From a virus: a stretch of 44,287 bases of DNA. Within the stretch, counting starts at the first letter, position 1, and every line of letters begins with the position of its first letter. The translations under genes were made by a program, and so were the position numbers. The notes beneath the pieces are model-generated. The model was not told the DNA's origin and searched no databases. It worked only from the letters and a program-made list of their open reading frames with translations. Of this stretch, positions 1 to 44,287 are shown one piece after another. The stretch is taken from positions 1-44,287 of IMG/VR virus record IMGVR_UViG_3300002461_000457. The stretch is one strand, 5' to 3'.

Positions 1-94
1 GGCAGATCTTGGGTGGCCAGCAGACCTCGAGCTCCATGCGCTGCCACCGCATTTCCAGCTGGGCCTCGGCTGCACCGGGGCGCTTCAGCCAGAT
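1..94. repeat. terminal direct repeat, copy 1 (identical to 44194-44287)
   Basis: First 94 nt (ggcagatcttgggtgg...cttcagccagat) recur base-for-base as the last 94 nt of the window. Confidence 0.95.
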
Positions 95-322
95 CTCGCG
101 CTCGACGTCCTCGAATGGACGGGCGAGTTCGAACAGGGCTGCGACGCCTTGCCTCGGGGACTTAATCGTCCTGAGGGCTGACATTTCCTCGAGCCTCTCG
201 AGGGCTGCATGCACCCACCACGGTGCGACCTTGTTCGCCTTGGCAATCTCGGAGACTGTCCGCATACCCTGGTTCAGGCACTTGGCGACGAGCAGGGCTC
301 GCTCGTAGGTCGGGGCCTTCAT
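1..322 (-). CDS. HTH-type small DNA-binding protein, N-terminal part of a 123-codon gene that wraps over the contig junction
   Basis: ATG at 322-320 overlaps the upstream stop (ATGA at 319-322). My translation is MKAPTYERALLVAKCLNQGMRTVSEIAKANKVAPWWVHAALERLEE..., with a helix-turn-helix-like segment. The frame is open to position 1 and continues in phase at 44193. Confidence 0.7.
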   Translation of the reverse strand, partial: MKAPTYERALLVAKCLNQGMRTVSEIAKANKVAPWWVHAALERLEEMSALRTIKSPRQGVAALFELARPFEDVEREIWLKRPGAAEAQLEMRWQRMELEVCWPPKIC

Positions 323-612
323 GCGTCACCCTGGACGCGCTCGTAGCGCTTCTCGGAGTTCATGCGCCAGACCTTGTTCCTCTCGACCGATGCCTGCGAG
401 ATAGGCCGAGCGGTGACGGTGTTCCCGATCGACATGGCCGGGACACCTCGGAACGTGTCGGCATGCTGCCGGCAGTACCAGGGCCCTCCTCCGGTTGTCG
501 AGAACGAGATCAGCCCTGCGTGGGGGCAATGCTTGCCCATGTCGTTCCAGCTGCAGCTGCTGGGGCGGATGGCCGCCAGAAGCGCGTTGTAGTCCTTCAC
601 GTCGTGACTCAT
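319..612 (-). CDS. hypothetical Cys/His-rich protein (97 aa)
   Basis: Internal ATG of track ORF 319..753 at 612-610 forms an ATGA overlap with the stop of 609..1544. Sequence is MSHDVKDYNALL...CSWNDMGKHCPHAG...WYCRQH. The stop overlaps the next start (ATGA). Confidence 0.65.
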   Translation of the reverse strand: MSHDVKDYNALLAAIRPSSCSWNDMGKHCPHAGLISFSTTGGGPWYCRQHADTFRGVPAMSIGNTVTARPISQASVERNKVWRMNSEKRYERVQGDA

Positions 613-1544
613 GCTGCTACACCTCCCTGGTCGTTGCCTTTGGACTTCAATCGATCGAAGCACTTCTGCTTCAGCGTGTCGTAGCTGTCGCTCTGGTTCG
701 CGAATATCCCGAGCTCTCGAGCCTTGCGGTCGATGCCCTGCGGCGTGGTCCACCAGACGTCTGTCGGCTTGCGCTCCTTCGCCGGTGCTGACGGTGGCGG
801 GGAGATGACGTCCTTGACGATGGGGAGCAGGTACTTCGCGGGGATGGGCGTGGGCGGGGGCTTCTGCTGCCGAGCCCTGTCGACTGCCTCGGTCAGCTGC
901 TCGTCGGTTGCACCCAGGTCGACGAGCTCGAGGGTTACGGGGTGCATTGCCGTGATCTGGACCCCAGCGACGCGCAGCTTGGCGGCGATCGCACCTGCCC
1001 GGGTGGCCTTCATCCCTGGGCCTGGGTTCGGAGCCTTGGCCGTTGCCCTGGATTCAGGAATCAGAGAATCAGGTATCAGAGAATCAGGAATCAGAGAATC
1101 AGGGGGTTTTGACCCCCCCTTCATCAGGGAAGGATTCTCGGATTCTGGGGTTGATGATGAGGGGGTGATTCTCGGAATTGAGTCCGATGATGAGGGGGCA
1201 ATTCCGGGAACTAAGGTCAGAGGGGGCGCCGGGATGGTGCTGGCGGCCTCGAGGTAGTGGGGAGATTGGTGCTTGCGGAAGTTGATTATCTGGACGTAGC
1301 GCTTGCCGGCCACCTCGTACCTGACGATGAAGCCGAAGCTCGCAAGCTCTTGAAGTAGCGGATCAATGTCGACTGTGTCGAATGGCAGTAACTCGCCCTT
1401 GATGCGCTTGGGCCGGTCCTCAAACCGGCCCTCCCGGTCGGCGACCATCCATAGGCCGGGCCAGATGTACCTTGCCCAGATGCTGCACTCCGCGAGGTCC
1501 TCGTTTTTGTACATCCCCGGCTTGATGTTGCGTGCTCTGGCCAT
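609..1544 (-). CDS. replication initiator / replisome-organiser-like protein (311 aa)
   Basis: Follows the Cro-like gene. The N-terminus MARARNIKPGMYKNEDLAECSIWARYIWPGLWMVADREGRFEDRPKRIK resembles phage replication proteins from memory. A low-complexity linker (PPDSLIPDSLIPDSLIPE) is encoded by tandem 15-bp repeats, like lambda O carrying ori. Confidence 0.5.
   Translation of the reverse strand: MARARNIKPGMYKNEDLAECSIWARYIWPGLWMVADREGRFEDRPKRIKGELLPFDTVDIDPLLQELASFGFIVRYEVAGKRYVQIINFRKHQSPHYLEAASTIPAPPLTLVPGIAPSSSDSIPRITPSSSTPESENPSLMKGGSKPPDSLIPDSLIPDSLIPESRATAKAPNPGPGMKATRAGAIAAKLRVAGVQITAMHPVTLELVDLGATDEQLTEAVDRARQQKPPPTPIPAKYLLPIVKDVISPPPSAPAKERKPTDVWWTTPQGIDRKARELGIFANQSDSYDTLKQKCFDRLKSKGNDQGGVAA
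1050..1103. repeat. iteron-like tandem repeats (15-bp unit AATCAGAGAATCAGG, 3 full copies plus a partial)
   Basis: Units lie at 1059-1073, 1074-1088 (one change) and 1089-1103, preceded by the partial copy GGATTCAGG. They are followed by a GGGGGT/ACCCCC hairpin at 1102-1117. Confidence 0.85.
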
Positions 1545-1618
1545 CTCACCATCCGATCGGTCGTGTCACCCCGTGGGATAACCCGGGGGCGACTTGGTTG
1601 GGAATGTGGTCGCCCATC

Positions 1619-1864
1619 TCAGGCGGCCCTGCGGTGACGCTGGCCGAACTTCAGCCGGAGGTACTCCCAGTCGGCATCCAGGATCAGGCTCTCGGCCTGC
1701 ACCTGCCCGTGGGATTCGCGCTCGATCACGATCGCCATCTGCATGCTTGCCTTACGGTAGCCGGTGGCAATGTGCGAGATGTACTTCGGGGAGGTCTTGC
1801 AGCGGGCTGCGAAGGCCTCCTTGCCCGGGGGGCTGAGAGATTGCCAGTAGTCGAGAAGAGTCAT
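1619..1864 (-). CDS. Cro/YdaS-like HTH transcriptional regulator (81 aa)
   Basis: ATG 1864-1862 lies 6 nt after GAGGA. Sequence is MTLLDYWQSLSPPGKEAFAARCKTSPKYISHIATGYRKASMQMAIVIERESHGQV. It is the first gene of the leftward operon, next to the divergent control region. Confidence 0.6.
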   Translation of the reverse strand: MTLLDYWQSLSPPGKEAFAARCKTSPKYISHIATGYRKASMQMAIVIERESHGQVQAESLILDADWEYLRLKFGQRHRRAA

Positions 1865-1980
1865 GTCGTTCCTCAGTGGGTTGGTCGGGAGCGTCGTACG
1901 GTAGCAAGTTGTTCGCCAGAGCGCAAGTGCTACGTGTTCCACGTGGAGCGGCGAACACATACGAACACGTGCGGACGCAG

Positions 1981-2030
1981 CTGGACTCACCTGGACGCCC
2001 CTGGAATCACCAGGACTCAGGCAGACTCAG
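1981..2030. promoter_or_regulatory. five helically phased 10-bp degenerate repeats (CTGGACTCAC CTGGACGCCC CTGGAATCAC CAGGACTCAG GCAGACTCAG)
   Basis: Read directly. The period is exactly 10 bp, inside the only sizeable intergenic region between the divergent operons. Confidence 0.5.
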
Positions 2031-2075
2031 GCATCACACTCGAAAAATTATTTTCGCTGGGGCGGTATCAAGTGC

Positions 2076-2105
2076 TTGCATTCGGAAAGTAGCCTGTGCT
2101 ATCTT
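2076..2105 (+). promoter_or_regulatory. candidate sigma70-like promoter for the rightward early operon (TTGCAT-18 nt-TATCTT)
   Basis: The hexamers were read by eye ~38 nt upstream of the 2143 start. They lie next to the AT-rich near-palindrome CGAAAAattaTTTTCG (2041-2056). Confidence 0.3.
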
Positions 2106-2142
2106 GACGACTCGCACCACCCACTACCTTTCGGAGATCGAG

Positions 2143-2553
2143 ATGAACAACACCAAGCTGCAGGTCTGGTACTCGAGCAAGGCCGCCACCTACCAAACCT
2201 TTGCCGGCAAGACCGTCGAAGCGACCGTCTCGGCGACCGACCGGGCGGGCAACCTGTATGCCGTCCTCGACGGTCCCGCCGGCCTTGTTGCGTGGGACTG
2301 CAACCCCGAGCACGACCCGATCCCCTGCGACCTGCTGCCGACCGAGCGTCCCGAGACAGACGGCCACCAGAGCGCCACCCTCGTCGAACTGAAGCGCGGC
2401 GAGTACGTGCGCCTCAAGATCAACGGTCCCGTCTGGATTCGCGGCCCCTACTGCCGTGAGAACAAGACCTTCGAACTGCACTCGTTCGACGACGCGAATC
2501 GAGTTCTCTGTCGCAAGGGCAGCACCTTGGTCTATCACGGGTTCACGTTCTAG
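2143..2553 (+). CDS. hypothetical protein (136 aa), first rightward gene
   Basis: Internal ATG of track ORF 1876..2553, with GGAG 6 nt upstream. Sequence starts MNNTKLQVWYSSKAATYQTF... I recognise no motif. Confidence 0.65.
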   Translation: MNNTKLQVWYSSKAATYQTFAGKTVEATVSATDRAGNLYAVLDGPAGLVAWDCNPEHDPIPCDLLPTERPETDGHQSATLVELKRGEYVRLKINGPVWIRGPYCRENKTFELHSFDDANRVLCRKGSTLVYHGFTF

Positions 2554-2634
2554 GCCGACTCTGCTTGCCCCTGCCGGCGCGGGGGCAAACGGGGCAACTG
2601 CCCGCACTCAACCATTTCTCTCGGAGACAACACC

Positions 2635-3723
2635 ATGCTGACGCAAGCAAACAAGCAGTGGGCCAACCGTCCTGACGATCAACGCTTCGCGAACCTGCTC
2701 GACCTGCAGGCCTTCGTCGAGGCCTCCCGGGCTCAGAGCCGCGCCGTCGTCGTGCCGAACCGTCGGCTCGAGGTCTGCCCGACCGAGGAGAACCAGGGCC
2801 TCGTCGTGACCGGCCCGAACGGCCACCCGTACACCCTGAACAACTGGTCCTTCGGCCAGCTGGCCAACCTTGCCGGCGCACATGCGAGCTACCTGCGCAG
2901 GCTGCCGGCGCCGCTGGCAGCGGACTGCATCAACTACGGGCTGCATGTCGAGCGCGACGTGCAAGAGCTCGGCTGCCTGATTCAGCGGGACGAGCAGGAC
3001 TACACCTTCCGCGCCGCCACCGGCCCGAACTACGGCAGGATCTGGAACTCGGACGTGGTCCGCGGCCTCGTCGACCGTTTCGGCGACGGGATCACCGGGC
3101 AGTTCCGGGTCCCTGGCGAGTTCGGCCGGGCCGTCGAGGTGACCAAGCGCAACACGACGCTGTTCGCCTCGGACCGTGACCTCTTCGTCTTCCTCGCCGA
3201 TGAGGAGCGCCGGATCGAAGTGCCGAACCGCCGCAACGGGACGTCCGGCAGCATGGCCCGAGGCTTCTTCCTCTGGAACAGCGAGGTCGGCAGCGCGACC
3301 TTCGGGATCGGCATGTTCCTCTTCGACTTTGTGTGCGCGAACCGTATCGTCTGGGGCGCCGAGCAGTATCAAGAGATTCGGATTCGCCACACTTCGGGGG
3401 CTCCGCACCGGTTCATCGAGCAGGCAGCCCCTGCGATCGAAGCCTTCGTCGAGAGCTCGACCAGCAACATCTCGCAGACGATCGCGGCCGCGCAGGTGAA
3501 GAAGGTCAGCGACCTGGACGCGTTCCTGGCCAACCGCAAGTTCACCGGCTCGCAGATCTCCGGCATCAAGCGGGCTCATCAGGAGGAAGAGGGCCGCCCG
3601 ATCGAGTCGTTCTGGGACGTGACCACTGGCGTGACGGCTTACGCCAAGACCATCCGCCACCAGGACGAGCGAGTGTCCCTCGAGCGTGCCGGCGGCAAGA
3701 TCCTCACCGACGCCGTAGCGTAA
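2635..3723 (+). CDS. DUF932-family protein (phage/plasmid-like, 362 aa)
   Basis: The core LFASDRDLFVFL...FFLWNSEVGSATFGIGMFLFDFVCANRIVWG resembles the DUF932 signature (NSHDGS...FR.VC.NG type) from memory. Confidence 0.65.
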   Translation: MLTQANKQWANRPDDQRFANLLDLQAFVEASRAQSRAVVVPNRRLEVCPTEENQGLVVTGPNGHPYTLNNWSFGQLANLAGAHASYLRRLPAPLAADCINYGLHVERDVQELGCLIQRDEQDYTFRAATGPNYGRIWNSDVVRGLVDRFGDGITGQFRVPGEFGRAVEVTKRNTTLFASDRDLFVFLADEERRIEVPNRRNGTSGSMARGFFLWNSEVGSATFGIGMFLFDFVCANRIVWGAEQYQEIRIRHTSGAPHRFIEQAAPAIEAFVESSTSNISQTIAAAQVKKVSDLDAFLANRKFTGSQISGIKRAHQEEEGRPIESFWDVTTGVTAYAKTIRHQDERVSLERAGGKILTDAVA

Positions 3724-3789
3724 CGGCCCTTCCAGGCCCTTCCCGCGAGGGGCCTGGGGGAGCACTGACGCTCGACACTCAATCAGGAG

Positions 3790-3981
3790 ATGAACATGGA
3801 AATTCAGGTGAAGCTGAACCACGACGAGATCGAGACGATTGTCGTTGACGAGATGCATCGGAAGTTCCCTGGCTACAAGGCCTCGGTGACGTTCTCGAGC
3901 TACTACTCGTACGCGACGGTCGACCTCGAGCCGGTCAAGCTCGATCCGGTCCCCGCTCTCGTCGCCCCGCAGGCCGAGTAG
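3790..3981 (+). CDS. hypothetical small protein (63 aa; start may be ATG 3796)
   Basis: AGGAG at 3785-3789. The frame is G/C-ending and codon-biased. Confidence 0.6.
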   Translation: MNMEIQVKLNHDEIETIVVDEMHRKFPGYKASVTFSSYYSYATVDLEPVKLDPVPALVAPQAE

Positions 3982-3984
3982 GTC

Positions 3985-4191
3985 ATGGCCAGCGTGCGCT
4001 ACCCCACGCCCTGCACCTCAGCCTACTGCGGCAAGGTGCTCTGCGACGGCTGCCCGGTGCGGCCGCGCATGGTGCAGTACCAGGAGGCACAGGGCTCCCT
4101 GCAGGAGTACGAGGAGGGGCAAGAGAGGCTCCGCGCCGACAAGCTGGCAGGGCGCGGCATCTGGGCCCGATACGAAAGGGACGACCTGTGA
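3985..4191 (+). CDS. hypothetical Cys-rich small protein (68 aa)
   Basis: Contains PCTSAYCGKVLCDGCP (4 Cys). Its stop overlaps the next start (GTGA 4188-4191). Confidence 0.55.
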   Translation: MASVRYPTPCTSAYCGKVLCDGCPVRPRMVQYQEAQGSLQEYEEGQERLRADKLAGRGIWARYERDDL

Positions 4192-4478
4192 GCTACGTTC
4201 ACATGACCGACGAAGACCAAGAGATCTGCCTGGACCGGGCCATCCGCCGGTCCGCCCCGGGCGTGCATGCCCACTACCGCAACGTCAGGGCCGAGCAGAG
4301 CGATGCCATGATAATGCGGCACATCATGCGGGCGCGGAAGAACAACAGACTCGCACGGGCCGACTACCACGCCTTCCTCGAGAAGGCCTCGAGGCCGGTC
4401 CCGATGGGCTCGTTGCCGGCTGGCGTCGAGAAGGACATGGGCCTGAACCAGCCCGGCTTGAAGTGGACAGGAGACTGA
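4188..4478 (+). CDS. hypothetical protein (96 aa, GTG start)
   Basis: GTGA stop-start overlap with the upstream gene. The frame shows codon bias. Confidence 0.55.
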   Translation: MSYVHMTDEDQEICLDRAIRRSAPGVHAHYRNVRAEQSDAMIMRHIMRARKNNRLARADYHAFLEKASRPVPMGSLPAGVEKDMGLNQPGLKWTGD

Positions 4479-4479
4479 C

Positions 4480-4686
4480 GTGACTACAGAGCTCAAGCCA
4501 GAAGATCACGTGGCGAAGTTCCAGTGCAAGTACTGCCGGCACGTCCAGGCTGTCATGCCGGCAAAGGTCTGGCTCGAGGCCGGGGTGCTCAAGGGCACCT
4601 TCGGCAGCGATGCAGACTTCTGCGAGGTCTGCGACGGCCCGGTGGACTTCCTTCCGAAGGCTCACGGGGAGGTGACGCTGCCATGA
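4480..4686 (+). CDS. zinc-ribbon-like small protein (68 aa, GTG start)
   Basis: AGGAG lies 6 nt upstream. Two CxxC pairs are present (CKYC ... CEVC). Confidence 0.6.
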   Translation: MTTELKPEDHVAKFQCKYCRHVQAVMPAKVWLEAGVLKGTFGSDADFCEVCDGPVDFLPKAHGEVTLP

Positions 4687-4793
4687 AGCCGAGAAAGCGC
4701 GGGCTGCCGACAGCATCGGGTGTCGTCATCGTTCTGGTCTGGGTGCTCTACCTGCTCACGGTGATCATTCTTCTAACGAGGTGCGCAACATGA
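4683..4793 (+). CDS. 36-aa single-pass membrane peptide
   Basis: ATGA overlap at 4683-4686. My translation is MKPRKRGLPTASGVVIVLVWVLYLLTVIILLTRCAT. It is below the ORF-track length cutoff. Confidence 0.45.
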   Translation: MKPRKRGLPTASGVVIVLVWVLYLLTVIILLTRCAT

Positions 4794-4930
4794 GTGACGA
4801 CGAGGCGAAGGGAATCTTCATAGCCCTCGCATTGGCCGCGATCTTCTTCATCTGGTCGTGCGCCGATGCGATCGACAAGTGGGGCGAGCGGGACATTCAT
4901 CAACCGAAGGCACAGGAGGTGCGCAAGTGA
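4790..4930 (+). CDS. 46-aa single-pass membrane peptide
   Basis: ATGA overlap at 4790-4793 and GTGA overlap with the exonuclease start. My translation is MSDDEAKGIFIALALAAIFFIWSCADAIDKWGERDIHQPKAQEVRK. Confidence 0.45.
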   Translation: MSDDEAKGIFIALALAAIFFIWSCADAIDKWGERDIHQPKAQEVRK

Positions 4931-5844
4931 GCAGCGACGAAGCAAGGAATGACTGGCTGGAGGCCCGCCGCAGTGGCATCGGGGGCAGCGACGCGCCGGC
5001 GGTGCTTGGCGTCAGCAAGTGGCGCACGCCGTTCCAGGTCTGGCAAGAGAAGCGCGGCGAGCTCGTCGATAGCCCGACGAACTGGTCGATGCGCTGGGGC
5101 ACTCAGATGGAACCGCTCCTTCGGCAGCACTACTCGGACGTCACCGGCCGAGAGGTGCTCATGCCGACGACGCCGCACCAGATCATCCGCCACCCGAAGT
5201 ACGAGTGGATGCTGGCAACGCCAGACGGCGGGACCGTCGACAAGCGTCTGGTTGAGATCAAGACCTCGAGATCGACCGATGGCTGGGGCGAACCAGGGAC
5301 CGACGAGATTCCGCAGGCATACCTCGTACAGGTGCAGCACTACCTGTGCGTGACCGGCTTTCGAATTGCTGACGTGGTCCTCGGAATCTACGGGAGCGAG
5401 CCGGCCATCTATCACGTCGAGGCCGACGACGAACTGCAGGAACTGCTGATAGAGGCCGAATCGCAGTTCTGGAAGCTCGTCGTGAGCGGCGAGCCACCGG
5501 AGACGACCTCCTACGCTGACGTCGTTGCGAGGTATGGCGGCAAGAGCGTAGCGAGGGCCGTCGTCGCCGACACCGAGCTCGTCAAGACGGTCAGCGAGCT
5601 CGCGCAGATCAAGGCCCAGATGAAGGGCCTCGAGGTCAGCGAGGAGGCCGCGAAGGCGGCGCTCATGCAGGCTCTCGGCGAGTCCGACACATTGGTCGAC
5701 GCGGCCGGGAAGGTGCTCTGCACGTGGAAGGCCGCGAAGCCCGCTGCCCGGTTCGACGCCAAGTCCCTGCAGGCCGACAACCCTGTGCTCTACCAGAAGT
5801 ACCTCAGGCTCGGCGAAGCCAGCCGGCGCTTTCTTCTCAAGTAA
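4927..5844 (+). CDS. YqaJ-type (lambda Exo-like) recombination exonuclease
   Basis: GTG 4927 lies 7 nt after AGGAGG. The motif RRSGIGGSDAPAVLGVSKWRTPFQVWQEKRG is typical of the YqaJ family, and VEIKTSRS follows later in the sequence. Confidence 0.85.
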   Translation: MSSDEARNDWLEARRSGIGGSDAPAVLGVSKWRTPFQVWQEKRGELVDSPTNWSMRWGTQMEPLLRQHYSDVTGREVLMPTTPHQIIRHPKYEWMLATPDGGTVDKRLVEIKTSRSTDGWGEPGTDEIPQAYLVQVQHYLCVTGFRIADVVLGIYGSEPAIYHVEADDELQELLIEAESQFWKLVVSGEPPETTSYADVVARYGGKSVARAVVADTELVKTVSELAQIKAQMKGLEVSEEAAKAALMQALGESDTLVDAAGKVLCTWKAAKPAARFDAKSLQADNPVLYQKYLRLGEASRRFLLK

Positions 5845-5863
5845 CGTAACCAACGGAGGCATC

Positions 5864-6922
5864 ATGCCCAACGAAGTCGTCGAACACAGCAACAATCCAT
5901 TTGCCGGCGGCCAAGTCGCCACCCGCCCGTCCAACCCCATGGCCTCGAGCGACCAGAGCCGTGCGGTCGCAGAGGTGCAGGCAGCGATGATGATTGCCCG
6001 CGCCAACCCGCGTGACCAGATCCAGGCCATGGATCGCATCCTGCAGGCCTGCACGCGCCCCACGCTGGCCGAGGCCGCCCTGTACACGTATGCCAGGGGC
6101 GGGACCGAGATCACCGGGCCGTCGATTCGGCTGGCCGAGGCAATCGCCCAATGCTGGGGCAACTTCCAGTTCGGCATCCGCGAGCTCGAGCAGCGCAATG
6201 GCGAGTCGACGGTCGAGGCCTTTGCCTGGGACGTCGAAACCAACACCCGGCAGGTCAAGGTGTTCCAGGTTCCCCACGTTCGGCACACCAAGCGTGGCGT
6301 GACGCGACTGGAGGATCCGCGGGACGTCTACGAGCTAGTCGCCAACCAAGGCGCTCGCCGGCTGCGTGCGTGCATCCTGGGGGTGGTCCCTGGCGACGTT
6401 GTCGAGGCTGCAGTGAAGCAGGCCGAGGTGACGCTGAAGACCAAGGCCGAGGTGACGCCGGAGCGCATCAAGAACCTCCTCGAGAAGTTCGGCGAGGGGT
6501 TCGGTGTGACGAAGGAGCAGATCGAGAAGCGGATCCAGAGGCATATCGAGGCAATGACCCCGGCCCTCATGGTGAACCTGGGCAAGATCTACAACTCGCT
6601 CCGCGACGGCATGAGCAGTCCGGGTGACTGGTTCGAACCGGTCGAGGCTCCCGCGGCATCAGCCTCCGGGACGTCCCCGGCAGAGGCGCTCAAGTCAAAG
6701 CTGCGGTCCGCCAAGAAGGCAGAGGCGAAGCCAGAGCCCGCCACGGCATCTGGCACGGCATCTGCCGCCGGGGGGAGCTTCACACTCGGCGATGCTCTTG
6801 CCATGGTCAAGGAGGGAGACTTTGCCGGGGCAGAAGAGGTCGCGGCCATGCTTTCGCAGGAGGATGCAGGCGAGGTGTCCGCGGCGATTTTTGAGGCAAC
6901 CAAGCCAGCCAGGGAGGAGTAA
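5864..6922 (+). CDS. putative single-strand annealing protein partnering the exonuclease (352 aa)
   Basis: Lies immediately downstream of the exonuclease, as in Exo/Bet and RecE/RecT pairs. The core is ARANPRDQIQAMDRILQACTRPTLAEAALYTYARGGTEITGPSIRLAEAIAQCWGN. I cannot assign the family with certainty. Confidence 0.55.
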   Translation: MPNEVVEHSNNPFAGGQVATRPSNPMASSDQSRAVAEVQAAMMIARANPRDQIQAMDRILQACTRPTLAEAALYTYARGGTEITGPSIRLAEAIAQCWGNFQFGIRELEQRNGESTVEAFAWDVETNTRQVKVFQVPHVRHTKRGVTRLEDPRDVYELVANQGARRLRACILGVVPGDVVEAAVKQAEVTLKTKAEVTPERIKNLLEKFGEGFGVTKEQIEKRIQRHIEAMTPALMVNLGKIYNSLRDGMSSPGDWFEPVEAPAASASGTSPAEALKSKLRSAKKAEAKPEPATASGTASAAGGSFTLGDALAMVKEGDFAGAEEVAAMLSQEDAGEVSAAIFEATKPAREE

Positions 6923-6927
6923 CCGAC

Positions 6928-7275
6928 ATGGACAAAGAGACACCCAGCGAGCGGCCCGCTCTCGTCGAGATGGCATTCGTCGAGCCGGTCGAGCCGATTA
7001 ACTGCCCATCTTGCGGGCAACCTTTGATGAGCATCACGTGGCTGACCGAGTTCGGGAAGGAGCCGGCCGACGGTGACGTCGGGATTACCCGTTGCTGCGC
7101 GTCGGTGCTCTGGATGAGCATGAAGCAGAGGAACGCTCGGAGGATGACCGTCGACGAGTTCGTTCGCATGCCCGAGGGCATTGCTGCGGCGACGGCCACC
7201 GTTCTCAATGCTCACAAGCAGGTGGCAGCACTCGAGCTTGCCGTGAGCGCCGTTCGTAAGGCGCAGAGCCATTGA
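6928..7275 (+). CDS. hypothetical protein with CPSCG motif (115 aa)
   Basis: GGGAGGAG lies 8 nt upstream. Confidence 0.6.
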   Translation: MDKETPSERPALVEMAFVEPVEPINCPSCGQPLMSITWLTEFGKEPADGDVGITRCCASVLWMSMKQRNARRMTVDEFVRMPEGIAAATATVLNAHKQVAALELAVSAVRKAQSH

Positions 7276-7424
7276 TCACCGGGCGGGGACCGATCACGTC
7301 AGGACCCAGTGACGTTAAACCGCCGGGTACTCCGAGAGTGCGAGCGACGATCGGATCCCCCGCCCACCCCTAACCCACCTACCCGTTCCGGGTAACCCAC
7401 CCACCCATTACAGGGAGCATCACC

Positions 7425-7652
7425 ATGACTACCAAGCGCATCTATCTCGTGCATCACAGTGCCGGCGGCAGCATCGAGACTCACCTCGTCGACGCCCCGA
7501 ACCAAGCGCAGGCCATCGCCCACGTCGTCAGGGGCAAGATGACCTGCCGCGTCGCCAGCCAGTCCGACCTCGTGGTCTGGATCGCCAAGGGGCTGCGCGT
7601 CGAGGACTGCGACGCACCCAAAGAACCCACCCAAGGAGGCAGCAATGGATAG
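7425..7652 (+). CDS. hypothetical protein (75 aa)
   Basis: AGGGAG lies 7 nt upstream. Sequence starts MTTKRIYLVHHSAGGSIETHLVDAPNQAQAIAHVV... Confidence 0.6.
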   Translation: MTTKRIYLVHHSAGGSIETHLVDAPNQAQAIAHVVRGKMTCRVASQSDLVVWIAKGLRVEDCDAPKEPTQGGSNG

Positions 7653-8025
7653 GAATGAAGCCCCCGCGTTCCTGCGGAACAACCGACCAGACCACTTGCC
7701 GGTCGGTGGCAAGTGGCCTCAGATGAAACAGGCGGAGGAGGCGCTTTACTCCGCCCAATCTACGGCCATAAGGTCGAGGCCGCCGGGTGAGATCGAGGAC
7801 CTCAGCCAGCACCTGCAAGACGAGATCCGCCTGCTGAGGGACGTGGCATCGGAGCTCATCGAGGCCCTCGGGCCGGTGTTGCTGCCAGAGACTCCGGTCA
7901 ACGAGGCAAGCACCCCGTACTCGCCACCCGGAACCGTGGTCGGGACCTTGCTCCGATCCTGCTCCAACGACATTCGATTCTTGCGAGAGCGCCTGCAGGA
8001 CGTGCTCTCGCGGGTCGCCCTGTAG
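7645..8025 (+). CDS. hypothetical protein (126 aa)
   Basis: AGGAGG lies 5 nt upstream. The start overlaps the upstream gene by 8 nt. Confidence 0.6.
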   Translation: MDRNEAPAFLRNNRPDHLPVGGKWPQMKQAEEALYSAQSTAIRSRPPGEIEDLSQHLQDEIRLLRDVASELIEALGPVLLPETPVNEASTPYSPPGTVVGTLLRSCSNDIRFLRERLQDVLSRVAL

Positions 8026-8056
8026 TTACACGCTTCACAACCACAAGGACAACAGC

Positions 8057-8635
8057 ATGCCCGCACACAAGGGTTTCCAGCTGGACGAAGTCATGGTGAA
8101 GTTCACCCACATAAACACTCGCCTCGAGAAGCATGGCGAGGAACTGCGCAGCGCCGCGGACCTGTCGATGAGCCTCAAGACCGAGAACGATATCCTCGAG
8201 CAGATCTTGCCCGGGATGATCGCCCTCTTCTACGGCAAGCCCGGCAAGGGCCCCGGCGTGGATCTCGCCGACCAAGGAAAGGCCGACGCTCTGATTCGGC
8301 TGAAGTACCCGGCACTGTCGCATCAGAAGATCGATCTCGAGCTCGTTAACTACACGCTCGCGTTCATCATCGGCCTGGATCGTGTCGTGATCTTCGAAGA
8401 CTGCACGATCAAGAAGATCGAGGTCGAGCTCCATGATGGCGGCACGGTCGAACTGCACTGGAAGGTGGCCGTGTACCCGAAAGACTCTCAGGCATGCGAC
8501 CTGCAAGAGCGGCAGCGGGCAGTCAACGTCACGATCAGCCTGTGGAAGGCTGAGCCTGTGCAGAAGCAGAAGAGCCTGCTCGATAACGAACCGGAGAAGA
8601 ACCCGGTCGAGGCAGCCGGGGGCGACGAGCCATGA
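8057..8635 (+). CDS. hypothetical protein (192 aa)
   Basis: AAGGA lies 7 nt upstream. The C-terminal tail is acidic. I recognise no motif. Confidence 0.65.
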   Translation: MPAHKGFQLDEVMVKFTHINTRLEKHGEELRSAADLSMSLKTENDILEQILPGMIALFYGKPGKGPGVDLADQGKADALIRLKYPALSHQKIDLELVNYTLAFIIGLDRVVIFEDCTIKKIEVELHDGGTVELHWKVAVYPKDSQACDLQERQRAVNVTISLWKAEPVQKQKSLLDNEPEKNPVEAAGGDEP

Positions 8636-9126
8636 TAGAGGTGAAGCTGGAACCGTGGCAGATTATGCACGCGGCGCACGCCGGCATGATGCGTCAGACC
8701 CAGAATCTGAAGCTCAAGTCGAAGCCTGGGCACGGCGCGGACGACTTCGCCGATTGGCAGCTGCATTGCGAGGGGGCGTGCGCAGAGTATGTGGTTGCGC
8801 AGTTCCTCAGGCTCTTCTGGCCCGGTAAGGGATCGAAGTCCGAGGCAGATGTCGGTGGCATCGTCGATGTTCGCTGGGCGCAGAAGCCGCACTACGGGCT
8901 AATCCTGCACGATGACGACCCTGACGACAGGCCGACGTTCCTTGTGACGGGTCGCAACGGCGTGTACCAGATACGCGGATGGCTCTATGCCGGGGAAGGG
9001 AAGAAGCGCGAGAACTGGAAGGACCCGGGGACCGGCAGACCGGCCTACTTCGTCAAGCAGGAGTTGTTGCGACCGCCCGAGTCGCTCGTCGTGACTATCG
9101 ACGCATCCGCCGCAGCAGGCGAATGA
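8632..9126 (+). CDS. hypothetical protein, possible PD-(D/E)XK-type nuclease (164 aa)
   Basis: ATGA overlap at 8632-8635. The pattern EGACAEYVVAQFL...DVGGIVDVRW is reminiscent of E...D-x(n)-(D/E)xK nuclease cores. This is a weak call. Confidence 0.4.
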   Translation: MIEVKLEPWQIMHAAHAGMMRQTQNLKLKSKPGHGADDFADWQLHCEGACAEYVVAQFLRLFWPGKGSKSEADVGGIVDVRWAQKPHYGLILHDDDPDDRPTFLVTGRNGVYQIRGWLYAGEGKKRENWKDPGTGRPAYFVKQELLRPPESLVVTIDASAAAGE

Positions 9127-9223
9127 AGTCGACCACGACGTAGATGAGCAGCGCTAGCCCGCCCAGGATCGCGGCCCCGATGATGATCGAGAGCCAGATA
9201 AAGATCTCCTGGGACGGGCTCAC
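9095..9223 (-). CDS. 42-aa transmembrane peptide at the end of the lysis cassette (GTG start)
   Basis: GTGA overlap with the holin stop (9220-9223). My translation is V/MSPSQEIFIWLSIIIGAAILGGLALLIYVVVDFIRLLRRMRR. Its 3' end overlaps the convergent gene 8632..9126 by 32 nt. Confidence 0.35.
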   Translation of the reverse strand: MSPSQEIFIWLSIIIGAAILGGLALLIYVVVDFIRLLRRMRR

Positions 9224-9606
9224 TGGGCTGCCACGCCTTTGATCTTCTCCACCGTCCTCAGGCCGCCCATGCCGAGCATGCCCAAGAGCAGCGGCATCAT
9301 CTCGGACAGATCAGCCGGGCTGACCTCGAGCGGGTGACCGGAGAGCGCCAGCCCGACCTTCGCCACCGGCAGGCCGATCCAGTTCCACGCGCACCCAACC
9401 CCACAGACCCAGCCAACGAAGGGCCGCCAGCCGCTCACGAACACGCTGGGGCTCGCCGCCTCGACCTTGTTGGCGTCCAGCTGGCCCTGAACGATCGTGA
9501 GCGCCGCGGCCATCTGGGCCCGCTCCTGCTCGGTCTTGTCGGGCCAGAGCCGGCTGATCACCGTCTCGGCGAGTCCTGCTACTGCGGAAACTGGGTCGAG
9601 AGCCAC
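9220..9606 (-). CDS. holin, 3-TM (GTA-holin-like) family
   Basis: Lies directly downstream of the endolysin. Sequence is MALDPVSAVAGLAETVISRLWPDKTEQERAQMA...EAASPSVFVSGWRPFVGWVCG plus further hydrophobic segments. Confidence 0.6.
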   Translation of the reverse strand: MALDPVSAVAGLAETVISRLWPDKTEQERAQMAAALTIVQGQLDANKVEAASPSVFVSGWRPFVGWVCGVGCAWNWIGLPVAKVGLALSGHPLEVSPADLSEMMPLLLGMLGMGGLRTVEKIKGVAAQ

Positions 9607-9615
9607 GGCATGCTC

Positions 9616-10167
9616 CTATGAGACGCGATTGAGGAACCAGCCGAAGGTGAAGTCCTCGTCCTTCTGGCGTTCCTGGGATAGCTCGAGGTAGAACGCCCCC
9701 TGCTGGGAGTTCAGGGCTCGCAGCAGGACCGCCTCAGTACCACCTTTGCCGAAGCGTTGGTAGGACGAAAAGTAGGCTTTTAGCGCAGTTATGGTCAGTC
9801 GACCGACCATGCCGTCGTCGAGCAGGTCTGGGTATAGCTCGCCGCGGCGGTTGAACGCATTCAGGGCCCGCTGCAGCCACTTGCCGGCCATCCCCTGTCC
9901 GCAGTTCACCGCTGAGTCGAAGAGCTCGCCAGCGACCGCAGCCGAGCACTGGGCCACCTCGTCGAGCTTGAGGCTTGACCAGTAGCGCTCGTGGTAAATA
10001 GCCCGAGCCACAGACAGAGGCAGGTCGCGCATCTCGCCGGTGTACCCGTAGGCTCGAGCGACAGCCTCGGTGATCCCGTACTTGGTCTTGCCGCCGGAGT
10101 CGAGGGGGTTGTCGGAGTAGCCTCCCTCGATGAGCACCACGCGTTGGAACTCGGTGTCGAAGCTCAT
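9616..10167 (-). CDS. endolysin, glycoside hydrolase family 108 with C-terminal peptidoglycan-binding domain
   Basis: Internal ATG 10167 overlaps the upstream stop by 1 nt (TGATG). The motif FQRVVLIEGGYSDNPLDSGGKTKYGIT is the GH108 signature. Confidence 0.85.
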   Translation of the reverse strand: MSFDTEFQRVVLIEGGYSDNPLDSGGKTKYGITEAVARAYGYTGEMRDLPLSVARAIYHERYWSSLKLDEVAQCSAAVAGELFDSAVNCGQGMAGKWLQRALNAFNRRGELYPDLLDDGMVGRLTITALKAYFSSYQRFGKGGTEAVLLRALNSQQGAFYLELSQERQKDEDFTFGWFLNRVS

Positions 10168-10475
10168 CAGAGGATCAACCTCTTGATGTATTCCTTCGCG
10201 GACACCAAGGTCACGGCGCCGAGGAACAGCAGCGCCGCCCACACCCCTTTCTTGACCAACTCCTCCTGCGCCGTCGCCCATAGCTTTGCTCGCGCCGCCT
10301 TGGACTCCAGTATCTCCTTGAGAGCCTCCCCGTACATCTGCTGGAACTCGTCACCTCGACGCTTCACGCAGGTGACAGAGGCCTCAATCCGTTCCATCCG
10401 CTGCTCCATATCAAGCCTCCACGGGTCTTCTGTCCTGCGCTCGTGCCCGTCCCACTCACGCGGGGAGTTCATCAT
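10167..10475 (-). CDS. membrane protein with C-terminal TM helix (102 aa), lysis-associated by position
   Basis: VWAALLFLGAVTLVSA lies near the C-terminus. The gene sits immediately upstream of the endolysin. Confidence 0.5.
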   Translation of the reverse strand: MMNSPREWDGHERRTEDPWRLDMEQRMERIEASVTCVKRRGDEFQQMYGEALKEILESKAARAKLWATAQEELVKKGVWAALLFLGAVTLVSAKEYIKRLIL

Positions 10476-10725
10476 CGATGTCTTTCTTTGAGATCAGGCC
10501 CTTCTTGATGAGGGCGGAGATGACGTTGTCAAGCGTAGGCTGCGGGGCGGCCGGAGGAGGAGCGGGCAGCGCCGGCAGCACGACGAGCTTGCCGGCCGCG
10601 ACGAGGCGCCGGATCTCCTCCTCTCGCGGATGGCCGGTCGGGATGACTCCAGTGACCTTGCCGCCGACAATGACCTCGATGCCGCCATCGGCCTCGCGGT
10701 AGTTTTCTTGTGGTGGAGGTGGCAT
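10456..10725 (-). CDS. hypothetical Pro-rich protein (89 aa)
   Basis: ORF directly follows the tail fibre gene. Confidence 0.5.
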   Translation of the reverse strand: MPPPPQENYREADGGIEVIVGGKVTGVIPTGHPREEEIRRLVAAGKLVVLPALPAPPPAAPQPTLDNVISALIKKGLISKKDIDDELPA

Positions 10726-10726
10726 A

Positions 10727-12325
10727 TCAAAGCTCCGCGTCGATAAAGAATCTGCTGTTGCCGTTGGTGCTAGAGAGCGTGACGCCCTGCCCCGCAGTTC
10801 GCACGCCAGCGATCGTGACGTTAACCCTAGTCCTGTCCATGCCGATCGTCACCCCGGGGACACCAACAACGGTTGCGGCGTCGTTCGTTGTCGCGTTCTG
10901 AATCGTAAAGTCCCCAGCCGCAGAGAAGGTGATCGCGGGGCGGATTCTCTTGCGCTTGAAGGGCATGTTGATATAGGCCTGCGACGCCGTAACGAAGAAG
11001 CCGGCCCCGTACTGGTGCGTGCCGCCGTTCGGCGTGCCGAGCGTCTCGTAGAACTCCAGGCACTTCATCTCGTCCTGGTCGATCGTCTCGTCCCAGATCG
11101 GCACGTCCTGGGCGCCATCGGTGACCCCCATGCGGACGCCAGCGATCTCGAAATAGTCGTTCGGCACGGCGGCGCCCCATGTCGTCGTAAACCCAAGGGC
11201 GCATTGGCAGAACGAAGTGCCGACGGCCACCGTGTTGATTACGAACTCCTGCCACGACGTGGTGAGCGTGACGGGCTGCGCGACGTGCGTGTTGTAGCCG
11301 GTCCATAGAACCGACTCCAAAGCAGACGACGACGCCTCCTCGTCCTGGCCGAGAACCAGAGCGCACGTGATCTGGCTCGATGCGGCGGAGAAGCCAGAGC
11401 CCTTGCGAGCAAAGAACCGGATCGACAGTGCGCGGCCGGATATGAGGCGTGCGATCTTTGCCGGCAAGTTGGTCCTGAAGCGGCTGTCGGTGAAGACGGC
11501 CGTGGTGTCGCGCAAGATCCTGGCGCAGTACGGATACCTCTTCTTCTCGACCGAGCTCAGACCGCCGTCGGCAGCGGGCCCGGCCTGCTGGGAGATCGTC
11601 ATGTGTCCAGTTATGCCGCCGTTCTGGAAGGCATACCACCGCTGAAACATGTACGTGACGGCCGAGGCAACCGGGTTAGCGCTTGTGATCCCGGGCTTTT
11701 GTACGTGGTTGAACCCGCCGTTCAGAATCAAGTTTTTTGCGCCGAGAGCGGATACCCCGAGCGTCGATCTGGCGGTGCTTGCGTCGGCGTCGTCGAGCAG
11801 AGTACGAGCGTACGAGGTGACCGTCATAAGGGCGGCAACCCCAGGCGCAGTGAAGTAGGGCGCCCTATCCGCGTCCGAGGACAGAGCGGCAATGGCCGAA
11901 ATCTCTGCGTCTGCGGTGAGGTTGTAACTAAACCCCATCCATCGATTGAGCCCCTGATCGGTCGCAAAGGCTGCCGATGACGAGTGCGTCGCCATGCAGA
12001 TGTAGGTGTTGTTGGCGTTCACAACCAAGTCGAGCAGGTTGTACGTCGTCCCCGGGCCCGCCCAGTTCCCCCGCGGGGTGAGCGATGAGTTGATCAGAGC
12101 CAGGACCTCCGGGTGCAGCGTGTGCGACATGACCGTCTGGTCGCGCAGAGCCGTGTCGTCCCGCTGAATGATCGCAAGGTTGCTCAGAACCGCCGCGAGC
12201 GTGGCTTGCAGAGCGCTGAACTCGGCGTCGAGGTTGGCGGTTCGAACCGTCGACCGTCCGCTGACTCCGCCGGCCTCGTCGGTCGAGAAGTCGGTCGCAG
12301 GGGTATAGGCTGGGGGCTGCGCCAT
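10727..12325 (-). CDS. tail fibre protein (532 aa)
   Basis: The N-terminus YTPATDFSTDEAGGVSGRSTVRTANLDAEFSALQATLAAVLSNLAIIQRDDTALRDQTV is typical of phage tail-fibre anchors. It occupies the last structural position. Its start overlaps the mega-ORF stop (TAATG). Confidence 0.6.
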   Translation of the reverse strand: MAQPPAYTPATDFSTDEAGGVSGRSTVRTANLDAEFSALQATLAAVLSNLAIIQRDDTALRDQTVMSHTLHPEVLALINSSLTPRGNWAGPGTTYNLLDLVVNANNTYICMATHSSSAAFATDQGLNRWMGFSYNLTADAEISAIAALSSDADRAPYFTAPGVAALMTVTSYARTLLDDADASTARSTLGVSALGAKNLILNGGFNHVQKPGITSANPVASAVTYMFQRWYAFQNGGITGHMTISQQAGPAADGGLSSVEKKRYPYCARILRDTTAVFTDSRFRTNLPAKIARLISGRALSIRFFARKGSGFSAASSQITCALVLGQDEEASSSALESVLWTGYNTHVAQPVTLTTSWQEFVINTVAVGTSFCQCALGFTTTWGAAVPNDYFEIAGVRMGVTDGAQDVPIWDETIDQDEMKCLEFYETLGTPNGGTHQYGAGFFVTASQAYINMPFKRKRIRPAITFSAAGDFTIQNATTNDAATVVGVPGVTIGMDRTRVNVTIAGVRTAGQGVTLSSTNGNSRFFIDAEL

Positions 12326-15300
12326 TATCTTTGCTCCTGTGCATCGTTGTAGGCCTGCAGCGCTCGAGCCATGAGGGCGGCCTCGTCCCGCTGCAGTTGT
12401 CTTCGCTCTTTCGGGCGCTCGTCACGAGGCATGTTCTCGACCGCCTTGAAGCTCTTGCTGATCTCTGATTGCGCCTTCTTGAACTGCTGGCTCGAGATCT
12501 CCCGACCCATCGCTATCAGGGCAGGCTTCTCTTCCTCGACCTTGCCGGCAGCCTCGTAGTCACCGTCCTGCTGGTAGGCCTTGAGCAGCTTCAGCGCCTT
12601 CGTTGCGTCCTCGCGAAGCCGATAGTACTTCGCCGCCATGTCCCGGTCATCGACCTCTCCGTAGAACTTGCCGACGAACGGGATGCGCCTGACCGGGTAG
12701 TCCTCGGCCTCGGCCTGCCCCATGGCCCTGTCGATCGAGTGCCGCGTGAAGTCCAGCATCACCATGCCGAACTGGCCGACCCCGCCGGTGGCGGTGCGGA
12801 CAATGTGCTCGATCGTGGTCGGGGATATGTCGATTGCCCCTCCCTGACGCTCGTCGCCGCCGGTCAGATTCGAGAGCCACCTCGCGAGGTCCTTGGCAGT
12901 GTCGGACGTGGACCGGAAGAACAGCTTGTAGTCCGGCATCGGCCCAGACTGCGGCAGCGGCTCTGGCCGCATCGGGCTGCCGAAGAAGGTCTTGTTCTCG
13001 AGGTACTGAACGAACGGATCCGCGATCGTCGGCGCAACGTACTGCATCGGCGTCGACGTCTGGCCGAGCGGGACGAAGGCATCGATTAGCGTCTCGCCGA
13101 AGGCCCAGGCAAGATCGATCGGCTTGCGCCGCTCCTGCACAGCACCAGAGCCCGACGCCGCGAGAATCGCCTCCATGATCAGCCGGCCGGCGCCGAAGAA
13201 CACGTTGAACCCGTAGGCCAGCGGGATGCTGGTGTGTTTGCCGCCCGGCAGCATGAAGATCATGTTCTTTTGCTTCACGTGCTCCGGGATGAGCTCGTAG
13301 TAGCGGTTGCCCTCTGGGTCCCGGTCGTCGTCGTAGAACATCCGGTTGAACATCTCGAGAGCGGCGGCGAAGGCCATCATCATGCCAACGTACATCCGAG
13401 CCCGCGGGGACTTTGCTAGCCCCCAGATCATTCGAGCGGTCCCCTGCACCTGGGCATTGAAGAACATGTACCACGCATTGGCGGCAGTGTTCCTGTTGCC
13501 CTTGCGGTTGAAGTTCACCGTCATATTCTTGGCGATAGATGCGGCCCGCTTGTCGGACAGCCCTATCTTCTTCGCCTCGGCGAATGCAGACACCCGGATC
13601 GCGTTCTCGATCGCGCTGTTGGTGAGCTCCACGTACTCGAGCGCTTTGTGCCCGATCTCCCGCGGGTCCAGCCGGCTGCGGTTCGCCCGATCCAGCAGCT
13701 TGGCAATGTCCTCGTGCCGGTCGCGCAGGTCTTCCCAGATCTGCATCCAGCCGGTCTGTCCGCCGGCATCCTGGAATGCACGGTAGGTCTGAGCCCACTG
13801 AGAAGTGCCCTGCCCCTTCTCGGCGCTCAGAATCCCGACGATTGCCTTGGGGATGTTCGCAATGATCTGCGGCGCACGCCCCTCGAGCTCGGTCGACTGC
13901 AGGTTGATCGCCGCGGTCTGAATGTCCCGGGTCGCGTTGGTCACCCAGAACTGGGGGTTCCAGGAAGTGGCAAGGTTCGCCAGTAGTCTCGAGACACGTC
14001 CGACCGCCTTGGTCACGGCGCCCAGCTGCACGACGCCGAGGTTGTTCATGGCCCTGGAGATCGCCATCGCCCGCTCGTTGGACGGGTTGAAGGTGATCAC
14101 CCGCTCGACGACAGTCCCGTTCGGCCCCTTGTCCTTGACGATGAACACGTCGTCGCGCTGCCGGTAGAGCGGATCGACGGTCAGCTGCACGAGCCCGGTG
14201 CTGGGGTTGATCGTGCGCTTCACGGGCGGCGAGTCGACGCGCCAGAAGTCCGGGTTCGGGTTGTCTTCGGCCAGCTTGATCAGGGCCCGGCCGACCTTCG
14301 CACGCTCGGCGCGGATGATTGCCCGCTCGTGCTGGGAGATGACGGCCGCGATGATCGCGATCGCCTCCTTCTGCGAGCCCATGGCACGCTTCGACTCTGG
14401 GCCCACGACCTTGAACCCCTGGCCGGCTGAGGCCTGCTCTGCGTCCCGGAAGAGGGGCACGTAGTGCTTGTAGACGTTGTTCCAGGAGTCGATCGTGGAC
14501 TGCGCCTCGAGCCCCTCGCTGACCAGGATCTGCCGCGTGGCAGCCGTGATCGTGTCGATCATTCCGGCCAGCCGGTTCATATCGGCCAGCTTCCCGGAGC
14601 GGCGGAACCCGGCGATTATGTCTGCAGCATTCGGCGCCCCGGCGTTGCCGTCACGCGTAGCAGCGGCCGCATCGTCGTACAGGCCGGAGAGATTGGTCGG
14701 CCCGTTCGGGTTGATCTTGCTCATCTGCCGGTTGCGCTCTGGTGCGTGGCGAGCCCAGAGGAAGCGCCCCAGATCGTCGGCAGTGGTCTTGGTGTCCCGC
14801 ATCGCCTCGATGAGGGGCTCGACGTGGTTGCGAACCGCCTTGTTGACCCGAGTGCTGACGCGGCCGTGGTAAAGCTCTTCCGCGAGGTAGGTGTCGTTGT
14901 CCTCGCTGACAAGCCCGGCGGCGCGGAGCATCTCCTTCTGCACCTGCTTCACGTCGATGAACTTGTCCTGCCACTCTCGAATCAGGTTGTCGGTGAGGCC
15001 CGGCTCGTTCAGTCCCCAGGTCGGGGCTACGCTTCCTCGAGCGACTCGCCCAGGGGCTCCCGGTCCACCCGCTCGTCCACCGACAGTTCGCTGACCGGCA
15101 GGCTGCGGACCTCCTTGAGGTGGCGCTCCCACTCGGGATCCGGGCGGCCCTCTTGGAGTGCCCGGTCGATTCTGCCCTGCGCTTCGGTCGGGACCTTCCA
15201 GCCTTGCGACGCGCTTTTCAGCACTGAGGAAGGCACCTTTGTCCGAAAGCGCTTCGCGTAAGCGTTGGCTGACCTCGTCAGCGGATTGCGGGGCGCCTTC

Positions 15301-18300
15301 AGTCGTCTGCGAGTTGCCATAGATTTGCTCCAGTGTGTCAGCCCACGCCGGCATGGTTCGCCGAACCAGTATCGGGTCGATATTGTAGAGGGCCGAGACT
15401 TGGGCAAACAGTTCCAGCTGCCCCAGCCGGGGGTTCATCGCGCCACCCATGACGCTGCCCAGCGGGTACGACAGGATGCGGGCAAGGTCAGAGTCTGGCG
15501 ACGCGTTGAGCCACGCCCCATAGGCCTCGTCGAAGAGGTCACCGTTCTCGACGCCCCTTTCCGCCCAATCGAAGCGCAGCCGTGGGCTATCCATCGAGAC
15601 GGCATCGCGACCTTCGCTGGCCCCGAAGTCCACGGCATGCGAGATCTCGTGCGCCAGAGTAGTCAGGGCCTGCTTTCGCTCGACCGGGTCGTCGGAGTTC
15701 AGTCGCTCGAGCGTGTCCGATGACAGGGTAATGACCCGTTGGTCCGGGAAGAACGCGCCGTTCTGGCCGATGTGATCGCGTTGCGCGAAGGTAAGCCCTT
15801 CGATCACGTCCCTAGGCGCCAGCGTCGGGCCGAGCTCGTCGATCGCTTCCTGGACGTGCCCGAGAGCCTCGGTCGACAGGGCGACAACCTCCTTGCGGTT
15901 GCGCTCGGACTTGAACTTGAGGTCCTTACCGTCACCGGTTCGCACCGTGGCGGATGGCGTGCGGTCCTCCACAGAGCGATCGCTATCTCGAGTCCCGATG
16001 CGCTCAGTCACGGCATCCACGGCAGCGCGATCGATACGGCCGTCCATGAACCACGGCTCCGAGCGATCCGTTCGGTCCTCGTTCATGCTGATGCGGAAGT
16101 CTTTCGGGAACGTCTTCTTGACCTCGGCCAGCCACTGACGCCACTGCGCAGGGGTGAACCTGTACGTCTGTCCATTGCGGTCGTCGTACAGGAAGTACTG
16201 CCGGTTGTTCTTGTCTCGAGCGTACCGAACGCCGTAGTCTGTGCCGCCGTATTCGCCCTGCTTGACGGTTATGTCGGCGAACGGATTGGCGCGGCCCTCG
16301 ACCTCGTGCAGCAGCGCGTCAAGCGTGCCGTGCGACGCCTCCTGCCCAGACGTGACGACCCAGCTTTCCCAGTGCCACCGCCCCGGGCTGGCGTCCTGCT
16401 CGCGGCCCAGCTGCTTGTAAACGCCGGGCAGCACCCGCTGCAACTCCGCCTCGATCGTCTCGTAGAGCATCAGGCCGCGCACGCCGGAGGTCATGCTCGC
16501 CAGCCCAGACCCAGGCTTGATTGCCCGCTCGTCGATGAGGTCGCTCTTCTGGATGCCCTTCTCGCGAGAGATCCTCTGAATCTCTGCCTGCACGCGCTCG
16601 TCGAACTGAGCGCCGGTTTCGCCCTCGCGCTGCTCGAGCGTGGCGAACGTCTCCACCGACTGGAGCGACTGCTCATCGAGCAGGTTGCCGTAATCGTCGG
16701 TGATCTGGTTCGACCGCCTGCCCGTCAGCATCCCATAGTCATCGACGACCTCTGTCGTCGGCGAGGAGCGTCGGCGGATTGCCGTCTGGTACGTGCCGTC
16801 GTAAAGGTTGTAGTTCGCGAACGAGCCGTCGTCGAACACGTTCTTCATCTGCACTCGGTCGAGCACGACCACGTCGGTATGGCCGATGACCAGCATCGTG
16901 AAGCTGATCACCTTGTTGTCGATCCCGACGCCCTGCCCGATCTTGACGAACTCGCGCCGGATCTCCTTTGCGGTCATCTTCTTGTCGGAGAACATGTCGT
17001 GCAGGTACTGGAGCTTGGTCCTGCCGTCGGGCATGCGCTCCGACATGCGGGCAAGGAACAGCTTCCCGAACGCATTGAGGTTGTGCGTGGTCCCGTTCCC
17101 TGGCGCGGCGTCACCGTTGCGACGGGAGATCTCTTCCGCCCACTTGGCATACTCCGCCTGCTTGTTGGGACCGAAGTCGCCATTGGCCGAGGCCCGGACG
17201 AACGGCTCGATGCCGCGAACTGCGTCGAGGAACATCGACTCCTGCACGTAGGGGGAGACACCTCGAGAGAGGAACGACCACAGCATCAGCTTGCCAGTCG
17301 TTTCCACCGGGACCTTGCCGGCCTCGTAAAGCTCGCGGAACTCCTTGCCATTGGCGAACCCGGAGCTCGCGTCCGATATCTGGCCGGGAGTCAGCGAGCG
17401 CAGCTGCGAGACGATGCCGGCGCCATTGTTGGACAGCTGGCGAATGAGGTTGCGCGGAGCCACCGGAACGTCGTTGGACCCGAAGGCCTCGGCCTCGAAT
17501 TCCAGCCACGCACGGGCAGATGCCAGAGGCTTGGGGTGCGTCTTCTGCAGCCCGTCCAGGATGGACAACTGCTCAACGGCGTTGCCGTTGGTCGTCTTCT
17601 GCGTTATCTGGGCCTCGAGCGGGACTCGGGGCAGGCGAGATATGTCGACCTTCTCCCGCAGTCTGGGGACCAGACCGTGGCGGTTCGCGGCCTCGGCAGC
17701 CGCGACCCTAGCCTCTAGGGCCTGTCGTTGCTGCCGGGTTGCGCCGTTGACTTGCTGCCAGCGGGCGAAGTCGAAGCCGAACCCTTCTGCTTTCGCAGCG
17801 AGGATGTACGGGACAAGAAGTGCATCTGTGGCCCGCTCGAGAACTCCGGGTGATCCGGCGGCAGCATCGTCATCCCAAGTTTGGCGGACAACTCGCGTAT
17901 AGCCTTCGGTGACATTGCCATTGCTGTCCCCTTCCTGGAACGAATCGAGTACCCCGTGATTGTACGCGAAGGTCGATCCCGATAGGCCAACTTGTTTGGC
18001 CACCGAACTCAGCTTAGAGCCGTGCGCCACATACCCAGCCTCGTCACCGAAGTACAGGAACTTCAGCGACTTGCCGTCCGGGGTGAGCGAGGCATCCTCG
18101 CCGACCGCATTGAATGCCTTGAACGCACGCTGCACCTCAGCGGCCGAGAGAGGCTTGCCGTCCCCTCGCCCGAAGTACATGGCCGGCACAATGTCCTGGG
18201 CGCCCTCGTCGACCTTGGCGATCGCCTCAGAGGTAATCGCCGCGTCCTGCTGGAAGGCCGATGCGAGCATGGCCCCCAGTCCGCGGGTGCGCTTGAAGTC

Positions 18301-21300
18301 CAGGGCATTGCCGTCCTTGTCCTTCGCCGTGATGAAGAACGACAACTCCGGCACACCGCGCCACGACCCCTGGTACGTGACGATGCTCACCCCGTTGATG
18401 CCGAGGCTTTGCAGCAGGTCGCGGGCAGGCTTCGCTCGCAGGATCACCTCTGCGCGTGCGTGCAGCCTTGCGAGATCCCTGCCCTTTCGTCGGGTTACGG
18501 TGGCGAGCTCGTCGCCGGGCTTCGCCGAGGCGAGGACTGCGACGCCGCGGCGCTGCTCGTTGGCCGCCGACATGCCGACCTTCTCGTCGGCCTTCTTCTG
18601 CTCCCGCTCTGCCTGCTTCTGGGCCTTCAGAGCGTCGCGATCGGTGCGGTCCTCGAGCTCGCGATCGCCGGCGGCCTCATCGAACACTCGAGACTCGGCC
18701 GTCGGGAACACCTTCTTGAGCAGCGAGGGCTCCTTGCGGGGCAGGTCGCGGTTCTTGCCGGCGGCCTTGTTGATTGCCGCCACCTCTTCATCGGTCAGGA
18801 TCCGGGTGACGCGCATCTCGCCAGCGATGATCCACTGCCCGGTCATGTTGGCGTTGGTCTTGTACATGTAGTGGCCGCCGGCCGGGACCTGATCGTCGAT
18901 CTGCGCGGTCTTCGGGATGACGTTGCCCTTCTTGTCCCGCTTCGCCCGCTCGTTCGCGACCGACTGCCAGTCCTTGTCGGCGCCGACCTCGACCTGCGCC
19001 CAGACCTCGTTGCGCCTGCGCACCGTCGGCTTGCCGTCGGCGCCCTTGTCGGAGCCGATGTGGTGAGAGAAGGGCAGGTCGCTCGCGTGCCAGCCGGGGC
19101 GATACGCCAGCGTGCCGAGCGTCGACTTGACCCCCTTGCCCTGCCGCTCACCGGACTTCGCCTGCAGCCACACGCCCCCGTCGATCGCCTCGTTGGCGCG
19201 GACGTACAGGGGAAACGTCTTGCCTACGGCGTTGCCCTTGATTCGCAGCAGCTTGTATGCCGTGCGCGTTTTCTTGGGCGGGGTATCCATCTGGCTGAAC
19301 TCGAGGTCGTCGAGCTCTTCGAAGTCCTGATGGATCTGCGACTCCATGCCTCGGGCTGGGTAGGTCGTCTCGCGGACGTCGAAGATCTCACTGATCCGGT
19401 TGCCCTGCTTGCCCTTGCTGTAGCCCACGACCGAGTCGTAGCCGGCCTTGCGCACCTCATGGGCGACGATGTTCTCCTGCGTGGCATAGGCCAGCAGGTT
19501 GCCTTGTTGGCTGTTGCGCACGATCTCAGAGGCGAGCCCGCGGTCCGCGCCGTACTTCTCGAGCACGTCACCGATGCGCTGCACGAGCTCGGCCTGCGGC
19601 TGCGCATAGCGCCGGCTGGCACGCAGCACGTCCTCTCGCATGGCGTCGTACGCACCGGGACCCTTGATCGTGTCGTACGCAGTCTTGGGGGCCGCGCCGC
19701 CGGTAGCCCCTCGCACGAACATCGGCCGCCTCAGCAGCGTCTTGCCCTCGTGCCTCTCAGTGCCGCCGTACATGCGGTTGGATCCGCGATAGCCGACGGT
19801 CTGCGACGAGCTCGTGGGCAGGTAGAACACGCCAGTTCGAACAGACTCGGCGCCCTCCTGCTCGGGCTTCTGGAAGCGGACGGCGTCGATCTCGAGGCCG
19901 CCTTCGGTGATCGTTGCCCCGGGCGTGTTCGCGATCGCCTCGCGGAATACCGGGTCGGTCGGCAGCACCGAGGGCGTGTTCAGCCGCATGGCCTGCTCTG
20001 GGGTGACCTGATTGACCTCTCGATCCTGGCCGTCCTGCGGTTGCTGCTGGACCGTGGGCGCGGCGTTCCTTGCCGGTTGCTGCCGGCCGATGACGCGACG
20101 AAGGGACGCCGTGATCGCGTTGTTGTCGTCCTGGCGACCCTCAATCACCTCGGTCGGGCGGATGCGCTGCTCTCGGCTCGAGGCGACCTGATCTGGCGAC
20201 GGCAGGGCTGCGGTCGGGGTAGCGGACTCGACAGTGTCGCCTGCGAACTTCCCGCGCTTCCTCCCCTGCACGATCATCGGCGTGCCGTTGTCCTTGAACT
20301 CGGGGCTGATGGTCGGCAGGGACTCGCCCTGCTTCGGCTGGATGGCGGCGACAGCCTCCTTGATCCCGGCAAGCAGCTGCTCTTCGGGCGACATGGGCCC
20401 CTGCTGGGCGCGGAACTCCGGGTTGATCGCCGGCAGGCCGGGCTCGCCCATGGTCTTGGCGGCCGACTCGAGGGCTGCAGCCGCTCGAGCCTCCGGGTTG
20501 ACGATCTCCGGGTCTGGCAGGAAGGGCTGATTGATCGCAGGCGGGGACGCTGGCGGGGCAGGTTGAGCCGCGGCCAGGATCTCGCGCACCCGGCTGAGGG
20601 CCTGATCCTCTGGACTCATAAGGTCGCCCGGGAGTACCGGTGGTGTCCCTTCCGCCCCAGGGAGGAAAGGCGGTCGGGGTACGGTTCCCGGGCGAGCCTG
20701 TGGAACCGGGCGCATACCTGCAGAGGTAATGCCCGGATCGAATGTCTCGGAGTCGCTGAGTAACTGTCGTGCGAGGTCGGTGATCGTGTTCGCCTGTCCC
20801 AGCTGCGTGGGATCCATGCGACGGTCGACGCCGATGCGTTGCGAGATGCCGGCGCCGGCCTGCATTCCGCCGGAGACGATCGCGCCCATGGCGGCAGCAC
20901 CCGCCACTCGCTCGAGCATCTGCTTGGGCGTCATGCCGTTCTCGAGGCCCAGAAGCATGCGGTTCTCGATCTGGCCGAGCTCGGTGAGGCCCTCGCCCAG
21001 GGACTCGCCCAGCAGCGCCTTGACGCGTTGCGTGAGGGCCTCCCCGGTCATTCCCCGGGTCTTCATGGCCTTGATCGTTTCGCCGAAGCCGATCTGCTCT
21101 CCCAGGAATTCCCAGAATGCATCGGAGGCCGCCAGCTGCACGCGCTCGAGCGTCGGCAGGTTCGCGTACTTCGGGTCGTTGTACGTGCCGGCGCCCGAGA
21201 AGATCGACATGGCCATCGTCGGGGCCTTGGTAACCGCGAAGGATTCCATCGCGGCCGCCACCTGCGTGGGCGTTACGGCATTTTTCAGCGGACCCAGGCC

Positions 21301-22170
21301 GGCCCAGTAGAACGGGGCATTGGCGACGATGTTGGCGACCGCCTCCTGCGCAACGCCACCGATGCCGGTCAGCGGCTTGATGTTGGCGCCGAAGAGCTCG
21401 CGCTCCCTGCGGCTGCCGGCGAAGTAGTCAGATGCGGAATCCCAGCCGACCAGATCTGCAAAGGCCTTGGCGAAGCCCTCGCCACCTTGGTACAGCTGCT
21501 CGACGCCCTGCACTGCGCCTCGAGCTAGGGGCGCCAGCACCGCGCCAGCACCCGGCCGGCCACCCCTGGCGACCATCAGGTTGCCGTTCACGTCCACCAC
21601 GGGCGCAGGATCGCCACCGCCAATAGACGCGGCAGCCTGCCTGACAGCCTCGCTAGTGCGTCCGAGCGCCGTCGACGGGGCACTGGGGGGCGCAACCTGA
21701 GTACGCGCAAAGCCGGCGTCCTGGAGCAGCTTGCGGCGGGCGTATTCCGCAGGGCTGAGAGTGACCCCTGGAACGAGCCTCGACTCTGGCCCCGGAGCGG
21801 GCATCGTCGGTGACGACGGGACGGGCGTGCCGTCCATACCGGCCATGACGGATTGCGGCTTCGGCGGGGTGATCCCGACGGCCCGCTCGATCACGTTCGG
21901 CTGCGACGGCGCCGGCAGGCCCCAGACCTGTCGGGCTACGGCCATGCCCGGCTGCATGATCGCAGGCGCCTTGGAAATCGCGTCAGAGGCTGCCTGCGGC
22001 AAGCGCTCGGCGACCGCCTCCTTCATGGTCGTGACGACGCGCCGCACTGTGTCCATGAACGACGGCTCTGGGCGCTTCGGCGCACCCTCTGCCTCGAGCG
22101 GCACAAAGCCCCGCCGGGGAGTGTCCTCGACGTCGGTGTCCTGCGATTCTGCGAGAGGGACGAAAGGCAT
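12325..22170 (-). CDS. giant multi-domain virion / ejection (polyvalent-type) protein, 3,281 codons as one open frame
   Basis: Uninterrupted ORF in the T7 gp15/gp16 position. HEISH zincin motif at 15637-15651. Hydrophobic segments lie in the C-terminal third. Caveat: the coding signal leaves this frame at about 15215-15027 (see findings). Confidence 0.7.
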   Translation of the reverse strand: MPFVPLAESQDTDVEDTPRRGFVPLEAEGAPKRPEPSFMDTVRRVVTTMKEAVAERLPQAASDAISKAPAIMQPGMAVARQVWGLPAPSQPNVIERAVGITPPKPQSVMAGMDGTPVPSSPTMPAPGPESRLVPGVTLSPAEYARRKLLQDAGFARTQVAPPSAPSTALGRTSEAVRQAAASIGGGDPAPVVDVNGNLMVARGGRPGAGAVLAPLARGAVQGVEQLYQGGEGFAKAFADLVGWDSASDYFAGSRRERELFGANIKPLTGIGGVAQEAVANIVANAPFYWAGLGPLKNAVTPTQVAAAMESFAVTKAPTMAMSIFSGAGTYNDPKYANLPTLERVQLAASDAFWEFLGEQIGFGETIKAMKTRGMTGEALTQRVKALLGESLGEGLTELGQIENRMLLGLENGMTPKQMLERVAGAAAMGAIVSGGMQAGAGISQRIGVDRRMDPTQLGQANTITDLARQLLSDSETFDPGITSAGMRPVPQARPGTVPRPPFLPGAEGTPPVLPGDLMSPEDQALSRVREILAAAQPAPPASPPAINQPFLPDPEIVNPEARAAAALESAAKTMGEPGLPAINPEFRAQQGPMSPEEQLLAGIKEAVAAIQPKQGESLPTISPEFKDNGTPMIVQGRKRGKFAGDTVESATPTAALPSPDQVASSREQRIRPTEVIEGRQDDNNAITASLRRVIGRQQPARNAAPTVQQQPQDGQDREVNQVTPEQAMRLNTPSVLPTDPVFREAIANTPGATITEGGLEIDAVRFQKPEQEGAESVRTGVFYLPTSSSQTVGYRGSNRMYGGTERHEGKTLLRRPMFVRGATGGAAPKTAYDTIKGPGAYDAMREDVLRASRRYAQPQAELVQRIGDVLEKYGADRGLASEIVRNSQQGNLLAYATQENIVAHEVRKAGYDSVVGYSKGKQGNRISEIFDVRETTYPARGMESQIHQDFEELDDLEFSQMDTPPKKTRTAYKLLRIKGNAVGKTFPLYVRANEAIDGGVWLQAKSGERQGKGVKSTLGTLAYRPGWHASDLPFSHHIGSDKGADGKPTVRRRNEVWAQVEVGADKDWQSVANERAKRDKKGNVIPKTAQIDDQVPAGGHYMYKTNANMTGQWIIAGEMRVTRILTDEEVAAINKAAGKNRDLPRKEPSLLKKVFPTAESRVFDEAAGDRELEDRTDRDALKAQKQAEREQKKADEKVGMSAANEQRRGVAVLASAKPGDELATVTRRKGRDLARLHARAEVILRAKPARDLLQSLGINGVSIVTYQGSWRGVPELSFFITAKDKDGNALDFKRTRGLGAMLASAFQQDAAITSEAIAKVDEGAQDIVPAMYFGRGDGKPLSAAEVQRAFKAFNAVGEDASLTPDGKSLKFLYFGDEAGYVAHGSKLSSVAKQVGLSGSTFAYNHGVLDSFQEGDSNGNVTEGYTRVVRQTWDDDAAAGSPGVLERATDALLVPYILAAKAEGFGFDFARWQQVNGATRQQRQALEARVAAAEAANRHGLVPRLREKVDISRLPRVPLEAQITQKTTNGNAVEQLSILDGLQKTHPKPLASARAWLEFEAEAFGSNDVPVAPRNLIRQLSNNGAGIVSQLRSLTPGQISDASSGFANGKEFRELYEAGKVPVETTGKLMLWSFLSRGVSPYVQESMFLDAVRGIEPFVRASANGDFGPNKQAEYAKWAEEISRRNGDAAPGNGTTHNLNAFGKLFLARMSERMPDGRTKLQYLHDMFSDKKMTAKEIRREFVKIGQGVGIDNKVISFTMLVIGHTDVVVLDRVQMKNVFDDGSFANYNLYDGTYQTAIRRRSSPTTEVVDDYGMLTGRRSNQITDDYGNLLDEQSLQSVETFATLEQREGETGAQFDERVQAEIQRISREKGIQKSDLIDERAIKPGSGLASMTSGVRGLMLYETIEAELQRVLPGVYKQLGREQDASPGRWHWESWVVTSGQEASHGTLDALLHEVEGRANPFADITVKQGEYGGTDYGVRYARDKNNRQYFLYDDRNGQTYRFTPAQWRQWLAEVKKTFPKDFRISMNEDRTDRSEPWFMDGRIDRAAVDAVTERIGTRDSDRSVEDRTPSATVRTGDGKDLKFKSERNRKEVVALSTEALGHVQEAIDELGPTLAPRDVIEGLTFAQRDHIGQNGAFFPDQRVITLSSDTLERLNSDDPVERKQALTTLAHEISHAVDFGASEGRDAVSMDSPRLRFDWAERGVENGDLFDEAYGAWLNASPDSDLARILSYPLGSVMGGAMNPRLGQLELFAQVSALYNIDPILVRRTMPAWADTLEQIYGNSQTTEGAPQSADEVSQRLREALSDKGAFLSAEKRVARLEGPDRSAGQNRPGTPRGPPGSRVGAPPQGGPQPAGQRTVGGRAGGPGAPGRVARGSVAPTWGLNEPGLTDNLIREWQDKFIDVKQVQKEMLRAAGLVSEDNDTYLAEELYHGRVSTRVNKAVRNHVEPLIEAMRDTKTTADDLGRFLWARHAPERNRQMSKINPNGPTNLSGLYDDAAAATRDGNAGAPNAADIIAGFRRSGKLADMNRLAGMIDTITAATRQILVSEGLEAQSTIDSWNNVYKHYVPLFRDAEQASAGQGFKVVGPESKRAMGSQKEAIAIIAAVISQHERAIIRAERAKVGRALIKLAEDNPNPDFWRVDSPPVKRTINPSTGLVQLTVDPLYRQRDDVFIVKDKGPNGTVVERVITFNPSNERAMAISRAMNNLGVVQLGAVTKAVGRVSRLLANLATSWNPQFWVTNATRDIQTAAINLQSTELEGRAPQIIANIPKAIVGILSAEKGQGTSQWAQTYRAFQDAGGQTGWMQIWEDLRDRHEDIAKLLDRANRSRLDPREIGHKALEYVELTNSAIENAIRVSAFAEAKKIGLSDKRAASIAKNMTVNFNRKGNRNTAANAWYMFFNAQVQGTARMIWGLAKSPRARMYVGMMMAFAAALEMFNRMFYDDDRDPEGNRYYELIPEHVKQKNMIFMLPGGKHTSIPLAYGFNVFFGAGRLIMEAILAASGSGAVQERRKPIDLAWAFGETLIDAFVPLGQTSTPMQYVAPTIADPFVQYLENKTFFGSPMRPEPLPQSGPMPDYKLFFRSTSDTAKDLARWLSNLTGGDERQGGAIDISPTTIEHIVRTATGGVGQFGMVMLDFTRHSIDRAMGQAEAEDYPVRRIPFVGKFYGEVDDRDMAAKYYRLREDATKALKLLKAYQQDGDYEAAGKVEEEKPALIAMGREISSQQFKKAQSEISKSFKAVENMPRDERPKERRQLQRDEAALMARALQAYNDAQEQR

Positions 22171-22171
22171 G

Positions 22172-23194
22172 TCAGTTGTAGTGCCCGATGAGATTGCCGT
22201 CTTTGTCGCGGACTTCGAAGCCCTTGCCCGGAGTCCAGTTCGATATCGTTGAGCCTGGGTTGGCCTTCATGGTCGGGTCGGTTCTGAAGCGCGTCCGGGC
22301 CTCACTTTGCTTGCGCACGTCGATCTCTTGCTTCTGTGCGTCGGCCTTGGCGCCGGCAGCCTCGCCGCGGCCCCCTGCCGCCTTTGCTCGAGCGGCCGGG
22401 CCACCAGCAGCAACGTCCGCCTTCTTGACGCCTGCGCCCGCTCTGGAGGCCTCTGCAGCGGCCTTGGACTGATCTGCCCGAGCCCCAGGCAGGTCGACCT
22501 CGATCTCGCGGTTGGTGAGCCGCGTGCGTGCGCCGCTGGCCCCAGCTGCAGCGCTACGCTGCCCGGTAAGAGCCTTGGTGGCGTCGATCGCCGCGTTGAA
22601 CAGGTCGTTGTTGCCGATGGTGGCGACGCCAGACTCCTGGTTCACGACGAGCCCTTCACGCGTCGGCTGGCCGAACGGCTCACGCGCCTTGCGCCCGGCA
22701 GCGGTCACAAGCGGGGCCTGCTGGGCGGCATCCGAGATCTCGGCCGCCCGGTTGATCAGCATGGTGTCGATGCCGCGGCCGCCGGAATGCACCAGCTGAT
22801 CGGCGTTGGTCTTGCCTGTGGCGAGACGGTTGCCGATCACCGAGCCCATGAACGAGCGGAATGCCCGGTCCTGCTCTGGCGTCAGGGCCGGGGCCTCTAC
22901 ACCCTCGACCCCAAGAATTGCGTCTCGAAACTGGCGGGCAACCGGCAGCGTCAGGCCGGCATTAACAGCCGCAAAGGTGAGCCCGTTCTCCGGGTCCGCC
23001 CGGAAGGCCTGCTCGGCACGCAGAGCCTCGACCTCCTGGCGAGCCTTCTCGGCAAGGGCGGTGCGCTGGCCTACCTGCGCGACATGCGAGTCGATCGCGG
23101 CGTGGTCCGCTGCCGTCATGTTCGGCGTGCTGGTCACCAGTTGCCGAAGGGAGTCGGCGATCGAAGTCGGCCGACGGGTTCTGAATTCAGGCAT
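22172..23194 (-). CDS. internal virion / ejection-associated protein (340 aa)
   Basis: GAGGTG lies 5 nt upstream. Assigned from its position between small internal-virion-like genes and the mega-ORF. Confidence 0.45.
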   Translation of the reverse strand: MPEFRTRRPTSIADSLRQLVTSTPNMTAADHAAIDSHVAQVGQRTALAEKARQEVEALRAEQAFRADPENGLTFAAVNAGLTLPVARQFRDAILGVEGVEAPALTPEQDRAFRSFMGSVIGNRLATGKTNADQLVHSGGRGIDTMLINRAAEISDAAQQAPLVTAAGRKAREPFGQPTREGLVVNQESGVATIGNNDLFNAAIDATKALTGQRSAAAGASGARTRLTNREIEVDLPGARADQSKAAAEASRAGAGVKKADVAAGGPAARAKAAGGRGEAAGAKADAQKQEIDVRKQSEARTRFRTDPTMKANPGSTISNWTPGKGFEVRDKDGNLIGHYN

Positions 23195-23203
23195 CGTTGC
23201 ACC

Positions 23204-23905
23204 TCACAGTCGCAGGCCGAGCGACGGCCCGGCCGGCATCTTCAGCCCGACCGACCCAGTTAGGTTGCCGACCTTGGCCGCGCCACCGCTGGCGGCCGTC
23301 GCAGGATTCGCAAAGCCGAGCATCGCCAGAGCCCCGGACAGCTGGCCGATGGTCTTCAGCGTGCTGTTAGGACGAACCGTCTGGATCGCCGACATGTACT
23401 GGTCGCCGACGTTCCTCGAGGCCGAGCCCGCCGCGTTCATCTGCGTCGCCGCTCGCGATAGGCGCAGGTCGTCATCGGTGGCCATCTGGCCGGTTGTGGC
23501 GCCCACTGCCAGCTGCTCGATCGCCCGCTTGATCTTGGCGGTCGTGTCCTCGACACCGGCCGACCGAGAGCGAGCGTAGTCAGCAGAGACGCGGCCTCCG
23601 AAGTCAGGCCCCGCCGGTTGCGCCTTTACGGCTTCGGCAACGGTCTGCTCGATCGATCGCCGGACGTTGCCTTGCGTCGCCTCCATCTGGGCCGCTCGAG
23701 CCTCTGGGGTGATCGTGTCCATGTAGCCCTTGGTGGCAGCCTCTTGCTCGCCAGCCTTCACGAGCCCGTACTGCCTCATGGCCTCGGAGAGTTGCCTCTG
23801 ACGCTTCTCGACGCCGCGCTGGCCTGCGATCTGCGAGAGCGCACTGACACCGGCCGCCGCGTATGGCGCCCACGCCGGGAGTGCGGCAAGAAGTTCTGGA
23901 CCCAT
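23204..23905 (-). CDS. internal virion-like protein (233 aa)
   Basis: Assigned from position. The protein is Ala/Gly-rich with a hydrophobic N-terminus. Confidence 0.45.
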   Translation of the reverse strand: MGPELLAALPAWAPYAAAGVSALSQIAGQRGVEKRQRQLSEAMRQYGLVKAGEQEAATKGYMDTITPEARAAQMEATQGNVRRSIEQTVAEAVKAQPAGPDFGGRVSADYARSRSAGVEDTTAKIKRAIEQLAVGATTGQMATDDDLRLSRAATQMNAAGSASRNVGDQYMSAIQTVRPNSTLKTIGQLSGALAMLGFANPATAASGGAAKVGNLTGSVGLKMPAGPSLGLRL

Positions 23906-23908
23906 GGC

Positions 23909-24556
23909 TTAGTACCTCACGACCGTGCCGGAGCCGGTGTTGATGGGGTTGTAGATGCTCGACGTCTTTGCCTTCAATGCCGCCAGCATCTGCTGCTCTT
24001 TCGATGCGGCGTCGGACAAAGACTTGTTGAACGCCGTGTCGGCGAGGATGTCACCGAACAGCTGCTGCCTCTGACTGGAGTTCGCCATGTTCAGCGAGTT
24101 CTTCAGCCCCGAGGTCGCAGCGTTGACAGCTTCGGCGCCGCCACCGGAGGAGATCATGTTCAGAGCATTGGCACGAGAAGCCTCGCGCTGGGCCTGCAGG
24201 CTCGACAGGGCGTTGCGCACCGCCTCGTCGATTCTGGTCGCGCCCATCTGGTTGTCCCGGTCGAGCTCAGTCCTGCCCTCCGAGTACGCGCTACCCAGGT
24301 TACCGGAGTCCGCAGCCCTGAACTTTAGGTTGCGCATCGCGTCCGTAAACTTCTTGGACAGTTCGGTCGTGTAGTACCCGCGCAGGGACTCGCCCAGCTG
24401 CTTGTCCTCGTTCGCGAACTGCGCCTTGGCCGGCTCGGCATCGAAGAGTGAGTTGACCTGATCTCGCAGGGCCTGCTTACGTGCCTCCTCTTGCTTCTGG
24501 TACTCGATGCCGCTGTTGTCGCCGCCGCTTGCACCGCCAAATACTTTGCCCATCAT
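23909..24556 (-). CDS. internal virion-like protein (about 215 aa)
   Basis: ATGATG at 24556-24551 overlaps the upstream stop (ATGA). The sequence is coiled-coil-like and Gln/Ala-rich. Confidence 0.45.
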   Translation of the reverse strand: MMGKVFGGASGGDNSGIEYQKQEEARKQALRDQVNSLFDAEPAKAQFANEDKQLGESLRGYYTTELSKKFTDAMRNLKFRAADSGNLGSAYSEGRTELDRDNQMGATRIDEAVRNALSSLQAQREASRANALNMISSGGGAEAVNAATSGLKNSLNMANSSQRQQLFGDILADTAFNKSLSDAASKEQQMLAALKAKTSSIYNPINTGSGTVVRY

Positions 24557-25011
24557 GCACCTCTCATAGAGAACAGCAACAGGTCCCCACCATCGTCTCT
24601 TACAGACGGCAGCCGACAGTCGAAATCGAACCCCATTCGCAGCAAGAACGTGGCATTCACCTTCGACTCCGACGCCACCGTTGCCTCGATCCTGGCCCAT
24701 GGCGCGATCTCTCGAAACTTGCGCCACGCCCGGATTCCATCACGCAGGTGAGCGAGCCACCCATCGGTCGTCACCAGGAACGCCACGCCCACTCGAGGCG
24801 TCGTCTCGCGGATGCCAAAGCAACCGACGGGGCGGCCGGCATCATCGACGGCAGCGACACCCGCCACGCACTCGAGCGCGGTCCTGCACGCCCAGCGCTG
24901 CCGGCTCACCGGGTCGGTCTTGATGCCGCATACCTCGAGGTCGCGCACGTCAGACTCACGCATCCGAAGGGCGATCGACACAAGGTGCCATGGCTCGAGG
25001 GCGACGATCAT
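24553..25011 (-). CDS. T7 gp13-like internal virion protein A (GNAT-like fold, DUF2833-type)
   Basis: It follows the putative tail tubular genes, as gp13 does in T7. Pattern: ...GCFGIRETTPRVGVAFLVTT...IEATVASESKVNATFLLRMGFDF. Called from memory only. Confidence 0.4.
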   Translation of the reverse strand: MIVALEPWHLVSIALRMRESDVRDLEVCGIKTDPVSRQRWACRTALECVAGVAAVDDAGRPVGCFGIRETTPRVGVAFLVTTDGWLAHLRDGIRAWRKFREIAPWARIEATVASESKVNATFLLRMGFDFDCRLPSVRDDGGDLLLFSMRGA

Positions 25012-26594
25012 AGCGGCCCCAGCACTTCGTAGTAGGTCTGCAGCAGCGAGAGCTCAAAGTCCTCGTCCGCCTCGTGCGAGATCACCGGCGCCACCGACAC
25101 CGCGGCCACTTCCATCGGGGACAAGCCGTCCGGCCTCGAGTCAGCAGTCACTGCGTACGGGGCAGTCTCCCATGACGGGTTGCGCGAGTCGTACTTGAAC
25201 GACGCCGAGAACGTGCCCTTGCCGGCAGCATCGAATCCGATGAACTGCTTCAGCAGTCCAGGAGCCTTGTTGTCCTGGAAGAACATCTCCGCATAGCAGA
25301 GCGGCGGGATGCCGTCGTCACTGGTGGCTGTCGGCGAGATCTCGTAGACGGTGTTGCTTGACCGACAGTACAGGCTGTTGTCGAGGACCGTCAGCGTCGA
25401 AACGTCAGAAGGGAAGTCGAAGATGGCCCACGCGGACAGCTTCGCCGTCTTGGAGTAGGACAGGACGTACGCTCGAGAGCCGTTGACGCACCACACCTGC
25501 CCGAGCTTCGGGAAGTAGACCGACGACGGGTCATCGGCGTCATCGATCTCGGAGCGGAAGGCGTCGATTGGCGTGCCACTGTCCGACTCCTGCAGGTTGT
25601 TGGTTAGCACCGCGATCGAGATCGTGCGAAACCCCTCCTGCGCAAGGAACAGCAGGTCGCCCGCGAACGATATCGGAGTGCCACCGTGCAACGTACCGAT
25701 CTGGTCTGCCGTGCCCTTCAGGGCATTGTTGGCCGGGGCCGACGCAACGGTCCAGATCTGCGTCGAATCGGCATAGAAGATCGCAAGGTCGCCACCGAAC
25801 GAGCCGAGCCCTGTGACCGTGTCCGAGCCGGAAGCGTGAATGTCCGATGGGATGAAGCCAGCATCGGAGGTCGTGGTCCAGTCGCGGGCATCGGTCGCCG
25901 CGCAGAAGCGCACGTTCGAACCATTGTTGCTGTACAACTTCTGCCCGATCTTCTTGACGTACTTGCCGTGGGGGCAATTGGCGTCCACGACCTTGTAGGT
26001 GAGGCACGTCCAGACAACCTGATTGGGCCCCGGGTTGTCTGTCACCGTCCCGCCAGGGGTGAGCGGCCAGTTCGGCTCAAGGCCGCCTGTGGTTCCGGTT
26101 CCAGATATCGATGTGGCCTGATACCGGTAGCCGTTCGACACGGTCGGTCGACGATATGAGTTGAGCGAGATTGCCACCCCGGGCGCCCATGCAGTGAGGG
26201 CCTGCTCATCAAGGTAGTGGTGCTCGACCGTGCCATTGACATATTCGGCCGACACATACAGGTAGCCGTTGAAGAGCTCGGCATAGTGGATCTTGGCGAC
26301 CGGGGACGCGGCGCCCTGATTGCGCACTCGACGAGCAACGAAGCGGGTGTCGGCGTGGGTGATTGCGACGCCGTCCGCAGAGAAGAACGTGTTGAGCTTC
26401 CCAGCCGCAGCCCTCAGGCCCTTGGTCCCAGCCTCGAGTCCGGCGATGTTGTGCAGACAGGGGCGCTTCTTGATCGACTTGCCCTTGGTGACGTAGCAGT
26501 TCGTCAGCGACCAAAGGGCGTTCGCGATCGGCGAGTGCTGCAGCCTTCGCCGGTCCAGTCCACCTCCGAAGTTGTCCCAGAGGATCGTCGGCAT
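25008..26594 (-). CDS. tail tubular B / nozzle-hub-like protein (528 aa)
   Basis: Assigned from gene order (after the adaptor-like gene), size and beta-rich sequence. ATGA and TGATG overlaps are present on both sides. Confidence 0.4.
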   Translation of the reverse strand: MPTILWDNFGGGLDRRRLQHSPIANALWSLTNCYVTKGKSIKKRPCLHNIAGLEAGTKGLRAAAGKLNTFFSADGVAITHADTRFVARRVRNQGAASPVAKIHYAELFNGYLYVSAEYVNGTVEHHYLDEQALTAWAPGVAISLNSYRRPTVSNGYRYQATSISGTGTTGGLEPNWPLTPGGTVTDNPGPNQVVWTCLTYKVVDANCPHGKYVKKIGQKLYSNNGSNVRFCAATDARDWTTTSDAGFIPSDIHASGSDTVTGLGSFGGDLAIFYADSTQIWTVASAPANNALKGTADQIGTLHGGTPISFAGDLLFLAQEGFRTISIAVLTNNLQESDSGTPIDAFRSEIDDADDPSSVYFPKLGQVWCVNGSRAYVLSYSKTAKLSAWAIFDFPSDVSTLTVLDNSLYCRSSNTVYEISPTATSDDGIPPLCYAEMFFQDNKAPGLLKQFIGFDAAGKGTFSASFKYDSRNPSWETAPYAVTADSRPDGLSPMEVAAVSVAPVISHEADEDFELSLLQTYYEVLGPL

Positions 26595-27253
26595 CAGATC
26601 ACCTGCGGTTTCGAGAGGGCGTTCTCTTCCTGGTAGTCGTACGGGCTGAACACTGCCTTCTTGCGTGCCTGCCCGCGCAGCCTCGTCAGCAGCGACTCTG
26701 CACGCTGCAGGTACAGCTGCGCATCGGGCTGCCGGTAGTGAGCCTTCGCGTCACCCAGGGCCACCAGGAACACGAGCGTGTCGTCGATCGTGAACCGGTC
26801 GTTGTCGTCGGTGAGGCGTGCCAGTTTCTGGATGTAGAACACCCGGATGTTGCGGATGGTGTCGTTCTTGGGCCAAAGCTCGATCTGCTCCGACGCCTCC
26901 CATCGCTGGGGCCAGCCGACGTTGTCCTGCGTCGAGTACATCGCCGCGGCGATGCCCTTCGCGATCGGCGGGGACCAGTCGTTGCTCCCAGTCATGTCCA
27001 CCGATATCGCCTTCACCCGCTCCGGGTTGGCGTTGGTCGGGTAGTCGATGAGGTACTGGTTGACGCCCAGGGACATCACCTCGTACTTGCGCAGCTTGAC
27101 CCAGTCGGCGGCCTCGTAGAGCGTTGCCTGGGCCGTCCGAAGGATCGAGTCGATGTTGGTCTTCATCACGCCGGCAGCAGCACCGGTCGCAGCAAAGCCC
27201 AGCCGAGCGATGAGCTCGGCACGCTTCTCCCCAAGGGTGGCCCAGGTAGTCAT
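26594..27253 (-). CDS. tail tubular A / head-tail adaptor-like protein (219 aa)
   Basis: Assigned from gene order and size (T7 gp11 class). Confidence 0.4.
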   Translation of the reverse strand: MTTWATLGEKRAELIARLGFAATGAAAGVMKTNIDSILRTAQATLYEAADWVKLRKYEVMSLGVNQYLIDYPTNANPERVKAISVDMTGSNDWSPPIAKGIAAAMYSTQDNVGWPQRWEASEQIELWPKNDTIRNIRVFYIQKLARLTDDNDRFTIDDTLVFLVALGDAKAHYRQPDAQLYLQRAESLLTRLRGQARKKAVFSPYDYQEENALSKPQVI

Positions 27254-27855
27254 TACGCAGCCATCTTCTCGACAAGGATCTCGACGAGATCGTCACGCTT
27301 GGCCCGATTCGGGACGGGCACGCCCATTTCCTTCAGCCGCTTGCGCAGCTGATTGAGCGACAACTCCTCGGGAGCGGCGGACTCGAGATCCTCCTCGTCG
27401 TCGCCATCCTCGGTCACGCCGTGAATCAGGTCGTCGATGTTGGCAGGCGGCAGCGACCCCTTGCGGAAGATCTTGACTGCCTGCGCGAACTGAGAGGGTG
27501 ACCCGTAGACCTTCTTGACCACGGGCATCGGCAGTTCCTTGTCCATGCCGTACAGGCTCACGAGACGCTCGTACTCGCTGGCCGGGTCGTGCAGCGGGTC
27601 GTCGCCCGGGGCAACGCGCTGGCGTGCGATGAGCTCTTCCTTGAGCGGCAGGACCGGATCGGCTTCCTCGTTGTAGGGCATCTTGATCGCCTTGATCGAT
27701 CGCGCCCCGCGGATGGCAGACATCTCCTCCGGGTTCGTCATCTGCGCCTGCTCCCCATGGATCTCCTCGAGGAGCAGCACCTCCCACGGGAACACGCACA
27801 CTGCCGTGCTGTCCATGATGCCGCGGTTCACGTTCACAAAGACTCGGTATGTCAT
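27253..27855 (-). CDS. protein with C-terminal SAP/HeH (Rho-N-like) DNA-binding motif (200 aa)
   Basis: Internal ATG 27855 of track ORF 27253..28077. The C-terminus is LSLNQLRKRLKEMGVPVPNRAKRDDLVEILVEKM. Confidence 0.55.
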   Translation of the reverse strand: MTYRVFVNVNRGIMDSTAVCVFPWEVLLLEEIHGEQAQMTNPEEMSAIRGARSIKAIKMPYNEEADPVLPLKEELIARQRVAPGDDPLHDPASEYERLVSLYGMDKELPMPVVKKVYGSPSQFAQAVKIFRKGSLPPANIDDLIHGVTEDGDDEEDLESAAPEELSLNQLRKRLKEMGVPVPNRAKRDDLVEILVEKMAA

Positions 27856-27905
27856 AGTCGTTTTCCCTGTTTTGCTCGCCCCTTCACCGTCGGCGAGCGT
27901 GACGG

Positions 27906-29270
27906 TTATGCAAACGGCCCCCGAGCGATGATGCCGAATGGAATCGCCGGAGAGCCAACGATTGATGCATCGATGTTCGCCGGGCCGTAGTCGCGAACCG
28001 AGTAGACGTCGCCGGGACCGATCTTCCAGTTGCTGACGAGACGACACGACCCGGGGAAGTTCCCGGTGAGATACCAATCACGCACCTCTTGCTTGGTCGG
28101 AATGCCAATGCCTACGCGAATGTCGGCAATGGCGACCCCGGCGTGCTCTCCTGTGGAACTCGGGAACGGGAACTGATGCTGGATGGCGCCGGCCGTGTTC
28201 TGGTAGGAGTTGTCTTCCCAGCCTGCAGCAGTCGTGCGACCAGCAAGGCGACCGTCGAGAAAAAGCTCCATGGTCTTCGCAATGTAGTCAACCACCACGG
28301 CCGCGTGACGCCACTGACCGTGCAGGCCCCTCGGTATCGCGCTAACGCTGGCGGAGGCGCCGCCGTCTCGGCTCCGCGCAAAGGCGGCGAGGCGGCCAAG
28401 GGCGTCGATCGATATGTTGAGGGCGGTCGCGATAGTGTTCGCCAAATAGAACAACACGGCAGAGGCTGAAGGGTTATTCCTAGACTTCCACCACATACCG
28501 TAAGTCACAGAGGTGGCGCCTAGCAGCAACGGCGTCAAGGCTGCCGGCGATACGTTGATGGAGTCATTCACGTCATCGGTGACAAACGCGTGCGTCTGCC
28601 CTTGGTCGACCATAGGCGGGACGATGGCAACGTCATAGGAGATTATTGGCGACCCAGTGATCGACCCTGTCGGCAGCCCAGGGAACCCAGCCTGCGGAGT
28701 GCTTGCGTTGAGGCCTTCGTCAAAGCGAAAGAACAGCACTGCATCATCCGGGTAATTTCCGGTTCGATAGAGGTCGGCGATTTGCTCGGCCGAAAAGGCC
28801 CTCGGATAGACAACAGGCTCATCGATAAGCCCGCCAAAGTAGTTCCCGCCGGAGTAGCGTCCGACAGAAATCCGACTTGGGCCGTAGGTGCGGCCGGCAG
28901 GGTTGCTGCCGCGAACGACGGCAAGCCCGTTCACGTAGATGACCGCATCCCCAGTCTCGGCATTATAGGTGGCCGCGACATGGGTCCAGTCCTTGTGCCG
29001 CAACTCCCAGTTGGCGCCAGCCGTGACAAGAGCGGAGCCGTTTTTTGTGTCGTAAAGTTGAAGAGAGCCGTCGGCGGCCTGCTGGAAGAAAGGGTACTGT
29101 GCCCCGACGTGGTCGCCAATTATGACCATGCCGTATGAGGTTCCCGTCCTCTTTACCCAGGCGGCATAGGTGAACGAGCCAAACTCTGGGCAATTGGTGG
29201 CGCCAGAAATTGCGTCGGACGAGCCATTGAAGGACAGGCAAGAATACATGTCTCTCGCGATGAGGATCAT
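27906..29270 (-). CDS. LamG (concanavalin-A-like lectin) double-domain protein (454 aa)
   Basis: Contains FNGSSDAISG...FTYAAWVKRTG...WTHVAATYNAETGDAVIYVNG...GLIDEPVVYPRAFSAEQIADLY, plus a second similar module. It ends ARGPFA. Confidence 0.75.
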   Translation of the reverse strand: MILIARDMYSCLSFNGSSDAISGATNCPEFGSFTYAAWVKRTGTSYGMVIIGDHVGAQYPFFQQAADGSLQLYDTKNGSALVTAGANWELRHKDWTHVAATYNAETGDAVIYVNGLAVVRGSNPAGRTYGPSRISVGRYSGGNYFGGLIDEPVVYPRAFSAEQIADLYRTGNYPDDAVLFFRFDEGLNASTPQAGFPGLPTGSITGSPIISYDVAIVPPMVDQGQTHAFVTDDVNDSINVSPAALTPLLLGATSVTYGMWWKSRNNPSASAVLFYLANTIATALNISIDALGRLAAFARSRDGGASASVSAIPRGLHGQWRHAAVVVDYIAKTMELFLDGRLAGRTTAAGWEDNSYQNTAGAIQHQFPFPSSTGEHAGVAIADIRVGIGIPTKQEVRDWYLTGNFPGSCRLVSNWKIGPGDVYSVRDYGPANIDASIVGSPAIPFGIIARGPFA

Positions 29271-30682
29271 GCGAACGGCCCCCTTCCAGCCAAGAAGTTG
29301 TATGTGGCGGCCGCGCCACCGGCCTGAAGCGTCCCGTTCCGCCGCTTCCCGGAGAAGTCCTCGGCAACAGTGTTTCCCATCCCCTCCTGGAGCTTGTACC
29401 AGACCTCCATGCTGGAGTCTTTCTGGTAGTTGCCGCTCAAGTACATGTCACGGTACGCGGCGCGGCCCAGGGCTCGACTCCAGATGGCGGCGCTCGCCAC
29501 GCGGATTGTTGAGCGGTTGGCTGATCCGAGGTTGCCGGCGCCAACGACGATACGCGTCGTAGCCGTCGTTAGTAGGTCGTTTCGGTTCATGGTCAGCCCG
29601 GTGTCGATCGTCCTGCGGTGGATGCCGTTCACGTACAAGGCGACAGACTTCCTCTGGAAGTCGATCTCGCCGGCAACGTGCATCCACTTCGCGCCAGTCC
29701 ATGCCGTGCCGTGCCCGAGCACGGTCTGCGATATGCCGCACGACTGGAACAGGTCGACGTTGTCATCCGATCTGCCGCCAACCGCGATCTGCCCGGAGTC
29801 GGTGCAGAGAATGGAGATGACGTTGTTTGCGCTTCCCAGAGTAAACGGGATCTGCGAGGCGGCGAACCCGCTGCCTGCGCTCGGCCACTTCAGCCAAGCC
29901 GCGATCGACATGGCGCGGCAGCCGTCAATCTGCCTGCCGAGGTCGTCGGACAGGATGTACCGAATGCTGCCGTCGGGGCCGTAGCACGTTGAGTAGGGCT
30001 GATCCACGACGGGCATGTCGGCCGGCACGTCGGGGTGATATGACGCTCCGGTCTGCCGAGTCCCGACCCAGGCATTGCCCGACTCTGTGTCCAGGGCAGT
30101 GCTCGACCCGCCCTCATCGAACCTGAAGAGCAGCGTCGGCTTCTGCGGGTAGTTTCCGGCATCGTAGATGCCCCAGATTTCCTGCTGCGTCAGGACACGA
30201 TCGTAGATCGCGGGCTCGTCGATGTTGCCTACCGTGGTGGCGCCAGTCTCGTTGCCTATGACGACATCGGTCCCGGAGTCTACGGCGGCGCCGCCAGCGA
30301 TGGCTCCCGTGCCACTGTTGTACGGCGCCTTCACGCCGTTGATGTAGAGATTGACCTGCCCGGCAGCCGACTTCGTCGCCGCCACGTGAGTCCACGCACC
30401 TCTTGGGACGGCGCCATTGGGCGTGAAGATCAGATCGAGCGCGGCGCCGTCTCCCTTGTAGAAGGCGAGGGAGCGACCGGACGACACCGACAAGATGAAG
30501 GCGGCATTGTTGCCGCTACGCTTGGCAATTATGCCAAAGCCGCCGCTGCCCGAGAGCGGCTTGATCCACGCGCACAAAGTCACGTTGCCGGTCAGCGCCA
30601 GCCGGCTGTCGTGGGGCACGCGCACGCCGCTCGACGCCGTGCCGTCCAGGTAGATCGACGTGTAGAAGTCCCTTGCGATCAT
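29267..30682 (-). CDS. LamG double-domain protein (471 aa), paralogue of 27906..29270
   Basis: Internal ATG 30682 forms ATGA with the upstream stop. Contains LDGTASSGVRV...VTLCAWIKP...WTHVAATKSAAGQVNLYINGV...NIDEPAIYDRVLTQQEIWGIY. It ends GRGPFA. Confidence 0.75.
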   Translation of the reverse strand: MIARDFYTSIYLDGTASSGVRVPHDSRLALTGNVTLCAWIKPLSGSGGFGIIAKRSGNNAAFILSVSSGRSLAFYKGDGAALDLIFTPNGAVPRGAWTHVAATKSAAGQVNLYINGVKAPYNSGTGAIAGGAAVDSGTDVVIGNETGATTVGNIDEPAIYDRVLTQQEIWGIYDAGNYPQKPTLLFRFDEGGSSTALDTESGNAWVGTRQTGASYHPDVPADMPVVDQPYSTCYGPDGSIRYILSDDLGRQIDGCRAMSIAAWLKWPSAGSGFAASQIPFTLGSANNVISILCTDSGQIAVGGRSDDNVDLFQSCGISQTVLGHGTAWTGAKWMHVAGEIDFQRKSVALYVNGIHRRTIDTGLTMNRNDLLTTATTRIVVGAGNLGSANRSTIRVASAAIWSRALGRAAYRDMYLSGNYQKDSSMEVWYKLQEGMGNTVAEDFSGKRRNGTLQAGGAAATYNFLAGRGPFA

Positions 30683-31392
30683 ACCCAAGGCCCTCCTGGC
30701 CGAAACAGAGTGGCTCCACCGCCGTTCGTGTTCGTATGGTAGCCACCCACGATGTCTGTCATGCGAGCGTTCTCGGCGTCCGGGATGAGCCACGCCGTCG
30801 GGCTAGCGGCGACTACGCCCAGGTACAGTTTGGCGACCTCGTCAGCCGTCAGCGCTCTCGGGTAGATCCAGGCGTCGCCGATCCAGCCTTCAAGCCACCC
30901 GCCACCGCCGGTGTTGAAGGCGCCGAAGATATGCGAGTTGATTTGCGATGCCGGGTTGAAGTACGGGAATGAGAATACGCCGGAGGCCGAGGCAAGCCGT
31001 TGGTCGTTCTTGTAGAGTTCAACCGTGCCGGCGTCGTAGTTGGTGACATTGGTGACTAAAGCCCACGACCGAAGATTGAGGGCGCCCGACGACCTAGAAG
31101 TCGTTACGACACTCTCCGCCTGACTGCGAGACTCCGCGTAGATCCCAGGTGAGTTTGAGAAGTTAGACGCAGTGAGAGTTACGCCACCAACCCCGCCGGA
31201 GCTTACCTGCATGATGGTGTCGAACCCCCCCACGGCCGGGATTGCCGGGATATAGCACCAGCACGCAGCAGTGACGCCCTTCGACCCCATGAGCGCAGTC
31301 GTCATGTCGCCGCCGCTGCGCCGAACGTAGTCGTCGACGCCGTCGAGCACCATCATGGAGTACGGCCCCGGCCTCGGGGCGGCGATTGCCAT
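30679..31392 (-). CDS. LamG single-domain protein (237 aa)
   Basis: Internal ATG 31392 (TAATG overlap). Contains LDGVDDYVRR...VTAACWCYIP...IGDAWIYPRALTADEVAKLY. Confidence 0.7.
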   Translation of the reverse strand: MAIAAPRPGPYSMMVLDGVDDYVRRSGGDMTTALMGSKGVTAACWCYIPAIPAVGGFDTIMQVSSGGVGGVTLTASNFSNSPGIYAESRSQAESVVTTSRSSGALNLRSWALVTNVTNYDAGTVELYKNDQRLASASGVFSFPYFNPASQINSHIFGAFNTGGGGWLEGWIGDAWIYPRALTADEVAKLYLGVVAASPTAWLIPDAENARMTDIVGGYHTNTNGGGATLFRPGGPWV

Positions 31393-31655
31393 TACGCATC
31401 GTCCACAGTGCGGCGCACGCCGACGACCCCATCGAGCACGGTGCCGATGGGTGCGGGCGCCACTGGCTGCGAGGAGCGCCACGCCGCGACGGCATCCTTG
31501 ATGCGGCCCTCGACGTAGTCGCGAGCCTCGGCAAGCGTGGAGATCCCCTCCGGGACCTGGAAGGACATTGCCCTGTCCCCGGCCGGCAAGTGGATCGTGA
31601 GGCGAACCTCGCGGCTCGGCTTTGCGATCGCAGTGATCGTGTAGTCCATTGCCAT
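31392..31655 (-). CDS. hypothetical protein (87 aa)
   Basis: Internal ATG 31655 lies 1 nt after the upstream stop. Confidence 0.55.
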   Translation of the reverse strand: MAMDYTITAIAKPSREVRLTIHLPAGDRAMSFQVPEGISTLAEARDYVEGRIKDAVAAWRSSQPVAPAPIGTVLDGVVGVRRTVDDA

Positions 31656-31656
31656 A

Positions 31657-32031
31657 TCACTTCTCCACTCTGAACCAGATGAGGATGCCACCGATGCCGG
31701 CGACGGGCGCCGCAGGGTTGGTCGTGGACGCCTTGATGGTGAGCCCGTTCACAACCTTCTTGCCGGCATCCTCGATGGCCTGACCCAGCGCGTTGCCGTC
31801 GATGTTCGGCGCAATCTGCTGCCCAGTGCTTGCGATGCCGTCGTGGACGCTAATCGGGCAGGCGCCGCCGGCAGCGCTGAGTACGGAGTAGCCACCGTAT
31901 GCGCCTGGGCCGCTGAAGATGATCTGATCGCTCGTGTTTGATTGAACCAGATACGAATCCCAGGCGGTGGTGACGCGCTGCGGCGGGTTAGGCCCTACCC
32001 CAGGTGGGACACTGCGCTCCATCGTGTCCAT
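31657..32031 (-). CDS. hypothetical structural protein (124 aa), possible capsid accessory/decoration
   Basis: Lies two genes downstream of the major capsid gene. Function is inferred from position only. Confidence 0.45.
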   Translation of the reverse strand: MDTMERSVPPGVGPNPPQRVTTAWDSYLVQSNTSDQIIFSGPGAYGGYSVLSAAGGACPISVHDGIASTGQQIAPNIDGNALGQAIEDAGKKVVNGLTIKASTTNPAAPVAGIGGILIWFRVEK

Positions 32032-32330
32032 TACTCGGCCCCTCCGGCTGCCGCCTTGGCCGCCTCTTCGGCTGCCAGACGCTCTGCCTCGGCCTTCTCA
32101 GCCTCTTCGGCCTCGATGCGTACCCGCTCCGCTTCCGCGGCCTGGGCTGCCTCGAGCTCGAGCCGATCGCGCTCGGGCTGGCGTTCTTCCTGTAAGGTCT
32201 TGCCGTTCTCGAGAACGACGCTGGCCTCTCCGACACGCTGGGCAATGTCCTCGAGGTGTCCTTCCGGGTCCGACTCCCGCAGCTGCACCGGGATGAGGTC
32301 ACCGTACTTCTTGACGTGAACGATCTGCAT
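32031..32330 (-). CDS. hypothetical protein with Glu/Ala-rich C-terminal tail (99 aa)
   Basis: ATG 32330 lies 5 nt after AAGGAGG. The track start at 32348 is a GTG lying upstream of that RBS. Confidence 0.6.
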   Translation of the reverse strand: MQIVHVKKYGDLIPVQLRESDPEGHLEDIAQRVGEASVVLENGKTLQEERQPERDRLELEAAQAAEAERVRIEAEEAEKAEAERLAAEEAAKAAAGGAE

Positions 32331-32350
32331 GCTCGCCTCCTTCTGCACCG

Positions 32351-32380
32351 AACCCCGGGGGCATACGCCCCCAGGGGGTT
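32351..32380 (-). terminator. strong GC stem-loop just downstream of the major capsid gene (attenuator / RNA-stabilising hairpin)
   Basis: In aaccccGGGGGCatacGCCCCCagggggtt, the inner 6-bp stem extends to about 10 bp. A second 5-bp hairpin, CTGACtgccGTCAG, lies at 32382-32395. No U-tract follows. Confidence 0.4.
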
Positions 32381-32406
32381 GCTGACTGCCGTCAGGACGG
32401 TGTCGG

Positions 32407-33474
32407 TTACGCGACCGAGAAGACTGCCTGGGCGTTGCTGCGGCTCATCGTGAGAGCGCCGCGCCACGTCAGGCCCCAGTACCACTCGTACTTGTCATAC
32501 GAGCGCGGAGGCTTGCGGGTCAGCATGTCCTGACCGTTGAGGGGACGCAGCTTGATGTAGTTGAGGTTGAGCATGTACATGCGCTTCAACCACGACGTCG
32601 CCGCGCCCGTCAGGGTCTGGATATCGTCGAACTCGGGGTTCCACGTCACGTTGATGCCGTGGAACTTGAGCGACTCGTTGCCGACCTCGATCGACTTGCC
32701 GAAGGCGGCATTGGGGTAGGCCATGCCACCGCCTGCGCCGTACGTCTTGAGCAGGAAGTTGCGCAGCCCGTCGATGAAGTCGCCGCCGGCCTGGATGAAG
32801 GTCGGGCGTCCGCCGTTGCGGATGCAGGCACGCCAGCCGATCTCGAGGTAGTCCAGCACGTTGCCGGTCGTGGTCGTGGTCGTCAGGCCAGTCTGCGCGT
32901 AGTTCCGCCAGTACTCGTTGCCGCCGGTTGCCCGGTTGATGCCGCCGACCGTACCGGTCGTGGGCGTGAGCGACACCAGAGCGTCGACACCGGTGAGGGC
33001 GTCAACAGACTGCGTGCCGTCCAGCTGGAGAGCCTGCGCGAACTTGTCAGTGAAGCCCAGCTTGAGCGCTTCGGTCTGCTCCTGGACCAGATCGGTCAGG
33101 GCAACCATCTCGTCGGCAGAGGCTTGGCCGCGGGGGCCGTCGTCGCTGAGGGAGATGCCATTCTGCAGCATCCGGTCCTCGTCGAGGGCGAAGCCGTCGT
33201 GCGCCGAGCGCCATGCGTACTGCGCCTGCTCGACAGTCTGTCGACGGTTGTACGTGACGACTTGGCTCCCGTTAAACCATTGGAAATTGGACTGGTAGCG
33301 AGCACGCAGCTGCTCGACGATGTACTGCTTGGCGCCGGGCGCGGTCTTCTTGCGCGAGCTCAGAGCCGAGAAGAGGGGGTGATCGTTGCCGACCTGATCG
33401 ATCGGGTTGTTGCGAAGGTAATAGTCGAGGCCGATCTTGCCGGCGTCGGTGATTTCCTGAGAGGTAAAGGGCAT
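32407..33474 (-). CDS. major capsid protein (355 aa)
   Basis: Portal-scaffold-capsid order, appropriate size, own RBS (GGAG), and a strong downstream hairpin. Confidence 0.8.
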   Translation of the reverse strand: MPFTSQEITDAGKIGLDYYLRNNPIDQVGNDHPLFSALSSRKKTAPGAKQYIVEQLRARYQSNFQWFNGSQVVTYNRRQTVEQAQYAWRSAHDGFALDEDRMLQNGISLSDDGPRGQASADEMVALTDLVQEQTEALKLGFTDKFAQALQLDGTQSVDALTGVDALVSLTPTTGTVGGINRATGGNEYWRNYAQTGLTTTTTTGNVLDYLEIGWRACIRNGGRPTFIQAGGDFIDGLRNFLLKTYGAGGGMAYPNAAFGKSIEVGNESLKFHGINVTWNPEFDDIQTLTGAATSWLKRMYMLNLNYIKLRPLNGQDMLTRKPPRSYDKYEWYWGLTWRGALTMSRSNAQAVFSVA

Positions 33475-33566
33475 GACGCGCTCCGTAGTCGTGGAAGTTG
33501 AATGCCCTGGTGAGGGGCTAACACAACCACGGAGGCGAACCCGTTTACGCCGCGGAGCCGATCCCG

Positions 33567-34820
33567 CTACCGGCCAGTGTGTCCCAGCCCCAGGCTGATC
33601 GCCTCCAACATCGACTTCGGAAGCGGCCCGCCGGGCCTGTTACCACTGCGAGGTCGCAGTGTCTGGTCACCCGCCGGTCGGCTGCCAGAGGCGTCGCCTT
33701 GGGACGTGGGCACGGTGATCATGTCGTATGCATCCTTGAGCACCGTGGGCCACATCTTTGCCGGGTAGCGGGACCAGAGCCCCTGCAACTTGGGGCCGAG
33801 TATAGCGGACTTAGTGGAAAACGCTTTGTCGCTGGCCGCCATTTGCCGGGTCCAGGTTTCGATCTCGGCGAGCGCAGCCTCCTGCTCCTGCTGCGAAGCC
33901 TCGACGCCACGGCTGGACTCTTCCGCTGCCCGCCTCTGAGCCTCGACTCGAGCCTTGACCTGCCGAGCCTGCGCGACCTCGAGGGCCGCCGCACGAGTCA
34001 TGTCACCGTCGTCGACCATCTGAGCGAGGTCCTGATGCTCCGCGATCGGGTCGTACCCCGGAGCCTCCTTGCCCATCAGCTTGAGCAGCTGCGTGCGGTA
34101 TCCCTCCACCATCTCGAGGGCCGCGGCGTGGTTGCCGCTCTTGAGCATGTGGTTGAAGTTGAGGTAGCCGGCGAGCTCTTCGTCGGTCGTCTGCGTCTCC
34201 TGCAGCACACTGACGATCGCGTCCCGCGCCTGTGACAGCTGGGTGTTGACGGTGCTGAGTTCATCGACGCGGGACTCGACCGCCTTGGCATGCCGGTGTA
34301 GCTCGTGGAAGCGGCCGATCGCCTTGGGCGTCAGGTTGCGCTTCTCCTCGGCCGTCAGCTGGAAGTCGTCGGCCTTTGCGGGCTTCTTCCCCTCCTCGCC
34401 TTCCGCTCCAGTCTTTGCGCCTCCTTGATCAGCCGCAGCCTTTCCTGCGAGTTCATCAGCCGGAGCCTTTCCCTTGTCACCTCCTGTAGCGACCGGCTTA
34501 TCTGCCCCTCCCTTGCCGGGAGCTCCATCACTATCGGCTGCGGCAGCAAGTCCTTCCGCGATGGCATCTCGCATGCCTTCGACTGAGTCGGCGGGCTTCT
34601 TTCCATCACTGCCATCACCAGTGTTAGCACGACCGTCAGCATCGCCAGAACTACCAGAGCGATCGCCTGAGTCGGCCGCATCTCGCTCACCTCCGCTGCC
34701 GCCACCAGCATCACTATCGTCGAGCTCACCATCGCTGCCATTACCAACACCCGAGCCCTGGTCATCCCCGTCTCCCTCGATCGGCTTTCGAACGTAGAAC
34801 TTCATCCACCACGGATTCAT
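33567..34820 (-). CDS. scaffolding protein (417 aa)
   Basis: Lies between portal and capsid, with ATGA overlap to the portal stop. The N-terminal ~150 aa are Asp/Gly/Ser-rich and likely disordered, followed by a long helical/coiled-coil region. Confidence 0.7.
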   Translation of the reverse strand: MNPWWMKFYVRKPIEGDGDDQGSGVGNGSDGELDDSDAGGGSGGERDAADSGDRSGSSGDADGRANTGDGSDGKKPADSVEGMRDAIAEGLAAAADSDGAPGKGGADKPVATGGDKGKAPADELAGKAAADQGGAKTGAEGEEGKKPAKADDFQLTAEEKRNLTPKAIGRFHELHRHAKAVESRVDELSTVNTQLSQARDAIVSVLQETQTTDEELAGYLNFNHMLKSGNHAAALEMVEGYRTQLLKLMGKEAPGYDPIAEHQDLAQMVDDGDMTRAAALEVAQARQVKARVEAQRRAAEESSRGVEASQQEQEAALAEIETWTRQMAASDKAFSTKSAILGPKLQGLWSRYPAKMWPTVLKDAYDMITVPTSQGDASGSRPAGDQTLRPRSGNRPGGPLPKSMLEAISLGLGHTGR

Positions 34821-37120
34821 TCACTGCCCCCTGTTTCTGCGCTCTCGGGTTGCTTCCGCCCGCCGGCACTGAGCGCAGCCTTGCCGGACATGACGTTCTG
34901 GATTGCCACTGACGCGCCATCGATGAGCTCGCCCATGGCCCCAGCCACACCGTGCGTCCCGGGAACCACCCCGAGCCGCGATATCAGATCGACGGCCGCC
35001 TTCATCTGGGCCTCCTGCATCCTGATGTTGGCCTCCTGCTCGGCAGCTGCCTGCTTGGCCTGGATATCGGCGATCTTGGCCTGCTCCTGCCGCTGGGCCT
35101 TCTGCAGTTCCTCCTGACACGCCTGAAGCTCTTCCTGCAGCTGCATCGCTTGCTGCTGCAGCTGCATGACCTGCTGCTGCATCTGGGCTGCCTGGGCGCC
35201 GTCCTCGCCGCCTTCCTGGCCGGCGTCTCGAGGAATGAACCGGTCGACGTCGATCCGCTCGTCGAAGCGGCGCAGGGTTTCCTTGACGAGCTCGATCACG
35301 GCGTTGGCCATGTCCATCTGGCCGGCGGCGCGAAGCTCAGACACCTGCGCCATGCCTTCCTTCAGGACCGGCATGACCGTCGCCCAGTCCTCGCGCTCCT
35401 TCGCCTGATTCGGCTTGCCACTCGAGCCGGCACGCACCTTTACCCGGATCTTGTGCCAGATCTCAGGGCCGGCGCCCTCGGGCCACATTGCGCCCTCGCC
35501 GACGATCTCCTTGACCTCGGCCTCGGTGAACTTCTGCAGCATGATCTGCAGGGCCGCCTCAGCCATCTCCGACACGAGGTCCTCGATCGTGTCCTGGCGT
35601 TCGCTCTGCCGGTTGGCAAGCGACTGCGCCATGATCTGAGCCTCGGTGGCCGTCTTGGCCTGGATCAGGTTCGCTCGAGACGCGTCCGACAGGCCGACCA
35701 TCATGTCCATGTCGTTGCGGATCAGGGTGACGTCGTACGCGTTGGGATCGATCGCGATCCCTTCCAGCTGCATGATGTCCTGGTTGATCGGGTTCTGCGG
35801 GTTGCCGCCGACACCGTACCAACGCCGGGCCTTGCGGGCAGCGAGCGCCTCAATGTCCTCGTCCTCGAGCTCGCCCCCCTTGCGGTAGATGCGAACCGGG
35901 ATGGCCTCCTTGCGGGCCTCTGCGTACAGGTAGCGGGTGTGGTTGTACTCGTCCTGCAGCGCCTGCAGTAGCTCCACGTCGGAGATCGGGCGCCACCGCC
36001 CATTCACGAGGTTGAAGCCCAGGCAGAACATCGAGTGCCAGCGCTTCGACATGGCCGACGGCGTCATGGGCGGCCGGACGTACGCATTGGCGCCCTCGCA
36101 GAGCGTGTAGATGCGACCGTCATCGAGCGACCAGACCTCCCAGACGCACCGGTAGCACTCCTGGTCGCCGCCACCGTGCGGCTTGACCGTGCGAGACACC
36201 TCGCCAGTCTCGGACTCGTTGCCCGAGTACACCGCGGCCGAGTAGGCCTTCGCGCCTTCGAACGGCTTGCGCCCGTACCGTGCGAGGTACTCGGTGTCGG
36301 ACATGTACACGCGCATGGCCAGAGCGCTGGCAGAGGAGTAGTCATCGAAGTCCGCGACCCCCTCGTCGAGGATCAGTGCGTCCTCGGTGCGACAGGTGTC
36401 GAGGACGAAGCCCTTGTAGAGGGTGATCTCCTCGGAGGCGAGCACCGCCTGCTCCTGCTGCTTCAGCTGGGCGCGAAGGGCCTCCTGCTCTTCCTTGTCG
36501 GTCGAGTTCTCCAGCTTGCTGGCAGTAGCCTCGATGCGAGCGATGTTGTCCTGAATGTCGTTGATCCGGCGAACCATCATCGGGTCGCCGCGGTACGACT
36601 CCTGCCAGCCCAGCTTGAGCCAGCCCACGCTCGTGGTCATGGTCGAGCGGATCGACGCCTTCATGCGCTGCTTGAGCCGAGTCTCGTCGACGAAGCACCG
36701 GTTGAGCATTGCCTGCGCCGTCTCGCAGAACGACTTCACCTGCTCGTACTCGCCGTCGCCGACCGACTCCATCGGGGTGACTGCGATCTCGGGGTTGCGA
36801 GCGTAGATATGCGGGAGCAGGGTGGCCTGCGTGGCGAACACGAGGTTGGTGCGGACGAGCCCCATGCCGTTCTCGAATATGCCGGCCTCGTCGACGTCGG
36901 AAGCGTTGGCGACCTTGATGCCGTAGGTGATCTGCCGCAGCTTGGGGAGGACCTTGGTGTCGAAGTCCTTGCGTGCGGTCAGTGCGCGATCGATGCGTTG
37001 AAGCATCTGCTTCGCATGAGACTTCTCGTCCGGGTCGACGCCTTGGATGCTCTCGTAGACCGGATCCTCCTGCTGGGGAGGGGAAGCTCCGCGTGCCGCC
37101 TTCTTCGCTGCTTTTGCCAT
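34817..37120 (-). CDS. portal protein (767 aa)
   Basis: Size and position upstream of scaffold and capsid. A Gln-rich C-terminal coiled coil (AQMQQQVMQLQQQAMQLQEELQ) is reminiscent of the P22 portal barrel. Confidence 0.75.
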   Translation of the reverse strand: MAKAAKKAARGASPPQQEDPVYESIQGVDPDEKSHAKQMLQRIDRALTARKDFDTKVLPKLRQITYGIKVANASDVDEAGIFENGMGLVRTNLVFATQATLLPHIYARNPEIAVTPMESVGDGEYEQVKSFCETAQAMLNRCFVDETRLKQRMKASIRSTMTTSVGWLKLGWQESYRGDPMMVRRINDIQDNIARIEATASKLENSTDKEEQEALRAQLKQQEQAVLASEEITLYKGFVLDTCRTEDALILDEGVADFDDYSSASALAMRVYMSDTEYLARYGRKPFEGAKAYSAAVYSGNESETGEVSRTVKPHGGGDQECYRCVWEVWSLDDGRIYTLCEGANAYVRPPMTPSAMSKRWHSMFCLGFNLVNGRWRPISDVELLQALQDEYNHTRYLYAEARKEAIPVRIYRKGGELEDEDIEALAARKARRWYGVGGNPQNPINQDIMQLEGIAIDPNAYDVTLIRNDMDMMVGLSDASRANLIQAKTATEAQIMAQSLANRQSERQDTIEDLVSEMAEAALQIMLQKFTEAEVKEIVGEGAMWPEGAGPEIWHKIRVKVRAGSSGKPNQAKEREDWATVMPVLKEGMAQVSELRAAGQMDMANAVIELVKETLRRFDERIDVDRFIPRDAGQEGGEDGAQAAQMQQQVMQLQQQAMQLQEELQACQEELQKAQRQEQAKIADIQAKQAAAEQEANIRMQEAQMKAAVDLISRLGVVPGTHGVAGAMGELIDGASVAIQNVMSGKAALSAGGRKQPESAETGGSE

Positions 37121-37185
37121 CTTGGGCTACCTCGTGACTCTGGGCTGGCACTGCCCTGCGCACGTCGCCGCCCGGGATGTTGGGA

Positions 37186-37512
37186 TCAGACTGCTAGGGC
37201 CTTGTGCTGGTCCTCGGGGATGATGATTGCCTTGCCGTCTGGCAAGTTGCGATTCCACCCGACCATGACACCCTGCACGTATGCCACGCACATGTCGTCC
37301 TTGTTCTGGTCCGACATTGCCACCGGCGCGATCGAGGCGCCCATCGTGTCCTGATTGAGCGACCTGCGATCACGGTACGACAGCACGATAGCCTTGGGCT
37401 TGCTTCCGTACCGGGTGACGTAGTCCATGATCAGGTTCGACACCCCGTCCAGGGTGAGGCGCACGCTTAACGTCTCTTGCAGCGCCGCCTTGTGCAGGGT
37501 GTCGAGTGCCAT
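37186..37512 (-). CDS. hypothetical protein (108 aa)
   Basis: Codon-biased ORF immediately upstream of the portal gene. Confidence 0.6.
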   Translation of the reverse strand: MALDTLHKAALQETLSVRLTLDGVSNLIMDYVTRYGSKPKAIVLSYRDRRSLNQDTMGASIAPVAMSDQNKDDMCVAYVQGVMVGWNRNLPDGKAIIIPEDQHKALAV

Positions 37513-37518
37513 GGGCTG

Positions 37519-38106
37519 TTAGGCCTCGAGAACGGCCATACCCGTGCCGGACGTGAAGGCCGAGCAGCGGCCGACCATGTACCGACCGAGGCTGACCTCG
37601 ACCTTGATGGATCCGCCACCTGCCGCACCGAACGCCGGGATGGCGATTTCGCCCGAGAGCAGAGCGTCCGCAAAGCCTGCGGTCGCGACACCGGACGAGT
37701 TGGTGTAGTAGTGCTGCGTGGCGTCGATCGAGTCTGCCTTTTCGAACACGATCGTGCCCTGGAAGACGGCCGCGCCGCCCAGGTCCATGGCCGTCGCAGC
37801 CGCAGAGTGGCCGGGCAGGAACGGAGTCCGGTCGCAGACGATCGAGACGGTCGCGGTGCCACCGAATGCGCCGTTACCGACAGAGCCGTCGAGGGTGGCT
37901 GCAGATGCGCCGACTGCTCGGAGCGTCCACTCGCCGTTCATTGCCGTAAGCGTAGTCACGCCGGCAATGGCGATGCGGGAGCCGTTGCGCTGGCGGTGGC
38001 CTGCGGTAACGGTTGCGACGATTGGGGTGGCGTTGGTTCCGCCGGTGATCAGGACGCCACGAGCGGCAGATGCGAACGAGCCCAGCGATAGGACTTTGAC
38101 TGACAT
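37519..38106 (-). CDS. hypothetical Gly/Ala/Thr-rich beta-type protein (195 aa)
   Basis: GGAG lies 8 nt upstream. It follows a 135-nt gap. Confidence 0.6.
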   Translation of the reverse strand: MSVKVLSLGSFASAARGVLITGGTNATPIVATVTAGHRQRNGSRIAIAGVTTLTAMNGEWTLRAVGASAATLDGSVGNGAFGGTATVSIVCDRTPFLPGHSAAATAMDLGGAAVFQGTIVFEKADSIDATQHYYTNSSGVATAGFADALLSGEIAIPAFGAAGGGSIKVEVSLGRYMVGRCSAFTSGTGMAVLEA

Positions 38107-38241
38107 GGTAGTGCTCCATCGGGGAGATAGGCCCCCTGCCCGCAGAAAGACGGCGATTCTGCTGCGCCCTCGAGCTAGTACTCGTCTCGAGTCGAGCGTC
38201 CCTGTGGGCGCAATGATAGCCCCGGTAGTGCGAAAGGCTTC

Positions 38242-38535
38242 TCAAACCGGGAACATGTACCGGGCGAGCTCCGGGTCGCCGGGCGAAACCGGGGCGAGGT
38301 ATATGCGAAACAGCTGCTCGGAGGTGTAGCCGGGGACGTGAGCCAGATCCTCTGGGCATGGCCCTGGGTGCGGGTCGATCGCCACGACACGCGCCGGAGT
38401 CTTCGGCAGCCGGCAGCCGTGCTCCCCCTGGATCTGAATGATCTCCCCAACCGTCAGCCGGTTCGCCCACTTCTGCGTGCGGACCGTGACGAACGGCAGG
38501 CACACGGGGTCACGGCTGAAGCCCATCACTCGCAT
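38242..38535 (-). CDS. hypothetical protein, possibly ASCH/PUA-like (94-97 aa)
   Basis: The start is either 38535 or 38526 (TGATG overlap). The pattern VTVRTQKWANRLTVGEIIQI...RVVAIDP...GYTSEQLFRIY is weakly ASCH-like. Confidence 0.5.
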   Translation of the reverse strand: MRVMGFSRDPVCLPFVTVRTQKWANRLTVGEIIQIQGEHGCRLPKTPARVVAIDPHPGPCPEDLAHVPGYTSEQLFRIYLAPVSPGDPELARYMFPV

Positions 38536-38792
38536 GCCGGGATCTCCCAGTATCCGACGCTAGGCAATGGCGCGACCTTTGGCCGTGGGTGCCTGCGGTC
38601 GTCGACGCAAAACATGTGGAAAAAGCTCGGCCCCTTGCTTGGGAACGCATCCTCGAGCCGATCGAGCAGCAGGTCGATGCGACACTTCTGCCGGTAGGTG
38701 AACGGGTTCTTCTTCCCGCCTATGTCGTGGATCCTCCCGTACAGGGGCTGGCCACCTAGCCACGAGTTCTCGTCTTGATCCCTTACCCACAT
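38526..38792 (-). CDS. hypothetical protein (88 aa)
   Basis: Internal ATG 38792 of track ORF 38526..38831. Confidence 0.5.
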   Translation of the reverse strand: MWVRDQDENSWLGGQPLYGRIHDIGGKKNPFTYRQKCRIDLLLDRLEDAFPSKGPSFFHMFCVDDRRHPRPKVAPLPSVGYWEIPACE

Positions 38793-38986
38793 GGTGATGG
38801 GTCCATGGGCTCGTCGGCATGGGCTCCCCACCAGTCGATCGGAGATCGGTCGATGGCCTTGAACGTCTTCGTCTTCACGAGATTGACGACGTACACGTCC
38901 CCGTTAATCGACACCATGTCCCCGTCATCCGGCCCGCCCTTTGACGCCGTGAACTGAGCCGCTACCGCCAGTCTGTCTCGTCCCAT
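38783..38986 (-). CDS. hypothetical small protein (67 aa)
   Basis: This is the C-terminal part of the chimeric track ORF 38783..39634. ATG 38986 lies 6 nt after GGGGAAG and overlaps the HNH 3' end by 25 nt. Confidence 0.4.
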   Translation of the reverse strand: MGRDRLAVAAQFTASKGGPDDGDMVSINGDVYVVNLVKTKTFKAIDRSPIDWWGAHADEPMDPSPCG

Positions 38987-39357
38987 GCCAGCTTCCCCAG
39001 GTTGCAGTCCGCGCACAGGACCTGCAGGTTGCCTGGGTCGAGTGCGAGGTGAGGATACCGGCTTCTGGGCCTTACGTGGTCGACATGCAGGGGCGCCGTT
39101 AGCGTAGGCCTCGAGCCGCAGCACTGACACCTCCCACTCGAGCGGAGCAGGGCCTCGTATCGGGCGACCCTCCATGCGGCACTCGTGTAGAAGCCCCGCG
39201 ACGAGGGCGCGTGATCTTTCGCAGTCCAGCCCCCCTCGCTCGTGGAAGACCGGCACGTCATGCCCGAGGCTCCCCACGTCCCGGACGTCAGCCTTCGCGG
39301 CCGCGAGCCGAAGAGCAGATCGACCGCTAGCCGGCGCATGTCGGACAGGAAGCTCAA
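38962..39357 (-). CDS. HNH endonuclease (start uncertain: TTG 39357 or ATG 39339)
   Basis: Contains FYTSAAWRVARYEALLRSSGRCQCCGS...LHVDHVRPRSRYPHLALDPGNLQVLCADCNLGK, the canonical HNH core with flanking Cys pairs. Confidence 0.85.
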   Translation of the reverse strand: MSFLSDMRRLAVDLLFGSRPRRLTSGTWGASGMTCRSSTSEGGWTAKDHAPSSRGFYTSAAWRVARYEALLRSSGRCQCCGSRPTLTAPLHVDHVRPRSRYPHLALDPGNLQVLCADCNLGKLAWDETDWR

Positions 39358-39400
39358 GCGGATCGAAGCCCATGGGAGAACGTCGCTGAAGTTTAATCCT

Positions 39401-39499
39401 CGCGATGCGCAGCTTCGACACCGGGTCCCAATTTCTGCGCAGGTAGTAGTCGAGGCCCATGCGACCGGCCCTCGAGATCTCAGCTGCAGTGAACGGCAT
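39401..39499 (-). pseudogene. divergent copy of the 5' end (about 25-33 codons) of the major capsid gene, with its own RBS and ATG
   Basis: The copy reads MPFTAAEISRAGRMGLDYYLRRN, against the capsid N-terminus MPFTSQEITDAGKIGLDYYLRNN (33474 downwards). Roughly two-thirds nucleotide identity by eye. Coding bias fades after ~33 codons. Confidence 0.6.
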
Positions 39500-39662
39500 C
39501 GCTACTCCCCTCCGGGTTGAGCTCGTATCGTCGATAGTCGGCCGCCCATTGCGCGACCTCGAGGAAGTCCGACCTGGGCTTCGTTGCTGCCCAGGCATCG
39601 AACTTGGCGAGTTGCTCGGCATTCGCAACGGCAAGCGAGTCGAGCATTTCGTTGAGCGTCAC
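39480..39662 (-). CDS. hypothetical small protein (60 aa, GTG start)
   Basis: TGGAGG lies 7 nt upstream. The frame shows codon bias. Confidence 0.55.
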   Translation of the reverse strand: MTLNEMLDSLAVANAEQLAKFDAWAATKPRSDFLEVAQWAADYRRYELNPEGSSDAVHCS

Positions 39663-39663
39663 C

Positions 39664-40197
39664 CTAGTACCTCCAGGGCTCGCCGCCCAGCTTGTGGCGC
39701 ATCAGAGCATCGAGGTACGGGTGGACGTAGGGGTTGTGATCCCCGTCGCCGGCCTTGCGCCCGAACACCTCAGACACCGGCGTGATCAGACGCTTGTCGA
39801 GATCCGACTGCCGTAGCCAATCGAGGGCGAACTCGATCGTGGACTCGAGCCCCTCGCGGGCCAGCTTCAGCGCCCCCTCGAATGTCTTCGACCGGACCAC
39901 GATGCAGTTGCCGGCGAACAGAGCGCCGTTGACGAGCGTCAGCCCCACGTAGCCGCGTATCGAGAACATCCACAGGCCGAACCGATGCAGGTGCTTCTCG
40001 AGGTGGACGCCGCGGTCCTTGAGCTCGACGAGCTCGTCCATCGTGAGGTTCTTGCGGGTGAGCGCGAGCTCGGCCTCGGCCTTGTTGACCTCCTGCTGCG
40101 CCTCCTGCGCCTCGGGCGTCAGTGGACGGACATCCTCCTCCGCGCCAGTTCCTGCCTCTCCGTCGAGTCCATCTTGTCCAACCAGTCCATCGTCCAT
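39664..40197 (-). CDS. hypothetical protein (up to 177 aa; true start uncertain)
   Basis: ATG 40197 would overlap terL by 79 nt. Coding bias in this frame begins exactly at the terL stop (CTGA junction near 40118-40121). The next ATG is at 40041. Confidence 0.55.
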   Translation of the reverse strand: MDDGLVGQDGLDGEAGTGAEEDVRPLTPEAQEAQQEVNKAEAELALTRKNLTMDELVELKDRGVHLEKHLHRFGLWMFSIRGYVGLTLVNGALFAGNCIVVRSKTFEGALKLAREGLESTIEFALDWLRQSDLDKRLITPVSEVFGRKAGDGDHNPYVHPYLDALMRHKLGGEPWRY

Positions 40198-41678
40198 GCC
40201 TTGGGTCCTTTCGGTTTGCGTGCCTTGCGGATTGTCTTCGCCCGCGGCCGGCTCATGCAGGCGTAGCGGATCTCGTCGACCGGGTGATCTTCCTGGTCGG
40301 TGTCGATATCTTCGACCTTCAGGTCGTCATGCTGCACCGCCTGGAATACGCGGATCGCATGGTAGCAGTTGTCCATGAGGAACAGCGACGCGCTGGCAGG
40401 ATCGTCCGGGTCCTCTCTCAGACGCTGGCGTATCTGGTCCCAGCCCGGCTCGCGACGCTTGTCGGCCTTGCGCATCTGCAGCTTGCGCCCCTTGTATGCC
40501 ACCTTCATGGCGCGTTCGGCGAGTGACGGCCCGCCGTCCTCGGCCCACATTTGGGTGTCCGCCACGACGTACTCGACCTTCTCGTCATCCGGCGTGCGCT
40601 TGAGCACTCCGCTGGCCCAGGCCCCCACGTGCAGCTTGATGCCCACGTCCTGCTGGTCGGGCTGCATGCCGTACCACTCTCGATAGCGCACGATGCCACC
40701 TCGAGGCACGACGATGCGGTTGCCCAGCGTTCCCTCGGACGTCCAGTCCTCGTCCGCGACCGCATACCATCCGACGCTGAACGGCTTGCGCGAGCCCCAG
40801 TCGACGCCGACGAAGCGCTTGCTGAAGATCTCCTTCGGCAGCGTCTTGGCCTTCAGCACGTGGTTCTCGAGGCTGAACTCGGGGAAGAATCCGCCGGCCA
40901 GGATGTTCCAGTCGCCCAACTCCATGGCTTTGACTAAGGCGGGATCGCCCAGGCCGCGCATGCGGTTGACGTAGGTCGGGTCTGCTTCGATGCCTCGCGG
41001 GTTGTCGATCAGCCTTGCCGGCACGTACTGGCGCACCATGCCGCCCTCGATCTGCGTGGTGCGGCGCGGCTGGGTGGCGAACGGTTGCTCGATGAAGGTC
41101 CGCTTGACCCAGTGGTGGCCGATGTTGCCCGGGTTGGTTCCGCACAGGATGCGGGGGAAAAGGTTGTGCTCGAGCTTGGTCCCGTCGGGCATGACGTGCC
41201 CGGCACGGTAGTGCGCCGGCAGGTCGACGTTCACCATCCGCACCCGGAACCGCAGGTAGCGGTAGATCGACTCGGTGAACGTGGTGAGCTCGTCAATCAT
41301 CAGGACGTGGATCTCGGAGCCGTGGTACTTGTACTTGTGCTCCTCGTCCTTGCAATGACACAGGAATATGCGGCTGCCGTTGGTGAAGCGGATCTCGCCT
41401 TGCAGCACCTTCGCCCACGGCTTGTCCGAGAGCAGGTTGCGGAACCCGGTCGGGCCCTCGACGTGGTTCTTCACGAGGTCGTCCTCGACGCGGCGGAAGA
41501 GGTACACCTGCAGGCCTGGGATCTCGATGCACCACGAGATGGCCGCCTGCCGCATGAGGTGAGACTTGCCCCCGAAGGCGGCGCCCCCGTACAGGATCTC
41601 GGTGGCCGTCGACCGGTAGCAGTACAGCTGCTTCGGCTGCAGGTTCGCCTTGAACTGGGGAGGGCCGTCGAATGGCAT
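40119..41678 (-). CDS. terL: terminase large subunit
   Basis: Walker A YGGAAFGGKS and Walker B IHVLMIDELT. It lies directly after the small subunit. Confidence 0.9.
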   Translation of the reverse strand: MPFDGPPQFKANLQPKQLYCYRSTATEILYGGAAFGGKSHLMRQAAISWCIEIPGLQVYLFRRVEDDLVKNHVEGPTGFRNLLSDKPWAKVLQGEIRFTNGSRIFLCHCKDEEHKYKYHGSEIHVLMIDELTTFTESIYRYLRFRVRMVNVDLPAHYRAGHVMPDGTKLEHNLFPRILCGTNPGNIGHHWVKRTFIEQPFATQPRRTTQIEGGMVRQYVPARLIDNPRGIEADPTYVNRMRGLGDPALVKAMELGDWNILAGGFFPEFSLENHVLKAKTLPKEIFSKRFVGVDWGSRKPFSVGWYAVADEDWTSEGTLGNRIVVPRGGIVRYREWYGMQPDQQDVGIKLHVGAWASGVLKRTPDDEKVEYVVADTQMWAEDGGPSLAERAMKVAYKGRKLQMRKADKRREPGWDQIRQRLREDPDDPASASLFLMDNCYHAIRVFQAVQHDDLKVEDIDTDQEDHPVDEIRYACMSRPRAKTIRKARKPKGPKAWTMDWLDKMDSTERQELARRRMSVH

Positions 41679-41681
41679 GGG

Positions 41682-42308
41682 TCAGTCCTTCGGGTCCTCG
41701 AGGCCCTGCTCCTCGAGTGAGATCACCCGGAAGCTCTGGTCCAGGGGAACGCCTTGCACGTTGATGATCACGGTGGCCGGCATCTGGCCGATGCCTGCAG
41801 CGCCTGGGGCGCCGTTGCCGTGGTCGTTCTCGGGTCGCAGCCGGTCGATCACGGCGTCAGCCGCGGCCTTCTTCGATTCGAACTCGAGCTCGACGAGGCC
41901 GCCGGTGTCCTTGTCGAACTTGATCTTGCGGATCGCGCCGGCCTGCTCGAATGTCAGGGCTTTGATGCCGACGAAGCTGCCCTGGTCGGTGAACACCTCG
42001 CGGCGATCGAACTCGAGAATGTCGTCATACGTCCGCATGGCCTTCTCGAGCAGGTTCGGGAACTGCGTCGGGAGCTCGGCACGCATGAGCTCGAGATGCT
42101 TCTGCACGTGCGGCCGCTGCAGGAACTGGTAGGCCCGCACCCGCGGGTTGCTGCCGTTGTCCTTGATGCCCATGCGACGCGCCGCCTCTGTGCCGTTGAA
42201 CCGGCAGGCGATGTAGTGCTCGAGGAACGTGCGCTCGAGCACCGAGAGCGGCTTGAGCGGCTTCTCCTCGCTGACGGTCGCCACCGCCTTGCCGTTGCCC
42301 TTGGCCAT
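41682..42308 (-). CDS. terS: terminase small subunit (Terminase_2-like)
   Basis: Internal ATG 42308 (TGATG overlap). The N-terminal motif is LSVLERTFLEHYIACRFNGTEAARRMGIK. Confidence 0.8.
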   Translation of the reverse strand: MAKGNGKAVATVSEEKPLKPLSVLERTFLEHYIACRFNGTEAARRMGIKDNGSNPRVRAYQFLQRPHVQKHLELMRAELPTQFPNLLEKAMRTYDDILEFDRREVFTDQGSFVGIKALTFEQAGAIRKIKFDKDTGGLVELEFESKKAAADAVIDRLRPENDHGNGAPGAAGIGQMPATVIINVQGVPLDQSFRVISLEEQGLEDPKD

Positions 42309-42571
42309 CAGCTGAGTCGCTGCCCTGGCAAGGGCTCTGCTGCGTTGAGCTCGAATGCCCGCATCACGTCCTTGTGCCCCAGCTGGGCGAGCTCGAATAC
42401 CTCGCACGGCTTGCCGATGTAGCGGTACTGGCAACGGTCGCCGTGAGCGCTGAAGATCACGATCGTGTCCGCGCCCAGCTGCTTCACGTCCTCGAGGGCC
42501 TTCACGATCTCAGCCTTGATCTTTGCCTCGGTGTCTTCCTGGTCCTGCCCTGGTTCGACTATCAACGCCAT
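42308..42571 (-). CDS. hypothetical protein (87 aa)
   Basis: ATG 42571 lies 5 nt after AGGAGG. It is the first gene after the terminator-like hairpin. Confidence 0.6.
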   Translation of the reverse strand: MALIVEPGQDQEDTEAKIKAEIVKALEDVKQLGADTIVIFSAHGDRCQYRYIGKPCEVFELAQLGHKDVMRAFELNAAEPLPGQRLS

Positions 42572-42590
42572 GTTTGCCTCCTGGTGGAAA

Positions 42591-42616
42591 CGGCCCGGGA
42601 TTCCCGTCCCGGGCCG
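42591..42616 (-). terminator. 10-bp GC stem-loop followed by UUUCC at the early/late boundary
   Basis: On the minus strand: CGGCCCGGGA-cgggaa-TCCCGGGCCG-tttcc. It sits between the stop at 42641 and the RBS of the 42571 gene. Confidence 0.45.
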
Positions 42617-42640
42617 GCACTGCTCCTCACGCAAGTCCCA

Positions 42641-42913
42641 CTACCTCCTTTCTCGAGTCTTGATCATCCGCAGGTTGCCCCGCAGGTATCCGATGTAGCT
42701 CCGCTTGGGCGGACCGTTCCTGCCCACGTGGAACTCGCTGCAGTAGGGGCAATGGTACACGTGCGACTGCTCGGCCCATCGACGGCCGCGCCCGTGCTCA
42801 TACGCCTGCACCGCAGTGGCGAACCGATGCTTGCCCTCGCAGGTAGCGGCGCGGCGCTCATCGGTCCTGACGTGCTCCTCGAGCCGGCGTATCACGTCTG
42901 CCCAGTCGATCAC
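42641..42913 (-). CDS. hypothetical Cys/His protein (90 aa)
   Basis: ATGA overlap with the RuvC stop. Contains CEGKH...HCPYCSEFH. Confidence 0.6.
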   Translation of the reverse strand: MIDWADVIRRLEEHVRTDERRAATCEGKHRFATAVQAYEHGRGRRWAEQSHVYHCPYCSEFHVGRNGPPKRSYIGYLRGNLRMIKTRERR

Positions 42914-43461
42914 GCCACGAGCTCCAACTCCGGCCGGCTGCCGTCGAGGAACGCGTCACCCAGGCGCCGCTGCTGGGCTGCGTAGCGTGCGATGAGCACC
43001 GCCTCGGCCCGCCCGTGGTCCTTCTTCCGGGCGAACAGCGTGCTGCCAGGGTAGATGCGCTTCACGCAGGCCAGGGCCTTGTCCTTGTCGGCGTCGAGCC
43101 CGTACATCCGCTTCCAGGTGCGCGATGGCACTCGCATGGTGGCGAGCCCCAGGCACTCGAGCACTCCGCGGATGGCGCCGCGGCTGTCGCCCAGGCTGAA
43201 GGCGCCGAGCGTGCCGTGCCCGGCGTTGCTGCCGCCGATCTTCGGCATCGGGTGAACATCCTCGACCCAGACCTCGTCGATCTCGCTCAGATGCACGCGC
43301 AGGAACCGGCCGAGCTCGCCGGCATCGATCTCGTTGGTGCTGCGCCCCTTCTTGCCGGCGTCGCGCACCGGCATGTCGATGACCCAGTGCAGCCCGCCGG
43401 CAGGGCCGACTGCCGCGACTGCCCCGGTAATTCCCGGGTCGATCCCTACGATCAGGCCCAT
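42910..43461 (-). CDS. ruvC: RuvC-like Holliday junction resolvase (183 aa)
   Basis: Internal ATG 43461. Contains MGLIVGIDPGITGAVAAV...EVWVEDVHPM...KKDHGRAEAVLIARY, with the RuvC-type acidic residues in the expected order. Confidence 0.8.
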   Translation of the reverse strand: MGLIVGIDPGITGAVAAVGPAGGLHWVIDMPVRDAGKKGRSTNEIDAGELGRFLRVHLSEIDEVWVEDVHPMPKIGGSNAGHGTLGAFSLGDSRGAIRGVLECLGLATMRVPSRTWKRMYGLDADKDKALACVKRIYPGSTLFARKKDHGRAEAVLIARYAAQQRRLGDAFLDGSRPELELVA

Positions 43462-43462
43462 G

Positions 43463-43711
43463 TCAGCGGCTCCCCTTCTTGCCTCTGTGCCTCTGGAGAA
43501 AATCATCCAGCAATACCGCCAGGAGCATCGACACCTCGCGCCCGATCGTCTGTCCGCTCTGCTTCGCGAGGCGCCCGAACATTGGAACGAGCCGCTTCGG
43601 GATCGGGACGACAACGTCAACGTACTCGAGCTTCACCGGCCTCTTCGCCGCCTTCTTCGCCACCTTCTTCGCCGGCCTCTTCTTCGCTGCAGCCTTCTTC
43701 GCCGTCGTCAT
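43463..43711 (-). CDS. DNA-binding protein: Lys/Ala-rich histone-H1-like tail plus ribbon-helix-helix-like domain (82 aa)
   Basis: ATGA overlap at 43708-43711. Sequence is MTTAKKAAAKKRPAKKVAKKAAKRPVKLEYVDVVVPIPKRLVPMFGRLAKQSGQTIGREVSMLLAVLLDDFL. Confidence 0.6.
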   Translation of the reverse strand: MTTAKKAAAKKRPAKKVAKKAAKRPVKLEYVDVVVPIPKRLVPMFGRLAKQSGQTIGREVSMLLAVLLDDFLQRHRGKKGSR

Positions 43712-43950
43712 GCTTCGCTCTCCTCGGTCATGTTGCGGGTGGCGTGCCTCAGGTCTGCCTCGATCCAGGGCAGCGGGCACTGGTCGTTGTACACGCCAAC
43801 GCACGACCGAATCCCGAGAACATCGACAGTCTTCTCGAATCGATCGTCCTGGATGGGCAGCAGCTTGAACCGCCCGGTCTTCAAATTGATGAACAGCGCC
43901 ACCGGCCCCTCTGCCCGATGCGCGACTTCGATCACGTACGACGGCGTCAT
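43708..43950 (-). CDS. hypothetical protein (80 aa)
   Basis: Internal ATG 43950 forms ATGA with the upstream stop. Confidence 0.6.
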   Translation of the reverse strand: MTPSYVIEVAHRAEGPVALFINLKTGRFKLLPIQDDRFEKTVDVLGIRSCVGVYNDQCPLPWIEADLRHATRNMTEESEA

Positions 43951-44147
43951 CCCTGTACCCTCCATTCCTCGAGTTCCTCCGGCGTTGCCGGGCGCACCAT
44001 GCGCCGAGTCATCACGCTCGGAGACTGCACGTGCTCGAGGGTTGGCGCACCACGACGCTGCACCTCGATCACCTTGCTCATCGTGCTCGGCATCGCCGGG
44101 GAGGCGAGCCAAGCGTAGCCGCTCTCGTCGAACACGATCTCGATCAT
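43947..44147 (-). CDS. hypothetical protein (66 aa)
   Basis: Internal ATG 44147 lies 9 nt after GAGGA and forms ATGA with the stop of the junction-spanning gene. Confidence 0.6.
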   Translation of the reverse strand: MIEIVFDESGYAWLASPAMPSTMSKVIEVQRRGAPTLEHVQSPSVMTRRMVRPATPEELEEWRVQG

Positions 44148-44287
44148 GCCGGCTCGTCCTCTGATTCCGGCTCGTCGTGAAGCGCTGTTAAGCGGCAGAT
44201 CTTGGGTGGCCAGCAGACCTCGAGCTCCATGCGCTGCCACCGCATTTCCAGCTGGGCCTCGGCTGCACCGGGGCGCTTCAGCCAGAT
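44144..44287 (-). CDS. C-terminal part of the junction-spanning HTH gene (same gene as 1..322)
   Basis: In phase with 1..322 through the 94-bp repeat. It ends ...MRWQRMELEVCWPPKICRLTALHDEPESEDEPA, with TGA at 44146-44144. Confidence 0.7.
   Translation of the reverse strand: MWLKRPGAAEAQLEMRWQRMELEVCWPPKICRLTALHDEPESEDEPA
44194..44287. repeat. terminal direct repeat, copy 2
   Basis: Identical to 1-94. Confidence 0.95.

Follow-up and report, generated by a model that had tools for sequence, protein, structure and literature searches.

Phage-type polyvalent proteins are giant products of late operons for which delivery together with the DNA was predicted, and the domain LPD38 is confined to them (Iyer et al., 2017; PMC5512222). 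The Lessievirus proteins Bcep22 gp75 and JC1 gp69 and the homologues from Ralstonia phage GP4 carry the annotation "DarB-like antirestriction protein". DarB of phage P1 itself is characterised by an N6-adenine DNA methyltransferase domain combined with a helicase domain. Further systems to be considered are the vRNAPs of the Schitoviridae (N4 gp50, DEV gp71), with injection established by experiment for the N4 protein, and the ejection proteins of T7 (gp14, gp15, gp16) and P22 (gp7, gp20, gp16), which are presumed to exit through the tail. To our knowledge, very few injected phage proteins have been characterised. Here, we compared these systems with a giant gene found in a viral metagenome contig (IMG/VR record IMGVR_UViG_3300002461_000457). 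The whole stretch of DNA analysed, 44,287 nt, is called the window throughout. The gene product is most likely a further member of the known phage polyvalent class, with almost all of its payload domains undescribed.

The open reading frame was found at positions 12325..22170 of the minus strand (ATG start, TAA stop) and encodes 3,281 amino acids, none of them Cys. The initial annotation had described a single frame of 3,281 codons covering about 22% of the genome, which was confirmed (22.2% of the window); the strand, which it had not given, is minus. A frame of this length free of stop codons has a chance probability of ~10^-36.6 and thus did not arise by chance; the longest stop-free run observed in 50 shuffles was 404 codons. 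The codon signature was uniform over the complete 9.8 kb (GC3 0.83 versus GC2 0.47), and the ATG start was backed by the sister protein P0002, for which homology begins at residue 1. The source is a metagenome assembly of a water-filter sample listed under PRJNA301005, without a cultured host. An identical protein (P0001) is recorded on ENA contig k127_97887 (44,320 nt) of an activated-carbon metagenome. A near-identity DNA search with the gene yielded nothing among 50,697 phage records, and searches of PDB sequences, NCBIfam and PADLOC with the whole protein gave no matches. At least seven modules were mapped along the protein. One might read such an object as an assembly artefact joining unrelated genes in frame or as an intracellular multi-enzyme made late and kept out of the virion, given that the sequence is known from one assembled contig only and that the middle cassette is missing in the nearest relative. 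We regard this as the least probable of all explanations considered, since it is at odds with the long open frame and its uniform coding signature, with the cassette being likewise free of Cys, with hundreds of independent contigs encoding comparable giants (open reading frames of more than 5,300 aa among those carrying module F+G, see below), and with a virion-borne homologue of the C-terminal chassis.

The giant is encoded by one gene of the late operon, closely linked to the genes beside it. It shares operon and strand with the genes for TerS, TerL, MCP, adaptor and tail fibre, genes around the giant gene abut or overlap, and its TAA stop is overlapped by the ATG of the following tail-fibre-like gene (TAATG). 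As proposed initially, the giant gene follows small genes and precedes the tail fibre: along the minus strand, SU10_adaptor and a 528-aa gene come first, four small genes follow, and these lead to the giant gene and then to a tail-fibre-like gene. The first two represent podovirus tail genes (25008..27253, minus strand). The adaptor (26594-27253, minus strand) was assigned by the precomputed Pfam annotation of the source contig (PF24175), while the 528-aa gene is a putative nozzle by position alone, because the family search gave no significant match. The first of the small genes (152 aa) encodes 5 Cys. The other three (214, 233 and 340 aa; 22172..24553, minus strand) lie directly upstream of the giant gene, and all are devoid of Cys. 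This succession of Cys-containing and Cys-free products resembles that in T7, where gp14-16 come after gp13, and in P22, where gp7/20/16 come after gp14, and the three Cys-free proteins are candidate companion ejection proteins. The small upstream genes gave no significant matches in Pfam, PHROG or NCBIfam, T7_gp14 included, and the suggestion that they are gp13/gp14-like was not supported, with no detectable similarity to T7 gp13 or gp14. In the case of homologue P0006, the giant gene is preceded on its contig by a nozzle gene, a T7_gp14-family gene and a 676-aa gene, in this order. The phage as a whole had been called T7-like, which did not hold. Neither an RNAP nor a DNAP was found among the phage ORFs scanned, and the capsid is nearest to phages of the Mx8, RHph_N65 and Mae-Yong1326-1 type (24-28% identity). 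The phage genes include RecE/YqaJ-type recombination and a replication initiator.

The C-terminal part of the giant (module I, aa 2390-3281; 12328..15003, minus strand) contains the Pfam domain LPD38 (aa 2958-3166; 12673-13299, minus strand), detected at E 6.9e-38 with 131 bits compared to a cut-off of 27. Module I corresponds to phrog_14770 (E 4e-173), was matched in 352 phage records and was C-terminal in 20 of 20 homologues examined. It was modelled by AF2 as largely helical (pLDDT mostly 70-94). A Foldseek search with modules H and I together found no PDB fold match and no phage core proteins (best E 0.11). Since none of the solved ejection proteins is detectably similar to module I, the role of the module was assigned only via gp69 of Burkholderia phage JC1, which aligns with the giant over module I only (E 4e-68). 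For this protein of 4,515 aa, 51 unique peptides were found by mass spectrometry in CsCl-purified virions (PMC9144972). Module I is a chassis that giant phage proteins of one family have in common, and purified virions contained at least one of these proteins. Besides this C-terminal module of ~890 aa, Bcep22 gp75 and JC1 gp69 share with the giant a similar portion of the genome (22%), a similar location, where the morphogenesis operon ends, and the lack of Cys. According to Pfam, JC1 gp69 contains LPD38, an N-terminal SLT domain, an Eco57I-type methylase, an SNF2 helicase and LPD3; apart from LPD38, none of these is present in the giant. The Pfam search that finds methylase and helicase in JC1 gp69 found no DarB-type methyltransferase or helicase in the giant, and module I alone aligns; "DarB-like" is therefore the wrong name for it. 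Two hydrophobic C-terminal segments had been described as compatible with membrane insertion. The first corresponds to a helix (aa ~2925-2945) conserved in position, which exceeds a Kyte-Doolittle value of 1.6 in 6 of 15 family members and reaches 1.05 in the giant, lending the proposal weak support; the second is not hydrophobic in the homologues. Classical transmembrane helices were rejected, as no 19-residue window of the giant reaches the threshold of 1.6 (maximum 1.35).

With LPD38 as hallmark domain, shuffled unrelated domains and the company of packaging and late structural genes, the giant is a protein of the polyvalent type, as had been suggested. Like these it is a giant late-operon product and possesses an HExxHxxD...E module in addition to LPD38, and its relatives carry ART-PolyVal, LPD22, GNAT and InPase domains (Iyer et al., 2017; PMC5512222). 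It differs in that, apart from LPD38, its modules match no Pfam model, in the lack of MTase, helicase, ART, lysozyme and nuclease domains, and in modules A, C, D, E and F+G, which are undescribed. Overall, we consider it probable that the giant is a phage-type polyvalent protein, i.e., a multi-domain cargo protein packaged into the virion and injected.

The amino acid composition of the giant was in agreement with that of ejected proteins. The absence of Cys from 3,281 residues compares to a content of 0.88% in the other proteins of the phage (P = 2.5e-13). Among 84 fetched homologous giants, 66 contain no Cys at all, and all 84 together contain 33 Cys in 248,045 aa. Similarly, IMG/VR ORFs carrying module F+G contain 37 Cys in 156,226 aa. 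No Cys was found in T7 gp15 and gp16, P22 gp7, gp20 and gp16, or N4 vRNAP, gp51 and gp52. That ejection proteins are poor in Cys was formulated as a rule and attributed to their passage through the periplasm (Lokareddy et al., 2024; PMC11445570). The signature is not specific for ejection, since Cys is likewise missing from scaffolding proteins and from some capsid proteins. Injection of the giant with the DNA is plausible, because module I is also part of the virion protein JC1 gp69 and the giant shows the Cys-free signature of ejected proteins. If the giant were instead an external virion component remaining outside the cell, i.e., a tail appendage or a protein for host recognition or wall degradation, its location next to the tail-fibre-like gene (532 aa; 10727..12325, minus strand; weak PHROG tail-fibre match, E 1e-6), the three Laminin_G_3 proteins encoded nearby and the wall-cleaving SLT domain at the start of its relative JC1 gp69 would be easily understood. 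We consider this highly unlikely: no signal of a fibre, a beta-helix or carbohydrate binding was found in the giant, its predicted domains are mainly helical, SLT and lysozyme domains are missing, and the tailspikes, fibres and nozzles checked, with 0.5-1.5% Cys, do not show such a total suppression of Cys.

Preceding the chassis, a zincin-like module was localised (module H, aa 2066-2300; 15271..15975, minus strand). The motif LAHEISHAVDF was found exactly where the initial annotation had placed it (nt 15625-15657, corresponding to aa 2172-2182). It is the single HExxH of the giant, with 0.02 expected by chance, and just one was likewise counted in 13 of 14 giant homologues. The motif residues are H2174-E-I-S-H2178-A-V-D2181 and, on a helix further downstream with the sequence E-L-F-A-Q, E2253. 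Both patches are kept in the orthologous modules of P0002, P0007, P0008, P0210, P0199 and P0204, with weaker conservation in seven more; these homologues were taken from a local jackhmmer run. A search with module H alone yielded nothing, probably because it was swamped by the Pro/Gly linker. The arrangement fits the description of the phage-type polyvalent peptidase, for which an HExxH helix, a Glu on the next conserved helix and an Asp three residues past HExxH were reported (Iyer et al., 2017; PMC5512222). The proposed likeness to polyvalent metallopeptidases was thus borne out for the published motif, but not for a match to MPTase-PolyVal or any other peptidase model of Pfam: in the whole-protein search module H gave no Pfam match at E <= 1, and the best values for the isolated module were E 0.17 (M12B) and E 0.23 (M48). 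A PDB profile search with the HExxH region retrieved IrrE at a sub-threshold E of 1.3, and none of the intermediate sequences used for bridging module H to Pfam matched any family. The AF2 model of the module was poor (pLDDT 30-85, no strands). Judged by its conserved motif, module H may be described as a conserved zincin-like module. Between module H and the chassis lies a Pro/Gly-rich low-complexity linker (aa 2301-2389; 15004..15270, minus strand; 13 Pro and 19 Gly per 100 residues), for which AF2 gave pLDDT values of 30-41.

At the other end of the protein, the lineage-specific module A (aa 1-450; 20821..22170, minus strand) was present only in P0002, P0007 and P0008 among 218 fetched giants, always at the N-terminus, and had no match in Pfam or PDB. 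It is followed by linker region B (aa 451-719; 20014..20820, minus strand), which is Pro-rich in composition and kept only in the sister protein P0002. Repeated Pro-rich modules had been noticed in the N-terminal third. By composition, Pro-rich stretches were indeed found at residues 1-200 (within module A) and 480-720; the repeats were reduced to just one unit of ~33 aa in region B, duplicated at aa 517-549 and 592-624 (local score 71 versus 25 +/- 5 for shuffles).

The sister protein P0002 (2,119 aa), encoded on a syntenic contig, retains modules A, H and I and lacks aa ~712-2064. The missing part of ~1,350 aa comprises four domain families (C, D, E and F+G), none with a Pfam model, of which C, D and F+G recur in many other architectures. 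The middle, a cassette assembled from independent domain families, is swappable. Blocks that looked globular and could not be named had been pointed out previously; several of these were found to be real conserved domains, and the two sequences quoted as examples belong to modules D and F+G. Module C (aa 720-953; 19312..20013, minus strand) is a recurrent cargo domain with the motifs SVRTGVFYLP, KGATGG, AGYDSVVGYSK and SEIFDVRE, matched by ~40 homologues at 42-61% identity. Elsewhere it adjoins ART-PolyVal, LPD1, LPD22 or Mu-F domains; its profile found no match in the PDB. Cargo module D (aa 965-1148; 18727..19278, minus strand; motifs AYKL, LAYRPGWH and YxYKTN) matched phrog_30118 (E 9e-53) and adjoins ART-PolyVal, InPase or DUF6321 in other proteins. 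Within aa 1-2390, only module D matched the 50,697 phage records, namely Roseobacter phage CRP-212. A marginal PDB profile match of C and D to CMP-NeuAc synthetase (E 0.018, short motif) was judged not meaningful. Module E (aa 1252-1450; 17821..18417, minus strand) is poorly conserved and is located ahead of F+G in some of the homologues; it was matched by P0013 and by four ORFs from IMG/VR classed as "EFG". For none of the cargo modules was an activity assigned, as nothing was found in PADLOC, NCBIfam or the PDB.

The largest cargo module, F+G (aa 1490-2065; 15976..17703, minus strand), is a mostly helical, enzyme-like domain of ~480 aa. F and G are contiguous in the homologues, and the copy studied here contains a disordered insertion of ~90 aa (aa 1794-1885; nt 16516-16791). 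The family comprises 405 representative clusters at 50% identity and was found in at least 357 IMG/VR contigs, all from uncultivated viruses, and in none of the 50,697 isolate phage records. At least 20 polar residues are invariant, among them S1635, R1636, E1644, D1649, N1697, H1724, R1738, K1753, D1766, D1771, R1772, E1904, E1907, H1933 and H1947. The AF2 model reached a pLDDT of 88.1 and a pTM of 0.88. It had no fold match in the PDB and retrieved two family members from BFVD at TM 0.74, so that a new fold without solved relative is predicted with confidence. Due to the invariant polar set and the confident model, F+G looks enzyme-like; it probably is an enzyme, possibly acting on nucleic acids, and carries a clear candidate active site.

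A possible resemblance of F+G to the HhH-GPD superfamily of DNA glycosylases was followed up. Their hallmark is a helix-hairpin-helix with a Gly/Pro-rich loop and a catalytic Asp ~18-20 residues past the hairpin Lys position. In a motif comparison by eye, the invariant G1749-I-D-N-K1753 and D1771 of F+G show what we take to be the K120-D138 spacing of EndoIII, and in the AF2 model this region consists of a helix, a hairpin, a second helix, a loop and an Asp-capped helix. The F+G profile found no glycosylase in the PDB, and hhalign against an EndoIII profile gave a probability of 0.4%, with a shallow reference profile; scans of genomes and metagenomes for deeper EndoIII references yielded nothing but sequences with 87-100% identity to E. 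coli Nth, which leaves this comparison weak. Foldseek hits were at noise level (EndoIII-1, E 1.5, prob 0.21; AGOG, E 6-8; viral 3-methyladenine glycosylase, E 4.9). Membership in HhH-GPD was rejected, as profile and fold searches revealed no significant similarity; the idea was retained as a lead. A lysozyme/SLT reading of a "QES" motif in F+G was dropped, as Foldseek produced no lysozyme-like match.

Both remaining groups of ejected proteins resemble the giant in general layout. N4 gp50 and DEV gp71 are likewise ~3,300-3,500 aa in size, Cys-free, encoded beside small Cys-free ejection proteins and built from cargo, a zincin-like HExxH module and a C-terminal domain. The RNAP domains of N4 gp50 (vRNAP_dom, N4_RNAP_helical) are, however, absent from the giant in the Pfam search, BLASTP between both proteins gave E > 0.09, and Pfam detected no LPD38 in the N4 vRNAP. 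The T7 and P22 ejection proteins occupy the same place in the gene order, between the tail tube genes and the fibre or spike gene, and also lack Cys. Compared to T7 gp16, the giant has no SLT domain, is 2.5 times larger and has a modular, swappable middle. With T7 gp15 and gp16 no phmmer match at E <= 10 and no PDB sequence match was obtained, and nothing in the giant resembled these proteins in sequence or predicted fold. A purely structural protein, i.e., an enlarged fusion or replacement of the internal-core and ejection-conduit proteins with the middle serving as spacer or conduit, would occupy the same slot in the gene order, would be expected to lack Cys like gp15/gp16, and would agree with a largely helical module I containing one conserved hydrophobic helix. 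Nevertheless, we consider this unlikely. The giant has no sequence or fold similarity to the T7 or P22 core proteins, the entire 1,350-aa middle is missing in the sister phage, the domains of this middle part move among unrelated architectures beside ART-PolyVal and InPase enzymes, the invariant polar set of F+G is enzyme-like, and the three small Cys-free proteins encoded upstream could provide the conduit.

For the favoured injected cargo protein the following course may be envisaged. The H+I region would mediate the packing of a few copies into the head. At infection the giant, in a largely unfolded state and accompanied by the three small Cys-free proteins, would exit via the tail channel and cross the oxidising periplasm without forming disulfides. 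The zincin-like module might then cut the flexible Pro/Gly-rich linkers, thereby freeing the cargo domains, and C, D, E and F+G would act early on host targets, most plausibly blunting defence or preparing the cell. Injection, self-processing and the cargo or effector functions are what we infer. As injected proteins act before phage gene expression, they are prime candidates for anti-defence functions. A more far-reaching version is doubtful at present: F+G could found a new superfamily of injected nucleic-acid enzymes (HhH, invariant Lys/Asp, glycosylase/lyase-like) engaged in early counter-defence or host takeover, with three or four further undescribed effector families among A, C, D and E. 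If true, an effector absent from the cultured phage genomes searched would be spread over hundreds of uncultivated short-tailed phages.

For this protein family, the data indicate that the rule of Cys suppression, documented for the Schitoviridae, extends to ~160 giants of a different family. Cys suppression thereby offers a cheap compositional marker for ejected proteins, which flags three small candidates in the phage analysed here. Furthermore, an LPD38-type chassis can bear a payload consisting wholly of domain families that are not represented in Pfam, NCBIfam, PADLOC or the PDB. Within this payload, F+G represents a concrete and testable target, being abundant in environmental phages and having a confidently predicted fold and a candidate active site.

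The giant protein of 3,281 aa is encoded on the minus strand at 12325..22170 (ATG start, TAA end), which corresponds to 22.2% of the window. The ORF is beyond chance: from base composition, a stop-free run of 3,281 codons has P ~10^-36.6, 50 shuffled versions of the window yielded such runs of 404 codons at most, and GC content by codon position 1/2/3 was 0.66/0.47/0.83. A metagenomic contig of 44,320 nt from activated carbon (PRJNA301005) is recorded as encoding an identical protein. The start codon is backed by P0002, the sister protein on the syntenic metagenomic contig L001, as homology between the two begins at residue 1. The genes around the giant gene abut or overlap one another. The stop of the upstream gene and the start of the giant gene form the junction TGA-c-ATG, while its TAA overlaps the ATG of the next gene (TAATG), an ATG that AGGAG precedes at a distance of 8 nt. 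Long antisense ORFs inside the gene (17992-20763, plus strand, 923 aa; 15739-17718, plus strand, 659 aa) are typical by-products of GC-rich coding (GC3 0.83), not genes.

The modules of the giant protein were mapped against 14, later approximately 200 homologous giant proteins. The N-terminal module A (aa 1-450) was common to P0002, P0007 and P0008 only. It is followed by the Pro-rich linker B (aa 451-719), with one unit of ~33 aa in two copies, and by two recurrent domains without a Pfam model, C (aa 720-953) and D (aa 965-1148), the latter matching phrog_30118. Elsewhere, C and D adjoin ART-PolyVal, InPase, LPD1, LPD22, Mu-F or DUF6321. Behind a charged helical linker (aa 1149-1251) lie the weakly conserved module E (aa 1252-1450) and the single domain F+G (aa 1490-2065), whose copy in the giant protein has an insertion of ~90 aa. 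Module H (aa 2066-2300) contains the sole HExxH motif, and a Pro/Gly linker (aa 2301-2389) leads to module I (aa 2390-3281), which matches Pfam LPD38 (E 7e-38) and, at full length, phrog_14770/616/10691. P0002 (2,119 aa) retains A and H+I, at 49% and 71% identity, respectively, and carries ~270 unrelated residues in place of aa ~712-2064; modules C to G therefore behave as a swappable cassette.

Module I was C-terminal in every one of 20 homologues, and relatives were found in 352 of 50,697 phage records, among them Stx2 phages, Vibrio, Ralstonia, Burkholderia and Bacillus phages and also a Methanosarcina virus. For one of these relatives, gp69 of Burkholderia phage JC1 (4,515 aa), 51 unique peptides were reported from CsCl-purified virions (PMC9144972). 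JC1 gp69 makes up 22.1% of its genome and is annotated as "DarB-like antirestriction protein". The two proteins match in module I (aa 2390-3274 versus 3618-4512 of JC1 gp69, E 4e-68), with LPD38 at the C-terminus of JC1 gp69 too, whereas the JC1 cargo consists of SLT, an Eco57I-type methylase, an SNF2 helicase and LPD3. Hence the giant protein has its chassis, but not its cargo, in common with a virion-borne protein, and "DarB-like" would be the wrong name for it. The AlphaFold2 model of aa 2390-3281 was mostly helical (pLDDT 70-94) and found no match among PDB folds (best E 0.11, phage core proteins absent). Two hydrophobic C-terminal segments had been proposed in the initial annotation as compatible with membrane insertion. 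The first is a helix (aa ~2925-2945) that is conserved in position, has basic residues and an acidic run at its flanks, and exceeds 1.6 on the Kyte-Doolittle scale in 6 of 15 homologues; however, no segment of the giant protein itself reached the transmembrane threshold, and the second segment lacks hydrophobicity in the family at large.

The HExxH motif of module H reads H2174-E-I-S-H-A-V-D2181, with E2253 in an E-L-F-A-Q helix ~75 residues further on. Motif and Glu patches were conserved in P0002, P0007, P0008, P0210, P0199 and P0204 and, less strongly, in seven further giant proteins, and 13 of 14 giant homologues contained exactly one HExxH. A Glu on the helix that follows and an Asp at the third position past HExxH likewise characterize the widespread phage-type polyvalent zincin peptidase of Iyer et al., who propose domain release by autoproteolysis. 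By these sequence features module H is likely zincin-like. The earlier zincin claim is sustained for the HExxH motif; assignment to a peptidase family calls for caution: Pfam peptidase models gave no match, and the best hit of the PDB profile search was IrrE (E 1.3). The AlphaFold2 model of module H was poor because only three homologues were at hand.

In which type of phage does this protein reside? A T7-like phage had been suggested, a label without support: the phage is not T7-like. In the minus-strand late operon, both terminase genes (small and large) are followed by one gene of 767 aa in the portal position (34817-37120), one of 417 aa, Cys-free, in the scaffold position (33567-34820) and the gene of the major capsid protein. 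After three Laminin_G_3 proteins and an SU10-type adaptor, a gene of 528 aa occupies the nozzle position; it precedes four small genes (of 152, 214, 233 and 340 aa), behind which come the giant gene and a tail-fibre-like gene. Further on are the lysis genes (9220-10167, minus strand), for a GH108 endolysin that contains PG_binding_3 and a GTA-type holin with three transmembrane segments (PF11351). Among the early genes, those for a RecE/YqaJ-type exonuclease, a replication initiator and a Holliday-junction resolvase were recognized; among the ORFs scanned, none matched an RNA or DNA polymerase and none an integrase. The locus as a whole is closest to the sister contig L001 (ERZ922821), which encodes a tyrosine integrase (19970-20980) downstream of its lysis genes. 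The nearest isolates by capsid protein, at 24-28% identity, were Microcystis phage Mae-Yong1326-1, Rhizobium phage RHph_N65 and Myxococcus phages Mx8/Mx9. In PHROGs, Pfam and NCBIfam, the 767-aa and 417-aa products gave a weak coiled-coil signal and no match to a family of portals or scaffolds; the head-assembly module is very divergent. The Laminin_G_3 genes (PF13385; 237, 471 and 454 aa, in tandem at 27906-31392, minus strand) lie between head genes and adaptor, show weak matches to phrog_8510 "virion structural protein", and may encode paralogous decoration or appendage proteins. Lysis genes, 64% GC and a Roseobacter-phage match of module D hint at an alphaproteobacterial host.

The position of the giant gene, downstream of adaptor, nozzle and small genes and upstream of the fibre gene, holds for short-tailed phages generally. 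The name "gp13/gp14-like" for the small genes found no support: none of the four matched a family, and T7 gp13-16 and P22 gp14/7/20/16 as phmmer queries retrieved nothing at E <= 10. The giant protein contains no Cys in 3,281 residues, while the other 22 ORFs of the phage average 0.88% (P = 2.5e-13). Zero Cys was also found in 66 of 84 homologous giant proteins fetched (>= 2,000 aa; 33 Cys in 248,045 residues in total), in JC1 gp69 (4,515 residues) and, checked directly, in T7 gp15 and gp16, P22 gp7, gp20 and gp16, and N4 vRNAP, gp51 and gp52; the portals, nozzles, spikes and terminases checked had 0.3-1.5%. Cys suppression in the ejection operon of Schitoviridae was linked to passage through the oxidising periplasm (Lokareddy et al., 2024; PMC11445570). 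Directly upstream of the giant gene, the consecutive 214-, 233- and 340-aa ORFs (22172-24553, minus strand) are Cys-free as well, preceded by the 152-aa ORF with 5 Cys (24553-25011). This succession resembles gp13 followed by gp14-16 in T7 and gp14 followed by gp7/20/16 in P22. The three small products are candidate ejection or conduit proteins, and together with the giant protein candidates for ejection, for which composition is evidence but not proof, since scaffolding proteins are also Cys-free.

For F+G, homologues were sought exhaustively: 405 representative clusters were obtained, 282 at E < 1e-30, mostly within proteins of 1,000-5,000 aa, and at least 357 IMG/VR contigs encode it. By contrast, tblastn of aa 1-2390 detected F+G in none of 50,697 isolate phage records. 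In 80 IMG/VR loci, F+G-bearing ORFs had 37 Cys in 156,226 residues, and none of the 80 carried module I, which makes F+G a mobile cargo domain on several chassis. On the contigs of the F+G-bearing P0006 and P0003, the giant gene also comes after the nozzle. For P0006 (contig L086), the interval (6700-9758) holds a small acetyltransferase (0 Cys), a T7_gp14-family protein and a Cys-free 676-aa protein, and the latter two place the giant gene in the T7 gp16 slot. L086 is a BPP-1/T7-like podophage contig, where the Cys-free rule was valid as well. An alignment of 119 F+G sequences revealed more than 20 invariant polar residues. The AlphaFold2 model was confident (pLDDT 88.1, pTM 0.88), had no PDB match at E <= 0.001, and reached TM 0.74 to two proteins from uncultured phages that are labelled "uncharacterized" and were predicted independently (BFVD). 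The segment G-I-D-N-K1753...D1771 fits the HhH-GPD glycosylase motif in spacing and predicted secondary structure, and we hypothesize that F+G carries this motif; profile and fold searches for such a glycosylase all stayed below significance. P0104, P0120, P0141, P0193 and P0205 (724-1,784 aa) combine F+G with an HExxH module and have no Pfam match at E <= 1 over the entire proteins. Such shared, unannotated domains compose a large portion of phage "dark matter".

Overall, the finding is real and the central proposal of a polyvalent-type giant protein in an ejection-protein neighbourhood is borne out. Correction or caution is called for in three respects: the comparison with T7, membrane insertion and the assignment to a peptidase family. 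The protein is probably injected; we infer its packaging, ejection and self-cleavage, as well as all functions of its cargo. It joins an already known protein class and is of interest for a payload almost wholly composed of undescribed domain families, F+G foremost.

Follow-up and report, generated by a model that had tools for sequence, protein, structure and literature searches.

A 97-codon gene probably nested in the +1 frame of a giant phage polyvalent-protein gene

Analysis of the window (the whole 44,287-nucleotide stretch of IMG/VR virus record IMGVR_UViG_3300002461_000457) suggests that the minus-strand segment 15320-15027 is probably a bona fide 97-codon gene that occupies the +1 frame within a giant gene for a phage-type polyvalent protein. 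The small ORF lies on the same strand as, and wholly inside, the giant ORF 22170-12325 and is complete from start (ATG, 15320-15318) to stop (TAG, 15029-15027); its predicted product is MATRRRLKAPRNPLTRSANAYAKRFRTKVPSSVLKSASQGWKVPTEAQGRIDRALQEGRPDPEWERHLKEVRSLPVSELSVDERVDREPLGESLEEA, which includes peptides such as IDRALQEGRPDPEWER. The original prediction, made from the window alone, had noticed that the coding signal jumps to the +1 frame and runs into a stop within the giant ORF, and had offered three readings: two compensating frameshifts (real or from assembly), a pair of genes linked by a frameshift, or programmed recoding. Its core inference, that the +1 frame carries real coding information up to the TAG, is supported by conservation, dN/dS and GC-phase analysis. 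An apparent "frameshift" in a giant ORF thus need not mean error or recoding. In the genomes of tailed phages, nested genes on the same strand are rarely found with strong evolutionary support, and gene callers reject them systematically. The embedded gene is a clean case that is conserved in many lineages and in which the two frames are separable by selection.

The giant polyvalent-protein gene

The giant ORF (12325-22170, minus strand) encodes 3,281 amino acids in a single frame that is unbroken from the ATG to the stop codon, and it is surrounded on the same strand by genes for the terminase, virion structural proteins and a tail fibre. An LPD38 domain (Pfam) is found at residues 2958-3166 (E=7e-38); this domain is reportedly confined to polyvalent proteins of the phage type (Iyer et al., 2017, PMC5512222). 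With an LPD-family domain in a multidomain giant that is encoded among virion and late genes, the giant ORF belongs to the phage-type large polyvalent proteins.

The C-terminal module (12325-15021, minus strand; homologues P0001-P0005) begins with TWGLNEPGLTDNLIREWQD, has a conserved N-terminus of the form W..NEPG and includes LPD38 at 13299-12673. The C-terminal ~900 residues of the giant protein are homologous to the C-terminal part of a 2,806-aa protein of phage 933W and to a giant protein of a Bacillus phage, and tblastn matches in phages start precisely at the first residues of the module.

A putative metallopeptidase domain of the zincin-like type (15316-15900, minus strand; residues ~2090-2300) with an HExxH motif, HEISH at 15651-15637, directly precedes the embedded gene and overlaps with its start. 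In an alignment of six lineages, H84, E85, H88 and D91 of this domain are invariant. Comparison with Pfam yields weak matches to Peptidase_M90 and M48 (best E=2e-4, to Peptidase_M90, for one member), comparison with the PDB yields the zincin-like protease 3e11 at E=0.22, and a word-index protein search with the domain as query gave no match. The putative assignment as a zincin-like peptidase domain is not significant on its own. Zincin-like MPTase domains have been proposed to process the polyprotein in large polyvalent proteins (PMC5512222).

Codon signal across the frame jump

From about 15230 to 15027 on the minus strand, the long ORF loses the codon signature of the genome and the +1 frame acquires it, which confirms the original observation. 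From position 15215, the +1 frame reads SASQGWKVPTEAQGRIDRALQEGRPDPEWERHLKEVRSLPVSELSVDERVDREPLGESLEEA and ends at the TAG, whereas the long frame over the same region reads ...GPDRSAGQNRPGTPRGPPGSRVGAPPQGGPQPAGQRTVGGRAGGPGAPGRVARGSVAP. On recount, 54 of the 62 +1-frame codons end in G or C (30 in G, 24 in C), and 34 of 64 long-frame codons (32 of 58 if counted over the quoted peptide) end in A or T, against the earlier count of 33 of 63. The GC3 of the long frame here (0.47, compared to 0.83 for the whole giant ORF) is the lowest among 108 sliding windows of 60 codons, with the next dips at 0.58-0.60, and no other alternative-frame stretch that stays open for 70 codons or more in the giant ORF has as large a GC3 excess over the long frame as the +1 stretch. 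The other GC3 dips of the giant ORF (21720-21630, 20820-20640 and 18030-17850) show no protein-like alternative frame.

GC-phase analysis places the onset of the +1 signal at the ATG at 15320, and five lineages show a change of the GC1/GC2/GC3 signature to the +1 frame starting near this codon. Composition alone is a confounded argument because a long frame rich in Pro, Gly, Arg and Ala raises the "+1 GC3" by construction. The case for +1 coding rests on comparative evidence rather than on composition.

Conservation of the two-frame layout

Among divergent metagenomic relatives, both frames are kept, with the long frame open and the +1 ORF intact, in eight lineages including the window itself (WIN, L006, L009, L010, L012, L036, L043 and L044), and a ninth, partial sequence (L005) is consistent with the same layout. 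In all eight lineages the +1 ORF stops near the start of the C-terminal module, and the small proteins share identity down to ~30%. The closest comparison is with L006, an independent assembly that is 81% identical to the window at the DNA level and has the same two-frame layout; the sole indel between the two is 21 nt long and none is found at the upstream junction. For six lineages, the chance that the long frame contains no stop over the length of the small ORF is ~2e-4 and the corresponding chance for the +1 frame is ~4e-8, values that assume independent lineages and overstate the significance because the lineages are related.

These observations bear directly on two of the original readings. 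Taken alone, the window looks as it would if two compensating indels, real or introduced by assembly, had scrambled ~60 residues of the giant protein. However, L006 and seven further lineages contradict this reading: independent assemblies from different samples display the identical frame structure without indels, and the +1 peptide is in frame with the giant ORF in no relative, so that a double frameshift or assembly error is effectively excluded.

Similarly, the giant ORF might consist of two genes, the first ending within or close to the +1 segment and the C-terminal module being produced on its own, after reinitiation or from a non-canonical start codon. Gene callers split several relatives in this way (L003, L043, L044), a free-standing version of the module of ~1,000 aa is encoded on a 19.7-kb contig (P0005), and the module frame of L004 is interrupted by a stop 30 codons upstream. 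The last observation is discounted because this stop lies within the first ~35 nt of the contig, at the contig end, the only part in which L004 departs from the near-identical L012. Against a separate module, the long frame is without a stop in all eight lineages and the module is fused in one ORF both in 933W and in Bacillus phage Dartukuta. Nor is there a canonical start near the W..NEPG terminus: the earliest one in the long frame past the TAG is, as had been stated, a GTG 23 codons downstream, and the TTG of L003 corresponds to CTC in the window. We consider two separate genes very improbable, and the original version of this reading, in which the first gene reaches the TAG through a frameshift, fails on the same two grounds, the open long frame in every lineage and the fused module of 933W. 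A conserved programmed -1 frameshift joining two ORFs, a candidate derived from L003, L004 and L005, was rejected as well, given that longer relatives show a continuous long frame upstream.

The distribution of the small ORF follows the upstream domain. Embedded copies always come after the same HExxH zincin-like domain, whichever domain comes next: in L036 the small ORF follows this domain and precedes a different downstream domain, whereas in L011, where another domain precedes the same downstream module, there is no small ORF.

Start site and the recoding alternative

The ATG is conserved in all full-length copies of the small gene. It is preceded in the window, at a distance of 7 nt, by a Shine-Dalgarno-like GGAG (15328-15331, minus strand), a motif style common to other genes of the window, and 11 of 12 copies have GGAG, GAGG, GGAGG or AAGGA 5-8 nt ahead of the ATG. 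The conservation of this motif is not independent evidence because it overlaps conserved long-frame codons (Leu/Met-Glu), of which it may be in part a by-product. A promoter and terminator scan of 14900-15700 gave no match.

Independent initiation at the embedded ATG, to which these features point, has to be weighed against programmed +1 ribosomal frameshifting near 15320-15215, which would yield a truncated product of ~2,380 aa with a structured C-terminal tail beside the full-length protein. Frameshifting would account for a +1 frame that is under selection and has a conserved stop at its end; moreover, the window has 38 open +1-frame codons before the ATG, as well as an A4 run (GAAAAG, 15214-15219), which the original prediction took for the probable upstream junction. 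The run is there but does not have this role, given that the coding signal starts ~100 nt upstream of it: both the conservation of the +1 frame and its codon signature begin at the ATG and not at the A4 run, which itself is not conserved (L006 has CTCAAGAAC in its place), and no conserved slippery motif is seen among the lineages. In L009, L010, L036 and L044, the +1 frame contains a stop 3-4 codons before the ATG, so that a slip could occur only in a tiny interval or after the ATG. Free-standing homologues, in addition, share the starting Met. Programmed frameshifting is accordingly an unlikely explanation. What stands of the recoding proposal is +1 coding up to the TAG; recoding itself is not needed by a frame that has its own conserved ATG, a Shine-Dalgarno-like motif and, in four lineages, stops upstream.

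Selection on the two frames

Because deeper comparisons are saturated, dN/dS was estimated for WIN, L006 and L032 only, that is, for one close pair and one relic. A position-specific divergence test on five deep lineages was affected by saturation and GC3 bias and was replaced by per-lineage GC-phase analysis together with dN/dS in the close set. Over the whole embedded ORF, dN/dS of the +1 frame is 0.21-0.42. In codons 31-90, which overlap the linker of the giant protein, the +1 frame shows values of 0.22-0.48 and the long frame values of 1.05-2.1, compared to 0.15-0.43 for the long frame in the flanks and 0.38-0.43 once the C-terminal module is reached. Within the linker, 14 of the 23 substitutions between WIN and L006 fall on position 1 of long-frame codons.

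Two parts of the overlap can thus be distinguished. The first ~30 codons of the small gene (15231-15320, minus strand; long frame ...IYGNSQTTEGAPQSADEVSQRLREALSDKGA) cover the conserved C-terminal helix of the upstream domain and, judging by dN/dS of ~0.3-0.4 in both frames (WIN compared with L006 or L032), are a dual-coding stretch constrained in both frames. The motifs EARxRLRxALQ of the long frame and AYxKRFKTKVP of the +1 frame are both kept here across lineages, and the GC-phase values are intermediate. The remainder encodes a linker of ~70 aa in the giant protein (15022-15230, minus strand) that consists of Pro, Gly, Arg and Ala for 71% and appears to be a passenger: as judged from dN/dS and from a GC-phase flip in five lineages, purifying selection acts there on the +1 frame and not on the long frame, so that the linker sequence is dictated by the +1 gene. 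Most of the overlap is under selection for the small protein, which explains why its long-frame reading resembles an off-frame translation. Alignment with homologues, which had been proposed as a way of telling the frames apart, identifies the +1 frame as the conserved one across the linker. Superficially, homologues also keep the Pro/Gly/Arg-rich peptide of the long frame, in the form of the motif GAPRGPPG, which had been considered a sign of long-frame constraint. Analysis of the substitutions indicates, however, that this motif is a by-product of selection on RALQEGRPDPEWE in the +1 frame.

The same data address the possibility that the +1 signal is historical, a free-standing small gene having been swallowed by read-through fusion of its neighbors and being now silent. 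The existence of free-standing family members and the composition of the linker, which is as expected of a young, overprinted frame, agree with such a history. Silence, in contrast, is at odds with the purifying selection that persists in the +1 frame of WIN, L006 and L032 and with the ATG, stop and intact ORF that are retained in the eight lineages in spite of their divergence; a dead frame would have gained stops, for which the background rate is 0.023-0.045 per codon. We regard a silent fossil as improbable.

The small-protein family

The product of the nested gene defines an uncharacterized family of ~90 aa, with a characteristic "PEWE" motif and without a Pfam or PHROG entry. An hmmsearch recovers 23 cluster representatives, most of them 72-152 aa long and aligning from residue 1. 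Two motifs, AYxKRFKTKVP and ALxEGRPxPEWE, mark the family, in which Y, P and W do not vary and F, L, G and P hardly do. The members include free-standing genes without an overlapping open frame, as in L040 (P0010), where the gene is preceded by a Shine-Dalgarno sequence AAGGAGG. In L041 (P0015) the domain lies within a 519-aa protein, and in L027 (P0009) a relic of the long frame is interrupted by a stop.

An AlphaFold2 model of the small protein, built from only five sequences, consists of five helices (pLDDT 76, pTM 0.58). In Foldseek searches of PDB and BFVD with this model, no hit reached E<1, and comparison of the small protein with Pfam and PHROGs produced noise only. Among INPHARED phages, neither blastn with the region nor tblastn with the small protein and P0020 gave a match, that is, no cultured phage in this collection carries the gene; two scans of genome contigs likewise gave no match.

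Predicted expression and function

In the scenario we favor, ribosomes translating the giant ORF would stay in the long frame throughout and produce the Pro/Gly/Arg/Ala-rich linker, probably disordered, that would join the HExxH zincin-like domain to the LPD38-containing C-terminal module. Other ribosomes would initiate internally on the same late mRNA, at GGAG-N7-ATG (15331-15318), and yield a separate small helical protein that terminates at TAG 15029-15027. Internal initiation inside a heavily translated ORF may be inefficient.

The small gene is located directly 3' of the HExxH domain and co-varies with it and not with the downstream domain, an arrangement expected of an immunity or inhibitor gene that is paired with an effector domain, as in polymorphic toxins. 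As embedded copies of the gene are invariably found with this zincin-like domain, our tentative guess is that their product is a partner, chaperone or inhibitor of the domain; the embedded protein suggests a regulatory partner for peptidase domains that are thought to process polyvalent proteins.

A more elaborate scenario, which we consider doubtful when taken as a whole, combines these elements. The small protein would be a dedicated, cis-encoded inhibitor or chaperone of the adjacent zincin-like processing peptidase; its embedding in the linker would ensure co-expression with the peptidase domain, and it would prevent cleavage of the polyvalent protein until packaging or injection. The gene would have been captured repeatedly, by bacteria and by small integrative elements, as "orphan immunity" against incoming phages, the free-standing copies and relics in L027, L032/L033, L037 and L041 being the candidate captures. 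As a corollary, the giant gene might have been made by read-through fusion of two genes across the pre-existing small gene, with the linker arising by overprinting. 

The linker may exemplify how protein sequence is created when an older gene comes to be read in a second frame. As to annotation, two CDS features are indicated here rather than a corrected or split giant gene.

Comparison with known systems

A close parallel is provided by the spanin genes of phage lambda, in which Rz1 is nested in the +1 frame of Rz. Both cases involve a small gene, complete and with a start codon of its own, that is read out of frame on the strand of a larger phage gene which contains it entirely; a single late mRNA presumably serves for the two products. 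At the sequence level, several features of this type of nesting are found here, namely a start with a ribosome-binding-site-like motif, purifying selection on the +1 frame and an open host frame. Rz1-type o-spanins have a signal peptidase II lipobox with a Cys and are Pro-rich lipoproteins when mature. The 97-aa product has no Cys, lipobox, signal sequence or hydrophobic N-terminus and, because the first three are absent, is not a spanin. Furthermore, the host is a 3,281-aa polyvalent protein of the injected type rather than a 150-aa lysis protein, and over the overlap the host frame is mostly an unconstrained linker rather than a functional domain.

Programmed frameshift products are known from the tail chaperone G/GT, from T7 10A/10B and from dnaX tau/gamma. 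These resemble the present case in having a second frame under selection and a stop inside or beside the longer frame. Here, however, there is no conserved slippery site, stops lie just upstream of the ATG in four lineages, and free-standing homologues start at the embedded ATG.

As in the large polyvalent proteins described previously (PMC5512222), the host gene is giant and multidomain, with LPD38 and an HExxH domain. That paper uses neither of the words "frameshift" and "overlapping" and has no description of an embedded gene linked to the MPTase-like domain.

Finally, overprinted overlapping genes of viruses have been reviewed (PMC8227390, PMC3494269). In the usual asymmetry of an ancestral and a novel frame, one frame has genome-typical codons and a foldable product, and the other has an odd composition and a probably disordered product. 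The same asymmetry is seen between the two frames here. Compared to this pattern, the roles appear to be reversed: the small embedded frame looks older because its family has free-standing members, and the linker of the host would be the newcomer.

Giant ORF and its composition anomaly

The minus-strand ORF at positions 22170-12325 encodes a giant protein of 3,281 aa with a match to Pfam LPD38 (E=7e-38) close to its C-terminus and is located among terminase, virion and tail-fibre genes. This domain and this location make the product a 'large polyvalent protein' of the phage type as defined by Iyer et al. (2017; PMC5512222). The next gene (10727-12325, minus strand, tail-fibre-like) begins with an ATG that overlaps the stop codon of the ORF by one nucleotide at 12325; the metagenomic relative L003 has the same overlap (2834), an arrangement that suggests translational coupling of the two genes.

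In a sliding scan, GC3 in the frame of the giant ORF (long frame) has its deepest dip of the whole ORF, to 0.47-0.55, around 15240-15060, where GC3 of the +1 frame climbs to 0.83. A recount reproduced the translations and codon counts behind the original prediction of a jump of the coding signal into the +1 frame: the third base is G/C in 54 of 62 codons of the +1 frame and A/T in about half of those of the long frame in the dip (compared with a GC3 of 0.83 over the whole giant ORF), a TAG is located at 15029-15027, and the next canonical long-frame start past it is a GTG 23 codons on. The long-frame peptide is 71% Pro/Gly/Arg/Ala, a composition that pushes the +1 GC3 up by construction, so that composition by itself cannot settle the coding frame. 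The +1 frame of this GC-rich ORF also stays open for more than 100 codons at other places, and thus openness in a single genome means little.

A second long-frame dip (18030-17850, minus strand; GC3 about 0.58-0.60) overlaps a 97-codon open +1 stretch (18008-17715), with a GC3 of 0.70 in the alternative frame vs 0.61. The long-frame peptide is protein-like there and the +1 peptide is not; rather than being a second nested gene, the segment may have been acquired recently. Two linkers in the giant protein that are rich in Pro/Ala/Gly (20820-20640 and 21720-21630, minus strand), with mildly reduced GC3 (0.60-0.72) and no protein-like alternative frame, are internal controls in which low complexity alone comes without a drop to 0.47.

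Conservation of both frames in relatives

Homologues exist for the C-terminal module of the giant protein, which begins with TWGLNEPG... at 15021. In three short contigs (L003, L004 and L005), the upstream ORF stops just before or overlapping the module, and the module is in the -1 frame relative to this ORF. Peptides of the upstream ORF (GRPNPEWESEL..., GQPVPEWEKEL...) and the +1 peptide of the window (GRPDPEWERHL...) are homologous. A conserved -1 frameshift, suspected from these contigs, was discarded in the light of longer relatives with a continuous long frame. In all seven of these (L006, L009, L010, L012, L036, L043 and L044), the long frame is uninterrupted through a Pro/Gly/Arg/Ala-rich stretch containing xGAPRGPPG, and the +1 frame contains an intact ORF that begins with a conserved ATG and stops close to where the module starts. 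Two separate genes, the first reaching the TAG through a frameshift and the second starting non-canonically, are very unlikely. L004 is nearly identical to L012 at the junction except for its first ~35 nt (L004:1-35 vs L012:7730-7770), which interrupt the module frame with a stop; this divergence is probably a contig-end artefact.

Assuming independent lineages, the chance that the +1 frame is open here in six of them is about 4e-8, and that the long frame is open across the small ORF about 2e-4, so both frames are maintained. The window and L006, the modules of which are 74% identical, align with zero indels across the upstream junction, the sole indel being of 21 nt; a private compensated frameshift or an assembly error, as envisaged in the original prediction, is therefore practically excluded. 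L006, the closest relative, also contains a 13-codon tandem in-frame duplication (REWQDRFIDVKRV twice; L006:10040-10125) at the very start of the module, which could be real or an assembly artefact.

Start of the embedded ORF

In the window, the +1 ORF encodes 97 aa between its own ATG and the TAG (15320-15027, minus strand). GGAG precedes the ATG with a 7-nt spacer. Of 12 copies, 11 have an equivalent purine motif 5-8 nt before the ATG; the motif is similar to the sites used by other genes of the window, and it overlaps conserved long-frame Leu/Met-Glu codons. Programmed +1 frameshifting that yields a truncated product is unlikely, because +1 stops located 3-4 codons ahead of the ATG in L009, L010, L036 and L044 leave almost no room for a frameshift from the long frame, and the A4 run proposed as the probable frame junction is not conserved. 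Judging from these sequence features, the small ORF appears to be a gene with its own start, and this reading replaces the frameshift interpretation. Most probably, it is a nested out-of-frame gene: ribosomes would initiate internally to produce a separate small protein, and translation of the giant ORF would continue in the long frame, with the overlap region serving as a floppy linker.

Selection on the two frames

Between the window and L006 (15183-15052), 14 of 23 substitutions are at long-frame codon position 1 (position 3 of the +1 frame); the numbers of synonymous and non-synonymous changes are 9 and 9 for the +1 frame but 2 and 16 for the long frame. Nei-Gojobori dN/dS, computed on the window, L006 and L032, is 0.22-0.48 in the +1 frame and 1.05-2.1 in the long frame for small-ORF codons 31-90, ~0.3-0.4 and ~0.3, respectively, for codons 1-30 (two pairs including the window), and 0.15-0.43 for the long frame in flanking sequence. 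That the ORF is an unexpressed fossil of an absorbed gene is, in our assessment, quite unlikely. The simple codon-position test is saturated at deeper divergence and gives no signal to read. Analysed one by one, five lineages have a GC1/GC2/GC3 phase of the long-frame type over 200 codons on each side and of the +1-frame type between approximately the ATG and the stop.

The small-protein family

Searching 1.8 billion cluster representatives with a profile identified 23 family members, most of 72-152 aa and aligning from residue 1, with the motifs AYxKRFKTKVP, ALxEGRPxPEWE and AERSLQQxID and invariant Tyr, Pro and Trp. Some come from lower-GC genomes. The small protein has no match in Pfam, PHROG, PDB or BFVD, and no copy of the gene was found in INPHARED cultured phages. 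An AlphaFold2 model based on only five sequences contains five helices (pLDDT 76).

Several members lie outside giant genes. P0010 (L040) is free-standing, with an AAGGAGG site in front and an overlapping frame full of stops; P0015 (L041) has the domain mid-way in a 519-aa protein adjoining HTH repressor and DUF5681 genes; and P0009 (L027) is within a small integrase island of a betaproteobacterial MAG, where a long-frame relic (PPKWAEILERIYGSN) is interrupted by a stop. In L037 and L032/L033, short relics remain, with the giant gene lost and the small ORF intact. Together with the composition asymmetry, the existence of free-standing relatives suggests that the small gene may have come first and that the linker may have arisen by overprinting.

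Three of the longer members (P0009, P0019 and P0020; 124-152 aa; genomic context examined for P0009) possess an extra C-terminal helix motif (PPxELxxFxK...L...L) that embedded copies lack. Free-standing members recur in small integrative elements (L027:3132-11000; L041:700-3800) whose other genes encode a tyrosine integrase, an AAA_25 protein, DUF5681 and, in divergent orientation, an HTH_3 repressor; this context may point to involvement in element-host or element-phage conflict. A SUKH/SMI1_KNR4 immunity-family gene (L037:6151-6627) located ~3 kb from the relic small gene lends weak circumstantial support to an immunity-island context.

Link to a zincin-like domain

Every embedded copy follows the same domain, which has an invariant HExxH...D signature (HEISH at 15651-15637 in the window) and weak similarity to zincin peptidases. 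L036 retains this domain and the small ORF followed by a different downstream domain, and in L011 the LPD38 module follows a different domain and there is no +1 ORF; thus, the small gene is tied to the zincin-like domain and not to the module. In other relatives (L011:9500-10000; P0004 N-terminus; L016:8450-8940), another domain precedes the LPD38 module; it ends with ...TQIKSATGNxGxF and is followed by a short ordinary linker, an arrangement that demonstrates modular shuffling upstream of the module.

Zincin-like peptidases of this sort have been proposed to process polyvalent proteins (Iyer et al., PMC5512222); the words 'frameshift' and 'overlapping' are absent from that article. Because the small gene is tied to a peptidase-like domain and is repeatedly retained alone in bacterial chromosomes and islands, we infer that its product might be a partner or inhibitor, possibly similar to 'orphan immunity' proteins.

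Our literature search found no description of the gene family, its polyvalent-protein host, its tie to the zincin-like domain or the passenger-linker arrangement. The locus should be annotated with two minus-strand CDS features, one at 22170-12325 and the other at 15320-15027. Rz1 within Rz is the textbook case of a nested gene, and the small gene inside the giant gene represents an architecture of the same known kind.
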